Shown here one piece after another: positions 1 through 64,000 of a DNA stretch of 64,000 bases (position 1 is the stretch's first letter; each line of letters opens with the position of its first letter). Under the pieces are notes generated by a model. The model saw nothing but the letters and a program-made list of their open reading frames with translations, did not search any database and was not told the origin of the DNA. The stretch spans positions 66,452 through 130,451 of the forward strand of contig CAWJIC010000033.1 in assembly GCA_963842755.1 (NCBI GenBank), read 5' to 3'. The stretch is from an uncultured Chloroflexia bacterium. Its GTDB lineage: Bacteria; Chloroflexota; Limnocylindria; Limnocylindrales; CSP1-4. The position numbers were made by a program, and so were the translations under genes.

Positions 1-1
1 C

Positions 2-775
2 AAGGCGCTCGCCCACGTCCACCGCCGGCCGCTGGTCGGGGTCAACCACCTGGAGGGCCACGTCTACGCCGGCTGGCTGCTGGACCCCGGCGAGGCGGAT
101 CGCCCGGCGCCGGAATTCCCGCTCGTCGCGCTGGTCGTCTCCGGCGGGCACACGTTCCTCGTCGAGATGCGTGACGAGCTGACCTACCGGCTCCTCGGCC
201 AGACCGTCGACGACGCGGCCGGGGAGGCGTTCGACAAGGTCGGGCGGCTGCTCGGGCTGGGCTACCCGGGCGGACCGGCGATCCAGCAGGCGGCGGAGGG
301 GGCGACCCGGCGCGACGTCCTCTTCCCGCGAGCGTGGCTGGGCGATACGTACGACTTCAGCTTCAGCGGCCTGAAGACGGCCGCCCGGCGGATCGTGGCC
401 GCCGCCCGCGCGGACGAGGGCCTGCCGATCGACGACCCCGACGCCCGGCTCTCCGCGGCGATGACGGCGGAGCTGGCCCACGGCTTCCAGGAGGCGGTCG
501 TCGACGTCCTCGCGACGAAGACGCTCCGGGCGGCCCGCGCGATCGGCGCCCGGACGATCGTGGTCGGTGGCGGGGTCGCGGCCAACCGCGCCCTGCGGGC
601 ACGGATCGAGGGCGAGGCGGAGGCGGCCGGGATCCCGGTGGTCGTGCCGCGTCCCGGTCTGTGCACGGACAACGGGGCGATGATCGGCGCCGCCGGCGCC
701 CGGCGATTCGAGGCGGGGGAGCGGGCCGGCCTGGACCTCGACGCGCGCCCGTCGCTGCCCCTGGCCGCCCGATGA
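2..775 (+). CDS. tsaD: tRNA N6-adenosine threonylcarbamoyltransferase TsaD (5' end outside window)
   Basis: The frame is open from the window edge. It carries the NHLEGH motif, GQTVDDAAGEAFDKVGRLLGLGYPGGP and CTDNGAMIG, typical of the Kae1/TsaD family. Confidence 0.9.
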   Translation, partial: KALAHVHRRPLVGVNHLEGHVYAGWLLDPGEADRPAPEFPLVALVVSGGHTFLVEMRDELTYRLLGQTVDDAAGEAFDKVGRLLGLGYPGGPAIQQAAEGATRRDVLFPRAWLGDTYDFSFSGLKTAARRIVAAARADEGLPIDDPDARLSAAMTAELAHGFQEAVVDVLATKTLRAARAIGARTIVVGGGVAANRALRARIEGEAEAAGIPVVVPRPGLCTDNGAMIGAAGARRFEAGERAGLDLDARPSLPLAAR

Positions 776-1689
776 CCGCGGGCGCGCCCAGGCTGGACCC
801 GGACGAGGTCCGCCGAACCCTCCGGGAGGCGGGCCTCCGGGCGCGCCACGCGCTCAGCCAGAACTTCCTCGCCGATGTCGACGTCCTCCAGGCGATCCTC
901 GCCGAGGCGGGCCCGGTCCCCGGCCGGCGCGTGCTCGAGATCGGGCCGGGCCTCGGGATCCTGACCGGCGGGCTCCTCGACGCGGGCGCCGCGGTCACGG
1001 CGGTGGAGCTCGACCGCAGCCTCGCCGCGCGGCTCCGCTTCCATTTCGCGGCCGCCCTTGAGCGCGGCGCCGCCGAGCCGGCCGCACCTGGCGTCCTGCG
1101 GTTGATCGAGGGCGATGCGCTCGACCAGCCGCTGACCGAGCTCTGCCTGCCGCCGTACGACGTCGTGGCCAACCTGCCGTACCACATCACGAGCCCGATC
1201 CTCCACCGCCTCCTCGGGACGCCGCCGCGGCCGGATCGCCTCGTGCTCATGGTCCAGCGCGAGGTCGCCGAGCGGATCGCCGCGCCGCCCGGGAAGATGA
1301 GCTACCTGTCGGTCTTCGTGCAGTACCACGCGGCGGTCCGGATCGCCCTCCGGGTCTCGCCGGCTGCCTTCGAGCCGGCGCCCGAGGTGGACTCCGCGGT
1401 CATCGTCGCCGAGCCGTATCCCGCGGACGACCGGCTTGACCCGGCGTCGGAGGAGCGGCTCTGGCGGCTCGTCCAGGCCGGGTTCCGCGAGCGGCGGAAA
1501 ATGATTCACAACGTGCTCGTCCGGCAGCTGCCGGTCCCGCCAGATCGGGTCGCGGCGGCGCTCGCCGCCGCCGCCATCGAGCCGGACCGCCGCCCTCAGA
1601 CGCTGGCCGTCGGCGAGTGGCTGCGGCTTCTCGAGGTCCTCGGGCCGATGGGGGACGACGTCCGCGGGCGGCGTGCGAGCGATCGGTGA
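772..1689 (+). CDS. rsmA: 16S rRNA (adenine1518/1519-N6)-dimethyltransferase
   Basis: The ATG at 772 overlaps the tsaD stop (ATGA). SQNFL, the VLEIGPGLG SAM motif and NLPYHITS are KsgA/RsmA signatures. Confidence 0.9.
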   Translation: MTAGAPRLDPDEVRRTLREAGLRARHALSQNFLADVDVLQAILAEAGPVPGRRVLEIGPGLGILTGGLLDAGAAVTAVELDRSLAARLRFHFAAALERGAAEPAAPGVLRLIEGDALDQPLTELCLPPYDVVANLPYHITSPILHRLLGTPPRPDRLVLMVQREVAERIAAPPGKMSYLSVFVQYHAAVRIALRVSPAAFEPAPEVDSAVIVAEPYPADDRLDPASEERLWRLVQAGFRERRKMIHNVLVRQLPVPPDRVAAALAAAAIEPDRRPQTLAVGEWLRLLEVLGPMGDDVRGRRASDR

Positions 1690-2681
1690 TCGGCTCAACC
1701 GTCGTCCGGGTCGCCCCGGCCAAGCTCAACCTCACCCTCGCCGTCGTCGGACGGCGGCCGGACGGCTACCACGCGCTCCATTCGGTGATGGTCCCGCTGG
1801 GGCTGGCGGACCGGCTCAGCCTCGCCCCGGCCGGCGGGCGCGAGGACACCCTCCACGTCGACGGCTTCCCGACGGGCGCCGGATCGGACGACCTCGTCCT
1901 CCGAGCGCTGGCCGAGGCTCGCTCGGCGGTCGGGGCGGGCTGGGCCGGGCCGGCCGGTCCGCCCCCGGCCCTGGCGGCTCGGCTCGAGAAGCGGATCCCG
2001 GTCGCGGCCGGCCTCGGCGGCGGCTCGAGCGATGCGGTCGCCGCCATCGACGGAGCTCTCGAGGCGTGGGGCGCGGAGCTGTCCATCCACGAGCGGCTGC
2101 GGATCGCCGCCCGGCTCGGCTCGGACGTCCCGTTCTTCCTGGCCGGGGGCCCGGCGCTCGTCGAGGGTCGCGGCGAGACCGTCACCCCGCTGCGGGGCGT
2201 GATCGGGCATCCGCCGGGCGTGCTCGTCGTCACGCCGCCGGTCGCCGTCCCGACGCCGGCGGTCTTCGGCGCCTACGCTGCCGGCGCTCGGCCGGCGGGC
2301 GGAGCGGCCCGGACGAGCTCGATCCACCTCGCCGACGAGCTCCGGAGCGGCCTCGACGCGCGGGCGCTCGTCGACCGGGCGGGAATCCTGGCGGTGGCCA
2401 ACGATCTCATTCCGGCCGCGGCGGCCGTCGTCCCGGAGCTCGCCGGGCTGCGGAGGGCGCTCCGTCGGCTGCTCGGCCGGCCGGTCGGCCAGTCCGGCTC
2501 GGGCCCGACCCTGTGGGTCCTCTATCCTTCGGTCTCCGAGGCCGAGGCGGCCGCGGGGACGGTCCGCGCGGCGGTGGCGGACGGGCACCTCGCGGTGCCC
2601 GGCGCCGGACAGCCGTTCATCGCCGCAACCACGATCCAGCCGACGATCCAGCCGACGATCCAAACGAGGAGCGAACGATGA
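1686..2681 (+). CDS. ispE: 4-diphosphocytidyl-2-C-methyl-D-erythritol kinase
   Basis: The GTG at 1686 overlaps the rsmA stop (GTGA). APAKLNLTL, the GHMP-kinase motif PVAAGLGGGSSDA and SGSGPT are present. The C-terminus carries a (TIQP)x3 repeat. Confidence 0.85.
   Translation: MIGSTVVRVAPAKLNLTLAVVGRRPDGYHALHSVMVPLGLADRLSLAPAGGREDTLHVDGFPTGAGSDDLVLRALAEARSAVGAGWAGPAGPPPALAARLEKRIPVAAGLGGGSSDAVAAIDGALEAWGAELSIHERLRIAARLGSDVPFFLAGGPALVEGRGETVTPLRGVIGHPPGVLVVTPPVAVPTPAVFGAYAAGARPAGGAARTSSIHLADELRSGLDARALVDRAGILAVANDLIPAAAAVVPELAGLRRALRRLLGRPVGQSGSGPTLWVLYPSVSEAEAAAGTVRAAVADGHLAVPGAGQPFIAATTIQPTIQPTIQTRSER
2631..2666 (+). repeat. 12-bp tandem repeat (acgatccagccg, about 3 copies) encoding TIQPTIQPTIQT at the ispE C-terminus
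   Basis: Read directly from the sequence. Confidence 0.8.
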
Positions 2682-3058
2682 CCCGCCAGGCGATCTCCAC
2701 GACCGGGGCCCCGGCCGCGATCGGCCCGTACAGCCAGGCGATCGCGGCCGGTGATCTCGTCTTCTGCTCCGGCCAGCTCGGCCTCGACCCGGCGACCGGC
2801 GAGCTGGTCGAGGGCGTCGAGGCCCAGGCCGAGCGCGCCCTGCGCAACCTGGCCGCGGTCCTCGACGCGGCCGGCGCCACCTGGGGCGACGTCGTCAAGA
2901 CGACGCTCTTCCTCGCCGACATGGGCGACTTCGCCGCCGTCAACGCGATCTACGCGACGTTCATGCCCGATCCGCCCCCGGCCCGCTCGACGTTCGCGGT
3001 GGGGGCGCTCCCGAAGGGCGGCCGGATCGAGATCGAGGCGATCGCCCGCCGACGATGA
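2678..3058 (+). CDS. ridA: RidA/YjgF-family reactive intermediate deaminase
   Basis: The ATG overlaps the ispE stop (ATGA). PAAIGPYSQA, the FCSGQLGLDP motif and GGRIEIEAIA are typical of YjgF/RidA. Confidence 0.85.
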   Translation: MTRQAISTTGAPAAIGPYSQAIAAGDLVFCSGQLGLDPATGELVEGVEAQAERALRNLAAVLDAAGATWGDVVKTTLFLADMGDFAAVNAIYATFMPDPPPARSTFAVGALPKGGRIEIEAIARRR

Positions 3059-3135
3059 GGGAACGCCCGACCGGCCAGCCCGACCGGCCTGGTTTGACAC
3101 CCCGGAGGGACCGCCCCTACGATGCCTTGGCCCTG

Positions 3136-4533
3136 ATGAACCCCGACCCTCTCCCGTCCCGGACCGTCGCGGTCGTCCTTGCCGCCGGGCTCGGGACGCG
3201 GATGAAGTCGCACACGTCCAAGGTCCTCCACCCGCTGTGCGGCCGGCCGATGCTCGCCTATGTCCTCGACGCGGCTCGCGCCGCGACGGGGGAGCGGCCG
3301 CTGGTCGTCTACTCCCCGCCCACGGCCGCGATCCGCGATGCCTTCGCCGAGGAGGCCGACTTCGCGCTCCAAGACGAGCCGCGCGGAACGGGCGACGCGC
3401 TTCGGGCGGCTCTCGCGGTGCTGCCCGCTGACGTCGCCGAGATCGTCCTGGCGTACGCCGACGTGCCGCTCCTCGAGGCGGACCTCCTCGAGGAGCTCCT
3501 CGCCGAGCACCGCGCGTCGGACGCCGCCCTCTCGCTGGTCAGCGTCATCACCATGGACCCGGCGAACCTCGGGCGGGTCGTCCGGGACGACGACGGGAAC
3601 GTGGAGCGGATCGTCGAGGTGAAGGACGCCGACGAGGACGAGCTCGAGATCGACGAGATCAACGCCGGCGTCTACGCCATGGACGCCGCCTGGCTGCGCG
3701 CCCGGATCGGCGACCTTCGCCCGTCGCCGATGACCGGCGAGCTGTACCTGACCGAGCTCGTCGCGTTGGCTCGCGCCGACGGCCGGACGATCGCGACGGT
3801 CGAGGTCGGCGACGACGGATCGCTCGCGGGGATCAACGACCGGGCCCAGCTGGCCGACGCGACCTACCGGCTCCGGGAGCGGATCAACCGCGGGCACCTC
3901 CTCGCCGGGGTGACGATGGACGACCCCTCGACCGCGTACGTCGACTTCACGGTCGAGCTCCAGGCGGACGTCGTGCTCGAGCCGAACGTCATCCTGCGCG
4001 GCCGGACGACGATCGGGGCAGGGACGCGGATCGGCTCCGGCAGCCAGCTCATCGACGCAGTCGTCGGACGCGACTGCCGCATCTGGGCCAGCGTGCTCGA
4101 GTCGTCCGAGGTGGAGGACGAGGTCTCGATCGGTCCGTTCGCCCATCTCCGGCCGGGCAGCTCGATCGGACGCGGCGCGAAGCTTGGCAACTACGCCGAG
4201 GTGAAGAACAGCCGGCTGGAGGCGGGCGTCCAGCAGCACCATGTCAGCTACCTCGGGGATGCCCACGTCGGCGCCCGGACGAACATCGGGGCGGGCACCA
4301 TCACCGCGAACTACGACGGAACCAGGAAGTCCCGGACGACGATCGGCGAAGGGGCGTTCATCGGGGTGGACACCATGCTCGTCGCCCCGGTGACGGTCGG
4401 CGACGGGGCGAAGACCGGCGCCGGCGCGGTCGTTACCCGGGACGTCCCTGCCGGCAAGCTCGCCGTCGGCGTTCCCGCCCGGATCCGCGAGCCCCACCCG
4501 AAGCCGGATCCGACCATCGACCCATCCGGCTGA
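3136..4533 (+). CDS. glmU: Bifunctional UDP-N-acetylglucosamine pyrophosphorylase / glucosamine-1-phosphate N-acetyltransferase
   Basis: VVLAAGLGTRMKS nucleotidyltransferase motif, with left-handed beta-helix hexapeptide repeats at the C-terminus. An alternative upstream ATG lies at 3055. Confidence 0.9.
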   Translation: MNPDPLPSRTVAVVLAAGLGTRMKSHTSKVLHPLCGRPMLAYVLDAARAATGERPLVVYSPPTAAIRDAFAEEADFALQDEPRGTGDALRAALAVLPADVAEIVLAYADVPLLEADLLEELLAEHRASDAALSLVSVITMDPANLGRVVRDDDGNVERIVEVKDADEDELEIDEINAGVYAMDAAWLRARIGDLRPSPMTGELYLTELVALARADGRTIATVEVGDDGSLAGINDRAQLADATYRLRERINRGHLLAGVTMDDPSTAYVDFTVELQADVVLEPNVILRGRTTIGAGTRIGSGSQLIDAVVGRDCRIWASVLESSEVEDEVSIGPFAHLRPGSSIGRGAKLGNYAEVKNSRLEAGVQQHHVSYLGDAHVGARTNIGAGTITANYDGTRKSRTTIGEGAFIGVDTMLVAPVTVGDGAKTGAGAVVTRDVPAGKLAVGVPARIREPHPKPDPTIDPSG

Positions 4534-5864
4534 TGAGCACGACGACCGAGATCCTGATCCTGGCGTTCCTCGTTGTCTTGAACGGGGTCTTCGTCGCGGC
4601 GGAGATCAGCCTGGTCACCCTCCGGCGCAGCCGCGTCGAGCAGATGGTCGACGAGGGTCGCCGGGCAGCTCGGCTGGTCCGGCGCCTGACCGACGACCCG
4701 GGTCGCTTCCTGGCCGTCATCCAGATCGCGATCACGTTCATCGGCTTCCTCGCCTCGGCGTTTGCCGCGATCAGCCTGACCCTGGCACTCGAGAAGTCGC
4801 TGAGCGATGCCGGCCTCGATCCGGGGCTGAGCGGCCCGTTCGCCCTGGTCGGCGTGACGATCGTCCTGTCCCTGTTCACGATCGTGTTCGGGGAGCTCGT
4901 CCCGAAGACCCTCGCGCTGGCGTTCCCGGAGCGCTTCGCCCTGGCTCTCGCCCGACCCGTGGACCTCCTCGGTCGGCTGCTCGGCCCGCTCGTCGCGGTG
5001 CTGACGGGGATCACCCGGGCCGTCACCCGACCGTTCGGCGCCGACGTCTCGCGCGCGGCCCAGATCACCGCCGACGAGCTGAAGCTGATCATCGAGCGAG
5101 GTGGCCAGCAGGGGATCCTCGAAGCCGAAGAGGAGCAGATGATCAACGCGGTCATCGAGCTCGGCGAGCGCCGCCTGCACGAGGTCATGGTCCCGCGGAC
5201 CGACATCGTCGCCCTGCCCGCGTCGACCACGTTGGACGAGGCGGTCGATACGATCGTCGAGGAGGGCCACAGCCGGGTCCCGGTCTACGAGGAGTCGATC
5301 GACGAGGTCGTCGGGATCCTGTACGCGAAGGACCTCCTGCCGTTCCTGAAGACATCCTCCGGGCCGCGGCCCACAGTCCGCTCGATCATGCGGGCGCCGC
5401 TGTTCGCCCCGGAGTCGATGTCGATCGACGACCTCCTCCACGACTTCCAGCGCAAGAAGGTCCACGTCGCGATCGTCCTCGACGAGTACGGCGGGACGGC
5501 CGGGCTGGTCTCGATCGAGGACCTCCTGGAGGAGATCGTCGGCGAGATCCAGGACGAGTACGACGTGGAGGAGCCGATGATCGTGCGGCTCTCCGACGAC
5601 GAGGTCCGCATCGACGGCCGCGTCGCCGTCGACGAGCTGGCCGACCTGTTCGACATGACCATCGAGCTGGAGGATGAGGACGAGTACGACACGATCGGCG
5701 GCCTCGTCTTCCACCGCATCGGACGGGTTCCGCTGCCGGGCGACGAGATCGACGTGGACGGGCTCCGGCTCACCGTCGAGACGACCGACGGCCGGCGGGT
5801 GGGCAAGGTCCTCGCCGTCCGCGAGCGCCACGACGCCGGTGGCGACCACGAGGCGGACCGCTAG
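4533..5864 (+). CDS. CNNM/HlyC-CorC family transporter (DUF21 + CBS pair + CorC_HlyC)
   Basis: N-terminal TM region with LNGVFVAAEISL, then RVPV CBS-type segments and a C-terminal transporter-associated domain. The start overlaps the glmU stop (TGATG). Confidence 0.8.
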   Translation: MSTTTEILILAFLVVLNGVFVAAEISLVTLRRSRVEQMVDEGRRAARLVRRLTDDPGRFLAVIQIAITFIGFLASAFAAISLTLALEKSLSDAGLDPGLSGPFALVGVTIVLSLFTIVFGELVPKTLALAFPERFALALARPVDLLGRLLGPLVAVLTGITRAVTRPFGADVSRAAQITADELKLIIERGGQQGILEAEEEQMINAVIELGERRLHEVMVPRTDIVALPASTTLDEAVDTIVEEGHSRVPVYEESIDEVVGILYAKDLLPFLKTSSGPRPTVRSIMRAPLFAPESMSIDDLLHDFQRKKVHVAIVLDEYGGTAGLVSIEDLLEEIVGEIQDEYDVEEPMIVRLSDDEVRIDGRVAVDELADLFDMTIELEDEDEYDTIGGLVFHRIGRVPLPGDEIDVDGLRLTVETTDGRRVGKVLAVRERHDAGGDHEADR

Positions 5865-5921
5865 CGCCACGGGTTCCCGCACGCGGCGCGATGCCGCCTC
5901 GCCGCCGGTCTGACGACAGAC

Positions 5922-6947
5922 TCAGGCGCTGATCACCGAGATCATGATCCGCTCGAGCTCACCGCGGGCGGCGGTGTCGACCGTGCCCGCCGCGTCGAGC
6001 TCGGCGAGCGCCTCGTCGCGGTAGCGGTGGGCCTGGTCGCGGGTGTAGTCGCGGGCACCCGACCGCTCGAGGATCGCGACCGCTTCGGCAAGCTCGTCGG
6101 GGCTCGGTTCGACGGCGGCGTAGATGGCTCGGAGCCGATCGCGGTCATCGGGGCCGGCGTGCTCGAAGGCGTAGATCACCGGGAGGGTCTTCTTGTGCCG
6201 GGCGAGGTCCGTCGGCTCCTTGCCGGTGGCCTGCTCCTGGCCCCAGATCCCGAGCAGGTCGTCGTTCAGCTGGAAGGCCAGCCCGAGCGCCCAGCCGAAC
6301 GCCCGGTAGCGGGCGATGACCGACTCGTCGTCGGTCGCCAGGAGCGCGCCCGCCTCGATCGAGGCGCTGATCAGCGCGGCCGTCTTGCGGCCGATCATGT
6401 CGAAGTAGAGCTCGACCGACATCGTCTCGTCGTGCTCGGAGGTCCAGATGTCGATGTACTGGCCTTCGCACAGCGCCACGCAGGTGGTGTCGTACAGGCG
6501 CATCAGGCGCAGGACCTTCGCATCGCTGAAGCCGAGCTCGGTCAGGCGGTGGAGGGCGACCCGGCTCAGGCTGAACAGCATGTCCCCGGTGTTGATCGCC
6601 TGGGGGATGCCATGCTTCGCCCAGAGGGTTGCCCGGTGGCGGCGCTCGATGTCACCGTCCTCGATGTCGTCGTGGGCCAGGCTGAAGTTGTGGCCGAGCT
6701 CGACGGCCGCGGCACCGGGCAGGGCCGGCTCGTACTCACCCGTGATCGAGGCGTAGGCGAGCAGGCCGAGGAGCGGTCGCATCCGCTTGCCGGCCGGGGC
6801 GCCGGACCCGTCGAGGCCCAGGTGGTAGCGGACCATCTCGTAGACGCCGTGGGTCGACGGGTCGCGGTCGACCACCAGCCGGAGGATCTCGCGCTCGGTG
6901 GCGGCGATCAGCTCGGTGAGGTCGAACCCGGGGGTCGTGGCGGTCAT
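5922..6947 (-). CDS. Polyprenyl diphosphate synthase (trans-isoprenyl, GGPP-synthase-like)
   Basis: Starts at MTATTPGF. First Asp-rich motif is LAHDDIEDGD and the second is FQLNDDLLG. The upstream part of track ORF 5922..7838 is non-coding or antisense to recO. Confidence 0.85.
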   Translation of the reverse strand: MTATTPGFDLTELIAATEREILRLVVDRDPSTHGVYEMVRYHLGLDGSGAPAGKRMRPLLGLLAYASITGEYEPALPGAAAVELGHNFSLAHDDIEDGDIERRHRATLWAKHGIPQAINTGDMLFSLSRVALHRLTELGFSDAKVLRLMRLYDTTCVALCEGQYIDIWTSEHDETMSVELYFDMIGRKTAALISASIEAGALLATDDESVIARYRAFGWALGLAFQLNDDLLGIWGQEQATGKEPTDLARHKKTLPVIYAFEHAGPDDRDRLRAIYAAVEPSPDELAEAVAILERSGARDYTRDQAHRYRDEALAELDAAGTVDTAARGELERIMISVISA

Positions 6948-7043
6948 CGTGGAGCGAGTGTAAGGCAGGACAACCTGTTCAGCCTCGGTAGCTGGTTGGA
7001 TGCGGGCCCGACCTTCGATCCGGCCCGATGCTACCGTGAGGCC

Positions 7044-7808
7044 GTGGCCAGACTGCGGACCCTCACGACCGACGCGATCGTCCTGAGCCGGTTCGACCTG
7101 GGCGAGGCGGACCGCGTCCTGACCCTGATCACGCCCCACGACGGCAAGCTCAAGGCGATCGCCAAGGGCGTCCGCCGCCCGACGAGCCGCCTCGGCGGGA
7201 GCGTCGAGCCGTTCGCCGAGCTGCGGCTCGTCCTGGCCCACGGCCGGACGTTCGACGTGGTCACCTCGGTCAGCGTCAGCCACGCCTGGCTCCGCCTGCG
7301 CGACTCCCTCGAGTCGGCCGCGACGGCCTGGTACCTGGCCGAGCTCGCCGACCGCTCCCTCGAGGAGCGCCACCCGGCCGAGCCGCTCTACCTCCTCCTG
7401 CGCCGCGCCTACGAGCTCCTCGACGCGGGGATGGCGCCCGGCCGGGTCGCCCGCTGGTACGAGATGCACCTGACCGACGAGCTCGGCCAGCGGCCCGAGG
7501 TGGACCGTTGCGTCGAGTGCGACCGGATGCTCGAGACGACCGACTCGTTCCGCTGGGTGCCGCCGCTCGGCGGGGTGCTGTGCCAGCGCGAGCCCGGTCC
7601 GCCGGCCGAGCGGACGGCCCTGTCGCTCGAGGCGCTCAAGCTGCTGAAGGCGTACCAGCGATTGGACGTGGAGGCGCTCGCCGGGCTGCGCATCCCGGCA
7701 CCGGTCGAGCGCGAGGTGGAGGCGGCGATGCGCGATTTCGTACGGATCGCCCTGGAGCGGGACGCCCGCTCGCTGCCGTTCCTCGACGAGGTCCGGGCCG
7801 GACACTGA
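7044..7808 (+). CDS. recO: DNA repair protein RecO
   Basis: DAIVLSRFDLGEADRVLTLITPHDGKLKAIAKGVRRP OB-fold N-terminus and a CVECDR zinc motif. The GTG start at 7044 is inferred. Confidence 0.8.
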   Translation: MARLRTLTTDAIVLSRFDLGEADRVLTLITPHDGKLKAIAKGVRRPTSRLGGSVEPFAELRLVLAHGRTFDVVTSVSVSHAWLRLRDSLESAATAWYLAELADRSLEERHPAEPLYLLLRRAYELLDAGMAPGRVARWYEMHLTDELGQRPEVDRCVECDRMLETTDSFRWVPPLGGVLCQREPGPPAERTALSLEALKLLKAYQRLDVEALAGLRIPAPVEREVEAAMRDFVRIALERDARSLPFLDEVRAGH

Positions 7809-7819
7809 AAGGAGATCCC

Positions 7820-8260
7820 GTGGGCGAGTTGGCGCCAATCGCGACGCTGGACACGACGACCAAGGCTGGGGCCCGGGCGGCCGAGCGACTCGAGCGGGAG
7901 CTCATTGCCTGGCTGACGACCGTCACGCCGGGCGGCCAGCCGCAGAGCTCGCCGGTCTGGTTCCTGTGGCACGCCGGCGAGTTCCTCGTCTACAGCCTGG
8001 CGGTGACGCCGCGGATCCGGAACCTGGCAGCGAACCCGCGGGTCTCGCTCCACCTGAACAGCGACGACGTCGGCGGCGATATCGTCACGATCGAGGGCGA
8101 GGCCCTCGTGGACCTCACGGCGCCTCCGGCCACGGCCGTTCCCGCCTACCTCGCGAAGTACCGCGGACTCATCGCTGACTACGGTTGGACGTCCGAGCAG
8201 TTCAGCACGGACTACCCGATCGCGATCCGGATCCGCCCGACTCGGTTCAGAGTCGGGTAG
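7820..8260 (+). CDS. Pyridoxamine 5'-phosphate oxidase family protein (probable F420-dependent, Rv3369-like)
   Basis: GTG preceded by AAAGGAG. LIAWLTTVTPGGQPQSSPVWFLW and NPRVSLHL match the PPOX split-barrel pattern. Confidence 0.6.
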   Translation: MGELAPIATLDTTTKAGARAAERLERELIAWLTTVTPGGQPQSSPVWFLWHAGEFLVYSLAVTPRIRNLAANPRVSLHLNSDDVGGDIVTIEGEALVDLTAPPATAVPAYLAKYRGLIADYGWTSEQFSTDYPIAIRIRPTRFRVG

Positions 8261-8294
8261 CGCGCTCCGCCTCCAGGGGCGGGCCCGCCGCCGC

Positions 8295-8315
8295 CTGATG
8301 AGCACCACTCATCAG
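8295..8315 (+). terminator. Hairpin ctgatgag-cacca-ctcatcag followed by ttt; weak intrinsic terminator or part of the glyQS leader
   Basis: Perfect 8-bp stem read from the sequence, with only a short T tract after it. Confidence 0.3.
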
Positions 8316-8555
8316 TTTCGGGATGAGTGAGCGTGACCGGGTGGCCAGGAACGCCGATTCGGTCAACCGGTCACGTTCGCCTGGACGTGATTCGATGAGT
8401 GGTGGTGATCAGGCGGGCCGGGAGTGGTGGTGATCAGCGAGCGGGGAGAGGGCGCGCGCGGCCGGTGCGGTGCTCACGTCTGCTAGCATCGGGGGACCAA
8501 CGTCACCCGCGGCCGTCCCTGCCACGGCCGGCCGCCGAAGCGGAGCCTTCCCCTC

Positions 8556-9969
8556 GTGACCGACCCCCGGACCCCCGAGCCCGATGCCGTCGCGCCCGCC
8601 GTCGCCAACCTCGAGACGATCGTCTCGCTGAGCAAGCGGCGGGGGTTCGTCTTCCCCTCGTCCGAGATCTACGGCGGGATCAACGCCGTGTGGGACTACG
8701 GTCCGCTCGGGGTCGAGCTGAAGAACAACGTGAAGCGGGCCTGGTGGCGGGCCATGGTCCAGGAGCGCGACGACGTCGTCGGGCTCGACGCCGGGATCCT
8801 CATGCACCCGCAGGTGTGGGTCACCTCCGGCCACGTCGGCTCCTTCAGCGACCCGCTGGTGGAGTGCGCGAGCTGCGGCCGGCGGTTCCGCCTGGACGAG
8901 CTGCCCGGCGCGGAGAGCCTGTCCGCGACGGACCTCCTCGACGAGGGCATCGTCGCGCGGCTCGGCCTCAAGTGCCCGGTGGACGGCGGCGCGCTTTCGG
9001 CGCCACGCCGGTTCAACCTCATGTTCCAGACGTACATGGGCCCGGTCCAGGACCAGGCGTCGATCGTCTACCTCCGGCCGGAGACCGCCCAGGGCTCCTA
9101 CGTCAACTTCAAGAACGTCCAGCAGTCGAGCCGGCAAGAAGGTCCCGTTCGGGATCGCCCAGATCGGCAAGAGCTTCCGCAACGAGATCAGTCCCGGCAA
9201 CTTCGTCTTCCGGATGCGCGAGTTCGAGCAGATGGAGATGCAGTACTTCGTGCGCCCCGGCGAGCCGGCCGCGGCCGCCTTCGAGGAGTGGCTGCCCAGG
9301 CGGCTGGCCTGGTACGCGGCCTACGGCGTCGCGCCGGAGCGGCTGCGCCTGCGCGAGCACGCCCCGGACGAGCTGGCCCACTACGCCAAGAAGGCGGTCG
9401 ACGTCGAGTACCGCTTCCCGTTCGGCTGGAAGGAGCTCGAGGGCGTCCACAACCGGGGCGACTTCGACCTGTCGCGCCACGCCGAGGCGTCCGGCGAGAA
9501 CCTCGAGTACTTCGATCCGGCGACGGAGGAGCACTTCATCCCGTGGATCGTCGAGACGGCCGCCGGGGCGGACCGGGCGGCGTTCACGTTCCTCATCGAC
9601 AGCTACCGCGAGGAGGAGGTCAAGGGCGAGAAGCGCGTCTCGCTCGCCCTCCATCCGGAACTCGCGCCGTACAAGGTGGCCGTCCTGCCGCTGCTCAAGA
9701 AGCGGCCGGAGATCGTCGAGCTGTGCCACCGGATCAAGGACGACCTCAAGCGCGACGTGATGGCCGTCTACGACGACACGGCGGCGATCGGCAAGCTCTA
9801 CCGCCGCCAGGACGAGATCGGCACGCCGTGGTGCGTCACCGTCGACGTCGACTCGCTCGAGGACGGCGCGGTCACCATCCGCGATCGCGACTCGATGACC
9901 CAGGAGCGGGTCAGCGTCGACCAGGTCAAGCGGGTCATCCTCGACCGGCTGGCGGCCGTCCGACCGTAA
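8556..9969 (+). pseudogene. glyQS: Glycine--tRNA ligase (class II, homodimeric type), interrupted by a 1-nt indel near 9133-9135 as assembled
   Basis: Frame 0 gives ...[29 protein letters not shown]...FKNVQQSSR. The conserved continuation [39 protein letters not shown]... runs in the +1 frame to the stop at 9969. Confidence 0.85.
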
Positions 9970-10101
9970 GGGCAGCCAGCCCCGGGCGACAAGAACTGGA
10001 CCACCGCATTCGTAGCTGCCCAATATCCGAGTAGGGCCGAGCCTCCGAGGAGAGCAGCGGAGGCGAGCAAGGTTGGCAGTTGGCCGCATGAGGACGACGA
10101 G

Positions 10102-10682
10102 TTACCGGTCGAACATCTCCAGTCCGCACCGTTCCTTGGCTTCTCGGTACTGGGCGTCCGTCCAGGAGCTGTAGTCAACGCCATCGATCGGCATCCAGGG
10201 GCCCGTCGATCTCCAATCGGACGCGAACTTCTCGAATGACGGCGGGTTGACGGGCGAGTTGCCTAGATCCATCAGGCACGCTCGTTCCTGGACCCACCGG
10301 TCATAGATCTCGCGCAACTCTTCATCCGTCTTCTGACGAGCAGGGGGCGCAAGCTTCTGGCACTCATCTAGCTTTGCCGTTCCCTCGGATACCGAATAGT
10401 CGGAGTCCCATGAGTACCACGGCTTAGAACCGGGATACCCTTGGTGGACGTCGGAGATTCGAAAACCGCTGTCCAGCATGCACTGGTCAAAGGCCGACAG
10501 CTCTTCGGTCGGGATCGCGACACCGCCTGCCGCACTCGGCGCGGGTGTTGTGCGGGCCCGGCGTTACAGGCCGCGAGGATGAGCAGTTCGAAGGCAGCGA
10601 CGATTATCGTGATGCCGCGTAACCGCGCACGTCGAGGCACGGATCGGCCTCCTGGGAGGCCTGCCGAGGCGAGTCGCTTCAT
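10102..10682 (-). pseudogene. Cys-rich lipoprotein, paralog 1 of 3 (signal peptide and mature domain in different frames as assembled)
   Basis: MKRLASAG...ITIIVAAFELLILAAC lipobox from ATG 10682. The mature part (APSAAGGVAIPTEELSAFDQCMLDSGF...ERCGLEMFDR) is in another frame. That frame has a TAA at 10564-10566 and the indel lies near 10542-10560. Confidence 0.6.
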
Positions 10683-10883
10683 GTTCCCCTCGTCCTGGGC
10701 AATCCGAGGCGTCCGGCCATGATAGTGGGATGGAAGGCCCATCCGCGACGGAATGACGGTGTCGCCGATGGCGGCGCCACGGTCGAATGCACGCCTGTGG
10801 TTCTGCTGGATCGATTTCCCGCAGGCGTCTTCTTGACGGGACGGTTCGCCGCGGTGCGAGGACATCGACTGGGTCGCGCAAGA

Positions 10884-11417
10884 GTGCGGGTGTCGGCCCG
10901 TACCCTGGCAGCGTTCGGACTGCTCGTCGTCGGAGCGTGCAACCCGTTGTCGGGCCCGACCCTGCAGACGAGCCCTCCGAGCGCATCGAGCGGCGTTTCG
11001 ATTCCGACCGGCGAGCTCCCGGCGTGGGTCCAGTGCGCGGTTGATCAGGGCTTCCGAGTCGCCAGGGTGGACCCGCCTGAGATCGAGGGAGACCCTCCGC
11101 GCTATGTTCTCGAGGCGGACTATCCGGCGGCCCAGGGGATGGCGATCCTTACGGCGTGCCGTGACAAGCATGCGCCGTACCAGGAGAAGTCCACGGCAGA
11201 ACTCCGGGTGATCTACGATCGCTGGGTAGCCGAACGCGAATGTCTCATCGAGCTCGGTTACCAGCCTGACGAACCGCCCTCGTTTGAGAAGTTCGTGTCG
11301 GACTGGCGGATCGGTCCGTGGATGCCGATCGACGGGGTGGATACGAACTTGTGGACCGACGCTGATTACGCCGAAGCGAAGCAGCGCTGCGTCCTCGAGT
11401 TCTTCGATCGAGGCTGA
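10884..11417 (+). CDS. Cys-rich lipoprotein, paralog 2 of 3
   Basis: RVSARTLAAFGLLVVGAC lipobox signal. The C-terminal block DRWVAERECLIELGYQPDEPPSFEKFVSDWR...RCVLEFFDR is shared with paralogs 1 and 3. The start is uncertain (GTG 10884 or 10854). Confidence 0.6.
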   Translation: MRVSARTLAAFGLLVVGACNPLSGPTLQTSPPSASSGVSIPTGELPAWVQCAVDQGFRVARVDPPEIEGDPPRYVLEADYPAAQGMAILTACRDKHAPYQEKSTAELRVIYDRWVAERECLIELGYQPDEPPSFEKFVSDWRIGPWMPIDGVDTNLWTDADYAEAKQRCVLEFFDRG

Positions 11418-11426
11418 GAGGACCGA

Positions 11427-11993
11427 GTGCTGCGTCGAGTTGCGACGATCGTGGTACGGGTCGCGGCCCCTACCCTTGTCGCGTTCGGACTCCTCGTCGT
11501 CGGAGCATGTACCCCCGTGTCCAGCGGGGTCGCGGAGACCGGCTCTCCGAGCCGGTCAAGCGGCATCTCGATCCCGACCGGCCAACTGCCACGGGATATC
11601 CAGTGTGCGGTGGACCACGGCTTTCGACTCGTCGAGGTGAAGCCGCCCCAGTTCGAAGGGGACGCTCCGGGCTACGTGCTGCAGTCCGACCTTCCGGCGG
11701 CGGAGGCGTTCGCGATCTCCCTGGAGTGCGACAAGCTCGCTCCGCCGGGACGCGAGAAGACCGACGAAGAGCTCCGGGTGATCTACGATCGGTGGGTCGG
11801 CGAGCGCGGCTGCCTGATCGAGTTGGGCTATCAGCCGGACAAGCCGCCATCGTTCGAGACGTTCGTGTCCGACTGGCGGAGTCCCCACGGTCCCTGGGAC
11901 CCGCTGTTCGGGGTGGATACGGGCTCATGGACTGACGCCGAGTATGCAGAGGCGAAGCGTCGCTGCACCCTCGAGTTCTTCGACCGAGACTGA
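11427..11993 (+). CDS. Cys-rich lipoprotein, paralog 3 of 3
   Basis: GTG start, then MLRRVATIVVRVAAPTLVAFGLLVVGAC lipobox. It has the same four conserved Cys and the LEFFDR C-terminus. Confidence 0.65.
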   Translation: MLRRVATIVVRVAAPTLVAFGLLVVGACTPVSSGVAETGSPSRSSGISIPTGQLPRDIQCAVDHGFRLVEVKPPQFEGDAPGYVLQSDLPAAEAFAISLECDKLAPPGREKTDEELRVIYDRWVGERGCLIELGYQPDKPPSFETFVSDWRSPHGPWDPLFGVDTGSWTDAEYAEAKRRCTLEFFDRD

Positions 11994-12003
11994 AGGGGGC
12001 CGA

Positions 12004-13044
12004 GTGCTGCGTCGAGTTGCGACGATCGTGGTGGGGGGTGCGATCCTCGTGGGTGTCGTCGGAGCGGCGTACTGGGCGGGAACCAACGCCGTGGTGCCGC
12101 CCGCGCTTCCGGTCGAGGATCACGCCCTGCAGACCTACACGGTCGAGGCCGGCACCGTGGCGCGGTCGATCCGCGTGCCGGTGACCGCTTCGTGGTCCAC
12201 GACTCGGACCTTGTTTGCCGGCACAGACGGGGTCGTGACCTCGGTGGCTCACGGGGCGGGAGCGTACGCCGAGCCGGGTGACGTCATCGCCACCGTCGAT
12301 CTCGAGCCCCTCGTCGTCGCCACGGGAGCCGTCCCCATGTTCCGGACGTTGAGGCAGGGCGTCGAGGGCCCGGACGTCGCCCAGTTTCAGAGACTCCTGC
12401 GAACGCTGGGCTTCTACCGTGGGTCGGCAAATGGCCGCTTCGGTGCGGCCACCGTGACAGCGACCAAGCGCTGGCAGCGCTCGGTGGGCGCCGAGGATGA
12501 CGGGATCGTGGCGACCGGGTCGCTGCTGTTCGTCGACAGCCTTCCCGCTCGCCTGGAGGTCCTGGCGGTCGTCGGCCAGCGGATCGGCGCCGGCAGCGAC
12601 CTCGTTCGTGTCCTCGACGACAGTCCCGATTTCGTGGCAACCGTCGGCGGTTCGCAGCGAGCCGAGCTGACCTCCGGCACGCCGGTCGCGATCGGGGCGC
12701 CGGGAGGGGGGACATGGCCGGGCGTACTCGGTTCGTTCGATCCGCTTGACGACGGCCGCTACTCGGTCGAGATCACGGGTGGCCTGTGCGGCGGGGGCTG
12801 CGATCTCGTGCCGGTCGGCGACGAAACCGCGCTCACCGGAACGATCGAGCTGGTGCCCCAGACGACAGGCGTCGTCGTCCCGACGTCCGCGCTCGTTCAG
12901 CAACCATCCGGCGATCTGGCCGTGACCCTCACCGATGGCACCGTCCGGCGGGTCCGGGTCGTTGCCGAGGCGGACGGCTTTGCCGTCGTCGAAGGCCTCG
13001 AACCGGGGACGATCATCCAGCTCCCCTCGGCGCCTGGTCCATGA
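12004..13044 (+). CDS. Membrane-fusion (HlyD/MacA-like) protein with inserted peptidoglycan-binding domain
   Basis: N-terminal TM segment. PG_binding_1-like segment GPDVAQFQRLLRTLGFYRGSANGRFGAATVTATKRWQRSVGAEDDGIV. Beta-barrel-like C-terminus, coupled to the downstream ABC genes. Confidence 0.7.
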   Translation: MLRRVATIVVGGAILVGVVGAAYWAGTNAVVPPALPVEDHALQTYTVEAGTVARSIRVPVTASWSTTRTLFAGTDGVVTSVAHGAGAYAEPGDVIATVDLEPLVVATGAVPMFRTLRQGVEGPDVAQFQRLLRTLGFYRGSANGRFGAATVTATKRWQRSVGAEDDGIVATGSLLFVDSLPARLEVLAVVGQRIGAGSDLVRVLDDSPDFVATVGGSQRAELTSGTPVAIGAPGGGTWPGVLGSFDPLDDGRYSVEITGGLCGGGCDLVPVGDETALTGTIELVPQTTGVVVPTSALVQQPSGDLAVTLTDGTVRRVRVVAEADGFAVVEGLEPGTIIQLPSAPGP

Positions 13045-13673
13045 TCGAAGCCGTCGGGATCACCTTCGGCTACCGGCCCGGTCAGCCGGTGCTCGACGGC
13101 TGGAGTGCGTCGATCGGCCGGGGTGAGGTGGTCTCGATCGTCGGCCCGTCCGGGAGCGGCAAGTCGACGCTGCTCTACGTCCTCGGGACGTTGGTCCGGC
13201 CGTGGTCGGGCACGCTCCGGATCGGAGACGTCAACGTCGAGGCGCTCGGTGATGCGCGGCGCTCGGACGTGCGGGCGGCGGCGCTCGGGTTCGTCTTCCA
13301 GGACGCCCTGCTCGACCCGCGCCGGTCGGTGCTCGACAACATCGTCGAGGGAGCCATCTATCGCGGCGCAGATCGTCGGGCAGCCCTGGAGCGGGCGCGA
13401 TCCCTCCTCGATCAGCTCGGCGTCGACGTCGAGCCCAGTCGGCGAGCCACCGATCTGTCAGGCGGGCAAGCCCAGCGGGTTGCGCTCTGCCGAGCCCTGT
13501 TGAACGAACCCCCGATCATCCTCGCCGACGAACCCACCGGCAACCTCGACCGGGTCAACGCCGGCGCCGTCGAGGACGTCTTGTTCGAGCAGGCCCGGGC
13601 CGGGGCGGCGGTCGTCATCGTCACCCACGATGAGGGCCTGGCAGGCAGATGCGGCCGCAGCTACCAGCTGTGA
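13041..13673 (+). CDS. ABC transporter ATP-binding protein (MacB/LolD-type)
   Basis: Walker A GPSGSGKST, signature LSGGQAQRV, Walker B ILADEPTGNLD. The ATG overlaps the MFP stop. Confidence 0.9.
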   Translation: MIEAVGITFGYRPGQPVLDGWSASIGRGEVVSIVGPSGSGKSTLLYVLGTLVRPWSGTLRIGDVNVEALGDARRSDVRAAALGFVFQDALLDPRRSVLDNIVEGAIYRGADRRAALERARSLLDQLGVDVEPSRRATDLSGGQAQRVALCRALLNEPPIILADEPTGNLDRVNAGAVEDVLFEQARAGAAVVIVTHDEGLAGRCGRSYQL

Positions 13674-14749
13674 GGCGCTCGTGGTGGGCGCTCGTGGCCG
13701 AGTCGGCGCGAGTCGCAGCCGCGACCCGCGTGGTATCCGGGCTGGTCGCGCTGCTCGCCACCGTCGTGCCCGTGGCGGTCCTTGGCGCGACCGGACTGAA
13801 CATCGAGGCGCAGGGTGCCATTCTCCGGCGCGTCGACGAGGTCGGTGCCCGCACCGCGACGATCGTTTCATCGCAGTCGGAGGCGGCCATCCCGGCGGCC
13901 GCCGTCGACCGGATCGCTCGACTCGACGGCGTCGCGTGGGTGGTGGGCCTGGGCCCGGTCTTCGATGTCCGCAACCGGCAGCCCGGCGGTGGACTCACGC
14001 CCGTCCGGTCATACCGGGCGGTCAGGGCTCCGGTGACGTTCAGCAGCCTCAGCGGTGAGCCGGGAGGGTTTCTGTCGAGCGCGAGTGGCCGGCGGGTCGG
14101 CCTCGGCGGTGCGTACTCGATTCTCGATCCGGGCGCGATACCGGTGGTCGGCTGGTTCCGGGCCGAGGAGCCGCTCGGCAGCCTGGAAGCCTTCATCCTC
14201 ATCCCCAGTGACCACGCGGAGCTGCGGCTTGAGAGGATCATCGTTGCGGTGGAGGACGTCGGCTGGGTCGACCTCGTGGTGGCGAACCTCGAGGCCATGG
14301 TCGGAACCGACGCGGCCCGGGCGATCTCGGTCGAGCGCAGCCCCGCCCTGCTCGAGGCGCGGGAGGCGGTGCGCGACGAGGTCACCAGGCGAGACCGGAC
14401 GCTCGTCCTCGCCGTGCTCGGCGTCGCCATGTCGCTCGCCTGCGTCGTCGTGTTCGCCGGGACCGTCGCCGGGCGCCGGGATTTCGGCAGGCGGCGAGCC
14501 CTGGGTGCGACACGGGGGCAGCTCACGCTGCTGGTCATGCTGGGGACGCTCTGGCCGGCTCTCCTCGGCGCAGCGATCGGCACAGCGACGGGCTGGGCCT
14601 ACATCGGATCGAGCCTGGGCCATCTCGCGGATTGGCGATTTCCCCTCTCGATCGGGATCCTGTCGGTCATCACGCTCGTCGTTGCGTCTGCGCTGCCCGC
14701 CTCCTTCGCCGCGACCCGCGATCCTCTCCGCGTGCTCCGCGTGCCGTAG
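13670..14749 (+). CDS. FtsX-like ABC permease (MacB-type, 4 TM)
   Basis: N-terminal TM, a large extracytoplasmic domain, and a C-terminal FtsX-type 3-TM bundle. The GTG overlaps the ATPase stop (alternative ATG at 13649). Confidence 0.75.
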   Translation: MRRSWWALVAESARVAAATRVVSGLVALLATVVPVAVLGATGLNIEAQGAILRRVDEVGARTATIVSSQSEAAIPAAAVDRIARLDGVAWVVGLGPVFDVRNRQPGGGLTPVRSYRAVRAPVTFSSLSGEPGGFLSSASGRRVGLGGAYSILDPGAIPVVGWFRAEEPLGSLEAFILIPSDHAELRLERIIVAVEDVGWVDLVVANLEAMVGTDAARAISVERSPALLEAREAVRDEVTRRDRTLVLAVLGVAMSLACVVVFAGTVAGRRDFGRRRALGATRGQLTLLVMLGTLWPALLGAAIGTATGWAYIGSSLGHLADWRFPLSIGILSVITLVVASALPASFAATRDPLRVLRVP

Positions 14750-14794
14750 TCCCTGTCTCAGCAGCGCCCGGCCACAGGCAGCTTCGCCCGGGCG

Positions 14795-15286
14795 TCAGCC
14801 GCCGGCGAAGGCGCGGACGCCGGCGTCGACCGCCCGCTGGTCCTGCTCCGAGTCACCACCGGAGACGCCGACGGCGCCCACCAGGACCCCGTCGCGCTCG
14901 AGCGGCATGCCGCCGGCGAAGATGATCGTCCGGCCCGCGCTCACGGTGTGGTAGCCGAAGAACTCGGTGCCCGGCTGGGTGATCGGCGCGAGGTCCCGGG
15001 TCGGCATCCGGTTCGCCAGCGCGGTGAACGCCTTGTCGCGGGCCAGCGTGATCCCGATCAGGTCGGCCGCGTCCATCCGCTCGAAGGCCACGAGCTGGTC
15101 GCCCGAGTCGACCACGGCGCAGCCCATCGCCACGCCCAGCGCCCGGGCCTCGGCCTGCACCGCCGCGATGACCGCCCGGGCGGCGGCCAAGGTCAGGCCG
15201 GCGGCCTGCGACGCCGTCGGGCCTCGCCAGCTGTCGACATTGTCGAGGCCAGGGGTCGACCCGCTGGTCCGCGTTGAGTCAGCCAC
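14795..15286 (-). CDS. GlcG/HbpS-like heme-binding protein (DUF336)
   Basis: GVAMGCAVVDSGDQLVAFERMD and GGMPLERDGVLVGAVGVSGG motifs. Confidence 0.7.
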   Translation of the reverse strand: MADSTRTSGSTPGLDNVDSWRGPTASQAAGLTLAAARAVIAAVQAEARALGVAMGCAVVDSGDQLVAFERMDAADLIGITLARDKAFTALANRMPTRDLAPITQPGTEFFGYHTVSAGRTIIFAGGMPLERDGVLVGAVGVSGGDSEQDQRAVDAGVRAFAGG

Positions 15287-16274
15287 GGGACCCTCCGATC
15301 GGTGCCGCGATGCCCAGGCCGGGCTCGTCGGCCACTGCGTCCGGGATCACCGCCGACTGGCGCGCCTGGCGGCGGTAGGTGATGTAGACCACGCTCAGCA
15401 CGGTCAGCGTGATGAGCAGGATCAGCGAGGCGATCGCGTTGATCTGCGGCGTGATCCCGCGCCGGATCGACCCGAAGACGAACAGCGGCAGGGTGGGCTG
15501 GCCGGGACCCTGCACGAACGAGGCGATGATGTAGTCGTCGAAGCTGAACGTGAACGACAGCAGGGCGCCGGCGAGGATCGCCGGCCGGAGCTGCGGGATC
15601 GTGATCTGGCGGAGCGTCCGCCAGGGCGTCGCAAAGAGGTCCGCCGACGCCTCCACCAGCGAGCGATCCATGCCGGACAGGCGCGCCCGGATGAGGACGA
15701 AGACGATCGCCATGGTGAACACGACGTGGGCACCGATGATCGTGTGCAGGCCCGACTGGATGATCGGCGGCGCCCCCAGCCCGAGGCTCTTCCAGACGTA
15801 CCCCAGCCACGGGTTGAGCCAGCCGAAGGAGTTCACGTAGAAGATGAGGGTGGCGATCCCGATCACGATCCCCGGGATGATGATCGCGACGTAGGTCAGC
15901 GCCTCGAGCGCGACCCGCACCGGCCGCGCCGCCCGGTTGAGGGCAAGGCCGGCCATCGTCCCCAGGGTCGTGGCGATGATTGACGTCCAGATCCCGACGA
16001 TGAGGCTGTTCCTGAGCGCGCTCAGGGCGAAGTCGTCCGACAGCGCCTTCTCGTACCAGCGCAGGGACAGGCCGCGCAGCTCCCCGGTCCGCTCGCCGGC
16101 GTTGAAGCTGAACAGGACGACCAGCCCGATCGGGACGTACAGGAACAGGTAGAGCACGATCGCCTGGCTCCGGAAGACCCGGTCCACCCACCGCCCCGCG
16201 CGGTCGATCGCAGGACGCCCGGCGGCGCCGGGCCGCGGCCGAGCCGGGCCGCCCTGGATCGGCAGGCTAGACAA
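15279..16274 (-). CDS. ABC transporter permease (PotC-like, polyamine-type)
   Basis: BPD_transp_1 EAA-like loop (EASADLFATPWRTLRQITIPQLRP) and 6 TM segments. Confidence 0.8.
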   Translation of the reverse strand: MSSLPIQGGPARPRPGAAGRPAIDRAGRWVDRVFRSQAIVLYLFLYVPIGLVVLFSFNAGERTGELRGLSLRWYEKALSDDFALSALRNSLIVGIWTSIIATTLGTMAGLALNRAARPVRVALEALTYVAIIIPGIVIGIATLIFYVNSFGWLNPWLGYVWKSLGLGAPPIIQSGLHTIIGAHVVFTMAIVFVLIRARLSGMDRSLVEASADLFATPWRTLRQITIPQLRPAILAGALLSFTFSFDDYIIASFVQGPGQPTLPLFVFGSIRRGITPQINAIASLILLITLTVLSVVYITYRRQARQSAVIPDAVADEPGLGIAAPIGGSRG

Positions 16275-17151
16275 GCGGGATGTCCCGCTGGACCTGCCCG
16301 CGGGTCCCGATCCGCAGGTAGAGCGCCACGGCCACCAGGACGACGAGGATCAGGCCGATCGCCATCGCCGACCCGAACGGCCAGTTCCGGGACTGCAGGA
16401 AGGCATCGACCAGGGCGTTGCCGACGAAGTAGACCTTGCCGCCGCCGAGCAGCGCCGGGATGAGGTACTCGCCCATGACCGGGATGAACACGAGGATGAT
16501 CCCGGACAGGACGCCCGGCAACGTCAGCGGCAGGGTGACCTGGGCGAACGTTCGCCAGCGCGCCGCGCCGAGGTCCTTGGAGGCCTCCAGCAGCCGCTTG
16601 TCGAGGCGTTCGAGGCTGACGTACAGCGGGAAGACCATCAGCGGCAGGTAGTTGTAGACGATCCCGATCATCACCGCCAGCGGCGTGTTGAGGAGGACCG
16701 TCTTGCCCAGCCCGAGCCCCTCGAGGATCGCCGGGATGCCCGTGTTGCCGAGGATCGTCAGCCAGGCGTAGGTCCGGATGAGGAAGCTCGTCCAGAAGGG
16801 CACGATGACGAGCACGAGCAGGAGGGTCTTCTTCGCGCCGGCCCGGGTCGCCAGGTAGTACGCCAGCGGGTAGCCGACGAGCAGGCACAGCACCGTCCCG
16901 CCCGCCGCCATCCAGAGGGTGTTGGTGAAGGCAGTCGCGCGCGTGGGCAGGTGCAGGTAGTTCTCGAGCGTGAGGCCGGGTGCGTAGCCGCCCTCGGGGG
17001 CCCGCTGCCCGACGCTGAAGACGAGCAGGATCCCGAGCGGCACGATGAGGAGCAGGAAGTACCACGCGCTGGTGGGCAGCAGGAACAGGACGGTTGCGGC
17101 TCGCTGCCGCCACCGTCCTGCGGTCTGCTTCCGGACGCCCTGCGACGTCAC
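16267..17151 (-). CDS. ABC transporter permease (PotB-like)
   Basis: LEASKDLGAARWRTFAQVTLPLTLPG EAA loop. Overlaps the downstream permease start. Confidence 0.8.
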   Translation of the reverse strand: MTSQGVRKQTAGRWRQRAATVLFLLPTSAWYFLLLIVPLGILLVFSVGQRAPEGGYAPGLTLENYLHLPTRATAFTNTLWMAAGGTVLCLLVGYPLAYYLATRAGAKKTLLLVLVIVPFWTSFLIRTYAWLTILGNTGIPAILEGLGLGKTVLLNTPLAVMIGIVYNYLPLMVFPLYVSLERLDKRLLEASKDLGAARWRTFAQVTLPLTLPGVLSGIILVFIPVMGEYLIPALLGGGKVYFVGNALVDAFLQSRNWPFGSAMAIGLILVVLVAVALYLRIGTRGQVQRDIPLV

Positions 17152-17182
17152 CGTCGTTGGCCGGCCGCCGGATGGGCGTCGA

Positions 17183-18418
17183 CTAGGCCGACTTGAACCG
17201 CGCCCAGAGCTCCGCCCGGTTCGGGTCGGTGAGCGTCACCGCCGCGCCGAACTCGAGCGGGGTGAGGAGCTTCGCGTCGGGATAGATGATCGGGTTGCCG
17301 GTGAAGGAGGCCGGCAGCAGCTCGGTGGCAGCCGAGTCGACCACCGGATAGCCGTGGAACTCGGCGTCCTTCGCCGCCACCTTCGGCGTGCTCATGAAGT
17401 CCAGGAACGCGTAGGCGGCCTCGCGGTGCGGGGCGCCGGCCACGACCGCGAAGAAGTCCGACCAGAGCTCGCCGCCCTCGCTGCCGATTACGTACTGGAT
17501 CGTCGGGATGTCGCGGTTGAGCTGGGCGCCGTCGCCGGTCCAGGCCATCGCGATCCAGGCGTCCTTGTTGCGCATCGGCGGCTGGTAGTCGCTGGTGATC
17601 GCGAAGAAGTGCTTCTTCGCGTCGACGAGCAGCTCCTCGGCCTTGGCCAGCTCGGCGGTGTCGACCGAGTTGAACGAGTAGCCGTAGTACTTGAGCGCGT
17701 TGCCGATCCCGGTCAGCTGGTAGTCGTGGATCGTGGCCTTGCCGGTGTAGTCGGTCCGCAGAAGATCCCAGTAGTCCTTCCAGCTCGTCATCGGCTTCGT
17801 CACGAACTCGGTGTTGATGACGTAACCGGTCGTGCCCCAGTCCTTGTTGACGCCCAGCCGGGTCCCGGAGCCGGCCGGGTAGATGCCCGGCTCGAGGAAG
17901 CGCTGCTCATACCGGCTGGCGTCGAAGCGGGGGATCTTGGTGAGGTCCAGCGGCTCGAGGAGCTTGAGCTTCCCGTACGTCTCGAAGGTGTAGTTCGTCG
18001 GCACGAGGACGTCCCAGCCGGTGCCGCCGGCCTGCAGCTTGGCCAGCATCTCCTCGTTCGAGCCGAAGATCGTCAGGTTGACCTTCACGCCTGTCAGGTC
18101 GCTGAACTGCTGGATCGTCTTGGGGTCGTGGTAGTTCGGCCAGGTCGTGAGGTAGAGCTCCTTGCCCAGGTCGACGCCCGCCGGCGGCGCCCAGTCCGCG
18201 TTCGGGTCGATCGTCGGGGCGGCCGACGGCGCGCTCGAGGCCGGCGCGCTCGAGGCCGGGGCCGCGGAGGCCGGTGCCGTGGATGCCGAACCCGTTGGCG
18301 CGCAGGCAGCCAGGACGGCCGCAGCCGTCGTCAGGCCGGTCACCTTCATGAACTGACGGCGAGAGATGTGGCCCCGCTCCAACGCCCTATAGTGTTTCAG
18401 GAACTCGTCTCGTTCCAC
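17183..18418 (-). CDS. Extracellular solute-binding protein (PotD/PotF-like) with Tat/lipobox signal
   Basis: SRRQFMKVTGLTTAAAVLAAC signal, followed by an Ala/Ser/Pro linker and an SBP family 1-like body. Confidence 0.75.
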   Translation of the reverse strand: MERDEFLKHYRALERGHISRRQFMKVTGLTTAAAVLAACAPTGSASTAPASAAPASSAPASSAPSAAPTIDPNADWAPPAGVDLGKELYLTTWPNYHDPKTIQQFSDLTGVKVNLTIFGSNEEMLAKLQAGGTGWDVLVPTNYTFETYGKLKLLEPLDLTKIPRFDASRYEQRFLEPGIYPAGSGTRLGVNKDWGTTGYVINTEFVTKPMTSWKDYWDLLRTDYTGKATIHDYQLTGIGNALKYYGYSFNSVDTAELAKAEELLVDAKKHFFAITSDYQPPMRNKDAWIAMAWTGDGAQLNRDIPTIQYVIGSEGGELWSDFFAVVAGAPHREAAYAFLDFMSTPKVAAKDAEFHGYPVVDSAATELLPASFTGNPIIYPDAKLLTPLEFGAAVTLTDPNRAELWARFKSA

Positions 18419-18522
18419 CGATCATCCTCCTCAGCCCGATGAGTCCCCTGTGTCGCCGAGAGGTCCGCCGACGTGAACCAGGACTTGACGGGCCCGGTCA
18501 TTATGCGGTCAGTTCTCCTGGC

Positions 18523-18548
18523 GTCAAGGGACGATTCCGTCCCTTGAC
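18523..18548. promoter_or_regulatory. Perfect 11-bp inverted repeat gtcaagggacg-attc-cgtcccttgac in the divergent promoter region
   Basis: Read from the sequence. It lies between the SBP gene start (18418) and the XRE-cupin regulator start (18667), so it is a candidate operator. Confidence 0.35.
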
Positions 18549-18666
18549 TCGATCCCGGCATCACAGCCTGGACCGAGCCTCAGCTTGGCGCTGGTCTTGA
18601 CAGTGTGATCATGCTTCACAGGACTGTTGAAGGCCCGCTCCGGGCGGCCGAGGGGCGCCGGGGTGC

Positions 18667-19254
18667 GTGGAAGGGACGGAGGGAAGGCTGAGCGTGGCGA
18701 TTCAGGTCGAGATCGAGTTGGGCGAGCGGCTGCGCAAGCTGCGGTCCGCGCGCGAGCTCTCGCTCCGGGATCTGGCCGATCAGAGCGGTCTGACTGCGAG
18801 CTTCATCTCGCAGGTGGAGCGAGGCCGGGCCAGCCCCTCGATCGCGTCGCTCGCTCGACTCGCCAAGGTTCTCGAGGTGAACGTCGGCCACTTCTTCGAG
18901 CCGGCTCCGCGGACCGGTCGGTTTGTTCGCCGCGACGAGCGACGCACGATCCTCCTGCGCGGCCTCGGTGAGGTTGACGAGTACGTCACGGCCGACCCTG
19001 CAGGCAAGCTACAAGTGGCGATCTGCACGTTCGAGGTCGGCGGACGCAGCGCCGAGGTGCCCTTCGTCCACGAGTCCGACGAGGAGTGCGTCCTGGTGCT
19101 CGAAGGCCGGCTCGAGGTCGTCGTGGGAGGGGACGACTACATCCTCGAGGTCGGCGATGCCATCACGTACTCGCCGCAGGTTCCCCACGTGGCCCGCAAC
19201 GTCGGGTCGGCGCCGGCGAAGGCGATCTTCGTCATGACGCCTCCCAGCTTCTGA
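18667..19254 (+). CDS. XRE-family HTH regulator with C-terminal cupin domain (PuuR-like)
   Basis: LGERLRKLRSARELSLRDLADQSGLTASFISQVERG HTH segment, plus a cupin with DAITYSPQVPH. Confidence 0.8.
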   Translation: MEGTEGRLSVAIQVEIELGERLRKLRSARELSLRDLADQSGLTASFISQVERGRASPSIASLARLAKVLEVNVGHFFEPAPRTGRFVRRDERRTILLRGLGEVDEYVTADPAGKLQVAICTFEVGGRSAEVPFVHESDEECVLVLEGRLEVVVGGDDYILEVGDAITYSPQVPHVARNVGSAPAKAIFVMTPPSF

Positions 19255-19264
19255 GGCCCCCGCC

Positions 19265-20716
19265 TCAGCTCGCGGCGGCGGGCGTCGTCAGGGCCGGCGC
19301 GGGGCCACCGCCAAGGTACGTCTGGATCGCGGCCGCGGCGCGTTTGCCGTCGCCCATCGCCAGGATGACCGTCGCCGCGCCGCGGACGATGTCACCACCG
19401 GCGAAGACCCCCGGCATGCTGGTCATCCCGGTCTCATCGACCTCGATGTAGCCGAACTGGTTGACCCGCAGGTCCGGCGCCGTGGAGGTCAGCAGCGGGT
19501 TGGACCGCGTCCCGATCGCCACGACGACCATCTCGCACGGGACCTCGAACTCGGAGCCCGGGATCGGCTCGGGTCGCGCACGCCCCGACGCATCCGCCTC
19601 GCCCAGCGCCATGCGAACGCAGCGCAGTGCCCGGACCCAGCCGGCGTCGTCGCCGAGCACCTCGGTCGGTGCGGACAGGAACTCGAACCGGATGCCCTCC
19701 TGCTCCGCGTGGTGGACCTCTTCCGCCCGCGCGGGGAGCTCGTCGTGGCCCCGTCGGTAGACGATCACCGCGTCGTCGGCGCCGAGCCGTCGGGCGGTCC
19801 GGACCGAGTCCATCGCCACGTTCCCGCCGCCGACGACGGCGACCCGATGGCCGTGCAGGATCGGGGTCTCCGATTCCGCGTTCCAGGCGCCCATGAGGTT
19901 CACCCGGGTCAGGTACTCGTTGGCGGAGTAGACGCCCTTGAGGTTCTCACCCGGGACGTTCATGAACACCGGCAGCCCGGCGCCCACGGCGAGAAAGACG
20001 GCGTCGAAGCGCTCGCGCAGCTCGGGCAACGTCCAGGTCTTGCCGATGATCGAGTTGGGCACGATCTTCACGCCATCGGCCTTCAGCCGGTCCACCTCCG
20101 CCTGGACGATGTCCTTGGGCAGGCGGAACTCGGGGATGCCGTACACCAGGACACCGCCGGCGGCATGGAATGCCTCGAAGATCGTCACGTCGTGGCCGAC
20201 CTTGACGAGCTCACCGGCCGCGGTGAGACCGGCCGGGCCGGAGCCGACGATCGCGACGGTCCTGCCGGTCGGCTCCGGCCGGTGGTGGGCCAGGGCGGCT
20301 GGGTGCGCCTGTGCCCAGTCCGCGACGAACCGCTCCAGGTGACCGATGGCCACCGAGGTGCCCTTCTTCGCGCGCAGACAGACGCCTTCGCACTGGGTCT
20401 CCTGGGGGCAGACCCGGCCGGTCACGCAGGGGAGCGCGTTGTCGTCGAGCAGGGAGTCCGCGGCCCCCGGCAGGTCGCCCTCCCGGAGGAGCTTGAGGAA
20501 CCGCGGGATGTTCACGCTGACCGGGCAGCCGCCGACGCAGTACGGCTTGGGGCACATGAGGCACCGTTCGGCCTCGAGCATGGCGATCTGCACCGTGAGC
20601 CCGAGATTGACCTCTCGGAAGTTGACCGCCCGGACGGCGGGGTCCTGCTCCGGCATGGCCACCCGATCGATGGCCATTCGTTCCTTCGGGGTGAGCGGGG
20701 GACGCTGCTCGGTCAT
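19265..20716 (-). CDS. NADPH-dependent glutamate-synthase-beta-like oxidoreductase (NfnB/SudA-type)
   Basis: N-terminal Fe-S Cys clusters (CLMCPKPYCVGGCP, CPQETQCEGVC), VAIVGSGPAGL and VAVVGGGNVAMD dinucleotide folds. Starts at MTEQRPPL. Confidence 0.85.
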   Translation of the reverse strand: MTEQRPPLTPKERMAIDRVAMPEQDPAVRAVNFREVNLGLTVQIAMLEAERCLMCPKPYCVGGCPVSVNIPRFLKLLREGDLPGAADSLLDDNALPCVTGRVCPQETQCEGVCLRAKKGTSVAIGHLERFVADWAQAHPAALAHHRPEPTGRTVAIVGSGPAGLTAAGELVKVGHDVTIFEAFHAAGGVLVYGIPEFRLPKDIVQAEVDRLKADGVKIVPNSIIGKTWTLPELRERFDAVFLAVGAGLPVFMNVPGENLKGVYSANEYLTRVNLMGAWNAESETPILHGHRVAVVGGGNVAMDSVRTARRLGADDAVIVYRRGHDELPARAEEVHHAEQEGIRFEFLSAPTEVLGDDAGWVRALRCVRMALGEADASGRARPEPIPGSEFEVPCEMVVVAIGTRSNPLLTSTAPDLRVNQFGYIEVDETGMTSMPGVFAGGDIVRGAATVILAMGDGKRAAAAIQTYLGGGPAPALTTPAAAS

Positions 20717-21618
20717 CGGGCGATATTCTCGATGGCCGAGCCGGCCGCCGCGGCGGCGCTCGCGGGGTCCGCCTCGGCGCGCTGGGCCAAGGCCGGGATG
20801 AGGCAGGCCTCCCGGCGAGCGAGGGCCTGCTGCTCGAATTCGCGATACGTCGTGAGCCGGTCCGACAGGTTCTTGAAGTCGACCAGGTGGCCGTCGAACT
20901 CCGGGCCGTCCACGCAGGCGTACTTCGTCTCGCCCCCGATCGAGACCCGGCAGCCGCCGCACATCCCGGTTCCGTCGACCATGATCGCGTTGAGGGAGAC
21001 GGTGGTCCTGATCGCGTACGGCCGCGTCAACTCGGAGATCGCGCGCATCATCGGAACCGGGCCCACGGCGAAGATCTCGTCGATGCCACCCGCCTCGCAC
21101 AGGTCCTTCAGGGCCTCGGTCACGAAGCCGTGCCGGCCGTAGCTGCCGTCGTCCGTGCAGACGATGACCTCGCCGGCGGTCCGCAGCTCGTCCTCGAGAA
21201 TGACCCACTCCCGGGACCGGCCGCCGATGACGCTGGTCACCCTGACCCCGCGCCGGTGGAGCTCCTGGGCGATCGGGTAGACGACTGCCGTCCCGACCCC
21301 GCCGCCGACGCACACGGCATGCCCGCGCTCGATCAGGTCGGTCGCCCGCCCGAGCGGCCCGGCGACGTCCTGGATCGCCTCACCCACCTCGAGCGCGACG
21401 AGATCCATCGTGCTCGCGCCGATCGCCTGGATGATCAGGCTGATCGTGCCGGCGACCGGGTCCGCGTCGGCGATCGTCAGCGGGATCCGCTCGGCGCCCT
21501 CACCGCGGCGGACGATGACGAACTGGCCGGGCCGGCGGATCTCGGCGATCCGGGGCGCCTCGACGATGAGGCGGGTGACGTTGGGCGAGAGCTGGCTCTT
21601 CGCGACGATCAGGTGCAT
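20713..21618 (-). CDS. PyrK-like FAD/[2Fe-2S] electron-transfer subunit (NfnA/SudB-type)
   Basis: RIPLTIA flavin motif, GGGVGTAVVYP, and GTGMCGGCRV...YACVDGPEF cluster motif. The stop overlaps the downstream start (ATGA). Confidence 0.8.
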   Translation of the reverse strand: MHLIVAKSQLSPNVTRLIVEAPRIAEIRRPGQFVIVRRGEGAERIPLTIADADPVAGTISLIIQAIGASTMDLVALEVGEAIQDVAGPLGRATDLIERGHAVCVGGGVGTAVVYPIAQELHRRGVRVTSVIGGRSREWVILEDELRTAGEVIVCTDDGSYGRHGFVTEALKDLCEAGGIDEIFAVGPVPMMRAISELTRPYAIRTTVSLNAIMVDGTGMCGGCRVSIGGETKYACVDGPEFDGHLVDFKNLSDRLTTYREFEQQALARREACLIPALAQRAEADPASAAAAAGSAIENIAR

Positions 21619-21711
21619 CCGGTTCCGTCCCTCTGCAATTTCCCGGGGGATCGTCGCGCACGCAGCCCGGTCGACTCATTCGCCGTTGCGCATGAATCGG
21701 CGTGCCGAAGG

Positions 21712-22551
21712 TCACCCACGATCCGGGACCTCGGCGCCGGCCGGAGTCACGGCGACCCCGGCGTCCTTGCCCTTCGGCCAGTAGAGCTCCTTCTTGACGT
21801 GGAACTCGGGGAAGCCGCGGTCCATCAGCTCGGCCTCGACGTTGAGGATCATGTCCGGGTTGCCGCAGATGTAGACGACGGTCCGCTCCGGCCGCAGCTC
21901 GAGGTCATGGCAGACCGCGCCGACGACGGCCTCGGCTCGGCCCACGCGTCCCGTCCAGGCGGCGTTCCGGGGGTCGTTCGGGCGGGAGATCGTCGGGACA
22001 TAGCGGACCGGGTACGTGCCGTCGCGCTCCCAACCCTCGAGCAGGTCGCGATAGCCCAGCTCGTCCTCGAAGGAGCAACCGTGGAGCACCACCGTCTTCC
22101 GCGGCCGGCCCTCGGCCATCGCCTCGCGAATCATCGAGATGAACGGGGCGAGACCCGTCCCGGTCGACACGAACAGGTGGGTCCGGTCGTCGTCTGGCTC
22201 GAGCAGGAACTTGCCCTTCGGTCCGATCATCCGCATCTCCTGTCCGATCGGCAACCGCCACAGCAGGGTCGTGAACCGGAGGATCGGCACGAGCCGGACG
22301 TAGAACTCGTAGCCGCCCTCGCCCGCCTCGACCGGCGCCGAGGCGACCGAGTACGGGCGCTGCACGAGCTTGCCGTCCGCGAACACCCCGATCGTCATGT
22401 ACTGCCCGGGCTCGAACCGGACCGGCTCGCCGTCGAACTTCACCCAGAAGCAGGCGAGGTCGTCGGTCTGGTCGACGCGTCGCACGAGCCGGGCGTTGTA
22501 CTGCTCGGCCTTCGGGTGAATCGCGCGAGAGTCCTCGGGGAGCTCGGTCAT
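21712..22551 (-). CDS. Ferredoxin--NADP+ reductase (FAD_binding_6/NAD_binding_1 type)
   Basis: RPYSVAS FAD motif and VSTGTGLAPF NAD(P) motif. Confidence 0.8.
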   Translation of the reverse strand: MTELPEDSRAIHPKAEQYNARLVRRVDQTDDLACFWVKFDGEPVRFEPGQYMTIGVFADGKLVQRPYSVASAPVEAGEGGYEFYVRLVPILRFTTLLWRLPIGQEMRMIGPKGKFLLEPDDDRTHLFVSTGTGLAPFISMIREAMAEGRPRKTVVLHGCSFEDELGYRDLLEGWERDGTYPVRYVPTISRPNDPRNAAWTGRVGRAEAVVGAVCHDLELRPERTVVYICGNPDMILNVEAELMDRGFPEFHVKKELYWPKGKDAGVAVTPAGAEVPDRG

Positions 22552-22844
22552 CGCGGGCGTCGCGCCTCCTTGCGTGGGCGGGCTTGGTCGGCGGGATGGC
22601 TGGAGTCGGTGGTCGGGGTCGCCGGCCCAAGGCCCCGGCGCGAGGCCCCGGCGACGATATCCAGTCTACCGAGGTGGGCCGTTTCCGGACGGTGTCGCCT
22701 CGGTCGCCGCGTCCGTGCCGAACGGTGACCGCAACCTTGCCGTCAGGCGCCCGTCGGGACGCCCACGAGTACAATCCTCCCGACAGCAGACCGGTCCCGC
22801 GCCGCCCGGCGCCAGAGCTCCAGATCCCGGAGGACCCCGCCCCC

Positions 22845-25648
22845 ATGACCCAGACCGCCGCGACCACGGCCGGAGCGCGCCCACCGCGCCGCGAAGCGCT
22901 ACATCTACGCCTGGGGCGGCGGTCGGGCAGAGGGGGACGCCAGGATGAAGGACCTCCTCGGCGGGAAGGGCTCCGGGCTGGCCGAGATGACCAACGCGGG
23001 CCTCCCGGTCCCGCCCGGCTTCACGATCACGACCGAGGCCTGCAACGACTACTTCGCCGCCGGCGAGCGCCTCCCGGACGGGCTCTGGGAGGACGTCCTC
23101 GAGGCGGTGCGGGAGATCGAGCGGGAGACCGGCAAGGGCTTCGGCGACCCGGCCAACCCGCTCCTGGTCAGCGTCCGATCCGGCGCGAAGTTCTCGATGC
23201 CCGGGATGATGGACACCGTCCTCAACCTCGGCCTGAACGAGCAGACGCTCCAGGGCCTGATCGCCCTGACCGGCAACGAGCGCTTCGGCTGGGACGCCTA
23301 CCGGCGGTTCATCCAGATGTTCGGCCGGATCGTGATGGGCGTCGAGGGCGAGCAGTTCGATCACGCCATGGACGCGGCGAAGCACGCCCGCGGGCGCCAA
23401 GCTCGACACGGACCTCGACGCGGCGCGCCCTGCGGGAGGTCGCCGACGCGTTCAAGGCGATCGTGCGCGAGTCGACACCGGCCGCGACGTTCCCGAGCGA
23501 CCCGTACGAGCAGCTGGACCTGGCGATCAAGGCCGTCTTCGCCTCGTGGTTCGGCAAGCGCGCCCGCGACTACCGCGAGTACAACAAGATCGCCCACGAC
23601 CTGGGCACCGCCGTCAACGTCCTGACCATGGTCTTCGGCAACATGGGCGACGACTCCGGCACCGGCGTCGCGTTCACCCGCGACCCGAGCACGGCGCGAA
23701 GGTCCTCTACGGCGAGTACCTCACCAACGCCCAGGGCGAGGACGTGGTGGCCGGCATCCGGACGCCGAAGAAGATCAGCCACCTGGCCGAGGACCTGCCG
23801 GAGGCCTACGCCGAGTTCCAGCGGATCGGCGAGCAGCTCGAGCGCCACTACCGGGACGTCCAGGACCTCGAGTTCACGATCGAGCGCGGGAAGCTCTACA
23901 TGCTCCAGACCCGGAGCGCGAAGCGGACCGCCGCCGCCGCCGTGAAGATCGCCGCCGACATGGTGGACGAGGGGATCATCACGAAGCGGGAGGCGCTCGC
24001 CCGGATCGAGCCGGCCCAGGTCGACCAGCTCCTGCGCGACCAGTACGACCCCAAGGCCCTGGCGGCCGCGACGCAGGTCGCCAAGGGGCTCAATGCCTCG
24101 CCCGGGGCCGCCGTCGGTCGCGCGGTCTTCTCGGCCGACACCGCCGTCGAGTGGGTCGCCCGCGGCGAGAAGGTCGTCCTCGTCCGGATCGAGACCTCGC
24201 CGGACGACTTCCATGGGATGGCCGTCGCCCAGGGGATCCTGACCGCCCGCGGCGGGGCAACCTCCCATGCGGCCGTGGTCGCCCGCCAGATCGGCAAGCC
24301 GTGCGTCGCCGGCTGCGCCGAGCTCGTCATCGACTACGCCTCGAAGACCGCCCGGAGCTCGGAGTCCGGGGCCGGCTTCGCCGAGGGCGACTGGATCAGC
24401 CTCGACGGCTCGACCGGCCAGCTCTACGCCGGCGCGCTGCCGACCGTCTCGGCACGCTACGAGGACCAGCACGACCTCCAGGTCGTCCTCGGCTGGGCGG
24501 ACGAGGTCCGCCGGATGCAGGTCTGGACGAACGCCGACAAGCCCGAGGAGGCCGCCCAGGCCCGGAGCTACGGCGCGCAGGGGATCGGCCTGTGCCGGAC
24601 CGAGCACATGTTCCGCGAGGGCGAGCGGCTGGACATCGTCCGCGGCGCGATCCTCGTCGCCAACGTGGCGACCCGGGCGAAGGACAGGCGCGCGGCCGGC
24701 GAGGCGCTCGACGCGGCCGAGGCGGCCGCGGTCGCCGAGTTCGACGCGGCGATGGCCAAGCTGGAGACGCTCCAGCAGGGCGACTTCGAGGGGATCTTCC
24801 GGGCGATGGACGGCCTGCCGGTCGTCATCCGCCTGATCGACCCGCCGCTCCACGAGTTCCTGCCCTCCCACGAGGAGCTCCTGGAGACGGTCGTCCGGTT
24901 GCGGACCCTGGGGACCCCAGAGGCGGACCCGGCCTACGCCGAGGCCCGGACCCTCCTGGCCGCCGTCCAGCGGCTGCGCGAGCAGAACCCGATGCTCGGG
25001 CTGCGCGGCTGCCGGCTCGGCCTGATGATCCCCGACTTCGTGAAGGTCCAGACCCGGGCGATCCTCAACGCCCAGATCGCCGTGAAGCGCGCCGGCGGGG
25101 ACCCGCGGGCGGAGATCATGATTCCGCTCGTCGGGCACGTGAACGAGCTCAAGGTGACCCGCGGGCTGCTCGAGGCCGAGGCGAAGGCCGTCGAGGGGGC
25201 GGCCGGCGTGACCGTCGACTACAAGTTCGGGACGATGATCGAGATCCCGCGCGCCTGCTGGGTCGCCGACGAGATCGCCCAGTACGCCGAGTTCTTCAGC
25301 TTCGGCACGAACGACCTGACCCAGATGACGTTCGGCTACAGCCGCGACGATGCCGAGGGCGGCTTCCTCCTGAAGTACGTCGAGGACGGGATCCTCCCGG
25401 AGAACCCGTTCCAGACGCTCGACGACGTGATCGTCGCCGAGATGGCCCTCGCGGTCGAGAAGGGCCGCGGCGCCCGGCCGGGTCTCAAGATCGGGATCTG
25501 CGGCGAGCACGGCGGGGACCCCGCCTCGATCGCCAAGTGCGAGCGGATCGGCCTCGACTACGTGTCCTGCTCGCCGTTCCGCGTCCCGGTCGCCCGCCTG
25601 GCCGCCGCCCAGGCCGCCCTCACCGGCGCCGCCGAGCGCGACAAGTAG
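22845..25648 (+). pseudogene. ppdK: Pyruvate, phosphate dikinase, with four indels in the N-terminal third as assembled
   Basis: Conserved PPDK sequence is recovered only by switching frames at about 22880, 23392, 23428 and 23693. The pieces are KRYIYAWGGG..MKDLLGGKGSGLAEM..., AKLDTDLDAA, LREVADAFKAIV...VAFTRDPST and GAKVLYGEYLTNAQGEDVVAGIRTP... to the end. From 23696 on, 650 aa are intact, including the GGATSHAAVVAR phospho-His motif and the PEP-utilizer TIM barrel. Confidence 0.85.
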
Positions 25649-25672
25649 GCCCGGGCGGTCACTCCCGGTCCC

Positions 25673-25762
25673 GATATCACGACCATTGCTGGCGGGCGTG
25701 CTCCGGACCACCTGAGGCCGGCCCGGAGCACGATAGCTGGCGGGATATCACGACCATTGCTG
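25673..25762 (+). repeat. 19-bp perfect direct repeat gatatcacgaccattgctg (25673-25691 and 25744-25762) bracketing the hairpin
   Basis: Read from the sequence. Confidence 0.8.
25697..25732 (+). terminator. 10-bp stem hairpin (cgtgctccgg / ccggagcacg) downstream of ppdK, without a U tract
   Basis: Read from the sequence. It is flanked by a 19-bp direct repeat. Confidence 0.3.
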
Positions 25763-25868
25763 CGCCGAGCCGTCTCGGGGCCGCGGCCGGGCGATTCGGA
25801 GGCCAGGCGGCCCGCGAACCGCGCCTGCTAATCATGCTGGTGATAATCGGCCGCGGGGGGCGGTCGCC

Positions 25869-27266
25869 TCAGACGCCGAACGGCGCGTAGCCGTCGGCCA
25901 CGAGCGGCCAGGGTCGGGCCGCCTCCCAGGCCTCCGCGAACGACAGCAGGAGGTCCTCGCCGAAGCGCGGTCCGGTGACCTGGAGCCCGAACGGCACGCC
26001 GTTTGGGTGGCGCCCCGCCGGCATTGACAGCGCGGGATGGCCGGTGAGGTCCTGCTGCTCCGTGTTGTAGACCCAGGCGGGCAGGCCGGGCTCGGTTCGC
26101 CCGGGCAGCACCCCCTCGGCGCTCCAGCCCTCGACCGCCAGGGTCGGGGTGAGGAGCAGGCCATCGGTGCCGAGGAGCTCGTCGAGCTCGCGGGTGTAGC
26201 GGAACCGGCGCCGCCGTGCCCCCACGTAGGCTTCGCACGGCAACTCGAGCGCCATCCGCATGTAGCCCAGGAAGACCGGGTCGAGGAGGTCCGCCGCGCG
26301 CTCGATCGTCTCGCGGCCAAGGTCGAACGCCTGCTCGGTGGCCACGATTCGGAACAGGTCGTCCACCTCGTAGCCCGAGCGGAAGATCGCCTCCGGCTCA
26401 AGCTCCTCGACCGGCAGCCCGAGGTCCCGCTCGACCGTCTCCAGGGCGGCCCGGAAGGCCGCCGCGACGGCGTCGGGCAGCGGCGGACCGGCGACGAACC
26501 GGGGGGCCGCCAGGACTCGACGCGGTCGTCCCCCCGGCCCGGGCTGCCAGCGGGGGAGGGCTCCCGGGTCTCCAGCGACGGGACCGGCCAGGATAGCCAG
26601 CAGGTGGCGCACGTCGGCGACCGTCGTCGCCAGCGGGCCGTGGTTGTTGAGGTCCTGGGAGGCCAGCATCGGGTCGCGCCCGATCAGGCCGCCCGTCGGC
26701 TTGAGGCCGACCAGGCCGCTGGCGGAGGCCGGGATCCGGATCGAGCCCCCGACGTCGGTCGCCGTCGCGATCGGGGCCAGTCCGGCCGCGATCGCTGCCG
26801 ACGAGCCGCCCGACGAGCCTCCCGGGGACCAGGCCGGAGCCCACGGGTTGCGGGTGGCCCCGAAGAGCGCATTCGCGGTGAAGCCCTCGAAGGCGAACTC
26901 GGGCACGTTCGTCTTGCCGATCAGGATCGCGCCGGCGGCGCGCAACCGACCGGCCACGACCCCGTCATGCGAGGCGGGTGGCGCGTCGGCGTACAGCCGC
27001 GAGCCGAAGGTCGTGGGCAGGCCAGCCGCGTCCTCGATGTCCTTGACGAGCAGGGGCAGCCCGGCGAGCTCACCGGCCGGCTCGCCTCGCCCGATCGTCG
27101 CGTCGAGCGCCCGGGCGTCGGCCAGGGCGCCCTCGGGGCGGAGCGCGACCACGGCGTTGAGATCGCGCGCGGCATCGATTCGCCGAAGGGATTCCTCGAC
27201 GAGTGCGACCGCCGAGACACGCCCGTCCCTGACCAGACCGGCAAGGAATGCGAGCTGACCGTCCAC
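25869..27266 (-). CDS. Amidase (amidase-signature family)
   Basis: GGSSGGSSAAIAAG and KPTGGLI AS-family motifs. GTG start at 27266 inferred. Confidence 0.85.
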   Translation of the reverse strand: MDGQLAFLAGLVRDGRVSAVALVEESLRRIDAARDLNAVVALRPEGALADARALDATIGRGEPAGELAGLPLLVKDIEDAAGLPTTFGSRLYADAPPASHDGVVAGRLRAAGAILIGKTNVPEFAFEGFTANALFGATRNPWAPAWSPGGSSGGSSAAIAAGLAPIATATDVGGSIRIPASASGLVGLKPTGGLIGRDPMLASQDLNNHGPLATTVADVRHLLAILAGPVAGDPGALPRWQPGPGGRPRRVLAAPRFVAGPPLPDAVAAAFRAALETVERDLGLPVEELEPEAIFRSGYEVDDLFRIVATEQAFDLGRETIERAADLLDPVFLGYMRMALELPCEAYVGARRRRFRYTRELDELLGTDGLLLTPTLAVEGWSAEGVLPGRTEPGLPAWVYNTEQQDLTGHPALSMPAGRHPNGVPFGLQVTGPRFGEDLLLSFAEAWEAARPWPLVADGYAPFGV

Positions 27267-27283
27267 GAGCCGTCCCCCGCTAG

Positions 27284-28381
27284 TCAGAAGGTGATGACTC
27301 GCCGGACGCTCTCGCCCCGGCGCATCCTGGCGAAGGCGTCCTCGAGGTCCTCGAGGCCGATCCGGGCGTCGATGAGCTTCTCGATCGGCAGCCGCCCGGC
27401 GAGATGGAGCTCGGCCAGTCGCGGGAAGTCGAGGGCGGCCACCGCGAACCCGTAGTTCGAGCCCAGGATCCGCAGGCTGCCGTCGACGAACGGGAACGCC
27501 TCGAACGAGGCCCGCGCGCCGAAGCGGGTCAGCCCGACGAGGACGGCCGTCCCGCCCCGCGGCAGGACCGCGATCGACTGCTCGATCGTGGCCGGCAGGC
27601 CGATCGCCTCGAAGGTGAAGTCCGGACCCTCCCCGCCGGCCGCCGCGCGGACCGCCCGGATCGTCTCCTCCGGATCGCCGGCGAGGACCACGTGGGTCGC
27701 CCCCAGCTCGCGGGCCCGCTCCAGCTTCTGGGGCACCCGGTCGACGGCCACGATCCGGGTCGCCCCGGCGAGGGTCGCGCCCATGACGACCGACAGGCCG
27801 ACCCCGCCCAGGCCGAAGACGGCGACCGACGCCCCGGCTGGGACCTCCGCGGTCTTGATGACGGCCCCGACACCGGTGCTCACGGAGCAGCCGATCAGCG
27901 CCGCGACCTCCGGGGCGACCGCGTCGGGGATCGGGATCGCCGCCTCGACCGGCACGACCGTCCGCTCGGCCATCGTCCCGATCGCGAGATAGGCCAGCAC
28001 GTCCTGGCCGTCGGCGCGGTGGAGGCGGGTCGTGCCGTCCGGGCTCCGGTGCTCGAGGGCCGGCGTGTCGGAGCACAGCCACTGCCGACCGGACTGGCAG
28101 GCCCGGCAGCGCAGGCAGGGGTAGTACCAGCTCAGCACGACCTGCCGGCCCGGCTCGAGACCCGTGACGCCCGGGCCGATCGCCTCGACGACCCCGGCGC
28201 CCTCGTGCCCGAGGACGATCGGACCGGGCCGCTCCCACTCGGCGTCGCGCACGTGGAGGTCCGAGTGGCAGACGCCGCTGGCCGTGATCCGGACGCGAAC
28301 CTCGCCCGCCCGCGGCTCGTCCAGGACGAGATCCTCGACGCTGACGGGCTGCCCGGGCTGCTCCAGGACGGCTGCGCGCAT
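27284..28381 (-). CDS. Zn-dependent alcohol dehydrogenase (class III/MDR family)
   Basis: GVCHSDLH, GHEGAGVVEAIG, CLRCRACQSG structural-Zn Cys and GLGGVGLS Rossmann motif. Confidence 0.85.
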   Translation of the reverse strand: MRAAVLEQPGQPVSVEDLVLDEPRAGEVRVRITASGVCHSDLHVRDAEWERPGPIVLGHEGAGVVEAIGPGVTGLEPGRQVVLSWYYPCLRCRACQSGRQWLCSDTPALEHRSPDGTTRLHRADGQDVLAYLAIGTMAERTVVPVEAAIPIPDAVAPEVAALIGCSVSTGVGAVIKTAEVPAGASVAVFGLGGVGLSVVMGATLAGATRIVAVDRVPQKLERARELGATHVVLAGDPEETIRAVRAAAGGEGPDFTFEAIGLPATIEQSIAVLPRGGTAVLVGLTRFGARASFEAFPFVDGSLRILGSNYGFAVAALDFPRLAELHLAGRLPIEKLIDARIGLEDLEDAFARMRRGESVRRVITF

Positions 28382-28497
28382 GGTGGGCTCCTCGCAAGGC
28401 GACGACGGTCAGACCGGGAGTGTAGTCGCGAGGTCCCGGCGCCGTGGGGCTGCGCCACACCGTCGGGCTGGGCTACCATCACCGACCAGGAGGAACG

Positions 28498-29445
28498 ATG
28501 CCGCGCTACGGACCCGAGGACTCGCTGAAGTCGCCTCGCTTCACCGGCCCATCCACGTTTGCCCGGCTGCCGTACGTCCGGACGCTCGAGGAGGTCGACG
28601 TGGCCGTCGTCGGCGTCCCGTTCGACACCGGGGTGACGTACCGCGTCGGCGGGCGGTTCGGCCCCAACGGCGTCCGCGCCGCGAGCGTCATGCTCCGCCC
28701 CTACAACGCGAACCTGGACGTGAAGCCGTTCGACATTCTGTCCTGCGTGGACTACGGCGACGTGGCGATCATCCCGGGCTACATCGACCGGAGCTACGTC
28801 GCCATCGAGCAGGCCGTCGCGCCGATCGTCGAGGCCGGTGTCCTCCCGCTGCTCATCGGCGGGGACCACGCCTGCACGCTGCCGCACCTCCGGGCGACCC
28901 GCAGCCGCGGCCCGGTCGCGGTCATCGACTTCGACTCCCACACGGACGCCTGGGACAGCTACTTCGGCGAGAAGTACAACCACGGGACCTGGATGCGCCG
29001 GGCGATCGAGGAGGGCCTGGTCGACGTCGACCACTCGATCGAGGTCGGCCTGCGCGGGCCGCTCTACGACAGCGAGGACTGGACCGGTCTGCGGACCGAG
29101 CTCGGCCTCGACTACCTCACCACGGAGGACGTCCTCCGGATCGGCCCGGATGCGACGGCGGCGGCAATCCGCGCGCGGGTCGGCGACCGACTGGCCTTCA
29201 TCAGCTTCGATATCGACGTCGTCGACCCGGCTTTCGCGCCCGGCACCGGGACGCCGGAGCCCGGTGGCCTGTCCTCGCACGACGCCCTGCAGATCGTCCG
29301 CGGGCTGACCGGGATCGATTTCGTGGGGTTCGACGTCGTCGAGGTCATCCCGGCCTACGACCCCGCCGACCAGACCTCCTTCCTGGCCGCGAACCTCGCC
29401 TTCGAGATGCTCTCCCTCCATGCCCTCCGGAAGTCCGGCCGATGA
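28498..29445 (+). CDS. Agmatinase / guanidino-acid hydrolase (ureohydrolase family)
   Basis: AGGAGG RBS. GGDH, DFDSHTD, SFDIDVVDP and TPEPGG Mn-binding motifs. Confidence 0.85.
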   Translation: MPRYGPEDSLKSPRFTGPSTFARLPYVRTLEEVDVAVVGVPFDTGVTYRVGGRFGPNGVRAASVMLRPYNANLDVKPFDILSCVDYGDVAIIPGYIDRSYVAIEQAVAPIVEAGVLPLLIGGDHACTLPHLRATRSRGPVAVIDFDSHTDAWDSYFGEKYNHGTWMRRAIEEGLVDVDHSIEVGLRGPLYDSEDWTGLRTELGLDYLTTEDVLRIGPDATAAAIRARVGDRLAFISFDIDVVDPAFAPGTGTPEPGGLSSHDALQIVRGLTGIDFVGFDVVEVIPAYDPADQTSFLAANLAFEMLSLHALRKSGR

Positions 29446-29456
29446 CGGCCTGAGCG

Positions 29457-30410
29457 ATGGCGAAGACCTCGAGCATCTACTTCGTCGCGGACATCCACGG
29501 CTCGGACGTCTGCTGGCGGAAGTTCCTGAATGCGGCGAAGTTCTACGGTGTCGACACGATCATCGTCGGCGGCGACGTCACGGGGAAGGCACTCGTGCCC
29601 ATGATCGAGCGTCGTGACGGCCGCATCGAGGCTCGCGTCGCCGGGCGCGTCCAGCTGGCTCGGACGGCGGAAGAGGTCGCCGAGCTGGAGGCCCGGATCC
29701 GCTTCAACGGGTTCTACCCGTACCGCTGCGACGAGGCGTCGTACGCGAAGCTGGACGCCGACCCGGCCCACCGCGACGAGGTCTTCACCGGGGTCATGGA
29801 GGACACGCTCCGGTCCTGGCTCCGGCTGGCCGACGAGCGGCTGAAGGGCACGGGCATCCGGGCGCTGGTCATGCCCGGCAACGATGACGGCTGGTATGTC
29901 GACGACGTCCTCACCGAGTCGGCCGAGGTCATCAACTCGGACGGACGGGTGCTCGACCTCGGGGAGTTCCAGGTGCTCGGGTTCGGGCCGTCGAACCGCA
30001 CCCCCTGGCACACCCACCGCGAGCTCGACGAGTCGGACATCGCCGATCGGCTGGTCACCCTCGAGGCCCAGGTCGACCCGGCCAAGCCGCTGGTCGTCAC
30101 AACCCATGTGCCGCCTTACGGGACCGGGATCGACGTCGCGCCGAAGCTGCGCGACGACCTCTCGGTCGTGACCGAGGGCGGCGAGCCGGTGATGGTCCCC
30201 GTCGGGAGCACTGCCGTGCGCGACTTCATCGAGCGCACGCAGCCGATGCTGTCGCTCCATGGTCACATCCACGAGTCGCGCGGGGCAACCCGGCTCGGAC
30301 GGACCCTCACGATCAATCCCGGCAGCGCCTACTCGACCGGGGCGCTGTACGGGGCGATCGTGACCTTGAAGCACGGCAAGGTGCTTTCGCACCAGCTCGT
30401 GACCGGATAG
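29457..30410 (+). CDS. Metallophosphoesterase
   Basis: VADIHGS, GGDVTGK, PGNDD and HGHIHES motifs. Confidence 0.75.
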   Translation: MAKTSSIYFVADIHGSDVCWRKFLNAAKFYGVDTIIVGGDVTGKALVPMIERRDGRIEARVAGRVQLARTAEEVAELEARIRFNGFYPYRCDEASYAKLDADPAHRDEVFTGVMEDTLRSWLRLADERLKGTGIRALVMPGNDDGWYVDDVLTESAEVINSDGRVLDLGEFQVLGFGPSNRTPWHTHRELDESDIADRLVTLEAQVDPAKPLVVTTHVPPYGTGIDVAPKLRDDLSVVTEGGEPVMVPVGSTAVRDFIERTQPMLSLHGHIHESRGATRLGRTLTINPGSAYSTGALYGAIVTLKHGKVLSHQLVTG

Positions 30411-30481
30411 TAGGTCGGTGGTTCGCCGATCGGTCGCGGAGGGCGGCCGGGAGCGGAAGAAGGAGGAGGAGGAGGAACCGA

Positions 30482-32080
30482 GTGGCACTGCGTGACGTGA
30501 AGATCTTCACCCGTCAGGCGACCGGCCTGACGAAGGAGATCGGCACCCTCGATACGTTCGTCTACAACGTCAACAACCAGAACATCGGCATCGGGGTTGC
30601 GTTCGTCCTGCTGTTCATCCCGGGCTTCTACGCCGGGGCGGACATCTTCCAGTCGATGCTCATCGCGGCCGTCCTGGCGCTCCCGATGGCGCTGGTCTAC
30701 GCGTTCTTCTCGGCGGCGATCCCGCGCTCCGGCGGCGACTACGTCTACATCAGCCGGACGCTTCACCCGCTCCTGGGCTTCGTGGCCAGCTGGAACTGGG
30801 TCTTCTGGATGACCGTCTACATCGGCGTCCCGGCGGCCTACTTCGCCCAGTACGGCCTCTCGGGGATGTTCCGGATGCTCGGCGTCGCGACGACCAACAC
30901 GGGGCTAATCGACCTGGGCAACTCCTTCGTCAACATGGACGTGACCCTCGTCGTGGGTACTCTCCTCATCGGGTTCTTCGCGGTCATCTTCGCGCTCGGG
31001 ACCCGGGTCTATTTCCGGCTCCAGAATGCCGTCTTCGCGCTCGGGATGGTCGGCATCGCTCTCGCGATCGCGCTGGCCTTCCTGGGCAACTCGGCAGAGT
31101 TCGCGGGCCACTTCGACGCGTACGTCGCGAGTGCAGGCGGGATCGCGAATGCGAGCAGCCTGGCGGTCCAGCCCGCGCCGTACGACTTCCTGCAGACCCT
31201 CTACAGCTCGACCTGGCCGCAGTTCATCGTCCTCTTCGCGATCACCTCGAGCTTCCTGGGCGGCGAGGTCCGCAAGGCGCGGGTCAGCCAGCTCCTGGGC
31301 ATGCCCGGCGGGGTCGTCTTCGTGACGATCCTGATGTTCCTGCTGGCCGCCTCGGTCGCCCAGCTGGTGGGCCAGCCGATCCTCGGCGCGATCAGCGCGA
31401 ACTACTTCAGCCCGGACGCCCTGGGGCTCTCGTTCGTGCCCACCTACAACGAGGTCGTCGGCGCCGCCTACCCGGGCAACGTCGTGGTCGCCCTGCTGCT
31501 CGGCTTCACGTTCGTGTTCTGGACGTACGTCTGGCTGCCGATCAACTTCCTGGCCTCGACCCGGGCGCTCCTGGCCTGGTCGCTCGACGGGCTCATGCCG
31601 GCCCGCGTCAGCGAGGTGAGCGAGGACCGCCACACCCCGACCGTGGCGATCATCATCGTTGCGGTGATGGGCTGGATCTCGCTGTTCCTCTACACCCGGG
31701 GGATCATCAACACCCTGTACGGGATCTTCGGCTGGGTCCTCTCGTTCCTCGTCTGCTCGATCGCCGCGATGGTCTTCCCGTACCGATTGAAGACGGTCTT
31801 CGAGTCGTCGCCGGTGAACTGGCGGATCGCCGGCATCCCGCTCATGTCGATCATCGGGGCCGTCGCGACGGTCGCGCTGCTCATCGTCGAGTACATCTGG
31901 TGGGCGGACCCGGTCAACGGGCTCGACGCCACGACGGCGACGCTGGGCGACGATCGGATGAAGATCCTGACGATCCTCGTCTTCGCGACCGGCGCCGCCT
32001 GGTACCTCGGCGCGCGCTTCATCCAGGCCCAGCGGGGAGTCCGGATCGAGCGGGCGTTCGCGGAGATCCCGCCCGAGTGA
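30482..32080 (+). CDS. APC-superfamily amino acid/polyamine permease
   Basis: About 12 TM segments and an IPRSGGDYVYISR motif. GTG start after a purine-rich RBS tract. Confidence 0.8.
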   Translation: MALRDVKIFTRQATGLTKEIGTLDTFVYNVNNQNIGIGVAFVLLFIPGFYAGADIFQSMLIAAVLALPMALVYAFFSAAIPRSGGDYVYISRTLHPLLGFVASWNWVFWMTVYIGVPAAYFAQYGLSGMFRMLGVATTNTGLIDLGNSFVNMDVTLVVGTLLIGFFAVIFALGTRVYFRLQNAVFALGMVGIALAIALAFLGNSAEFAGHFDAYVASAGGIANASSLAVQPAPYDFLQTLYSSTWPQFIVLFAITSSFLGGEVRKARVSQLLGMPGGVVFVTILMFLLAASVAQLVGQPILGAISANYFSPDALGLSFVPTYNEVVGAAYPGNVVVALLLGFTFVFWTYVWLPINFLASTRALLAWSLDGLMPARVSEVSEDRHTPTVAIIIVAVMGWISLFLYTRGIINTLYGIFGWVLSFLVCSIAAMVFPYRLKTVFESSPVNWRIAGIPLMSIIGAVATVALLIVEYIWWADPVNGLDATTATLGDDRMKILTILVFATGAAWYLGARFIQAQRGVRIERAFAEIPPE

Positions 32081-32096
32081 GGGCGCGGAGCTGCAC

Positions 32097-32834
32097 ATGA
32101 GCCCCGGAGACGACCCGGCCGTCGCGCGCGGCCGGGTCGCCCTCGTGACGGGGGCCAGCAGCGGGATCGGTCGCGCGACGGCCGAGCGATTCGCCGCCGC
32201 CGGCTACCGGGTGGCGGTCAACTACGCCTCCAACGCGACCGCCGGGGAGGCGATCGCCGCCAGGATCGGCGGCGCCGCGTTCGGCTGCGACGTCGCCGAC
32301 CCGGTCGCGGTGGAGCGGATGGTCCGTGACGTGGAGGCTGCCCTCGGTCCGATCGACGTCGCCGTCTGCAATGCCGGCTTCTACGAGGAGCGCCCGCTGG
32401 CCGAGGTCACGGACGAGCTCTGGGATCGGAGCCTGCGGGTCATGCTGGGCGGCTGCTTCCACGTCGCGCGCGCCGTCGTGCCCGGGATGCGGGAGCGCGG
32501 CCAAGGCTCGATCGTGGCCGTCGCCTCGGAGCTCGCGCTCATGGGGGGCGTGGAGATCGCCCACTACGTCGCCGCGAAGGCCGCCGTCATCGGCCTGGCG
32601 CGCTCGCTCGCGCGGGAGCTCGCCCCGGCGATCCGGGTCAACGTCGTCGCGCCGGGAGCTGTCGACACGCCGCTCCTCCCGGATCGCGACCGGGGGCCCG
32701 CCTACACCTCGACCGTGCCGCTCGGGCGGATCGGGCGTCCCGGGGAGATCGCCGAGGCGATCCTCCACATCGCCGAAGCGCCGTGGACGACCGGCGCGCT
32801 CTACTCGCCCAACGGCGGGGTCGTCATCCAGTGA
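32097..32834 (+). CDS. SDR-family oxidoreductase
   Basis: VTGASSGIG, NAG and YVAAKAA (YxxxK). Confidence 0.85.
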   Translation: MSPGDDPAVARGRVALVTGASSGIGRATAERFAAAGYRVAVNYASNATAGEAIAARIGGAAFGCDVADPVAVERMVRDVEAALGPIDVAVCNAGFYEERPLAEVTDELWDRSLRVMLGGCFHVARAVVPGMRERGQGSIVAVASELALMGGVEIAHYVAAKAAVIGLARSLARELAPAIRVNVVAPGAVDTPLLPDRDRGPAYTSTVPLGRIGRPGEIAEAILHIAEAPWTTGALYSPNGGVVIQ

Positions 32835-33565
32835 CCGGGAGCGGAGTGCAGCGCGACACCGCCGCCTCCGTGCGCGTCGCCCTCGTCACCGGTGCCGGCG
32901 GCGGCCTCGGGCGGGCGCTCGTCGACGTCCTCGGGGCGGACGGCTGGACCGTCGCCGCGGCGACCCACAGGGAAGGGCCGTTCGCCGCCGACCTTGCCGA
33001 TCCGGCCGCGGCAGGCGACCTCGTCGAGCGGGTCCTCGCCCGGTTCGGCCGCCTGGACGTCCTGGTCGCCAACCACGCCGCCATGCACATGGCGCCGGTC
33101 GACGAGCATCCCGTCGATGACTGGTGGCGGATCGTCGACACGAACCTGTCGGGCTCGTTCCGCCTGGCCCGCGCGGCGGCGCCGCACGTCGCCAGGGCCG
33201 GCGGCTCGATCGTCTTCGTGTCGAGCGAGTGGGGGGTGACCGGCTGGCCGGACGCGTCGGCGTACGCGGCCAGCAAGGCCGGCCTGATCGGCCTGACGAA
33301 GGCGCTCGCGCGGGAGCTCGCCCCCGCTGTCCGGGTGAACGCGATCGCCCCGGGCGTCATCGACACGCCCCAGCTCCTGGTCGATGCGGACGCCGCCGGC
33401 GTGTCGCTCGACGTGATCCGGCAGCGCTACGCTGCGGCGGCGCCGCTCCGGCGGATCGCCGCGCCGGAGGAGATCGCGGCCACGGTCGCTTTCCTCGTTT
33501 CGCCCGCCGGGAGCTACTACACCGGCCAGGTGCTGCAGCCGAACGGCGGCACCACGATGGCCTGA
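32831..33565 (+). CDS. SDR-family oxidoreductase
   Basis: The GTG overlaps the upstream stop (GTGA). VTGAGGGLG and YAASKAG. Confidence 0.8.
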   Translation: MTGSGVQRDTAASVRVALVTGAGGGLGRALVDVLGADGWTVAAATHREGPFAADLADPAAAGDLVERVLARFGRLDVLVANHAAMHMAPVDEHPVDDWWRIVDTNLSGSFRLARAAAPHVARAGGSIVFVSSEWGVTGWPDASAYAASKAGLIGLTKALARELAPAVRVNAIAPGVIDTPQLLVDADAAGVSLDVIRQRYAAAAPLRRIAAPEEIAATVAFLVSPAGSYYTGQVLQPNGGTTMA

Positions 33566-33602
33566 TGGCAGGAAATCCACGCTCGATGAGGTCCGACTTC
33601 CG

Positions 33603-34490
33603 ATGAGCTTCCACGATCCGTCCGGGGGCTTCAACTGGCCGTCCGGGTATCGCGCGGCCGCCGCCTTCACGTTCGATCTCGACGCCGAGAGCGGGATCCT
33701 CTTCGACCACCCGGAGACGGCCGGCTACCTGGACGTCATGAGCCACCAGGCATACGGGCCCCGGACCGCGGTTCCGCGTCTGCTGCGGATCCTCGACCGC
33801 CAGGCGATCAGGGCCACGTTCTTCATCCCGGGCTACTCCGCCGAGCGCTGGCCGGACGCGGTTCGCTCCATCCGCGACGCGGGCCACGAGATCGCCCACC
33901 ACGGCTACCTCCACGAGGGCTCGCGGGGCGCGGACCCGGAGCTGGAGGAGCGCCGCCTCCAGCGCGGCTTCGAGGCGCTCGACGCGGTCGCCGGAGTCCG
34001 CCCGATCGGCTACCGGGCGCCCAACTGGGAGCTGAGCTACGCCCTACCGGCGATCCTCGCCCGGCACGGCATCCGCTACGACTCAGGGCTGATGGACGCG
34101 GACCATCCGTACCGCCTCGCGGTGAGCGCCGAGCCCGGCGCGCCGACCCTCGTGGAGCTGCCCGCCCACTGGAGCCTCGACGACTGGGGGCCGTACAACT
34201 ACCTGCCCGGCCTGACCGGCTCGGGCGTCATCGCCAGCCCCGCGGACGTCACCGCCCGCTGGGCCCTCGAGCTCGACGCGCTGGCCGACGAGGGCGGCCT
34301 GTTCATGCTCACGAACCATCCGTTCGTCAGCGGCCGCGCGTCCCGCGCAGCCGCCCTGGAGCGGCTCATCGAGCGGGCCAGGAGCCTCGGCGGCGTGTGG
34401 CTGGCGACCTGCGCCGAGATCGCCGCCCACGTGGAGACGCTCGACCTGCCGCCGGTCGTCCACGTGCCGCCGGTCCTGCCCGCCGACTGA
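33603..34490 (+). CDS. Polysaccharide deacetylase (NodB-homology) family protein
   Basis: TFDLDAES, ATFFIPG and HEIAHHGYLHE motifs. Confidence 0.75.
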   Translation: MSFHDPSGGFNWPSGYRAAAAFTFDLDAESGILFDHPETAGYLDVMSHQAYGPRTAVPRLLRILDRQAIRATFFIPGYSAERWPDAVRSIRDAGHEIAHHGYLHEGSRGADPELEERRLQRGFEALDAVAGVRPIGYRAPNWELSYALPAILARHGIRYDSGLMDADHPYRLAVSAEPGAPTLVELPAHWSLDDWGPYNYLPGLTGSGVIASPADVTARWALELDALADEGGLFMLTNHPFVSGRASRAAALERLIERARSLGGVWLATCAEIAAHVETLDLPPVVHVPPVLPAD

Positions 34491-34641
34491 GCGGCCCTGA
34501 CGGCCGGTCTGCCGCGATTTCCTCTGACACGCGGCCGTCCCGACCCGGTATCCTCCGCTGCATAGGGCGGGCGAAGGTCCCGCCTTCGCGACGGGGTCGA
34601 CGGATCCGGCGCGATCGGACAGTTCGCATGAGGGAGCAGCG

Positions 34642-35259
34642 ATGGATCAGAGCGCACCAACCGGCGACTCGGGGACCCCATCGGGCAGCGGATGGGCCGC
34701 GCCGCCCGCGCCGCCCGCGCCTCCCGTCCAGCCCGGCCCGGCGGGCTTCGTCTACGCCGACGTCCCGAACCGCGCGATCGCCTACATCATCGACGCGGTC
34801 ATCATCGGGATCGTGAGCATCGTCGCATTCGGGATCCTCGGTGGGATCGGACTGAGCGTCGTGTCGATCGACACTTCGGGGATCACCTACAACTACTTCG
34901 CGTCGATCATCCTCGCCGTCGTCGGCCTCGTCATCAGCGGCGGGTACTTCCTCTACACCTGGACCGCGATGCGCGGAACGGTCGGGATGAAGGTCCTCGG
35001 GATGCAGGTCGGCAACGCGGGGGACGGGAAGACGCTGACCATGGACCAGGCGATCCGCCGCTGGATCGCGCTCGGGGCGCCGTTCTCCGTCGCCCAGGCG
35101 TTCAACCCCCTGCCGGCGCTGGGCATGCTGCTCGGCCTCGTCGCTTTTGGCTGGTTCATCTACCTCCTGTACACGACGGCGAACAGCGCGACGAAGCAGG
35201 GATTCCACGACACGTTCGCCAACACGATGGTCGTCAAGGCGGCGCGCGCGGTCGGCTGA
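34642..35259 (+). CDS. RDD-family membrane protein
   Basis: Pro-rich N-terminus, NRAIAYIIDAVIIGIV, 3 TM segments and a FHDTFANTMVV end. Confidence 0.7.
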   Translation: MDQSAPTGDSGTPSGSGWAAPPAPPAPPVQPGPAGFVYADVPNRAIAYIIDAVIIGIVSIVAFGILGGIGLSVVSIDTSGITYNYFASIILAVVGLVISGGYFLYTWTAMRGTVGMKVLGMQVGNAGDGKTLTMDQAIRRWIALGAPFSVAQAFNPLPALGMLLGLVAFGWFIYLLYTTANSATKQGFHDTFANTMVVKAARAVG

Positions 35260-35368
35260 CGCCACGACCGCGCCCATTCGGAGACGCCCCCGGCACCGTC
35301 GGGGGCGTCCTCATGCCGGGGAGGCGGGCCACAGTCCGAATCCCCGCGGAGGGCGACGTGGAGCGACG

Positions 35369-37675
35369 ATGACGACGGCGGCGCTGGCGGATGCCCCGGC
35401 GTCCTCCGGAGCAGCTCGGGCCCGATCCGGCCGCGATGCGGCGACCCTCATCGTGTTCGGCACGACGATCGCGCTCTCGGCGTTCCTCCTGTTCACCGTG
35501 GAGCTGCTGGTCGGCCGCCTGACCCTGCCCGCCTTCGGCGGGACGCCGGCCGTGTGGGCCACGGTCCTGTGCTTCTTCCAGGCCGTCCTCCTCGTCGGCT
35601 ATCTCTACGGGCATCTGTCCGCCACCCGGCTCGGGCCTCGTCGGGGGGCGGTCGTTCACGTCTGCCTCGCCGTCCTCGCGCTCGGGGCGCTGGCCGTGGC
35701 GCCGGCCCGCGTCGGCGACCTGCGCGACGTCGGGCAGCCGGCCGTCGTGAACCTCCTCTGGATCCTCGGCCTGGCCGTCGGTGCGCCGGCCCTCCTGATC
35801 ACCGCCACGACCCCGCTCCTCTCGTCGTGGCTCGCCGCCGTGCGCGGGGCGGAGGGCGCGGAGGCGGACCCGTACTGGCTGTACGCCCTGAGCAATGCCG
35901 GGTCGTTCGCCGCCCTCCTGGCCTACCCGTTCGTCATCGAGCCCGCGCTCGGACTGGCCGCCCAGCGGTCGACCTGGGGACTCGGCGTGGTCGTCCTGGC
36001 CGGATGCCTGGCCGCCTGCGCCGGGATCGTCCTGCGCCGGGCCGGGCCGGTCGTCGGCCGCTCGGCTTCGGCGGTCGCGCAACGCTCACGCGTTGCCGCA
36101 GCCCCGATCACGTGGGGCCGGCGCGGCCGCTGGCTGCTGCTCGCCGCGATCCCGTCCGGCCTGCTCTCGGCCGTCACGAACTTCATCACGACCGACCTCA
36201 TCTCGGCGCCCCTGCTGTGGGTCGGGCCGCTCGCGATCTACCTGCTGACGTTCGTCGTCGCCTTCTCCGCGCGCGGCCGGCGGATCCTCCCGGTGGCCGA
36301 GTGGCTGGCGCCGGCGGCGATCACCCTCCTGTGGGTCCCGTTCGGCTCGGCGGCCGGCTGGCCGATCGCCCCGCTCCTCCTGCTCGAGTTCGGTGGCCTG
36401 GCCGTCGTTGCGACGACCCTCCACGGTCGGCTCGCCACGGACCGCCCGGAGCCGGCGCGGCTGACCGAGTTCTACCTCGTCCTGTCCGCCGGGGGCGTCC
36501 TCGCCAGCTCGTTCGTGGCGATCGTCGCGCCGGTCCTGTTCAAGGGCGTCTGGGAGTACCCGCTGCTCCTGGTCCTGGCGCTCGCGGCGCTGGCGCTGGG
36601 GCGTTCCGGGCCGCTGCCCAGGCCGCGCCGCCGGTTCGACCTCTCGCCGTTCCTCGCCGGCGCGGCCGGCCGGGTCCTGCCGTACGCGTTCGTCGCGGCC
36701 GGCCTCGGGCTCGGGCTGCTCGCGGCCGGCTCGATCGGCCTCGAAGCCGGCGTCCGCTGGCTGCTCGTCGGTGGGCTCATCCTGCTCGTCGGCGGCCAGC
36801 CGCGGTTCCTCGCCCTGTCGACCGGGCTCGTCCTTGCGCTCGCCGTCTTCGTCCTCGCCCCGGCCGCGGTGCTGCGCGACCGGAGCTTCTTCGGGGTGAC
36901 CGAGGTCCTCCGCTCGGCGGATCCACCCGTCACGATCCTGATGAACGGGACGACTGTCCACGGCGTCCAGTCGACCGATCCCGCCCTGCGGCGGATCCCC
37001 GGCTCGTACTACGCCCCGCATGGGCCGCTGGGCGATGTCGTCGCGCTCGTCCGCGGGCGGGCCCGGGCGGCGGCGGCGCGGTCGATCGGGGTCGTGGGGC
37101 TCGGGGCCGGGACGATCTCGGCGTACGCCCAGATCGGGGACACGCTGACGTTCTTCGAGATCGACCCGCTCGTGGCCCGGGTCGCGTCCGACCCGCGCTA
37201 CTTCACCTACCTGTCCGACGCGCCGACGCGGCCGACGATCGTGCTGGGCGACGCCCGGCTGTCGCTCGAGCCGGTCGCGTCCGGCACGTACGACCTCCTC
37301 GTCCTCGACGCGTTCTCGTCCGACTCGATCCCGGCCCACCTCCTGACCGTCGAGGCGCTCGCCGATGACGCCCGCGTCCTGCGACCGGGCGGCCTTCTCG
37401 CGATCCACGTCTCGAACCGCTACTACGACCTGGCGCCCGCGGTGGCGAGCGCCGCCGGGCGAGCCGGCCTGACCGTCCTGCAGCGGATCTACGAGCCGAC
37501 GCCCGAGGACCGCGGTCGGGGCGCCTCGATCTCCCACTGGCTCGCCGCGACGAGCGTCTCCTCCGACCTGGCCGAGCTCCTGGCGGCCGGCTGGGAGCCG
37601 GTCCGCGCCGGCGTGAGGCCGCTCACGGACGACCATCCCGACCTGCTCCGGCTCCTCCGCGCCGGGACCTGGTAG
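35369..37675 (+). CDS. Fused polytopic membrane domain + spermidine-synthase-like methyltransferase-fold protein
   Basis: More than 10 TM segments N-terminally. The C-terminus has VVGLGAGT, LVLDAFSSDSIPAHLLTVEA and GGLLAIHVSN, typical of spermine/spermidine synthase-like fusions. Confidence 0.75.
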   Translation: MTTAALADAPASSGAARARSGRDAATLIVFGTTIALSAFLLFTVELLVGRLTLPAFGGTPAVWATVLCFFQAVLLVGYLYGHLSATRLGPRRGAVVHVCLAVLALGALAVAPARVGDLRDVGQPAVVNLLWILGLAVGAPALLITATTPLLSSWLAAVRGAEGAEADPYWLYALSNAGSFAALLAYPFVIEPALGLAAQRSTWGLGVVVLAGCLAACAGIVLRRAGPVVGRSASAVAQRSRVAAAPITWGRRGRWLLLAAIPSGLLSAVTNFITTDLISAPLLWVGPLAIYLLTFVVAFSARGRRILPVAEWLAPAAITLLWVPFGSAAGWPIAPLLLLEFGGLAVVATTLHGRLATDRPEPARLTEFYLVLSAGGVLASSFVAIVAPVLFKGVWEYPLLLVLALAALALGRSGPLPRPRRRFDLSPFLAGAAGRVLPYAFVAAGLGLGLLAAGSIGLEAGVRWLLVGGLILLVGGQPRFLALSTGLVLALAVFVLAPAAVLRDRSFFGVTEVLRSADPPVTILMNGTTVHGVQSTDPALRRIPGSYYAPHGPLGDVVALVRGRARAAAARSIGVVGLGAGTISAYAQIGDTLTFFEIDPLVARVASDPRYFTYLSDAPTRPTIVLGDARLSLEPVASGTYDLLVLDAFSSDSIPAHLLTVEALADDARVLRPGGLLAIHVSNRYYDLAPAVASAAGRAGLTVLQRIYEPTPEDRGRGASISHWLAATSVSSDLAELLAAGWEPVRAGVRPLTDDHPDLLRLLRAGTW

Positions 37676-37696
37676 GGGCCGGGCCCGGCATCGCCG

Positions 37697-38272
37697 TCAG
37701 CCGATCGCGTGGTGCGTTCGGCAGCGGGCCTCGTAGCGCTCGTCACCGATCCCGCCGATGACCACGAGCGGGTCGTCGCGGCTGGCCGGCCGCCCGTCGA
37801 CGAGCCGCTGCGTTCGCGACGCCTCGCCGCCGCAGACCATGCAGATCGCCGAGAGCATGACGACCTCCTCGGCCAGCGCCAGGAGTTCCGGCATCGGCCC
37901 GAATGGGCGGCCGAGGAAGTCGCGGTTCAGTCCGTCGACGATGACCGCCCGGTCGCGGTCCGCCAGCCGCTCGCAGACATCGACGAGCCCGCGGTCGAAG
38001 AACTGACCCTCCTCGATCGCCACGACGTCCGCCCGGGTCTCGGCCACGACCGGCTCGATCTCGGTCGAGTCCCGGACCGGGCGAGCGGGGAAGGCGACGC
38101 CGAACCGGCTGCGCACCGTCTCCGGCTCCGTCCGGTCGTCGAGCGCCGGCCGGATGAGGACCACTCTGCGCCGGGCGATCCGGGCGCGCTCGCACTGGCG
38201 GATGAGCTCCGCGGTCTTGCCCGAGAACATCGGGCCGGTGATGACGGTGATCGAGCCGCGCGGGGTGAACAT
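37697..38272 (-). CDS. tdk: Thymidine kinase
   Basis: GPMFSGKTAELI P-loop, AIEEGQFF, and C-terminal Zn Cys (CMVCGGEA ... ARC). Confidence 0.9.
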   Translation of the reverse strand: MFTPRGSITVITGPMFSGKTAELIRQCERARIARRRVVLIRPALDDRTEPETVRSRFGVAFPARPVRDSTEIEPVVAETRADVVAIEEGQFFDRGLVDVCERLADRDRAVIVDGLNRDFLGRPFGPMPELLALAEEVVMLSAICMVCGGEASRTQRLVDGRPASRDDPLVVIGGIGDERYEARCRTHHAIG

Positions 38273-38340
38273 CGTGCGGAGGGTACCGCGTCGGGGCGGC
38301 GACCGGCGCGCTACGTCCGGAAGCCGACGACCATGCCCCG

Positions 38341-38565
38341 TTTGCGCTTGACGAATGAACTCGACACGAGGGACGCCGATCCGGTCGGATCTGTTCGCAT
38401 GACGCATGGATCGTGACGATCTTTGCGCCAGACGAATGACCTCGACGGTTCTGGCGTCGGCGCGGTCACGTTCATTCGTGTGACGAAAGGGCCACGGGGG
38501 CTCGGCCCGGCGAGGGCAGCCCCGGCTCGGCGAGGGCAGCCCCGGCCCAGCGAGGGCGGCCACGG
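38341..38565. repeat. Intergenic repeat cluster: 25-bp imperfect direct repeat tttgcgcNNgacgaatgaNctcgac (38341-38365, 38421-38446), an inverted partial copy (about 38468-38485) and about 3 imperfect tandem copies of a ~21-bp unit cggcgagggcagccccggc (about 38500-38565)
   Basis: Read from the sequence. The repeats lie upstream of tdk and downstream of the VIT1 gene. Confidence 0.6.
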
Positions 38566-38587
38566 TCCGTCGCCGGCGGGAGAGCGG

Positions 38588-39337
38588 CTACGCCTGGACG
38601 CCCACGAAGGCGCCGACCGCGTACGTCACGGCGGCCGCGACGCCGCCGAGGGCGACCTGGCGGACCGACGAGTAGAGCGCGGGACGGTGGGTCAGGCGGC
38701 TGATCCCGTAGCCCAGGAACGCCAGTGCCGCGAGGCTGACCCCGAGGCTGACGTTGAACGCCGGTTGACTCGACAGAAGCAGGTAGGGCACGAGCGGGAC
38801 GAGGGCGCCCAGCGTGAACGCCAGGAACGAGCCGATCGCCGCGCTCAACGGCGACCCGATCGAGCGGGCATCGAGGCCGACCTCCTCGTGGAGCAGGAGC
38901 GAGACCGCGTGGTCCGGATCGGCGAAGACCCGGTCGACGAAGTGGTCGGCCTCGTCCGGGGTGAAGCCCCGCGAGCGGTAGATCCCGGACAGGATCGCCC
39001 GCTCCTGGTCCGGCGTCTCGCGCAGCTGCCGCCGCTGGAACGCGGTCTGGTGGGCGAGGAGCTCGTGCTGCGACTGGACCGAGATGTACTCGCCCACGCC
39101 CATGCTGAAGGCGCCGGCGAGCAGCCCGGCGATCCCCGCCAGGACGATGACGCCCGGCGCCGGAGCGGCGCCCGCCACGCCCATGACCAAGGCCAGGTTG
39201 CTGACGAGCCCGTCGTTTGCTCCGAAGACGACCGGGCGGAGGATCCCGTTCGCGCGCGACTCGTGCGGGTTGGCCGGCTCGCGGCCGTCCATCCCCGCCA
39301 GGTCCGGAATACGGCGGAAGACGATCGATCGGATCAC
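38588..39337 (-). CDS. VIT1/CCC1-family iron/manganese transporter
   Basis: FGANDGLVSNLALVMGVAG, GEYISVQSQ, and C-terminal TM helices. Start is GTG 39337 (after GAGGAA) or ATG 39292. Confidence 0.8.
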   Translation of the reverse strand: MIRSIVFRRIPDLAGMDGREPANPHESRANGILRPVVFGANDGLVSNLALVMGVAGAAPAPGVIVLAGIAGLLAGAFSMGVGEYISVQSQHELLAHQTAFQRRQLRETPDQERAILSGIYRSRGFTPDEADHFVDRVFADPDHAVSLLLHEEVGLDARSIGSPLSAAIGSFLAFTLGALVPLVPYLLLSSQPAFNVSLGVSLAALAFLGYGISRLTHRPALYSSVRQVALGGVAAAVTYAVGAFVGVQA

Positions 39338-39608
39338 GCCTGTTCCTCGAGATGGGGTCGGTCCGCGGATCGCGCGACCGGCCGGATCGTCGCAGCGGAC
39401 GACTGCGCCGTACAAGGGCCGATCGGCCCGACGAGGCTGACGGGGCGGCGGGGTCGCGCGTCGATCGGCCCGGGTTCCCCCGGACTGCCCCGGGATCCGG
39501 AGACTGCGGAGGCCATCGGCGGTGATCGCGGCTGCGCCGAGAGGCGTACCGTGGGACCCAGCGGAGATCGCGGCCTCCCGCGTCGCGACCCAAGCCCAGC
39601 AGGTCCCC

Positions 39609-41474
39609 ATGCACCGGTTCCGTCACCTCGGGTTGCAGAAACGGATCATGCTCTACGTCGCCCTGGGGCTCGCCGTGATGTTCGGTGTCGTCGCGGTGCT
39701 TGGCCTCGACGCGATCGACGAGGCGACCCGGCTCGTGTACCACGAGCGGCTCAGCACTGCTCACACGACGGCGGGCATCTTCGAGCGGGACTTCGCCCGG
39801 GTCGCCGCCGCGATCGAGGAGGCGCACGCCGAGCTGTTCCCTGGATCGGGATCGCGAGTACCCGCGGGCACCGCGACCCGGCTCCTCGCCCGTTTCCAAC
39901 GCACGCCCGAGGTGTACCCCTTCTTCGCGATCGAGGGAGTCTGGCTCCTCGACGGTGCGGGCCGGCTTCTCGACGAGGCCGGCGCGCCTGACTTCCAGCC
40001 AGGAGCCGGGCAGGTCGTCAGCGCGCGGATCGCCGGGACGCAGGACGGCCGCTTGGCGGTGCTCCCGGCAGCAGGCTCGGCCAGCGGGGCCCAGTCGTTT
40101 GCCGCGCTCACGTTGCGCATCGCCTCGTCCCCGCCGAAGCTCGGACCCATCGTGGTCGTTCACACGGTCTCGCTCAGCCGCGGCGAGCCGTTCGTGCCGG
40201 CCGACCACGGCGAACCCCGGAGACTCGGGGAAGCCGGGCCATCCACCGGGATCACGGATGAATACCATCTCGAGGTCGTTGATCCGGACGGGATCACCCT
40301 GCTTGGGATCGGCACGGACGAGCATCCGGGACAGCCCAGCCCGCATTTCGCCGCGATCCGCGATCTGGTCGCGACCGGCTCCGCATCGACACTGCTGCAC
40401 GATCCGGGGGGCGATGGGGACGGCGCACCACACGTCATGGCCGCCGTCCCGCTCGGCTCCAGCCCGTTCTATGTCGTGCTCGAACAGCCCGTCGACGTGG
40501 CCCTCGCCCTCCCGATCCAGCTCCGTGACCGTCTCTTTCTCTCAATCGGGTTCGGGTTGATCCTGATCCTCGTCGTCGCCTGGATCACCACCCGTCGGGT
40601 CGTCAAGCCGACCGAGCTGCTGATGCGGGCCGCCGAGCGGATGGCTGGAGGTGACCTCGCGAGCCCGATCGAGGTGAGCGCCCAGGACGAGGTGGGCCAG
40701 CTTGCGGAAAGCCTCGAGACGATGCGTCAGCGACTCAACGCTGCCCAGGAGACGATCGAGCACGCGAACCGTGAGCTTGAATCGCGCGTCGCCGACCGGA
40801 CTGCGCGCCTCGGCCAGGTGCTCCGCAAGACGATCTCGGCCCAGGAGGAGGAGCGGCTTCGTCTCGCGCGCGAGCTCCACGACGAGACCGCCCAAGCCCT
40901 CGCCGCCCTCACGATCGCGCTCGACCGGGCGCGCGACGACCTCGAGGCAGGGACCCCCGCTGCCCTGGAGCGGATCGTCGAGGCGCGCGGGATCGCGGCA
41001 CGGCTCCTCGAGGAGATCCGGCGCTTGATCCTCGGCCTGCGCCCGTCGGTGCTCGACGACCTCGGTCTCGTGCCCGCGATCCGCTGGCTCTGCGAGGCGA
41101 GCCTTGCCGACCGAGGCATCGAGGTCTTGATCGAGGCGCAGCCGGCGGGCATCCGGCTTCCCGCTCACATCGAGGTGACCCTCTTCCGGATCATCCAGGA
41201 GGCGGTGAGCAACATTGCCCGGCATGCCGGCGCTGCGCACGTTCGTGTCGGTTTGAGCGTCACGGACGGGAGTGCGCGTGTCACCATCGTCGACGATGGC
41301 GCGGGCTTCGACGTCGCCCGGACGATCGGTCCAGCCGGTTCGGATGGAAGCGTCGGCCTGGTCGGAATGCAGGAGCGCGTCGGGCTGCTCGGCGGGACGA
41401 TCGAGATCCGCTCGGGCGCTGTCACCGGGACCGAGATCGTCGTCGACGTACCGCTTGTGCCGGAGGCAGCCTGA
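39609..41474 (+). CDS. Sensor histidine kinase (HAMP + HisKA_3 + HATPase_c, NarX/LiaS class)
   Basis: Two TM segments flank a large extracytoplasmic domain. HAMP domain, LARELHDETAQALAAL H-box, and N/G boxes. Confidence 0.85.
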   Translation: MHRFRHLGLQKRIMLYVALGLAVMFGVVAVLGLDAIDEATRLVYHERLSTAHTTAGIFERDFARVAAAIEEAHAELFPGSGSRVPAGTATRLLARFQRTPEVYPFFAIEGVWLLDGAGRLLDEAGAPDFQPGAGQVVSARIAGTQDGRLAVLPAAGSASGAQSFAALTLRIASSPPKLGPIVVVHTVSLSRGEPFVPADHGEPRRLGEAGPSTGITDEYHLEVVDPDGITLLGIGTDEHPGQPSPHFAAIRDLVATGSASTLLHDPGGDGDGAPHVMAAVPLGSSPFYVVLEQPVDVALALPIQLRDRLFLSIGFGLILILVVAWITTRRVVKPTELLMRAAERMAGGDLASPIEVSAQDEVGQLAESLETMRQRLNAAQETIEHANRELESRVADRTARLGQVLRKTISAQEEERLRLARELHDETAQALAALTIALDRARDDLEAGTPAALERIVEARGIAARLLEEIRRLILGLRPSVLDDLGLVPAIRWLCEASLADRGIEVLIEAQPAGIRLPAHIEVTLFRIIQEAVSNIARHAGAAHVRVGLSVTDGSARVTIVDDGAGFDVARTIGPAGSDGSVGLVGMQERVGLLGGTIEIRSGAVTGTEIVVDVPLVPEAA

Positions 41475-42125
41475 GTGGCGATTCGCGTTTTCGTCGTCGA
41501 TGACCACACCCTGGTGCGCCAGGGAATCGTCGGCCTGCTCGAGAGTCAGCCCGACATCGAGGTCGTCGGTCAGGCCGGCAGCGCCCAGGAGGCGTTCGCG
41601 GCGATCCCGTCGGCCTCGCCTGACGTCGTGCTCATGGACATCGCGATGCCCGGCCAGAGCGGTCTCGACGCGACCCGTGAGATCCGGGAACGGTTCCCCT
41701 CGGCTCAGGTCCTCATCGTCACGATCCACGACCGGGAGGATTACCTCTTCCAGGCGCTCCGCGCCGGCGCCGCTGGGTACGTCCTCAAGGGCGCCGAGGT
41801 TCAGGACCTGCTGTCGGCGGTTCGGACGGCCTACCGCGGCGAGGTCTATCTCTTCCCGAGCGTCACGAAGAAGCTGGTGGCCGACTACCTGCGCCGCAGC
41901 CAGGCCGGCGAGGATCGGACGACGTACGACGGGTTGACCGACCGCGAGCGGGAGATCCTCGCGCTGATCGCCCAGGGCCTCACGGCGAACGAGATCGCGA
42001 CCGCGCTCTTCCTGAGCCCACACACCGTGCAGTCGCACCGGGATCACATCATGACCAAGCTCGGCCTGCACTCGAAGGCGGCACTCATCAAGTACGCCAT
42101 CTCGCGGGGCCTCATCGAACTGTAG
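41475..42125 (+). CDS. Response regulator, NarL/LuxR family
   Basis: VFVVDDH...DVVLMDIAMPG receiver domain and a C-terminal LTDREREILALIAQGLTANEIA HTH. Confidence 0.9.
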   Translation: MAIRVFVVDDHTLVRQGIVGLLESQPDIEVVGQAGSAQEAFAAIPSASPDVVLMDIAMPGQSGLDATREIRERFPSAQVLIVTIHDREDYLFQALRAGAAGYVLKGAEVQDLLSAVRTAYRGEVYLFPSVTKKLVADYLRRSQAGEDRTTYDGLTDREREILALIAQGLTANEIATALFLSPHTVQSHRDHIMTKLGLHSKAALIKYAISRGLIEL

Positions 42126-42167
42126 CGGGCGGCCCGTCCTCGGGACCGGTTCGGCTTGGCCGCCCGC
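42125..42167 (+). terminator. Hairpin gcgggcggcc(N23)ggccgcccgc after the response regulator
   Basis: 10-bp GC stem read from the sequence, with no U tract. Confidence 0.3.
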
Positions 42168-42314
42168 GGGCGCCTTCGTGCGCCATCCCTCGTATCGCCC
42201 ATCCCGATTGGGTCGTGTGCCCCATGTCCGTTCCCGGCGCTGGCGGGATTCCCGCCGGCGGGCCGGCGCCGGATGCTGTGAGTACCGGCGCCAGACCGGC
42301 ATGGGAGACCAGCC

Positions 42315-42545
42315 ATGATCAAGCCCACCCTCGCGATCTGCGACGCCTCCATCCTCGGCGCCGGGGCGAAGCGGTTCCAGTTCGATTGCGTCCACGGGCG
42401 AACGTCGACGGTCCTTCTGCCCGGCCGCGGGCCCCATGGCTACGCGGTCGCGCTCGATGTGCTCATCGTCCGCCACGAGCGTCAGCACGGCTGCGCTTGC
42501 CCGAGGAGCGTTGGGTCTCTCGCCCTCCCCATGGCTCAGGCGTGA
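42315..42545 (+). CDS. Hypothetical small protein (76 aa)
   Basis: Strong GC third-position bias, GGGAGA upstream, and a non-repetitive sequence (MIKPTLAICDASILGAG...). I recognise no family. Confidence 0.3.
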   Translation: MIKPTLAICDASILGAGAKRFQFDCVHGRTSTVLLPGRGPHGYAVALDVLIVRHERQHGCACPRSVGSLALPMAQA

Positions 42546-42595
42546 AGCAACGACCAAGCATCCCTCATTCCAACCCCAGGTACCACAGGTAAACC

Positions 42596-43606
42596 ATGAG
42601 ACGCACCGCACCTGTTCCGACAGCCCTCATCGGCTTGACGCTCGTTGTCGCCGCCTGCTCGGGGGCAGGCGTTGCTGGCGCCAACGAGTCGGCCGCGCCG
42701 TCGGCCGTCCCATCCGCCGCCCAGGTGCCGGCGACCGTCCCGCCCACCACTGCGGCTCCGAGCCAAGCTCCCGCCGCGGAGCAGTACGTCGAGAATGCGG
42801 CCGAGTTCGTCGAGGCGGCCAACTGGGACACCAGGAAGACAATCACCGTCGAGCTCTCCGAGTACGCCTTCACGCCGAAGGAGATCACCCTCGAGGCCGG
42901 CCAGCCGTATGTCCTCGAGGTCGTCAACACGGGCGAGCTCAAGCACGAGTTCACCGCCGGGGACTTCTTCCGGACGGTCGCGACGCGCAAGGCCGAGACC
43001 GCCGAGACCGAGGTGAAGGTGCCCTTCTTCACCGAGATCGAGGTCTTCGCCGGCAAGAAGGCCGAGATCTTCCTGATCCCGCTCATCCCGGGCACCTACA
43101 AGTTGGTCTGCGAGATCGAAGGTCATTCCGAAGCCGGGATGATCGGCACGATCACCGTCACCGGCCGGACCCCGTCCTCCCCGGCGATCAAGCTCGCCGA
43201 CGTCGCCGCGGGACCATGGGCGAAGGATGGGCCCGCCCTCGTGGAGGCGGCCAACTGGGACACCATGAAGACCGTGACCATCGAGCTCTCCGAGTACGCC
43301 TTCACGCCCAAGGAGATCACCCTGACCGCCAGCCAGCCGTACGTCGTCAAGGTGGTCAACAAGGGCAAGGTCAAGCACGAATTCACCGCCGAGGACTTCT
43401 TCGGCCTGGTCGCCTTCCGCAAGGCCCAGGACGCCTCGGGCGAGTTCAAGGCCTGGGCTCCCCGCGAGGTCGAGGTCTTCCCGGGCAAGGAGGTCGAGCT
43501 CTACCTGATCCCGACACAGGCCGGGACGTACAAGCTCGTCTGCGAGATCGAGGGTCATCTCGAGGCGGGCATGTCCGGCACGATCACGGTGACAGCCGCA
43601 CCGTGA
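42596..43606 (+). CDS. Lipoprotein with two tandem cupredoxin (type-1 copper, plastocyanin/azurin-like) domains
   Basis: LTLVVAAC lipobox. The module is duplicated: EAANWDT.KT.T.ELSEYAFTPKEITL...KHEF...GTYKLVCEIEGH.EAGM.GTITVT. The putative ligand pattern His...Cys-x4-His-x4-Met appears in each copy. Confidence 0.8.
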   Translation: MRRTAPVPTALIGLTLVVAACSGAGVAGANESAAPSAVPSAAQVPATVPPTTAAPSQAPAAEQYVENAAEFVEAANWDTRKTITVELSEYAFTPKEITLEAGQPYVLEVVNTGELKHEFTAGDFFRTVATRKAETAETEVKVPFFTEIEVFAGKKAEIFLIPLIPGTYKLVCEIEGHSEAGMIGTITVTGRTPSSPAIKLADVAAGPWAKDGPALVEAANWDTMKTVTIELSEYAFTPKEITLTASQPYVVKVVNKGKVKHEFTAEDFFGLVAFRKAQDASGEFKAWAPREVEVFPGKEVELYLIPTQAGTYKLVCEIEGHLEAGMSGTITVTAAP

Positions 43607-43660
43607 TCTGACTCGGATGGAACCTCGGATGCCCGTCACCGCACCAGGTGGCGGGCATCT

Positions 43661-43762
43661 CTACGCTCGCAGGGCGAACGCCACGACCGCCCCGAGCACC
43701 AGCGCGAGCACCAGCGCGACGGCGACCGTCAGGCCGAGCACGAGTACCCATCGCCGGGACAC
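43661..43762 (-). CDS. Possible 33-aa single-TM peptide downstream of the LCP gene
   Basis: GTG-initiated ORF VSRRWVLVLGLTVAVALVLALVLGAVVAFALRA. It is too short for the ORF track and I see no RBS, so support is weak. Confidence 0.2.
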   Translation of the reverse strand: MSRRWVLVLGLTVAVALVLALVLGAVVAFALRA

Positions 43763-43781
43763 CGCCCGTTCCCGGGTCCGG

Positions 43782-45365
43782 TCAACCGCAGGGACCCAGG
43801 CCGCCACCATCCGGCGTCTCCGTCGGCAACGGCGATGGAGCGGGTCCGGCGAAGACCGTGCGGACGACCCGCCGGATCCGGCCGATCTCGTCGTCGGTCA
43901 GGTGCGCGGGGTAGGCCGACGGGGCGAACAGGATCGTCTTCACCTGCCGGGTGTTCGTCCGGGCGGCAAGGCTGAACAGGCTGGGGAGGTCCTTCGGCGA
44001 GAGGTTCGTCCAGAGGTCGTCCCGGGCGATCTTGAGGAGCTTCGCGATGTTCGGGATGAGCGTGCACGGGTTCAGGTCGCGACGGATGGCCAGGAGCATC
44101 GCCTGCTGGCGCTCCATACGGCCGTAGTCGGAGTCCTGGTGGCGCGACCGGACGTACATCAGGGCCCGATGGCCGTCGAGGTGCTGGCGCCCGGCCGGGA
44201 AGTAGATCTGTACCAGCCCCGAGCCGTCCTCGAGCGGATACATCATGTCGTGGAGCGGCTCCGGGATCGTGATGTCGACCCCGCCGATGGCATCGACCAG
44301 CCGGACGAACCCGGCCAGGTCCACCACCGCGATGCCGTCGAGGTGGACGCCGGCGAGCGTCTCGATCGCGCCGCCGACCGCCCGGAAGCCCCGGGTCCGC
44401 CCGCCCGGGAACTGGTCCGGATGGGCGTTGGCATAGACGTACAGCGCGTTGAGCAGCCCCGGGAAGCGACCCCCGGGAACGGCCCCCGCGGTCTCCGCCG
44501 GAAGCGGCACCCCGACCATGTTGCGCGGGAAGCCGAACATCGCCGCGCGCCCCGAGGCGACGTCGACCGACAGCAGGATCATCGTGTCGGTCCGCAGGCT
44601 CCAGCGATCCGGCCCGGCGTCCGAGCCGATGAGCAGCAGGTCGAGCCGCCCGTTCGCCGCCCAGGCCGGCGTGGGGCCCGGCGTCGCGGTGGGCGTGGGG
44701 CCGGGCGTGGCGGTGGGCGTGGGGCCGGGCGTTGGGCTGGCGGAGGGGCTCGGTGAGGAGCTGGGCAGGGACGTCGCAAACGGCGGGCCGCTCCCGGCCG
44801 GCCCCGGCGTCGGCGTCGCGATCGCGGCGGGGGAGGCGGTCGACTCCGGCTCTTCGGGGGGCAGCAGGCCGCCGATCCCCTCGTCCGGTCCGCCCGGCGC
44901 GAGGACGGCGATGATCGTGTCGCGCGTGTCGAGGATCACTGCGTCGACGACCACGTGGGGGACCAGGATGAACAGGGCGAGCATGGCGGCCAGGGCGAAC
45001 CTCGCCGAGCGGGCCCGCCCGACGGTCGGCGCGAGCCGTTCGGCCAGCACGCCGGTGGCGGCCAGGACCGCGAGCCGGTAGACGCCGACGATCGCGACGA
45101 GCACGGCGAGGACCGCCAGGACATCCGGCGAGAGCGCCTCGCCGATGAGGGACGCCAGATCGGGCGCCAGCCCGACGACGATGACGACCGCCAGGACGAG
45201 CCCGATGACCGGCGCGAGCAGGAGGGCCGCCGTGCTCGGCCGTCCGAGGACGGCGTGTCCGCACCCGGGCAGGATCGCGGCGGCGACAAGGGCAAGCCAG
45301 GCCGGGCCGTGAACCCTCACGGCCGGCGCCGGAGCACCTGGCTCGGTCACCGCGCGGTCGGGCAT
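43782..45365 (-). CDS. LytR-CpsA-Psr (LCP) family protein with N-terminal multi-TM region and Pro/Thr linker
   Basis: LRTDTMILLSV, PRNMV and RSRHQDSDYGRMERQQ LCP motifs, plus a (TPGPTPTA)n linker. Confidence 0.85.
   Translation of the reverse strand: MPDRAVTEPGAPAPAVRVHGPAWLALVAAAILPGCGHAVLGRPSTAALLLAPVIGLVLAVVIVVGLAPDLASLIGEALSPDVLAVLAVLVAIVGVYRLAVLAATGVLAERLAPTVGRARSARFALAAMLALFILVPHVVVDAVILDTRDTIIAVLAPGGPDEGIGGLLPPEEPESTASPAAIATPTPGPAGSGPPFATSLPSSSPSPSASPTPGPTPTATPGPTPTATPGPTPAWAANGRLDLLLIGSDAGPDRWSLRTDTMILLSVDVASGRAAMFGFPRNMVGVPLPAETAGAVPGGRFPGLLNALYVYANAHPDQFPGGRTRGFRAVGGAIETLAGVHLDGIAVVDLAGFVRLVDAIGGVDITIPEPLHDMMYPLEDGSGLVQIYFPAGRQHLDGHRALMYVRSRHQDSDYGRMERQQAMLLAIRRDLNPCTLIPNIAKLLKIARDDLWTNLSPKDLPSLFSLAARTNTRQVKTILFAPSAYPAHLTDDEIGRIRRVVRTVFAGPAPSPLPTETPDGGGLGPCG
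44671..44735 (-). repeat. 24-bp tandem repeat (about 2.7 copies) encoding the TPGPTPTA linker of the LCP protein
   Basis: Read from the sequence. Confidence 0.8.
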
Positions 45366-45458
45366 CAGGACCAGTCTGAACCGGGTGGTTGCGCCGTCAA
45401 GCGGCGGTCGGCCCGATCGGCGGTGCCCCTCTGCGCTCGGCCGGGACCCTGCGCGCGG

Positions 45459-47261
45459 TCAGCCTCGCGGGGTGGGCCGCTCGCGCCGGACATCGAGGCG
45501 CTTGCCCTTGATCGTGGTGGCCCGCAGGGCGGCCACGATCCGGTCGGCAGCGGCTTCCGGGACCTCGACGAGCGAGTAGGCGTCGGCGATCTGGATCGCC
45601 CCGACCGCACGTCCGCCGATGCCCGCCTCGTTGGCGATCGCACCGACGAGATCCGCCGGCCGGATCCCGCTGCTTCGACCTCCACCCACGAAGAGCACCA
45701 CGATGCCCGGCTCGTTCGGGCGCTGTGGTCGGGCCGGGCCGGGGCCCGGACGGCCGGGCGGCCCGAACCCCCGGCCCGGCGGTCCCGGCCGGACCGGCCG
45801 GACCGGCCAGCGCGCCTCGGGGGGCTGTTGCAGGGTCGCCGTCGGGACCTCGACCTCCTCCTCGGACCGGCCGGTCCCGGCGTCCGCCACGCTGACGGCC
45901 GCGAGGGCGATGTCGACGAGGTCGAACTCGTCGGCCAGCGGCTCGATGACGGCCCGGTAGCGGTCCAGCCCGTCGCCCAGCAGCGTCTCGCGCAGGCTCG
46001 CCCGCATGACGTCCAGCCGCCGCTCCTGGAGGTCGGCGACCGTCGGCAGCTTCGCCAGCTCGAGCCTCGACCTCGTGAACGACTCGATGTCCCGCAGGAG
46101 GCGGTGCTCGCGCGGCTCGACCAGGGTGATCGCCATGCCCTCGCGTCCGGCCCGCCCGGTCCGGCCGATCCGGTGGACGTAGGCCTCCGGCGACGCCGGC
46201 ATGTCGAAGTTGACGACGTGGGAGACGTGCGAGATGTCCAGCCCGCGGGCCGCGACGTCGGTGGCCACGAGGAGGTCCAGCGTCCCGTCCCGGAAGCGGC
46301 CCATCACCCGGTCCCGCTGCTCCTGGGACATCCCGCCGTGGAGCGCTCCGGCGTCGTGGCCGCGGCCGGTCAAACCCTCGGCGAGCTCGTCGACGTTCCC
46401 CCGGGTGCGGGCGAAGACGAGCGTCGAGGTCGGGCTCTCGATGTCGAGCAGGCGGCACAGCGCGGCGAGCTTGTAGTTGCGCTGCACGACGTACGCGACC
46501 TGGCGGACCGCCGGCGGAGCCTCGCCCTTGGGGCGCTCGTGGACGACGGTCACCCGCACCGGCTTGCGCAGGTGGCGAGCGGCGATCCGCGCGATCGCGG
46601 GGGAGATCGTCGCCGAGAAGAGAGCCGTCTGTCGCTCCGCGGGCGTCGCTCCAAGGATCGCCTCGAGATCCTCGGCGAAGCCCATGTCGAGCATCTCGTC
46701 CGCCTCGTCGAGCACGAGCAGGCCCACCCGGTCGAGGCGAAGGCTGCCCCGCCGGAGGTGGTCGAGCGCCCGGCCCGGCGTGGCCACCACGATGTCCACG
46801 CCGCGCTGCAGGCCGCGGAGCTGCGGCGACATCGGCTGCCCGCCGTAGATCGGCAGGATCCGCGCGCCGAGGTCGCGACCGTAGCGATGGGTCGCCTGGG
46901 CGACCTGCATCGCCAGCTCGCGGGTGGGCACCAGGACGAGCGCCATCGGACCGGTTGCGTCGCGAGTGCCGGTCGCCACCCGCTGCAGCGCCGGCAGCGC
47001 GAAGGCCGCCGTCTTGCCGGTGCCCGTGGGGGCCTCCGCGAGCACGTCGCGGCCGGCCAGCAGCGGCGGCATCGCTTCGCGCTGGATCGGCGTCGGCTCC
47101 TCATACCCCAGCGCGGCGAGGGCCCGGAGCAGGGCCGGATCCAGGCCGAACGCGCCGAAGCCGTCCGCCGCCGGGTCGTCCGCTTCGACGGACGCGTGTT
47201 CCACCGGCTCGAGGTCGGTCAGCGGGGCATCGTTCAGGGCGGTGGAGTGGAGGTCGGTCAC
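45459..47261 (-). CDS. deaD: DEAD-box ATP-dependent RNA helicase (DeaD/CsdA-like with C-terminal RNA-binding extension)
   Basis: Q-motif GYEEPTPIQ, APTGTGKT, DEAD, SAT, HRIGRTGRAG, a Gly/Pro/Arg-rich linker and a DbpA-like tail. GTG start inferred. Confidence 0.9.
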   Translation of the reverse strand: MTDLHSTALNDAPLTDLEPVEHASVEADDPAADGFGAFGLDPALLRALAALGYEEPTPIQREAMPPLLAGRDVLAEAPTGTGKTAAFALPALQRVATGTRDATGPMALVLVPTRELAMQVAQATHRYGRDLGARILPIYGGQPMSPQLRGLQRGVDIVVATPGRALDHLRRGSLRLDRVGLLVLDEADEMLDMGFAEDLEAILGATPAERQTALFSATISPAIARIAARHLRKPVRVTVVHERPKGEAPPAVRQVAYVVQRNYKLAALCRLLDIESPTSTLVFARTRGNVDELAEGLTGRGHDAGALHGGMSQEQRDRVMGRFRDGTLDLLVATDVAARGLDISHVSHVVNFDMPASPEAYVHRIGRTGRAGREGMAITLVEPREHRLLRDIESFTRSRLELAKLPTVADLQERRLDVMRASLRETLLGDGLDRYRAVIEPLADEFDLVDIALAAVSVADAGTGRSEEEVEVPTATLQQPPEARWPVRPVRPGPPGRGFGPPGRPGPGPARPQRPNEPGIVVLFVGGGRSSGIRPADLVGAIANEAGIGGRAVGAIQIADAYSLVEVPEAAADRIVAALRATTIKGKRLDVRRERPTPRG

Positions 47262-47419
47262 GCAGCCAGCTCGTCGTGGGGCGGGCGCTCCTCTGGGGAG
47301 CGGGGAGTATCCCAAGGATAGACCCTCGGGCTCCAGTGCCCTTCGACCGACCGCGCTGGCCGGGAGGGTACACTGCTCGCGGCCGAACACCGTGCAGGTG
47401 CGGCCCGGATGAGGTACGG

Positions 47420-47677
47420 ATGACGAAGCACTCGAAGCGAGAGCGCGAGCGGCGCGTTGAGGAGACCGAGCGGGTCCGCCAGATCGAGGCCGCCTGGATG
47501 GGCAGCGTGCCGCCGGCCACCGCGAAGGCGTTCGCGCTCGGAGTCGAGGCTGCCCGGGCACGCGGCCCGCAGGTGCGCCCGCCCGACATGGCCCCCGGAA
47601 CCGCCCCGCGCCCGCCGCGCCCGGGCCACGAGCCGCGCCCGCCCAAGGAGCCCGCCCGACCGCGCCGAGGCGGCTAG
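47420..47677 (+). CDS. Hypothetical basic/Pro-rich small protein
   Basis: ATG after GAGG and GC3-biased codons. I recognise no family. Confidence 0.35.
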   Translation: MTKHSKRERERRVEETERVRQIEAAWMGSVPPATAKAFALGVEAARARGPQVRPPDMAPGTAPRPPRPGHEPRPPKEPARPRRGG

Positions 47678-47699
47678 GTCCGCTGCCGGGCCCTGGACC

Positions 47700-48968
47700 C
47701 TAGTCCTTCGCGGAGGGGTCCGTGATGCGGCCGAGGAAGAGGATCGCGCCGGTCGGGACGTCGCGCAGGGCGAACAGGAACGGGCGATCCACCCGCAGCG
47801 TCAGGGGCTCCTCGGGAGCGCCGGTCGTGCGCATGACGACCGCCGTGGCGGCCGCCGCCTCCGTGCCCTTCTCGTCCACGTCGATGTTCGCCTGGTGGAT
47901 GACCGCCGAGATGACGAGCTGCTCCTCGGTCGTGATCCCGGAGAAGTCCGCCCGATCCGGATCGAAGGCGAGCGGCATGCCCATCGCGGCGAGCGTCGTC
48001 GCGAGGTCCGTCTTGCTCTCGATCCCGAACTTCGGCAGGGCGAGCTGGACCGGGCGGGGCTGGAGCGCTCCGGTCACCCCGGCCAGGAGGTCGGGGGTGA
48101 GGCTCGACTGGAACGCAGCCATGCTGTCCGGAACGATGATCGTCAGCGCGAGCGAGCCGCCGACGTAGGGCAGCTCCACGGCGCGCCAGCCGGTTCCCTC
48201 GGCATAGGGGAACGACTCGCTGAGCGACATCATCAGGACGTCCACGGTGGAGCCGTCCGGGCGGCTGAAGGCGCCGGGCTTCGTCGCGTCCGGGCTGAAC
48301 GGCGTCAGCCAGGGGGCCTTGAGGTAGATCGCGTTGACGAGCGTGAGGCGCGTGTCGGTCGTGATGATGCCCGGGACCAGCAGCTCCGGGATCCGCTGCA
48401 CGGTCTGCTCGTCGACCCAGCCGTTGATCTGCCGGCGGGCGGCCTCGGGATCCGCCCGGTAGTCGACCAGCCGGAGCCCCGCCCCGAAGCGCGCGGCGAG
48501 CGCGTCGAGGTAGGCCGGCACGAGGGTCATCCCGCGCTGGGCGAACGGCGCGTTCGCGATCCGCAGGGCCACCGGATATGGCTTGCCCGCGGCATCGGGG
48601 AACGTCCCGCTCCGGCCGGCGAGGGCCGCGTCGAGCGCGTTGAGCCAGCCGGCATGCTCATCGGATGCCACCGCGCCGAGGACCCCGTCCATCTCCGCCG
48701 CGGTCTCGCCGCGGGCGCCGGCTCGGGCCATCGCCAGGGCGAGCGCCACGCTCGCGGGCGAGACGACGACGTTCCCGTCGCCGGCCCCGCTCCGCCGGAG
48801 GAGCTCCAGCCCGAACCCGTTGATTGCCGTGGCCGCCGACATCGCGTCGACGGGATCGGCCGAGGCGCGCGGCGCGTTGGCGCGGGCGAGGCCGACGTCC
48901 CCGGGTCCCGTGCATGCACTCGACACGGCGAGGACCAACGCGAGCAGGGCGGCGATCTGGCGCTTCAT
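47700..48968 (-). CDS. Serpin (serine protease inhibitor) with lipoprotein signal peptide
   Basis: MKRQIAALLALVLAVSSAC lipobox. Serpin body (NVVVSPASVALALAMA, LTLVNAIYLKAPW), hinge EKGTEAAAATAVV and PFLFALRD. Confidence 0.85.
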   Translation of the reverse strand: MKRQIAALLALVLAVSSACTGPGDVGLARANAPRASADPVDAMSAATAINGFGLELLRRSGAGDGNVVVSPASVALALAMARAGARGETAAEMDGVLGAVASDEHAGWLNALDAALAGRSGTFPDAAGKPYPVALRIANAPFAQRGMTLVPAYLDALAARFGAGLRLVDYRADPEAARRQINGWVDEQTVQRIPELLVPGIITTDTRLTLVNAIYLKAPWLTPFSPDATKPGAFSRPDGSTVDVLMMSLSESFPYAEGTGWRAVELPYVGGSLALTIIVPDSMAAFQSSLTPDLLAGVTGALQPRPVQLALPKFGIESKTDLATTLAAMGMPLAFDPDRADFSGITTEEQLVISAVIHQANIDVDEKGTEAAAATAVVMRTTGAPEEPLTLRVDRPFLFALRDVPTGAILFLGRITDPSAKD

Positions 48969-49205
48969 GACCCTCAGACGCCGGCGGGGGTGCCGTGGTT
49001 GCCGGGGCGGGACCGCGAGACTCAGGACGAGGCCGTCCTGGGCGGCTCCGCCTGGAGCGTTCGGGCGATCGCGGTGGCCCACTCCCTGATCTCGTCCTGG
49101 TGGACGACCCTCGGAGGTCCACAGGAGTGACGGGGCTGCGTTCGTGACCTCCGCCCCTGTCCGGCGGGGCGTTCGCCCCTCATGCTCCAGTCTTGGAGGT
49201 GCCCC

Positions 49206-49415
49206 ATGGCCGCGAAGGCAGGAGACCGCATCGTCGTCGAGTCGGAGAAGGTGGGCAAGGCAGCCCGGGAGGGCGAGATCCTGGAGGTGATCCAGTCGGC
49301 GACTGGCACTCGCTATCGGGTCCGCTGGGACGACGGGCATGAAAGCACGTTCCTGCCCTATGGCGGGAGTGCCCGAATCATCTCCCAGCCAGAACGCCAT
49401 CCGGCTCGCAAGTGA
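49206..49415 (+). CDS. DUF1918-like small protein
   Basis: GGAGG RBS. MAAKAGDRIVVES...GEILEV...YRVRWDDGHESTFLP matches the DUF1918 pattern. Confidence 0.6.
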   Translation: MAAKAGDRIVVESEKVGKAAREGEILEVIQSATGTRYRVRWDDGHESTFLPYGGSARIISQPERHPARK

Positions 49416-49499
49416 TCGTCGTGAGCGCGACGTCGTCGCACGAGCCTCGTCGCTCGAAGTCCAGCTGAAACCGGGACAGGATGGCGATGCGGGGCCCGG

Positions 49500-49649
49500 T
49501 CAGGGCTTCTTCGTCGGGGTCGGCTGTGTGGCGGCCCTGGGCTTCTGTTCCCTGAGGGCGGCGTCGTCGCGTTGCTTTGGCCTCTCTTCCCTTTGGAGTT
49601 TCAGTTCCTTCTGGCGCTTCTGGCGCTTCTTCTGCTTCTTCCCGGCCAT
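49500..49649 (-). CDS. Hypothetical 49-aa lysine/arginine-rich protein
   Basis: ATG preceded by AAGGAG at good spacing. MAGKKQKKRQKRQKELKLQREERPKQRDD... Confidence 0.4.
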   Translation of the reverse strand: MAGKKQKKRQKRQKELKLQREERPKQRDDAALREQKPRAATQPTPTKKP

Positions 49650-49880
49650 CGCTCGCTCCTTCACCCGGCTCCGGGCATCGATGCTGGCGGCGGTGCTGAT
49701 GTTCTCGCCGGGGTCACGGCCCGAACAGGGCCGTTGGTCGGGAAGCTCGCGTCGATTTGCCGGCGGGACGCGCTCGGACCGTCTCGCTGCGGGTGCCGCG
49801 CTCGCGCCACTCAAGGTGGCACGCCCGCCGCGTATCCTCCACGGAACGCCGACCCGGCACCGTCCAGAGGGGGACCTCGT

Positions 49881-49949
49881 TTGCCACCGGTCGTGATCGA
49901 CAACCCGATCCTCAACTCGCCGTTCCGCGAGCCGGCGCGCCATTTCCGG
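49881..49949 (+). pseudogene. 5' stub (about 23 codons) of a restriction-enzyme/helicase (type III Res-like) gene
   Basis: TTG start after GAGGGGG. (M)PPVVIDNPILNSPFREPARHFR resembles, from memory, the conserved N-terminus of Res-type DEAD/DEAH restriction helicases. The similarity ends abruptly at about 49950. Confidence 0.35.
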
Positions 49950-50125
49950 TGCGATTGCATGACGTCGCCATGCGCAGCGTGTAGGTCACGCTTCGCGGTT
50001 GGATGGGTGACTCGTTGCGTGCATATTGGCCGGATTCGCTGTTCACGAGCAGGCCCATGTTCTGGGCCCACGCCGAGGGGCAATACCAATCTCACCTGAC
50101 GCCGCAGGAAAAGATGGCGGACCTA

Positions 50126-50500
50126 TCAGACCGTCTCTTCGCCCGCGCCCTCTGCCTCGCCGCTCGGGGCGGCCGTCTCCGTCTTGCTCAGGTGGCTCGC
50201 CTCGATGATCGTCGCCCGGCCGTCGCGCTCCTTCCAGCGAGTCTGGATCAGGATCTCATCGGTCTCGCCGACGAGCCGAAGGACGACGGTGTAGCCGGAG
50301 CCGCCGCCGCGGTCGATCGAGTCGACGCTCGCCTCGTTCGACGGGAGCGGCAGGAGGGCCAGCACCTCTCCGAGATTCTGTCGAAGTTCCTTGCTGAAGT
50401 CCTCGGTCATCCGCTCGATGTCCCCGGCGACGAGCGCAGCACAGAGAGCCTCGGCGCGCTCACGAACGTCCTGTTCTTCCATCGATTGGCCCTCTAACAA
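50126..50500 (-). CDS. Hypothetical protein (acidic, about 120 aa)
   Basis: Clean ORF with non-repetitive sequence. The start is ATG 50500 or 50482. No family recognised. Confidence 0.45.
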   Translation of the reverse strand: MLEGQSMEEQDVRERAEALCAALVAGDIERMTEDFSKELRQNLGEVLALLPLPSNEASVDSIDRGGGSGYTVVLRLVGETDEILIQTRWKERDGRATIIEASHLSKTETAAPSGEAEGAGEETV

Positions 50501-50672
50501 GCGCGGATCAAGCGCAGTTGCGATCTCCCTGGGGCCACTCTACGACACTAGAAGAGCGAGGGCCCTAGACAGGCCAGCGACCCTCCTAGTCAGCGGGCTA
50601 AGTACATCACCGATGGATGCCAACCGATGGTATGTCTGACAACAGCAGCTGGAGCACGGTCAGGGGAGGAGT

Positions 50673-50715
50673 TGGTGGAGATGAAGGGACTCGAACCCCT
50701 GGCCTCCGGCGATGC
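50673..50715 (-). other. tRNA 3'-end fragment (T-arm, acceptor 3' strand, discriminator, CCA) without a 5' half; probable att-site remnant
   Basis: The minus strand reads ...aggcc AGGGG TTCGAGT CCCTT CATCTCC A CCA. No complementary GGAGATG 5' acceptor strand, D-arm or foldable anticodon arm lies upstream. Confidence 0.6.
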
Positions 50716-50870
50716 GAATCCTGCCCCACGGCCAGGTGTTGGCGGCCGGTGTAGTGGGCGTCCATGGCGATGCGCTGGGCCTCATCCGACAGCTCCCCAC
50801 GGAGGGGGTGTACCCTGCCTTCGTGGGCCCGAGCGGAACCGATGGGTGTGATGTGCCTGTGGAGAGTTCG

Positions 50871-51263
50871 ATGCAGCCGGTGAGCGTACAGATCATCACC
50901 TACGCGCCGACGGCCTTCCGCCACTGCCAGCACTGCGAGGTGGCGTTCGAGGGCATGGGCATCGGCCAGCGCGTGCAACGCGAGGCCGTCTCCAGCTCGC
51001 TGCCGGACAACCTGGCCCGTGAATACCAGGAGGTGTCCGACTGGGTCCATCGCCTGCTCGAACGCCACCCCGGCCGGCTCGCGGTCTCCGTCATCGACGC
51101 CGCTTCGATCGAGGGGGTCTGGAAGTCGCTGCGCCACCGCGTGCGCCGCTACCCGGCAACGATCGTGGCTGGGCGCGAGACGGCGATCGGTACCGATTTT
51201 GGGGCCGTCGATCGCGTCATCGACCGCCACGTGTCGTCCTCGGGAGGGAGAGGAGGGGCCTAA
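50871..51263 (+). CDS. Thioredoxin-fold-like CxxC protein (ArsD/YuzD-like topology), function unknown
   Basis: GGAG RBS. VQIITYAPTAFRHCQHCEV (beta strand then CxxC) and a later YPATIVAGRETAIG segment resemble the ArsD/YuzD-type thioredoxin fold. This is a similarity judgement only. Confidence 0.5.
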   Translation: MQPVSVQIITYAPTAFRHCQHCEVAFEGMGIGQRVQREAVSSSLPDNLAREYQEVSDWVHRLLERHPGRLAVSVIDAASIEGVWKSLRHRVRRYPATIVAGRETAIGTDFGAVDRVIDRHVSSSGGRGGA

Positions 51264-51370
51264 AGGGAAGATCCATATGGGGACGCCAGCGCGCTAGACG
51301 GCGCCGCAGGCTCACCATCCGGGTGACTGCCCCCGCCATTTGTGCGCGCTCCTTTGAACGGGAGGGTTGC

Positions 51371-53266
51371 ATGAGTTCGCTATGGGTCGTGGTCATCGGC
51401 GCGGTGGTCATCTACCTCGCCTACAACTATTACGCCCGCCGCATCGATAGGGTCGTCATTCAGTCGGACCCGAAGCGGGCGACGCCGGCCACCATGTACA
51501 TGGACGGGGCCGACTTCATGCCGACCAGCCGCTTCGTCCTGTACGGTTACCACTTCAAGTCGATCGCCGCCGCCGGCCCCATCGTCGGCGTCATCACCGC
51601 CGCCAACCTGTGGGGCTGGCTGCCATCGATCCTCTGGCTGATGATCGGCGTCACCTTCATCGGCTGGGCGAGCGACTACAGCGCGATCATGATGAGCGTG
51701 CGCAACGATGGGAACTCGCTCGCGGCGATCTCCCACCGGCTCATCAGCCCACGCACGCGGACGATCCTGTTCGTGTTCATCTTCTTCTACCTGCTGCTGC
51801 TCGGCGGTGCCTTCGTCGGGATCATGGCGGCCGTTCTGGACGCCAGGCCCGACGTCCCCTTCGGGATCCTGGTGCTGGCGGCGATGGGAATGCTCGGCGG
51901 CTACCTCATCTACCGCCGAAAGGTTGACCTGATCCGGGTCACCCTCCTCATCGTTGTCGCCACGCTGCTGGCCATGGTGCTCGGTCCGCTGGGCGTGACC
52001 TTCCAGAAGGGCCAGCCGCCGACCTGGGAGACCGGGCCGGTGAGCGGTGTCGTGCGTGGCATCAATGCCACGCTGAACGGCGACGGAAATCCCATCTACA
52101 CCGTGGTCGACCCGACAAACGCCGATCCGCGCGTTCCGCCGGTCAACCCCGAGACCGGAAAGCGGCCCTCTACCGCGGTCTTCAACGCCGCCACGGGCGA
52201 GATCAACGTCCTGCCCAGCTTCCTGTTCTGGTGCCTCTTTCTGCTGGCCTTCAGCTACCTGGGCACTAACATGGCGATCTGGCGCTTCGCGCAGCCGGTG
52301 AACTACATCGGCTTCTGGATCACCGCTCTGACCATTGGCCTCTCGGCGGTGGGCGCCATCCTGGCACCGTTCTTCCGACCGGAGGTGGCCGCCTTCAAGC
52401 TTCAGGCGTTCACGAGCTTCGCGCCGGCCGCGGCGGGGGCCATCCAGACCCTGTGGCCCATGCTCTTCGTCACCATCGCCTGCGGGGCGATCTCCGGCTG
52501 GCACGCGCTCATCGGATCGGTTGGCACCGCTCGGCAGCTTCAGTACGAGACCGATGCGCTGCCGGTCGGCGGCGGGGGTATGTTCAGCGAGAACACGCTG
52601 GGCCTCCTGTCGCTGACGGCGGTGGCGATCTCCGGCGGCGCGGGAGCCGGGGCGTTCGCCGCGGGGGTTGGCAACCTGCTGAACGTGGCAACCTTTGGGC
52701 TCGTGCCGCTCGCCTTCGGGACGGCGCTCGGCTTCGGCGCCTTCGTCGTGATCGTGCTTACCGTGGTGCAGCTCGTCTTCCGCGTCATGCGCGTGACGCT
52801 GGGCGAGTGGCTGGGCGACACGTGGATCGGCTTCAAGAACCAGCACGTCGCCATGATCATCTCATCGATCCTGGTGCTGGCCCTGGTGCTGTCCGGCACG
52901 TGGGTCTATCTGTGGCAGCTCTTCGGCGCCTCGAACCAGCTGCTGGCAGCGCTCAGCTTGCTGCTGGTGACGCTGTGGCTGGCCTCGACGCGGCGGAATC
53001 CGGCCTATGCCGGGATCCCCATGCTGTTCATGTACGTGACCACCGTGGCGGCGAGCCTGGTGACGGCGTACAACCTGTACGTCACGATCGTGATCCGCGA
53101 GGGCTCGGCGCTGATCTCCATTCTCGGCGCTTGGGCCATGATCGCGGTCTCGCTGCTGCTAGTGGGTGCGGCGCTGCTCATCGCCTTCGACGCGTGGAAG
53201 GCCTGGGGCCGCTACCGGGCCTTGCCAGCCGAGCCGGTTCCCGCGCCGGCGGCGCCGGGCGCTTAA
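51371..53266 (+). CDS. CstA (carbon starvation protein A) family transporter, divergent, with a large inserted loop
   Basis: VLYGYHFKSIAAAGPIVG, SVRNDGNSL, LFVTIACGAISGWHALIGS and LWQLFGASNQLLAA match CstA conserved blocks. Extra loop QKGQPPTWETGPV...NAATGE. Confidence 0.75.
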   Translation: MSSLWVVVIGAVVIYLAYNYYARRIDRVVIQSDPKRATPATMYMDGADFMPTSRFVLYGYHFKSIAAAGPIVGVITAANLWGWLPSILWLMIGVTFIGWASDYSAIMMSVRNDGNSLAAISHRLISPRTRTILFVFIFFYLLLLGGAFVGIMAAVLDARPDVPFGILVLAAMGMLGGYLIYRRKVDLIRVTLLIVVATLLAMVLGPLGVTFQKGQPPTWETGPVSGVVRGINATLNGDGNPIYTVVDPTNADPRVPPVNPETGKRPSTAVFNAATGEINVLPSFLFWCLFLLAFSYLGTNMAIWRFAQPVNYIGFWITALTIGLSAVGAILAPFFRPEVAAFKLQAFTSFAPAAAGAIQTLWPMLFVTIACGAISGWHALIGSVGTARQLQYETDALPVGGGGMFSENTLGLLSLTAVAISGGAGAGAFAAGVGNLLNVATFGLVPLAFGTALGFGAFVVIVLTVVQLVFRVMRVTLGEWLGDTWIGFKNQHVAMIISSILVLALVLSGTWVYLWQLFGASNQLLAALSLLLVTLWLASTRRNPAYAGIPMLFMYVTTVAASLVTAYNLYVTIVIREGSALISILGAWAMIAVSLLLVGAALLIAFDAWKAWGRYRALPAEPVPAPAAPGA

Positions 53267-53322
53267 ATCCGTATCGCTCCGCCTCGGGTGGGCCGGGCCT
53301 CCGGGCCCGACCCACCCGTCTG

Positions 53323-53991
53323 CTACTTGCTTGGCGCGACCTGGCGCGCAACCTCGCGAACGGCTCCCATCAGCCGCAGCGAGCTGATGCCATCCGCCGG
53401 CGGCAGGAGGTGGAGCTCCAGGTGCGGCACGGTCGGGCTGACCGACATCCGCCAGACGCCTCCGCTGACGCTGGCCAGCTGCTCCCACCAGCCGCGCAGC
53501 TCGTCGAGCTTCACGGTTGGGTCGTGCCGCGCCTCGAGCGCCGTCCCGTCCCACGCCCCGCTCCAGCTCGGGCCCGCGCGTTCGCCCGCCCAACGATGCC
53601 TGACATCGCCCATTGTCCAGCCCCGTGGATCAGCGAGATCAGCGCTGAAGCGCGGCGCCCGCACGAGGCGCAGGCGCAGGATCAGGAAGTCGCGGCGGCC
53701 GCGACGGTGAGCGAGCGCCCACAGCGCGCCGAGGTCACGCGGCTCGAGCACGACCAGCAGCGCGGCCTCACGGAACGGTGCCTCGGGCTGCGAGATGCGC
53801 AGCTCGACGACCGAGCTTCCCAGCCAGCGCAGGGTCGTCCGCTGGCCGAGCAGCGGGAGCCCATCCTGGAGCCAGCGCAGCAGCTCGTTGCCGCGCCGGA
53901 TGTTGCGCTGGGTGCCGAAGGCGAACCACAGCATGACGACCGCGAGTAGGGCGATCGCGAGCGAGGCGCCAAAGGCCGAGAGATCGGGCAT
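53323..53991 (-). CDS. Hypothetical N-terminally membrane-anchored protein
   Basis: MPDLSAFGASLAIALLAVVMLWFAFG TM anchor, then a soluble Arg/Trp-rich domain. Divergent from the downstream operon. Confidence 0.5.
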   Translation of the reverse strand: MPDLSAFGASLAIALLAVVMLWFAFGTQRNIRRGNELLRWLQDGLPLLGQRTTLRWLGSSVVELRISQPEAPFREAALLVVLEPRDLGALWALAHRRGRRDFLILRLRLVRAPRFSADLADPRGWTMGDVRHRWAGERAGPSWSGAWDGTALEARHDPTVKLDELRGWWEQLASVSGGVWRMSVSPTVPHLELHLLPPADGISSLRLMGAVREVARQVAPSK

Positions 53992-54091
53992 GAGTAGTGC
54001 AGGCGACTGTACGGAGCATGGCGGGCATCGGTCAAGCGGCTCTGGCGGCCGGGTGCTAGATTGGACCGATCCACATTGGTCGGGAGGGCCC

Positions 54092-54385
54092 GTGACCAAC
54101 GAGCGCGACGCGGCAGATGGAGGGCTGCGAACTGCGCTGCGCGAATTCCTCTACGGCATGACCGGGCACGAGTTCGCGCGCCAGTCGGTCGCCATGCGCG
54201 CCAACCTGGAGACGATCTTCATGGTGACCTGCGTCGGCGACATGATCGGTCTGCCGATCATTCCGCCCTACTATTCACTCCGCCTGCTGCCGTTCGTGAT
54301 CCCGCAGGTCGCCACCTGGAAGCGCCGCGTCCTGCGCGAACGCCACTTCAGCGAGGAGCACGACTATGAGTTGCATGGCGTCTAA
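54092..54385 (+). CDS. Small protein, paralog A (PPYYSLRLLP-core family), unknown function
   Basis: GTG after GGGAGGG. It shares about 60 alignable residues with the next gene, including GDMIGLPIIPPYYSLRLLPFVIPQVATWKRRVLRE. Confidence 0.6.
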   Translation: MTNERDAADGGLRTALREFLYGMTGHEFARQSVAMRANLETIFMVTCVGDMIGLPIIPPYYSLRLLPFVIPQVATWKRRVLRERHFSEEHDYELHGV

Positions 54386-54399
54386 GCCGGGAGGCAACG

Positions 54400-54690
54400 A
54401 TGGCTGACCAAGAGCAACCCGAGGAGCGCCGGGGCGGGCTGCGTGGGCTGGTCGGGAAGCTCCGGGAGGTCACCTACGGGATGGCCGCCCACGACATGAC
54501 CCGCTCCGCCCTCCGCACCCGGGCGAGCATGGAGCACCTCTTCATCCTGATCACCATGGGCGACCTGGTCGGGGTTCCGATCCTGCCACCCTACTACTCC
54601 CTGCGCCTGCTCCCCTACGTCGTGCCCCAGATCTCGACCTGGAAGCGAAGCATGCTGCGCGAGAAGGATGTGACCGATGCGATGTTCTAG
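54400..54690 (+). CDS. Small protein, paralog B (PPYYSLRLLP-core family), unknown function
   Basis: ATG after GGGAGG. GDLVGVPILPPYYSLRLLPYVVPQISTWKRSMLRE. It ends 2 nt before the ATPase gene. Confidence 0.65.
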   Translation: MADQEQPEERRGGLRGLVGKLREVTYGMAAHDMTRSALRTRASMEHLFILITMGDLVGVPILPPYYSLRLLPYVVPQISTWKRSMLREKDVTDAMF

Positions 54691-54692
54691 CC

Positions 54693-55712
54693 ATGACCGT
54701 GCAGGCTGAGGCGGGCAAGGGCCGCACGACGCCGCTGGCCGACTTCTTCAACGCCCACCCTGATCGCCACTACATCATGTTCGGTGGCAAGGGCGGGCTC
54801 GGCAAGACGACCTTCTCGGCGGCGACCGGCTACTGGCTGGCCAAGCAGGGCAAGCGCGTCCTGGTTTTCAGCGTCGACCCCCAGGCCAGCCTGTCCGACA
54901 TCTTCCAGACCGATATCTTCGGCAAGGGCCCGGTCAAGGTCATGGACAACTTGTGGGCCCAGGAGATCGACGCCGACCGCCACATCCGCGACTACCAGGA
55001 TGAGGTGCGCGCCAAGATCCTCGACATGTACGGGCTCGAGAAGGTGCCCGAGGAGATCGAGGACTACATCGCCGCCGCCAGCGCCGAGCCGGCGATGGAG
55101 GAGTCGGCGATCTTCGACGCCGTGGTCGACATCCTGTCCGAGGGCGACTACGACTACTACATCTACGACCTCGTGCCGCTGGGCCACGCCCTCTACTACC
55201 TGTCGATGGCCAAGATCTACGACGAATGGATCGGCAAGATCACCCACCTGCGTGAGGAGATGCGCGAGTACGAGGAGGTGGCGGCACGGATGCGGCGCCA
55301 GAAGGAGGTGGCCGCGGACGAGATCCTGGGCGAGCTTCAGTACATCCGGCAGCGCATCAACGCCGCCTCCCGCATCCTGACCGATCGAGATCGGACCGCC
55401 TTCTTCTTTGTGGTCGTGCCCGAGCAGATGATCCTCATCGACACCCGCAAGGCGGCCGAGATGTTCGCCCGCTTCGACGTGCCGATCGCGGGCTACATCG
55501 TCAACCGCGTCCTGCCCGAGTCACTCGACAGCGAGGGGGTGCCGGCCTACCTGCGCAGCCGGATGGAGATGCAGCGCGGCCAGTTGGCCGAGATCGAGCG
55601 GGAGCTGGGACGCGACGTGCGCGCTCAAGTCCCCGAGCTGGAGCGCGACGTCACCGGGCTGGAGATGATCGAGCGCATCGCCACGCTGATGTACGGAGAG
55701 GTGCCCCGATGA
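54693..55712 (+). CDS. ArsA/Get3-family P-loop ATPase, half-size, subunit 1
   Basis: Deviant Walker A FGGKGGLGKTT, SVDPQASL, and switch II-like YDLVPLGHALYYL (compare DTAPTGHT). No cysteines. Confidence 0.8.
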   Translation: MTVQAEAGKGRTTPLADFFNAHPDRHYIMFGGKGGLGKTTFSAATGYWLAKQGKRVLVFSVDPQASLSDIFQTDIFGKGPVKVMDNLWAQEIDADRHIRDYQDEVRAKILDMYGLEKVPEEIEDYIAAASAEPAMEESAIFDAVVDILSEGDYDYYIYDLVPLGHALYYLSMAKIYDEWIGKITHLREEMREYEEVAARMRRQKEVAADEILGELQYIRQRINAASRILTDRDRTAFFFVVVPEQMILIDTRKAAEMFARFDVPIAGYIVNRVLPESLDSEGVPAYLRSRMEMQRGQLAEIERELGRDVRAQVPELERDVTGLEMIERIATLMYGEVPR

Positions 55713-56716
55713 GCCTCGCGACCGATCCGACCCGCCTGGTCAGCACCTCGATGGCCGACTTCATGACCGCCCACGCGGACCTGCGCTACGTCTTCTTCGG
55801 CGGCAAGGGCGGGGTCGGCAAGACGGTCATGGCCGGCATGACGGCGGTCGAGCTGGCGCGCCAGGGGCGTCGTGTGCTGCTCGCCTCCACCAATCCGGTC
55901 CACTCGCTCTCCGGCCTGCTGGGCCAGGACGTCTACGGCAAGCACACCCCGGTGAGCGGCGTCGAGAACCTGTGGGCGCTGGAGATCGACACCAGCGAGG
56001 CGATCGAACGCTCCAAGCGGGAAATCCGCGAGAAGATCCAGTGGTTCCTCAAGTTCGCCGAGATCAGCACCAAGGCCGACGAGTTTGTCGAGGCGGCCAC
56101 GACCAATCCGGCGTTCGAGGAATCGGCGATGTTCGAGAACATGGTCGACCTCATGTTCCACGACGAGTACGAGGTCTACGTCTTCGACACGGCGCCCACG
56201 GCGAACGCGCGGCGCCTGCTGGGCATGAGCAAGGTTTACGGCCTGTGGGTCAGCAAGATGGTGAAGTCGCGCGAGGAGGCGCAAACCCTGCGCGAGGCCC
56301 TCTCCTTCACGAAGAAGAAGGAGGCGGACCCGCTGATGACCTACCTCGTCGACTTCCGCGGGCGGATCGAGCATGCCCGCGAGCTGCTCACCGACTCGGC
56401 CAAGACCGCCTTCTTCTTCGTGACCCTGCCCGAGGCGCTGCCCATCGCGGTGGTCCGCCGCTTCATCAACTGGTTCACCGACTTCGGGATCCCAGTCGGC
56501 GGCGTGATCGTCAACATGGTGATCGACAGCACGCAGACGAAGGGCACCGGCGAGGGCGGCGAGTTCGTCCGCAACCGAATCGCCATGCAGCAGGGCTACC
56601 TGCGCGAGATCGGCGAGACCTTCGACGGCGACGTGCGCGCGGTGGTGCCTCTGCTCGACTCCGACATCCGCGGCGTGCCGGCGCTCCAGGAGGCTGGGCG
56701 ACGCCTGTTCACCTAG
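55709..56716 (+). CDS. ArsA/Get3-family P-loop ATPase, half-size, subunit 2
   Basis: The ATG overlaps the upstream stop (ATGA). FGGKGGVGKTV, STNPVHSL, and FDTAPTANARRLL (the His of DTAPTGH is replaced). No cysteines. Confidence 0.8.
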   Translation: MSLATDPTRLVSTSMADFMTAHADLRYVFFGGKGGVGKTVMAGMTAVELARQGRRVLLASTNPVHSLSGLLGQDVYGKHTPVSGVENLWALEIDTSEAIERSKREIREKIQWFLKFAEISTKADEFVEAATTNPAFEESAMFENMVDLMFHDEYEVYVFDTAPTANARRLLGMSKVYGLWVSKMVKSREEAQTLREALSFTKKKEADPLMTYLVDFRGRIEHARELLTDSAKTAFFFVTLPEALPIAVVRRFINWFTDFGIPVGGVIVNMVIDSTQTKGTGEGGEFVRNRIAMQQGYLREIGETFDGDVRAVVPLLDSDIRGVPALQEAGRRLFT

Positions 56717-56844
56717 GCGCGGGCGGCCTCAGCCACCGGCGCAGGCACGGCGAACTCGACGCCGAATGCATCAGCCATCCGGCGAGGGTCTTAGTAACAC
56801 GCATCCTCGAAACGGGCCGCGACCTCTGCGGCGCGGACCAAGGC

Positions 56845-57480
56845 TCAGACGAGCCGACGATCGGCGGCCCAGCGGCTGAGCTCGTAGCGGTTCGATAGCT
56901 GGAGCTTGCGCAGGACGGCCGAGACATGGGTCTCGACGGTCTTGATCGCGATCCCGAGCTCGTGGGCGACTTCCTTGTAGGCGTAGCCCCGAGCGATATA
57001 CCGGAGCACTTCGCGTTCCCGGGTCGACAGCAGGTCGAGCTCCGGATCGGCCGGCGCTGGAGCCTCGCGACCGAAGGCGTCGAGCACGAAGCCGGCCAGG
57101 CGCGGCGAGAAGACGGCGTCGCCGTCGTGCACCCGGCGTACGGCAAGATCGAGCTCGGCCGGTGAGATGGACTTCGTCACGTAGCCTCGGGCGCCGGCCC
57201 GGATGACGTCGATGACGTCCTGGGCGGCATCAGAGACCGAGAGCGCCAGGAACCGTACGTTCGGCTGCTTCGCGCACACGGCCTCGATGACGGCCCGGCC
57301 ACCACCGCCGGGCATGTGGACGTCAATCAGGACGACGTCCGGCGCGCTGGCAAGGATCGCGGGAATGGCCTCCTCGACGGTGGCCGCATCACCCACGATC
57401 TCGACGCCGCCCTTCAGCTCCGAACGGACCCCCGACCGGAACAGCTCGTGGTCGTCGACGATGAACACGCGCACGCTCAC
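56845..57480 (-). CDS. Response regulator, NarL/LuxR family
   Basis: VFIVDDH...DVVLIDVHMPG receiver domain and an LSTREREVLRYIARGYAYKEVA HTH. Confidence 0.9.
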   Translation of the reverse strand: MSVRVFIVDDHELFRSGVRSELKGGVEIVGDAATVEEAIPAILASAPDVVLIDVHMPGGGGRAVIEAVCAKQPNVRFLALSVSDAAQDVIDVIRAGARGYVTKSISPAELDLAVRRVHDGDAVFSPRLAGFVLDAFGREAPAPADPELDLLSTREREVLRYIARGYAYKEVAHELGIAIKTVETHVSAVLRKLQLSNRYELSRWAADRRLV

Positions 57481-58754
57481 TGGCCGAGCCTCGGCAGTCG
57501 GATGACCACTTCGGTACCGCGCCCCGGTTCGCTCCGGACCTCCGCGGTTCCACCATGCCGCTCCATTCGGCGAACGATCAAATCCGCGATCCCGCGCCTG
57601 TCCTCGGGGACCGCGCCCGGATCGAAGCCGGCACCCTCGTCACGGACGAACGCGCTGACCTGCGTGTCCTCGACCTCGAGGTAGACAGAGACTTCGTCGA
57701 CCCCAGAGTGTTTCGCCGCGTTCAGGGTGGCCTCGCTGCACGCCCCCATGAGCGCGCGGAGTTCCTCGTCGAGCTCGAGGTCGCCGACCACGATCGCCTC
57801 GACCTTGACGTGATGGCTGCGTTCCACCCGACCGGCCATCGAGTCGAGCGCATCGCGCAGCGTGACGCCCCGGACGCTCGGAGCCCGACCGAAGAGCCAG
57901 GCGCGAAGCTCCCGTTCCTGGGTTCGAGCGAGGCTTGCCATCTCACGGGGCTCGTGGGAGCGTTGGATAAGCGCCAGGGTTTGAAGGACAGAGTCGTGGA
58001 GGTGCGCCGCCATCTCCGCCCGTGCCTCGGAACGAATCCGGCTGTTGCGCTCCTCCATCAGCTCGCCGGCCAGTCGCCAGACCCATGGCCCAGCGAGGAG
58101 GGCCAGGCCGCCGACGGTGACGATGACCGCCAGGACGACGTTGGCGGCCGCCGAGAGGGAGGTGGTCGCGGCCAGGAAGACCGCCATGCCACCCACGATC
58201 AGGGCGCTCCCGAAGAGGATGCGCGGCAGGGAGGCGCGGCCGCTGATCATGGCCTCGATCGGGCTCCTGAAGCTGGCCGGATCCCAGCGGCCGCGGCCCT
58301 CGTCCGTGCCGCGCGCCCACAGGATGGCGAAGCCGATCGCCGCTAACGAGGCCGGCCAGCCCAGCTCCCAACCGAACCACAGCCCGGTGACGAGGAAGAG
58401 CGTGGCCACACCGACCAGGATCAGGCTCATCCCAACGAGCTGCTGTGGCGACGGTCGAGGCAGCGGTCGCCGCGTCGCCGCATCCGTCTCGTCGGCCGCA
58501 TCCGCCACCTCGACCGGGGCCAGGAGCCAGAGCAGCAGGTACACGATGACCCCGAAGCCAGCGGCAAAGGCCAGGATGACGAACGCAAGCCGGACAACGA
58601 GCGGCTCGATGCGCAGATGCCGGGCGACGCCGGCGGCCACGCCGGCAACGACTCGATCCGTTCGGCCGCGACGCAGGCTCGGGCGAGCGGTCGCGATCGC
58701 GGTCACGGTCGTCGGCTGCGGCTCGATCTCTGCCATGGACCGTGATGTTCCCAT
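57477..58754 (-). CDS. PspC-domain sensor histidine kinase (LiaS-like)
   Basis: N-terminal PspC domain (RTDRVVAGVAAGVARHLRIEPLVVRLAFVILAF), TM segments, HLHDSVLQTLALIQ H-box and an HATPase. The start is ATG 58754 or 58736. Confidence 0.85.
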   Translation of the reverse strand: MGTSRSMAEIEPQPTTVTAIATARPSLRRGRTDRVVAGVAAGVARHLRIEPLVVRLAFVILAFAAGFGVIVYLLLWLLAPVEVADAADETDAATRRPLPRPSPQQLVGMSLILVGVATLFLVTGLWFGWELGWPASLAAIGFAILWARGTDEGRGRWDPASFRSPIEAMISGRASLPRILFGSALIVGGMAVFLAATTSLSAAANVVLAVIVTVGGLALLAGPWVWRLAGELMEERNSRIRSEARAEMAAHLHDSVLQTLALIQRSHEPREMASLARTQERELRAWLFGRAPSVRGVTLRDALDSMAGRVERSHHVKVEAIVVGDLELDEELRALMGACSEATLNAAKHSGVDEVSVYLEVEDTQVSAFVRDEGAGFDPGAVPEDRRGIADLIVRRMERHGGTAEVRSEPGRGTEVVIRLPRLGQ

Positions 58755-58861
58755 AGGGACGGCGCGGGGCGCGATGGGTGAAGACCCTGAGCGCGACCTT
58801 CGAAGGGTCAGGGTTGGATCGGGGACTCCACCGATGGCGCCGGGATGAGCGTTCCACGACC

Positions 58862-60133
58862 ATGGCTGCCATGACGAGCGAACAACCGGGGACTGCACTC
58901 CACCCTGACGGCACCCCCAGCGAAGCGCGCCGTCTCCGACGCCGGACGACCGATCGCGTGATCGGCGGCGTCGCGGGTGGGGTCGCCGACTACCTCAACA
59001 TCGATCCGCTGCTGCTTCGAGTGGCGTTCGCGGGGTTGATGATCTTCGGTGGAGCCGGACTCCTGCTTTACGTCGTCGCGTGGCTCCTGATCCCCGCATG
59101 CGGGCGCGACGATTCGATCGTCCAGGAGTGGTTGGCCCGTCTCAGGGCTCGGTTCGGGAGCACCGGAACCGCAATCCTCGTCCTGATCGCGGTCATCCTT
59201 GGCGGGCTCTGGCTGGCCGGTCAGGCTGAACCGTGCATGGTGTCCGTCGACGATCCCTATTCCGGGCAGTGCGCGAGCAACGGCTTTGGCTGGCTGTTCG
59301 ACTACGAGCCCATTCGTCTGCGCGACGCCGCATTGATCGCGATCGCGATCATCGGTGTCGGGATCGTTGTGCTCCGCTGGCGGGAAGGGTCCGCACGTCC
59401 GGCGACCGCGATGGGCGGTGTGCCGACCCAGGCGACCGCCCCAGGTGCCGCGATCGAGACGGCCGCGGAGGCCATGCTCCCGACCGCGGGTGCGATCAAG
59501 GCCCGCCCAGGCGAATCGCTCCCGCGTCCGCGATCGCCACTCGGCTGGTACGTGCTCGCTGCTGTGCTCGTCGCGGTCGGCCTCCTGGCCGTCGTCGGCA
59601 ACGCGCCTGGACTTGACGTCGCGCTCGGCCAGTATTTCGGAGCGGGTCTCGCGGTGCTCGGCATCGGACTGGTCGTGGGTGCCTGGTGGGGCCGAGCAAG
59701 GCTGCCGATCCTGCTGGGTCTGTTCGTTCTGCCAGTTGCGGCAACGGCGGCGTTCATCAACGTGCCGCTCGATGGCGGGTTCGCCGATCAGGCGTTCCAG
59801 CCGAAGACGGTCGGGGAGCTGCGCACCGACTACCGTCTGGCGGGCGGCGAGATCCGCCTCGACCTGACGGACCTGCCAGCCGGCGGCGGCCCCATCGTGC
59901 TCAACGCCAGCGTGGGCGTGGGGCTCCTGGTCGTGGTCGTTCCCGACGACGCGAGGCTCGTGCTTGATGCCCGGGTCAGCGGAGGCCGCCTTTCCCTGTT
60001 CGGCAACCGCCAGATCGGCACCGGCCTCGCCGACCGCGTCGAGCGGCTGACAGGACTGGGTCCGCAGCTGGTCCTGAACCTGGAGGCCGGGATCGGCGAG
60101 GTGCTCGTTCTGACCGCATCGGACGGAGGCTGA
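58862..60133 (+). CDS. PspC-domain membrane protein with C-terminal LiaF-like beta domain
   Basis: TTDRVIGGVAGGVADYLNIDPLLLRVAFAGLMIF PspC domain and multiple TM segments. Divergent from the PspC kinase. Confidence 0.8.
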   Translation: MAAMTSEQPGTALHPDGTPSEARRLRRRTTDRVIGGVAGGVADYLNIDPLLLRVAFAGLMIFGGAGLLLYVVAWLLIPACGRDDSIVQEWLARLRARFGSTGTAILVLIAVILGGLWLAGQAEPCMVSVDDPYSGQCASNGFGWLFDYEPIRLRDAALIAIAIIGVGIVVLRWREGSARPATAMGGVPTQATAPGAAIETAAEAMLPTAGAIKARPGESLPRPRSPLGWYVLAAVLVAVGLLAVVGNAPGLDVALGQYFGAGLAVLGIGLVVGAWWGRARLPILLGLFVLPVAATAAFINVPLDGGFADQAFQPKTVGELRTDYRLAGGEIRLDLTDLPAGGGPIVLNASVGVGLLVVVVPDDARLVLDARVSGGRLSLFGNRQIGTGLADRVERLTGLGPQLVLNLEAGIGEVLVLTASDGG

Positions 60134-60134
60134 G

Positions 60135-60353
60135 ATGGAGCGCCACGATGTCGACCCGGTCTCGCTCATCTTCGGGCTGCCGTTCACGATCGTCGGCCTG
60201 ATGCTGCTCACCGGCGACCCGACCAGGGGCACGGTCTGGCTGGGCTGGGCAGGTCCCGCGGTGGCCATCGGTCTTGGCCTGCTCGTGGTTCTCGCGGTAC
60301 GGCCCCGTCGCGCAGAACCCGATGACGAAGCGCCGACCAGTGGCGAGGGCTGA
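60135..60353 (+). CDS. Small 2-TM membrane protein
   Basis: Starts 1 nt after the PspC gene stop. Hydrophobic segments LIFGLPFTIVGLMLL and AVAIGLGLLVVLAV. Confidence 0.55.
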   Translation: MERHDVDPVSLIFGLPFTIVGLMLLTGDPTRGTVWLGWAGPAVAIGLGLLVVLAVRPRRAEPDDEAPTSGEG

Positions 60354-60410
60354 CCCCGCTACGGCCGCCGCCGGCTATCGCCGACACGGTCGGTCGGCTA
60401 TCCTCGCGCG

Positions 60411-61324
60411 ATGATCGCGGGAGGGACGTCGCTCGCGCCGGACGCTGACCCGGCCCTCAGTGCGCGGGCGGTCGCCAAGCGCTATCGGGGTGGCGTCCGG
60501 GCGCTCGACGGGATCGACCTCGACATCCCGATCGGCAGCATCACCGCGCTCGTCGGGCCGAACGGGGCGGGGAAGTCCACGCTGATGAAGGCCTGGGTCG
60601 GCTTCGAGCGGCCGAGCCGCGGGTCTGTGGCAGTCCTCGGCGTCGACCCGTGGCGAGATCGAGCGGCGGCCCTCGATCGGCTCGGTTACGTGTCGCAGCG
60701 ACCGGCGCTCTACCGCGGGCTCACGGTCCGCGACCATGTCGCACTGGCCGTCAGCCTTCGGCCGGGCTTCGACGCGATGCTGTCGGAGCGGCGGCTCGAG
60801 GAGCTCGACATCCCGCTCGGCCAGGACAGCCGGACCCTGTCGGGCGGCCAGCAGGCCCAGGTGATGCTCGCGCTCGCGCTCGGGACCCACGCCCCTGTCC
60901 TGGTCCTCGACGAGCCGTTGGCGAGCCTCGACCCACTCGCCCGCCGCGAGTTCCTGCACGTCCTGGTCGACGCCGTGCGGGCCGAGGGCGCCACCGCGGT
61001 CCTGTCGTCGCACGTGATCACCGACATCGAGCAGGCCTGCGACCGGATCGTCGTGCTCGGCACCGGGCACAAGATCCTCGACGAGTCGATCGCGGCGGCG
61101 CTGGCCGCTCACCGCGTCGCCGACGGCGACCCGGCTGGACCAGCGGCGCGATCCGGGTCGCCGCGTTCCCGGGCCCGCTCGGCGGGCTGATGACCCTCTG
61201 GCGGCTCGACGACGGCCGAGCCGACCCTCCTGGCTTCCGCGGGGCCACCCTCGAGGAGCTCGTCCTCGGCCGGCTGGCGTCGAGCCGACCGCCGCGCCGC
61301 GCGACCGTGGCTGGGGCAGCCTGA
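60411..61324 (+). pseudogene. ABC transporter ATP-binding protein, C-terminal domain shifted by a 1-nt indel near 61120-61150 as assembled
   Basis: GPNGAGKST, LSGGQQAQV and VLVLDEPLASLD are in frame 0. The conserved tail ...IRVAAFPGPLGGLMTLWRL...ATLEELVLGRLAS is in another frame. That frame ends in TGATG coupling with the permease gene. Confidence 0.75.
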
Positions 61325-62297
61325 TGCGGACCACGATCCGGCTGATGGTCAAGTCGCTCCGCTTCGAGATCGTCGCGATGAGCGTGGCCGTCATCCTGCT
61401 CGGCTGTGTCGCGCTGTACCTCGCCTGGCGGCTCGGCCAGGTCGGGATCCCGCACGAGTGCCTGTACTCGAACTCGCCATTCGGCGAGCAGTACGATGCC
61501 ACGCTCGACGCGACCTGCCAGGCCGCGCGCGACCGGTTCTACGAGCTGGTCAACACCGGCGGCCAGGTCCTGGCCATGACGGTCCTGATCCCGTGCGTCG
61601 CGGGCCTGCTGATCGGCGTGCCGCTCGTGGCCCGCGAGCTCGAATCCGGCACCGCGTCGCTGGCCTGGACCTTGAGCCGCTCGCGGCGGAGCTGGTATCT
61701 CCGGCGAGTGATCCCGCTGGCGGCCATCGTCGGCCTCGCGCTGCTCCTGCCGGCGGCCGCGACGGTGATCATGCAGGGCGCCCGGCAGCCGGACGTCGAT
61801 CCCTGGGCGTCGTTCTCGGACGGCAGCCTGCGCGGACCGGTGGTCCTCTTCCGCGGTCTGCTTGCGATGGGCGTCGGCGTGCTCGCCGGGGCAGTCGTCG
61901 GCCGCCAGCTGCCGGCCGTCATCATCGGCGGACTTCTGGCGATCCTGCTCATCAGCGTCGTCCCCATCGGGGTCCAGGCGTTCAGCGCCACGCTCGGCGA
62001 ATGGCGGACGGCCGAGCAGACGACCTCAGGCGACCTGACCCTCGACGCGTCGGATACCGCGACAAGGCCACCGGCGCCATCGTCGACTACGACACCGTGC
62101 TGGTCGGGGCTCCCACGCTGCCCGACGGGAACCAGGACGAGACCTGGCTCCAGGCGCGCTTCGACCAGGTGGTCTTCGTCGTGCCGGGGTGGCGCTACCC
62201 CGAGGTCACCGGTGTCGAGAGCGCCGCCCTTGGCGGACTGGCCATCGTCGCCCTCGGCCTCGGCGGCCTCGTCGTCAGCCGTCGCCGGCCCTCGTAG
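61324..62297 (+). pseudogene. ABC-2-type permease, frameshifted near 62040-62050 as assembled
   Basis: The TM-rich N-terminal 240 aa are in one frame. A plausible C-terminus (GYRDKATGAIVDYDT...GGLAIVALGLGGLVVSRRRPS, with a final TM) is in another. Confidence 0.6.
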
Positions 62298-62378
62298 CGG
62301 AGTGTCCCCCGAGTGGTGGGAACTGAGCGAGGCTCGTGTTGCGCCTCCAGGACTCCGCACCAATTGGGGGGGGTGACG

Positions 62379-62669
62379 ATGCCGGGTCAGTCCGGATATG
62401 CCGTCGGGTGGGGCACCCTCGCGTTGATCAACGCCGGGCTGGCGCAGGGGAAGGGTCGTCCGGGCGCGTGGTGGTTTCTCGCCTCGCTCCTCATCGGACC
62501 CGTCGCGACGTTGCTGATCGTGCTGTTGCCGCCGCTGCCCGAGTCGCAGCGAACCTACGGCGGTGGCGGCTGGCGACCCCGACCGCTGACTCGGGTCGAC
62601 TGGCTGATCCTCGGGATCGTGGCGTTCGCATTGCTCGCGACGGCAGTCGCGCTGGCGTTCCGACTGTGA
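62379..62669 (+). CDS. Small membrane protein (3 TM)
   Basis: ATG after a G-rich RBS. WGTLALINAGLAQG..., WWFLASLLIGPVATLLIVLL and WLILGIVAFALLATAVALAF. Confidence 0.5.
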   Translation: MPGQSGYAVGWGTLALINAGLAQGKGRPGAWWFLASLLIGPVATLLIVLLPPLPESQRTYGGGGWRPRPLTRVDWLILGIVAFALLATAVALAFRL

Positions 62670-62828
62670 CCCCGGCCGTCGGCCAGCCGCCCAATGGGCT
62701 TGGCCACGGCGACCGACCCCTGCCGCCGATCGAACGCAGATGGCAGTTCCGGGGCCTCCGGCCGCTGGCTTGAACGTCCAATGACCCGATCTGCGTGCGA
62801 TCGCACGCAGACTGCTTGACAGAGCAGA

Positions 62829-63191
62829 CTATGACGCGGCATCCGATCGTGGCGTCGCCCCGGCTCGATCAGCGCCACCGCGCAGTCGCCGCCAGCTGAA
62901 CAGGCCGAGGATGACCCCGATCGCGATGAAGGCGCCACCGAAGGCGAGCCACGGAGCGGGATCGACCTGAGTGCACGTCTGATCGTTCGCGCACCTCCAG
63001 ACCGCCTGGCCCAGCAGCAGGAGCCAGGCGACCCCAAAGCCGACGAAGCCGGCCGACGCGCCGACGAAACAGAGTCGCTTCGCGATCAGCCAGGTCCAGA
63101 TGATGAGTCCCGGGAACAGGGTGAGCGGCCCGGCCAGCAGCATCGACAGTCCCATCACCGCGCCGAGGACCAGCCCCGCCAGAGTCACCAT
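62829..63191 (-). CDS. Hypothetical membrane protein (4 TM)
   Basis: Hydrophobic ORF with GC3 bias. No family recognised. Confidence 0.45.
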   Translation of the reverse strand: MVTLAGLVLGAVMGLSMLLAGPLTLFPGLIIWTWLIAKRLCFVGASAGFVGFGVAWLLLLGQAVWRCANDQTCTQVDPAPWLAFGGAFIAIGVILGLFSWRRLRGGADRAGATPRSDAAS

Positions 63192-63403
63192 AGAACCCAG
63201 GGCGGTTCAAGTCGTCAAGGACAAGGACGTCGACGCGCGCCAAGGCTGCATGGGCCGGGGCAGGCGGCCGTCGGTCCGCGCGGTGGCGAACTCGGCGAGC
63301 AGGCGCGACACCCGCGCATAGAGGGCGGTGTGCCCCGCCCGGATTGACTATGCCTTGCGGAAATAGCTAGACGATTATGACGGTCGCAGCTACGATCCTC
63401 GAC

Positions 63404-64000
63404 ATGGCTAACCACCCCGCGCCTCCCCTGTCGGTCAACGAGTTCCGATCTCGAGATCCTCCGGGCGCTCGTTCGAGCGCGGACGACGGAGCAGCGGCTG
63501 GTCCAGCGCGCGAGGATCGTCCTGCGCGCCGCCGAGGGCACGCCGAACCGCCGGATCGCCACCGAGCTCGGGGTGGCCACCATGACGGTCAAGCTCTGGC
63601 GAGGCCGGTACGCGCGCTCGGGCATCGCCGGGCTCGCGGATGAGGCCCGCCCCGGGCACCCCCCGACGTACAGCCGCGAAGAGCGGGACTGGGTCATCGC
63701 CCTCGCCCTCGGGCCTCCGTCCGACGGGCCAACCCACTGGAGCGCCCGCCGGATGGCGAACCGGGTGACGATGAGCGAGACGACCGTCTGGCGGATCTGG
63801 CGGACGGTCGCCCCGCCCCCCACCGGACCGAGACGTTCAAGTTCAGCACTGATCCCGACCTCGTGGCGAAGATCCGCGACGTGGTCGGGCTGTACCTCGA
63901 CCCGCCCGAGCGAGCGATCGTCCTCTGCCTCGACGAGAAGACCCAGATCCAGGCGCTCGATCGGACCCAGCCGATGCTGCCGATGAAGCCCGGGCAGGTC
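63404..64000 (+). mobile_element. IS630-family transposase gene (3' end outside window), broken by at least two indels as assembled
   Basis: [69 protein letters not shown]... HTH region. After a frame change near 63805-63821 comes [49 protein letters not shown] (start of the DDE domain). The N-terminal MANHPAPP is in a third phase. Confidence 0.75.

Follow-up and report, generated by a model that had tools for sequence, protein, structure and literature searches.

The four genes at 54092-56716 do not make up a stand-alone new system: they supply the ATPase pair and the small subunits of a cluster centred on a CstA-family transporter gene. A cstA gene, two genes for small proteins of the DUF7990 family and two genes for ATPases of the Get3/ArsA fold travel together across phyla and in distant members of the family. 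As their most likely function we propose, with moderate confidence, that the small subunits tether the ATPase pair to CstA and that this pair drives or gates transport. On this reading, proposed as a whole with the same confidence, the four genes would code for the parts of a multi-subunit assembly around the transporter that face the cytoplasm.

Gene order and conservation of the cluster

The window (the whole stretch of 64,000 nucleotides that was analysed) contains the following features of the cluster:

C3: 50871-51263, forward strand; protein of about 130 aa with an HCxHCE motif, weakly thioredoxin-like; ends 60 nt 5' of cstA
cstA: 51323-53266, forward strand; 647 aa, divergent CstA-family multipass membrane transporter, Pfam PF02554
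R258: 53323-53991, reverse strand; 222 aa, single-pass membrane protein; convergent with cstA, divergent from S1
Divergent intergenic region R258/S1: 53992-54091, no strand assigned; 100 nt
S1: 54092-54385, forward strand; GTG start, 97 aa, DUF7990 ('CstX'-type) small subunit
S2: 54400-54690, forward strand; 96 aa, DUF7990 ('CstX'-type) small subunit
A1: 54693-55712, forward strand; 339 aa, single-domain Get3/ArsA-fold ATPase
A2: 55709-56716, forward strand; 335 aa, single-domain Get3/ArsA-fold ATPase

A GGGAGGG Shine-Dalgarno sequence lies 5-11 nt 5' of the GTG start of S1. The tight spacing reported in the preliminary description was confirmed on the sequence: S1 and S2 are separated by 14 nt with GGGAGG inside the gap, S2 and A1 by 2 nt, and A1 and A2 share an ATGA overlap. 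The comparison covered 80 related loci, which represent at least five phyla (Chloroflexota, Actinomycetota, Acidobacteriota, Pseudomonadota and Myxococcota). The order and strand of S1-S2-A1 are kept in 75 of them, and A2 is the next gene after A1 in nearly every locus whose contig continues. Such an arrangement is far beyond chance. The genes themselves are genuine and their conservation is strong, and the small-small-ATPase-ATPase order of the preliminary description is indeed found elsewhere. The ATPases of the window share 64-80% protein identity with those of the other sampled phyla, and distant family members possess the same DUF7990-DUF7990-ArsA-ArsA plus CstA set in a different gene arrangement. 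Two apparent fusions, S2::S1 (P0001) and S2::A1 (P0169), were dismissed: both are encoded on short contigs and have the look of chimeras that arose between repeats by deletion or in assembly. Rfam yielded no match in the whole window, and a tblastn search for plasmids with S2 as query found nothing.

The cluster is wider than the four genes, as the divergent gene R258 and cstA directly upstream belong to it too. The latter adjoins the S-S-A-A genes in 67 of the 80 loci, and distant family members show this adjacency too; in the 13 other loci it is missing from the examined flank, and several of these contigs end early. R258 is kept at the same strand and position in 71 loci, and C3 occupies the same position in 33. 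Where the cluster has been split (loci L037 and L040), S1 remains beside cstA and S2 beside the ATPases. In this window, cstA ends 826 bp upstream of S1 and belongs to another transcription unit than S1-S2-A1-A2, with a reverse-strand gene between them, which is why the link had been overlooked in the preliminary description. A lone CstA::DUF7990 fusion (P0177) matches the CstA C-terminus, but its encoding contig is not on record and it is weak evidence for the link.

The small proteins and the ATPase pair

S1 and S2 are paralogues (48% identity, E = 2e-33), as had been stated for the two proteins of 96-97 aa; the accompanying statement that they belong to no known family does not stand. A search with S2 yielded 4881 homologues, and among the matches listed PF25952 (DUF7990) is carried. 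Homologues with 74-97% identity to S2 have a precomputed match to this model, as do distant relatives, and through these homologues we infer with high confidence that S1 and S2 are members of DUF7990, a family that is named but not well characterised. Searched against a copy of Pfam, the two proteins gave no match even at E = 10, because the PF25952 model is missing from that copy. By description (size, hydrophobic segment and gene neighbours) they also fit 'CstX', the partner of about 90 aa of CstA-associated ArsA homologues. Against NF041419 (cory-CC-star), an actinobacterial small-protein family with a C-terminal Cys-Cys that is presumably implied by its name, S1 and S2 score 29.9 and 31.3 bits (E = 4e-7 and 1.5e-7). 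These scores are below the 80-bit cut-off and indicate only remote homology, so that membership was rejected. A literature search on PF25952 and cory-CC-star found nothing.

Each small protein has one hydrophobic region in its C-terminal half with a borderline Kyte-Doolittle peak of 1.6-1.7 (19-residue window). Basic residues are found on either side of this core, and behind it comes a C-terminal tail that is charged, conserved and about 20 residues long; the invariant positions include polar residues and prolines (G, D, P, PPYY, S, R, Q and WKR). The tails differ between the paralogues: that of S1 is acidic, in many cases rich in His, and has LHG[VIL] at its end (LHGV in the window), whereas that of S2 reads KD[VL][ST]DAMF (ending DAMF in the window). 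S1, which contains one cysteine, is the less conserved paralogue with a mean pairwise identity of 55% across phyla; S2 reaches 75% and equals the ATPases (75 and 70%) in this respect. An AlphaFold2 model of S2 from a 14-sequence alignment consists entirely of helices, but its confidence is low (pLDDT 57), and S2 probably needs partners to fold; because of this low confidence, the hairpin topology proposed below is argued from the sequences. A DUF7990 profile had no matches in the PDB. Of the roles suggested for these proteins in the preliminary description, that of tail-anchored clients is unlikely, owing to the basic residues on both sides of the segment, the invariant polar and proline residues of the core and the conserved, subunit-specific C-terminal tails. 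The best reading is that they are adaptors of the ATPase pair.

A1 and A2 are 37% identical to each other (E = 1e-65). Both match Pfam ArsA_ATPase with one domain spanning the whole protein (E = 4e-71 and 9e-66, respectively) and pass the cut-off of 135 bits for TIGR00345 (GET3/ArsA/TRC40) with 233.5 and 219.5 bits. The deviant Walker A motif GGKGG[LV]GKT is present in both and invariant among orthologues. A1 has the complete catalytic set, with SVDPQASL in switch I and YDLVPLGH in switch II, which are invariant in 69 sequences; the corresponding motifs of A2 are STNPVHSL and FDTAPTAN. The switch-I aspartate (D57 in Get3) is a catalytic residue. It is present in A1 and in the closest solved Get3, but replaced by asparagine in 70 of 72 A2 sequences; the two exceptions carry A1-type motifs at every position and look like mis-assigned A1 copies. 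This asparagine implies an asymmetric A1/A2 heterodimer, in which A2 is probably the hydrolysis-impaired partner. The obligate heterodimer suggested previously from the contrast of DLVPLGH with DTAPTAN is well supported, since the motifs that set A1 apart from A2 do not vary in 68-71 orthologues.

The description of these proteins as neither canonical ArsA nor canonical Get3 also holds. Neither ATPase contains any cysteine, so that both the metalloid site of ArsA and the CxxC clasp are lacking; at the position of the clasp, M. jannaschii Get3 has C..FC and A1 has SEGVPAY. A canonical ArsA was rejected in view of the single-domain architecture, the missing cysteines, the absence of ars genes from the operon and from about 10 kb around it, and scores of 103 and 113 bits against TIGR04291 (cut-off 650). 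A canonical Get3 homodimer with a CxxC zinc clasp was rejected for want of cysteines, and BagA/BagB because of scores of 50 and 49 bits for NF053622 (cut-off 400) and of 41 and 38 bits for NF053621 (cut-off 521). Among solved structures, A1 and A2 come closest to two Get3 proteins of archaea, 3ug6 and 3zq6 (E = 1e-61 to 1e-48), the best match of A1 being M. jannaschii Get3 (3ug6, E = 1e-61).

The transporter and the other upstream proteins

The cstA product matches Pfam PF02554 (CstA) with E = 6e-102, but its score on PRK15015, the model for CstA of the E. coli type, is just 153 bits (cut-off 1188), and it therefore represents a distinct CstA subfamily. The characterised CstA and BtsT proteins are proton symporters.

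Upstream of cstA, and probably co-transcribed with it, lies C3, whose start was set from the orthologue alignment to M54 of the open reading frame 50712-51263. In a 16-sequence alignment, A12, P13, T14, H18, C19, H21, C22 and E23 are invariant, and a C3 profile gave only weak thioredoxin matches in the PDB (1fo5, E = 0.018). In other lineages C3 forms the N-terminal part of a fusion with the first DUF7990 protein, yielding the order CstA-[C3::DUF7990]-DUF7990-ArsA-ArsA; such fusions lie directly 3' of cstA on four contigs and take the position of S1.

R258 has 1326 homologues, which are called as proteins of about 222 aa and carry no Pfam domain. The mycobacterial protein TtfA is an accessory factor of the multipass transporter MmpL3, and CCDC47 is a subunit of the PAT complex of the ER multipass translocon. 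The AlphaFold2 model of R258 (pLDDT 88.5, pTM 0.83) consists of an N-terminal transmembrane helix and an alpha/beta domain, and its predicted fold resembles these two proteins: Foldseek placed the CCDC47 chains 7tm3_4 (E = 1.6e-5) and 9i78_4 (E = 5.9e-5; for the chain identity see PMC12572126) at the top, with a probability of 1.00 and query-normalised TM scores of 0.58-0.62 at 10-13% identity, and TtfA (6t84) next. We infer that the alpha/beta domain faces the cytoplasm. A search of the PDB with an R258 profile returned only noise (TolQ at E = 0.11), and a literature search for work joining CCDC47 with TtfA found nothing. The 100 nt between R258 and S1 presumably hold the promoters of both transcription units; the scan for promoters and terminators gave matches at chance level, and the single sigma-70-like match in this region (minus strand, 54035-54006) is no more than chance expectation.

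Proposed function and comparison with known systems

In the favoured mechanism, A1 and A2 would form an obligate asymmetric nucleotide-sandwich heterodimer with a catalytically complete A1 and an A2 that would bind ATP and hydrolyse it poorly, because asparagine replaces the catalytic aspartate of switch I. S1 and S2 might be monotopic hairpin proteins whose two termini lie in the cytoplasm, each built from an N-terminal helix, a proline-rich hydrophobic hairpin between basic residues and a C-terminal helix with the subunit-specific tail. Through them the ATPase dimer would be held at the membrane and at CstA, S1 facing the transporter and S2 the ATPases, and the ATP-driven closing and opening of the dimer could be relayed through them to CstA to drive or gate substrate transport. 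This coupling is modelled on ArsA, which turns the carrier ArsB into a pump; the ArsA-ArsB-ArsD model is established. C3 may serve as a substrate, metal or redox sensor or as a chaperone in the position of ArsD, and R258 may be an accessory subunit, as TtfA is for MmpL3. The family assignments, the gene order, the adjacency of cstA, R258 and C3, the recurrence of the set in distant members, the C3 fusions, the split loci, the motif differences between A1 and A2, the conservation of S2, the distinct tails of the small proteins and the co-evolution noted in 2010 (PMC2963123) count for the coupling. Several points count against it: among solved structures A1 and A2 are nearest to archaeal Get3 proteins and not to pump ATPases; the characterised CstA and BtsT proteins are proton symporters; cstA and the four genes lie in separate transcription units in this window; 13 loci lack cstA in the examined flank; the S2 model is of low confidence; and the modelled fold of R258 resembles a membrane-protein biogenesis factor, which would fit a role in biogenesis too.

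In such a role, the cluster would serve specifically to insert or assemble the CstA complex and not as its motor. The A1/A2 pair would work like Get3: its groove would take up the S1/S2 hairpins or transmembrane segments of CstA in an ATP-dependent manner and deliver them to the membrane, with the CCDC47-like R258 as an intramembrane or assembly chaperone. We regard this as unlikely, although some observations argue for it. The kinship to 3ug6 and 3zq6 extends to the helical subdomain, which including its insert region is of full length and has a mean hydropathy about that of M. jannaschii Get3; however, the insert contains three methionines against nine in the archaeal protein, and the CxxC clasp is missing. 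The small proteins do carry their hydrophobic segment in the C-terminal half, but they are conserved far above any known Get3 client, their polar and proline residues are invariant, and the basic flanks and charged tail speak against tail-anchor insertion. Likewise, the resemblance of R258 to a PAT-complex subunit is offset by its absence from distant clusters that retain CstA, DUF7990 and the ATPases, and by the similar fold of TtfA, an accessory factor of a transporter. Should biogenesis be the right reading, prokaryotic systems would be tied to the insertion machinery of the ER.

Two further variants appear less probable again. One is a prokaryotic biogenesis or assembly machine, in which the Get3-like heterodimer, DUF7990 hairpin receptors and a CCDC47-like factor would operate around CstA as client or partner; if true, this would be a bacterial and archaeal relative of two ER pathways, GET and PAT/multipass translocon, and prokaryotic Get3 homologues would gain their first defined partners. 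In the other, the HCxHC protein and the often His-rich tail of S1 would mark an ATP-driven metal or metalloid transporter on a CstA carrier.

That the ATPases instead form a CstA-independent, BagAB-like stress-protection system, with cstA nearby through co-regulation only (for example in starvation), is very unlikely: the four genes do form their own transcription unit here, BagAB offers an example of a heterodimeric Get3-like pair without a transporter partner, and weak matches link A1 and A2 to BagAB (6bs3, E about 1e-7; NF053621 and NF053622) and S1 and S2 to NF041419 (E = 1e-7), but the BagA/BagB models reach at best 50 and 41 bits against cut-offs of 400 and 521, cstA adjoins the genes in 67 of 80 loci and in reshuffled distant members, S1 stays with cstA in split clusters, and CstX was never found without CstA, with which it and the ArsA homologues co-evolved (PMC2963123).

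Among known systems, BagAB of Mycobacterium tuberculosis (Rv3679/Rv3680, 6bs3) is likewise a bacterial, heterodimeric pair encoded by adjacent Get3-like ATPase genes, but it is very distant from A1 and A2 (E about 1e-7, model scores about one tenth of the cut-offs), and we know of no CstA partner for it. CCDC47 and TtfA share with R258 the single N-terminal transmembrane helix followed by a globular alpha/beta domain, a likeness that at 10-13% identity belongs to the predicted model of R258 and not to a solved structure. Archaeal Get3/TRC40 (3ug6, 3zq6) is the best sequence match, single-domain, with the deviant Walker A and a full-length helical subdomain. However, it is a CxxC-clasped homodimer with Get1/2 receptors and diverse tail-anchored clients, whereas the present ATPases appear to form a cysteine-free heterodimer of diverged paralogues with one degenerate catalytic site and fixed, highly conserved partners. 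ArsA-ArsB(-ArsD) offers an ATPase of the same fold, two non-equivalent nucleotide sites and an attached secondary carrier, and here too a small cysteine-bearing partner may deliver the substrate, as ArsD does. ArsA differs in that its two halves sit on a single chain of about 583 aa and in its metalloid-binding cysteines; the present cluster has two separate cysteine-free ATPases, CstA instead of ArsB, additional small subunits and neither ars genes nor arsR.

The nearest counterpart is the set of cstA, CstX (about 90 aa, a single transmembrane segment) and single-domain ArsA homologues of about 330 aa first described, by computational work on 26 genomes without sequence-motif or structural analysis, by Castillo & Saier (2010, Int J Microbiol; PMC2963123). 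These authors noted co-evolution of the three components, proposed the same coupling, and found two ATPases and two CstX paralogues in Pyrobaculum arsenaticum and an extra 'CstY' of about 210 aa with one transmembrane segment in some archaea (PMC2963123); R258 may be the bacterial counterpart of the latter. In a literature search, 'CstX' in this sense occurred only in that paper, a laboratory test of the cluster was not found, and nothing emerged on CstA with an anion-transporting ATPase. The cluster bears on the roles of bacterial and archaeal Get3/ArsA homologues beyond arsenic resistance, and on the need of the widespread CstA 'carbon starvation' transporters for accessory proteins. Both clusters combine a single ATPase domain of about 330 aa, a CstA gene and a partner of about 90 aa with one hydrophobic segment, and lack arsR and ars genes, the likeness to CstX and CstY being one of description and not of aligned sequences. 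The system is thus not undescribed as a type, contrary to the preliminary description, but the Asp-to-Asn asymmetry of A2, the CCDC47/TtfA-like predicted fold of the partner of about 220 aa and the HCxHC protein with its fusions are absent from the 2010 paper. The fixed and conserved partner set (CstA, two DUF7990 proteins, the asymmetric ATPase pair, the CCDC47/TtfA-like membrane protein and the HCxHC protein) makes the coupling hypothesis of 2010 directly testable, and if the ATPase does drive or gate CstA, ArsAB would be joined by a second natural example of a secondary carrier made ATP-dependent.

The CstA-linked gene cluster and its conservation

The four genes under study are separated by 14 nt, 2 nt and an ATGA overlap:

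54092-54385, forward strand: S1, a small protein of 97 aa, with a GTG start and a GGGAGGG Shine-Dalgarno sequence upstream
54400-54690, forward strand: S2, its paralogue of 96 aa (48% identity to S1, E = 2e-33)
54693-55712, forward strand: A1, a Get3/ArsA-type ATPase of 339 aa
55709-56716, forward strand: A2, a second such ATPase of 335 aa (37% identity to A1, E = 1e-65)

A genome scan with S2 yielded 80 loci in Chloroflexota, Actinomycetota, Acidobacteriota, Pseudomonadota, and Myxococcota, the nearest being Limnocylindria/Chloroflexia MAGs with 97% identity. S1 lies directly upstream of S2 and is followed by A1 in 75 of these loci, and A2 comes next in nearly all loci where the contig continues. 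Across phyla, protein identities to the window range from 71 to 97% for S2 and from 64 to 96% for A1 and A2. The cluster is real and strongly conserved. The preliminary description, which had presented a tightly spaced four-gene operon with ATPase motifs and an order to be sought in other genomes, is borne out in these respects by the coordinates, the Pfam and TIGR00345 matches and the 80 loci. It had, however, missed three genes that recur beside the operon:

50871-51263, forward strand: C3, a protein of ~130 aa with a CxxC motif, upstream of cstA (such a gene in 33/80 loci)
51323-53266, forward strand: cstA (Pfam CstA, E = 6e-102); a CstA-family transporter gene was found upstream by flank search in 67/80 loci
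53323-53991, reverse strand: R258, a single-pass membrane protein of 222 aa between cstA and S1 (a reverse-strand gene at this position in 71/80 loci)

Distant members of the S1/S2 family, DUF7990 (see below), likewise occur in the order DUF7990-DUF7990-ArsA-ArsA adjoining cstA, even where cstA lies on the other side or strand. At two loci the cluster is split, with S1 beside cstA and S2 together with A1-A2:

L037: S2 at 6001-6285; CstA at 8920-10800; S1 at 11547-11786
L040: S1 at 2938-3192 (reverse strand); CstA at 3322-5124 (reverse strand); S2 at 6001-6273

Two apparent fusions from public collections, P0001 (S2::S1) and P0169 (S2::A1), were rejected as apparent chimeras that arose between repeats by assembly or deletion. 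A third protein, P0177, is an apparent CstA::DUF7990 fusion for which no contig was traced.

The flanking genes encode LytR, DeaD, a serpin, CstA, a LuxR-type regulator, a PspC-domain kinase, a PspC protein, and an ABC transporter. No ars genes were found within the operon or ~10 kb around it, as the preliminary description had noted. The serpin ORF (47700-49400, reverse strand, 566 aa) contains a full-length Pfam Serpin domain (E = 2e-96) after an N-terminal extension of ~190 residues; serpins are relatively uncommon in bacteria. The region 56845-60133, convergent with A2 and not kept beside the cluster in other loci, has the appearance of a module for cell-envelope stress:

56845-57480, reverse strand: LuxR-type response regulator
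57477-58898, reverse strand: PspC-domain histidine kinase
58778-60133, forward strand: divergent PspC-domain membrane protein

Small DUF7990 proteins and an asymmetric ATPase pair

S1 and S2 had no match in a local Pfam copy that lacks the PF25952 model; the preliminary description had not placed them in any known family. A search of a large protein collection, however, recovered 4881 homologues of S2, and PF25952, named DUF7990 in gene tables, was precomputed on all matches listed. The family is modest in size but widespread, since a profile search against 1.84 billion representatives gave 426 clusters at 50% identity. No relative of DUF7990 was found among solved structures by profile search of the PDB. 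Both proteins also match the NCBIfam model NF041419 'cory-CC-star' below threshold but significantly (~30 bits against a cut-off of 80, E ~1e-7), a hint that a small protein of remote kinship may accompany corynebacterial or mycobacterial ATPase pairs such as BagAB.

Invariant positions of S1, S2, and their homologues include, in S2 numbering, G54, D55, G58, P60, P63, P64, Y65, Y66, S67, R69, P72, P76, Q77, W81, K82, R83, L86, R87, and E88. A hydrophobic stretch (approximately residues 44-77), broken by a Pro-rich turn, is flanked on both sides by basic residues (RTRAS..., WKRRMLREK), a distribution that, by the positive-inside rule, favours a hairpin whose N- and C-termini both face the cytoplasm over a tail anchor. 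For S2, AlphaFold2 gave an all-helical model (helices 15-39, 44-56, 64-69, and 71-95) of low confidence (pLDDT 57). The C-terminal tails are conserved within each paralogue but differ between the two: among the 80 loci, S1 orthologues end in an acidic, often His-rich tail with terminal LHG[VIL] (...EEHDYELHGV at 54350-54385 in the window, ...DDHEFHLHGV in the alignment consensus, DHEHHLHGL as a further example), whereas S2 orthologues end in KD[VL][ST]DAMF. This difference suggests that S1 and S2 have different docking partners; metal binding or subunit-specific docking are possible functions of the tails.

A1 and A2 each match Pfam ArsA_ATPase over the full length, exceed the cut-off of TIGR00345 (GET3/ArsA/TRC40), and carry the Walker A motif GGKGG[LV]GKT. 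Their nearest solved structures are archaeal Get3 proteins, among them those of M. jannaschii (3ug6, E = 1e-61 to A1) and M. thermautotrophicus (3zq6); E. coli ArsA (1f48) follows with E ~1e-30 and BagAB (6bs3) with only ~1e-7. The helical subdomain has its full length and a hydropathy similar to that of M. jannaschii Get3, with fewer methionines, so that a hydrophobic groove is no more than possible. Neither ATPase contains a single cysteine, and the preliminary description had correctly flagged both this and the fact that they are neither an arsenic pump nor canonical Get3.

The motif differences between the two ATPases are fixed in the 68-71 orthologues compared. A1 has switch I SVDPQASL and switch II YDLVPLGH (core DLVPLGH), and A2 has STNPVHSL and FDTAPTAN (core DTAPTAN). 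In the alignment, the Asn of A2 takes the place of the Asp of S(T/V)DP in A1 and M. jannaschii Get3, the catalytic Asp that corresponds to D57 in yeast Get3. The Asn mutant of yeast D57 binds ATP without hydrolysing it. From the fixed differences and this substitution we infer that A1 and A2 probably pair as an obligate heterodimer in which one site is active and the other degenerate.

The neighbouring genes R258 and C3

R258 is a real gene with 1326 homologues, called as ~222 aa, in which no Pfam domain was found. AlphaFold2 modelled it with confidence (pLDDT 88.5, pTM 0.83) as an N-terminal TM helix running into a long helix, followed by an alpha/beta domain. Foldseek comparison to the PDB placed chains of CCDC47 first (7tm3_4, E = 1.6e-5; 9i78_4, E = 5.9e-5; query-normalised TM 0.58-0.62), followed by mycobacterial TtfA (6t84, E = 1.5e-3) and 6w6l_7. 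According to the 9i78 paper, CCDC47 was modelled with its "TMD and globular domain" as residues 76-447 (PMC12572126), and chain 4 was assigned accordingly because its length of 371 fits these residues; the 7tm3 and 6w6l chains are presumably CCDC47 as well, given the shared composition of the complexes. In its predicted architecture of TM helix and globular domain, R258 resembles CCDC47, a eukaryotic component of the ER PAT/multipass translocon, as well as mycobacterial TtfA. Our literature search found no paper naming CCDC47 and TtfA together or a CCDC47-like fold in bacteria.

C3 carries the invariant motif HCxHCE, and its profile matches small thioredoxins weakly (1fo5, E = 0.018). The His-Cys-x-His-Cys pattern is more suggestive of a metal site than of a redox CxxC. 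Other lineages (P0232, P0190, P0139) carry C3 as an N-terminal fusion to the first DUF7990 protein, encoded immediately after cstA:

L088, 7001-7675: C3::DUF7990 fusion
L089, 2411-3085: C3::DUF7990 fusion
L090, 2381-3055: C3::DUF7990 fusion
L091, 7001-7648: C3::DUF7990 fusion

These fusions indicate that C3 belongs with the module and would place the N-terminus of S1 in the cytoplasm.

A predicted CstA complex and its relation to known systems

A system of this kind was predicted by Castillo and Saier (2010), who surveyed ArsA homologues in SEED and found single-domain homologues of ~330 aa encoded with cstA in 26 genomes, 24 of which had an extra single-TMS protein of ~90 aa, named CstX (PMC2963123). 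CstX was never found without CstA, and the CstA, CstX, and ArsA-homologue families had co-evolved (PMC2963123). In Pyrobaculum arsenaticum two ArsA homologues stand side by side and CstX occurs as two paralogues; an adjacent ATPase pair is likewise present in Symbiobacterium thermophilum, and five archaea encode an additional single-TMS protein of ~210 aa, CstY (PMC2963123). In their hypothesis, CstA receives its energy from the ATPase by way of CstX (PMC2963123). Compared by description only, S1 and S2 fit all stated features of CstX, and R258, with 222 aa and one N-terminal TM helix, fits CstY. The cluster in the window is therefore a further member of this predicted kind and not the undescribed system for which it had been a candidate. 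We found no later paper using the term CstX or testing the ATPase-CstX-CstA idea, so that the system is known as a prediction; R258 and C3 add further components and make the cluster a good study target.

On the reading with the best support, the four genes code for an ATPase pair and the membrane tethers of a CstA-centred complex. The main rival to this reading is a Get3-like role of the cluster in membrane protein biogenesis or assembly, to which the affinity of the ATPases to Get3 and the CCDC47-like neighbour R258 would both be suited, but which accords poorly with the extreme conservation of S1 and S2 and with their charge distribution. Least likely is a CstA-independent, BagAB-like role, because cstA stays linked so persistently. 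For the CstA-centred complex, the analysis shows how the genes associate, which families they belong to, the asymmetric motifs, and the fold predicted for R258; how any of the subunits interact and in which direction energy would be coupled is inferred. ATP-dependent movements of the A1/A2 dimer would drive or gate transport by CstA, resembling the action of ArsA on ArsB; C3 might then occupy an ArsD-like position, and R258 could serve as an accessory subunit as TtfA does for MmpL3.

Follow-up and report, generated by a model that had tools for sequence, protein, structure and literature searches.

Genes at the locus

The window, meaning the whole 64,000-nucleotide stretch of DNA from an uncultured Chloroflexia bacterium that was analyzed, carries two small adjacent genes, designated smallA and smallB, that are located between genes for a CstA-family permease and two ATPases of the ArsA/Get3 family. 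The features of the region are listed below by position in the window.

50871-51263, forward strand: thioredoxin-fold HCxHCE protein, 130 aa, an optional cluster member (assigned by AlphaFold2, Foldseek and its motif)
51323-53266, forward strand: CstA-family permease (PF02554, 6.4e-102)
53323-54099, reverse strand: divergent N-anchored protein with a single strong TM helix near its N terminus (Kyte-Doolittle 2.38, residues 43-61)
54092-54385, forward strand: smallA, DUF7990/CstX paralog A, 97 aa, GTG start, His-rich tail ..EEHDYELHGV
54400-54690, forward strand: smallB, DUF7990/CstX paralog B, 96 aa, ATG start, tail ..KDVTDAMF
54693-55712, forward strand: ArsA1, single-domain ArsA/Get3-family ATPase, 339 aa (PF02374, 3.6e-71; TIGR00345)
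55709-56716, forward strand: ArsA2, paralogous ArsA/Get3-family ATPase, 335 aa (PF02374, 9.2e-66)

Spacing is tight, with gaps of 14 nucleotides between smallA and smallB and 2 nucleotides between smallB and ArsA1, and an overlap of 4 nucleotides between ArsA1 and ArsA2. Each small gene is preceded by a ribosome binding site, GGGAGGG (54082-54088) ahead of the GTG of smallA and GGGAGG (54389-54394) ahead of the ATG of smallB. The true start of the permease gene may be an ATG located 48 nucleotides downstream, and the N-anchored protein likely starts at Met37, near position 53991. Neither the N-anchored protein nor the HCxHCE protein matched any Pfam or NCBIfam family. The two ORFs, the amino acid motif that they were originally said to share, and both DNA strings that had been quoted to illustrate their synonymous differences were all verified in the sequence.

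Divergence and selection

The two small proteins align without gaps, with 41 identities over 86 positions (48%; E = 2e-33, BLASTP). Values for divergence between the two genes were calculated by the Nei-Gojobori method (pS = 0.48, dS 0.78, dN = 0.46), and dN for the 71-codon core is 0.33. Given this synonymous and nonsynonymous divergence, the copies are old, and the original prediction was correct in stating that the duplication is not recent; the A and B clades described below each span five phyla. When the genes were compared with their nearest orthologs (L011 and L012), dN/dS ranged from 0.10 to 0.19, and for smallB against its nearest relatives from 0.10 to 0.18. Across all pairs of orthologs with dS from 0.05 to 2, the median ratio was lower for B (0.18) than for A (0.34), and smallB is the more conserved paralog of the pair. 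These ratios bear out the earlier claim that purifying selection acts on the peptide. smallA and smallB are real genes under purifying selection that arose from an old duplication.

Family membership and orthogroups

Homologs beyond the source genome, on whose existence the original prediction had hinged, were readily found. Searches of a collection of 5.8 billion proteins returned 4881 homologs with smallB as the query and 1052 with smallA, and a profile search recovered >7000 DUF7990 proteins; the homologs fall into 436 clusters at 50% identity. PF25952 (DUF7990) is pre-annotated on all homologs among the matches listed, and a precomputed PF25952.1 assignment is carried by both a protein 100% identical to smallA (P0121) and one 97% identical to smallB (P0002). 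The Pfam copy that was searched with smallA and smallB did not contain the PF25952 model and gave no match, and their assignment to this family is made indirectly, through the annotation of these near-identical sequences. The public names of the homologs are “hypothetical protein” throughout. No match was obtained by tblastn in a plasmid collection, and a literature search found no papers on “cory-CC-star”, “PF25952” or “DUF7990”. The window proteins are thus not new, as they belong to a catalogued family (DUF7990, CstX, a relative of cory-CC-star). Compared with the published account of CstX (discussed below), the additions made here are the definition of A and B orthogroups, each with a fixed tail, the degeneracy of ArsA2, the fusions to a thioredoxin domain, and doubt as to whether the TM segment is genuine.

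An alignment of 22 diverse sequences has 21 invariant columns, including those of YGM, GD, G.P, PP.Y, R.LP and W.R, and the family has a conserved basic helix with the sequence W-K-R-x-x-L-R-E-[RK]. A-type tails conform to [H/E]E[FYH]xLHG[VLI], contain a mean of 2.6 His in their last 12 residues, and end in LHG[VLI] in 69 of 80 sequences. B-type tails conform to KD[VLI][ST]DAMF, lack both Cys and His, and end in DAMF in 65 of 81 sequences. The statement that the tails have diverged is therefore true of the two paralogs relative to each other, but does not hold within the orthogroups, where the tails are conserved.

A maximum-likelihood tree of DUF7990 proteins contains a CC-type clade (support 100/100), a B clade (98/97), and A-type sequences in two further groups, with both types supplied once by each two-copy locus. 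Chloroflexota, Actinomycetota, Acidobacteriota, Pseudomonadota and Myxococcota are all represented in the A clade as well as in the B clade. Judging from the tree, the A/B split is ancient.

Additional copies were observed in some genomes. At four loci (L117, L128, L129 and L134) in genomes of one Chloroflexota family (G006, G112, G218 and G298), ArsA2 is directly followed by a third DUF7990 paralog, the tail of which is B-like (RD[VL][TM]DA[IL]F). Lone extra copies are present at L121, L122, L124 and L133, and the genomes concerned also hold the full cluster.

A conserved cluster of six to seven genes

Gene order was compared in 80 loci from named MAGs of Chloroflexota, Actinomycetota, Acidobacteriota, Pseudomonadota and Myxococcota that were picked by similarity. 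The order CstA (forward), anchored protein (reverse), A, B, ArsA1, ArsA2 is kept almost without exception. The CstA permease was found in 71 of the 80 loci and the N-anchored protein in 74, and the latter is also kept where clusters are rearranged; the rearranged clusters L100, L102, L119 and L127 retain all seven parts. The gene for the HCxHCE protein is present in 34 of 90 loci.

When Chloroflexota were sampled without selection, the DUF7990 family was detected in 26 of 301 genomes. It was absent from all 15 other genomes of the taxonomic family to which the source organism belongs. In 16 of 20 regions surrounding matches from this unselected sample, DUF7990 adjoins an ArsA1-ArsA2 pair, and CstA is present in those regions wherever the contig is long enough. 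The unit is a CstA cluster of six to seven genes that recurs in at least five phyla.

The two ATPases

ArsA1 and ArsA2 are 37% identical and both carry the deviant Walker A sequence GGKGGxGKT. Their scores against TIGR00345 (233.5 and 219.5 bits; cut-off 135), together with the PF02374 matches, assign both proteins by profile to the TRC40/GET3/ArsA family, and both fall below the ArsA equivalog cut-offs. The ArsA arsenite pump has two domains in ~590 aa and metalloid-binding cysteines, whereas ArsA1 and ArsA2 each consist of a single domain and have no Cys, either in the window proteins or in most of their orthologs.

ArsA1 keeps a canonical P-loop as well as the switch I Asp (SVDPQASL) and the GH motif (DLVPLGH). 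All 29 ArsA2 orthologs examined carry Asn instead of the switch I Asp (STNPVHSL), and in all of them DTAPTGH has become DTAPTAN. Single-copy ATPases keep the canonical residues (STDPAHSL, DTAPTGH). Due to the loss of both the Asp and the GH motif in every ortholog, ArsA2 is probably impaired in hydrolysis and would act as the non-hydrolysing partner in an asymmetric dimer. Its degeneracy points to an obligate dimer of this kind with one active site.

In a tree of the ATPases, the single-copy proteins, ArsA1 and ArsA2 form separate clades (SH-aLRT 100, 98 and 97, respectively). The shape of this tree is the same as that of the DUF7990 tree, which separates CC-type, A and B proteins. The ratio of DUF7990 to ATPase genes is 2:2 in 29 loci and 1:1 in five proteobacterial loci.

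Hydrophobic core and predicted structure

The hydrophobic stretch spans approximately residues 44 to 65 of 96; a Pro-rich turn, the basic helix and the conserved polar tail come after it. The Kyte-Doolittle maximum for a 19-residue span is 1.62-1.70 in smallA and smallB, which is at the usual threshold for a TM segment. An invariant Asp (as Gly-Asp) and several Pro are located within the segment, and the maximum in CC-type homologs is only 1.04-1.37. Because of the threshold hydropathy, the internal Asp and the low values for the CC-type relatives, a plain transmembrane helix is unlikely on sequence grounds, in agreement with the earlier view that the core is unusual for a simple TM helix.

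An AlphaFold2 model of the monomer built with 107 sequences is of low confidence (pLDDT 63.7, pTM 0.31) and places a helix at residues 13-57, a loop at 58-63 (GVPILP), and further helices at 64-74 and 76-95. Such low confidence is common for subunits that require their partners in order to fold. The re-entrant or interfacial element suggested earlier for the core is possible, but gained no support from this model. Foldseek searches with this low-confidence model returned only meaningless matches (E > 1), and a PDB sequence profile search using the family alignment gave nothing at E ≤ 10.

Thioredoxin-like partner and gene fusions

The protein encoded at 50871-51263 has a near-invariant H-C-x-H-C-E motif. 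Its AlphaFold2 model (pLDDT 75.5, pTM 0.68) has a thioredoxin fold, and the top Foldseek matches to the model are all thioredoxins. Selenocysteine (UxxC) variants of this protein were looked for in the 90 loci and none was found.

In several lineages, a thioredoxin-like domain is fused to the N terminus of DUF7990 (P0334, P0308 and P0258); over 127 aa, P0334 is 29% identical to the CxxC protein of the window (E = 6e-18). Read-through fusions of A and B also exist (P0393 and others). When P0393 was aligned using MAFFT, all single-domain sequences were placed on one half of the fusion and the other half was left without depth. Weak evidence for a fusion between a C-terminal fragment of CstA and DUF7990 comes from a single read-level record (P0295).

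Relatives and known systems

Using hmmscan, smallA and smallB scored 29.9 and 31.3 bits (E ~1e-7) against the NCBIfam model NF041419 (cory-CC-star), for which the cut-off is 80. The window proteins lack a C-terminal Cys-Cys and end in ..LHGV and ..DAMF. Membership in the NF041419 equivalog was rejected on account of these scores and termini. Alignment of the two families with hhalign gave a probability of 95.4% (E = 1.7e-8 over 73 columns), which places smallA, smallB and cory-CC-star in one superfamily, by profile comparison, as distant relatives.

In a sample of 401 genomes of Pseudomonadota (the phylum of locus L059), a single distant match was found in each of five genomes. At all five loci (L110-L114), CstA is followed by a small protein with a Cys-Cys-stop terminus and then by one ArsA-like ATPase. 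These small proteins are true cory-CC-star members (127-141 bits against NF041419). Like the window family, cory-CC-star thus sits beside cstA and an ArsA-like ATPase, but it has NPxxYY and LELxP where the window family has LPPYY and LRLLP, it is less hydrophobic, and a single copy of it is paired with a single canonical ATPase.

YbdD of E. coli (PF04328; ybdD of strain K-12 is at L115:4183-4380) resembles CC-star in that it is small, is encoded directly downstream of cstA, and ends in ..GGARCC-stop. The operon has no ATPase, however, and the CC tail of YbdD is missing from the window proteins. Homology between CC-star and YbdD was rejected (hhalign probability 0.4%), and the Cys-Cys terminus that they share may reflect convergence on a CstA-associated CC tail.

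Castillo & Saier (Int J Microbiol 2010:187373, PMC2963123) described 26 operons of cstA with an arsA homolog, of which 24 carry a protein of ~90 aa termed CstX. Some archaeal operons also carry a ~210-aa protein with a single TMS, termed CstY. The ArsA homologs are single-domain proteins of about 330 aa, and both paired CstX paralogs and adjacent ArsA pairs were noted in two organisms each. From co-evolution, these authors proposed that CstX links transport by CstA to the ArsA-homolog ATPase (PMC2963123). smallA and smallB resemble CstX in size (97 and 96 aa) and in having CstA upstream and ArsA1/ArsA2 downstream, an arrangement that is conserved in 80 loci. Their identification as CstX is made by size and context, and the link by sequence runs through the CC-star proteins of proteobacterial cstA-arsA loci. 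Note that CstX was scored as having a single TMS (PMC2963123), whereas the segment in the window pair is at the hydropathy threshold with an invariant Asp inside. The N-anchored protein is possibly the counterpart of CstY, which it resembles in size and in its single TM helix. Culturable organisms listed by these authors as having the simpler module include Pseudomonas stutzeri, Psychrobacter, Idiomarina and Thermococcus kodakarensis, and a control search in the present analysis gave a match in Haloferax volcanii. The name CstX was found in the literature in the 2010 paper only, and no later experimental work on the module was found.

A further comparison is with Get1 and Get2, whose cytosolic helices bind Get3, for example through the R14-E15-R16-R17 motif of Get2 (PMC8530227). 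Short helices with basic motifs tie a Get3-family dimer to a membrane partner in that system, and DUF7990 has its W-K-R-x-x-L-R-E-[RK] helix. The likeness is in logic only, as no homology was found, and binding by the DUF7990 helix is at most a prediction. Get1 and Get2 are also integral subunits of an insertase, whereas the membrane partner in the window is the CstA permease.

Proposed role of the small proteins

smallA and smallB may well be coupling subunits that link the asymmetric ArsA1/ArsA2 dimer to the CstA-family permease, a reading to which we give an even chance. A and B would be small helical proteins that are either cytoplasmic or attached to the membrane surface, and that contact protein partners through the hydrophobic Pro/Tyr core and the basic W-K-R-x-x-L-R-E helix. 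Docking sites would differ between the two copies owing to their paralog-specific C-terminal tails, such that each small protein is matched to a different side of the ATPase dimer. Together, A and B would couple the dimer of catalytic ArsA1 and degenerate ArsA2 to the permease, and ATP binding or hydrolysis would then drive or gate transport. In this scheme we infer physical binding, the pairing of partners and an effect on transport.

Coupling is supported by the synteny of CstA, the anchored protein, A, B, ArsA1 and ArsA2, by the tight gene spacing, and by the parallel splits of DUF7990 and the ATPases, with copy numbers of 2:2 or 1:1. An asymmetric ATPase dimer fits two small partners that are not equivalent. 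Fusions to the thioredoxin-like protein and between A and B would place the N terminus of DUF7990 beside cytoplasmic partners. The core does not appear to be a generic TM segment, and the proposal of Castillo & Saier was made independently. Against coupling, copy number is not strictly 1:1, due to the third B-like or lone extra copies in some Chloroflexota; the hydropathy of A and B is at the TM threshold (1.6-1.7), which makes insertion into the membrane possible; and the AlphaFold2 monomer is of low confidence.

A more specific version is possible but should be considered tentative. Here, A and B would be non-equivalent coupling subunits that dock a Get3-like heterodimer with one active site onto a secondary carrier of the CstA family, forming a previously uncharacterised transporter that is driven or gated by ATP. 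The tails (His-rich ..LHGV versus ..DAMF) would set which ATPase subunit is bound by each.

A different relationship between the same proteins would exist if A and B were membrane-destined cargo, shaped as a hairpin or like a tail anchor, that is captured by ArsA1/ArsA2 and delivered to the membrane or to CstA. The solved structures nearest to ArsA1 are indeed archaeal Get3 homologs (3ug6, E = 1e-61; 3zq6, 3.5e-59), the segment in A and B is at the TM threshold (1.6-1.7), and a single TMS was given to CstX (PMC2963123). However, the TMD of a tail-anchored Get3 client lies within ~30 residues of the C terminus, whereas the segment in smallA and smallB is not C-terminal and is followed by ~35-40 mostly polar residues that end in the conserved tail. 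The segment also contains the invariant Asp and several Pro, and CC-type homologs reach only 1.04-1.37. As for the ATPases, the Met-rich lid of M. jannaschii Get3 (3ug6) aligns with a region of ArsA1 and ArsA2 that is shorter and highly charged, and neither protein has the Zn-binding CxxC of Get3. Due to the position and chemistry of the segment and the charged lid, we regard a role as cargo as unlikely.

By analogy with ArsD, ArsA and ArsB, the tails and the thioredoxin-like HCxHCE protein could instead bind a thiophilic or metal substrate, or reduce it, before passing it to the ATPase and permease. Residues suited to such a role include the Cys-Cys terminus at five of five CC-star loci, the His content of A-type tails (2.6 on average among the 12 terminal residues), and the near-invariant HCxHCE of the thioredoxin-fold partner, which is fused to DUF7990 in several lineages. 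The terminus ..RCC is also found in E. coli YbdD, whose gene directly follows cstA, although homology of YbdD to the family is not detectable (0.4% by hhalign). The B tail, however, has neither Cys nor His even though B is the more conserved paralog, the scarcity of Cys in ArsA1/ArsA2 and their orthologs leaves no ArsA-type metalloid site, and the thioredoxin-like gene is present in only 34 of 90 loci. Handling of a ligand by these tails is therefore an improbable explanation.

Finally, although spurious ORFs are plentiful in high-GC DNA, the idea that smallA and smallB are chance open frames rather than genes is refuted by their conservation, with thousands of known homologs, dN/dS of 0.1-0.2, a ribosome binding site for each, and synteny kept across phyla.

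The cstA-cstX-arsA module extends from archaea to Proteobacteria, and >7000 DUF7990 proteins are catalogued. [quoted passage not shown] For study, the two-copy version is a convenient place to start, since its parts are already differentiated into a catalytic and a degenerate ATPase and two types of tail.

Other observations in the region

Genes for a PspC-domain histidine kinase and a NarL-type response regulator (56845-58898, reverse strand) are convergent to the operon. The regulator is present in only 2 of 80 loci, which puts the kinase/regulator pair outside the conserved cluster. Between positions 48000 and 58000, ARAGORN found no tRNA gene, and no Rfam family, including riboswitches, was matched at the gathering score. 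GC content is 67.1% in the cluster (49400-56700) and 71.2% elsewhere, and the cluster includes the lowest 3 of 117 intervals used for this calculation. Recent horizontal import of the cluster was considered and rejected, as GC3 values (0.86-0.95) are like those of neighbouring genes. The low GC content of the cluster therefore stems from amino acid composition.
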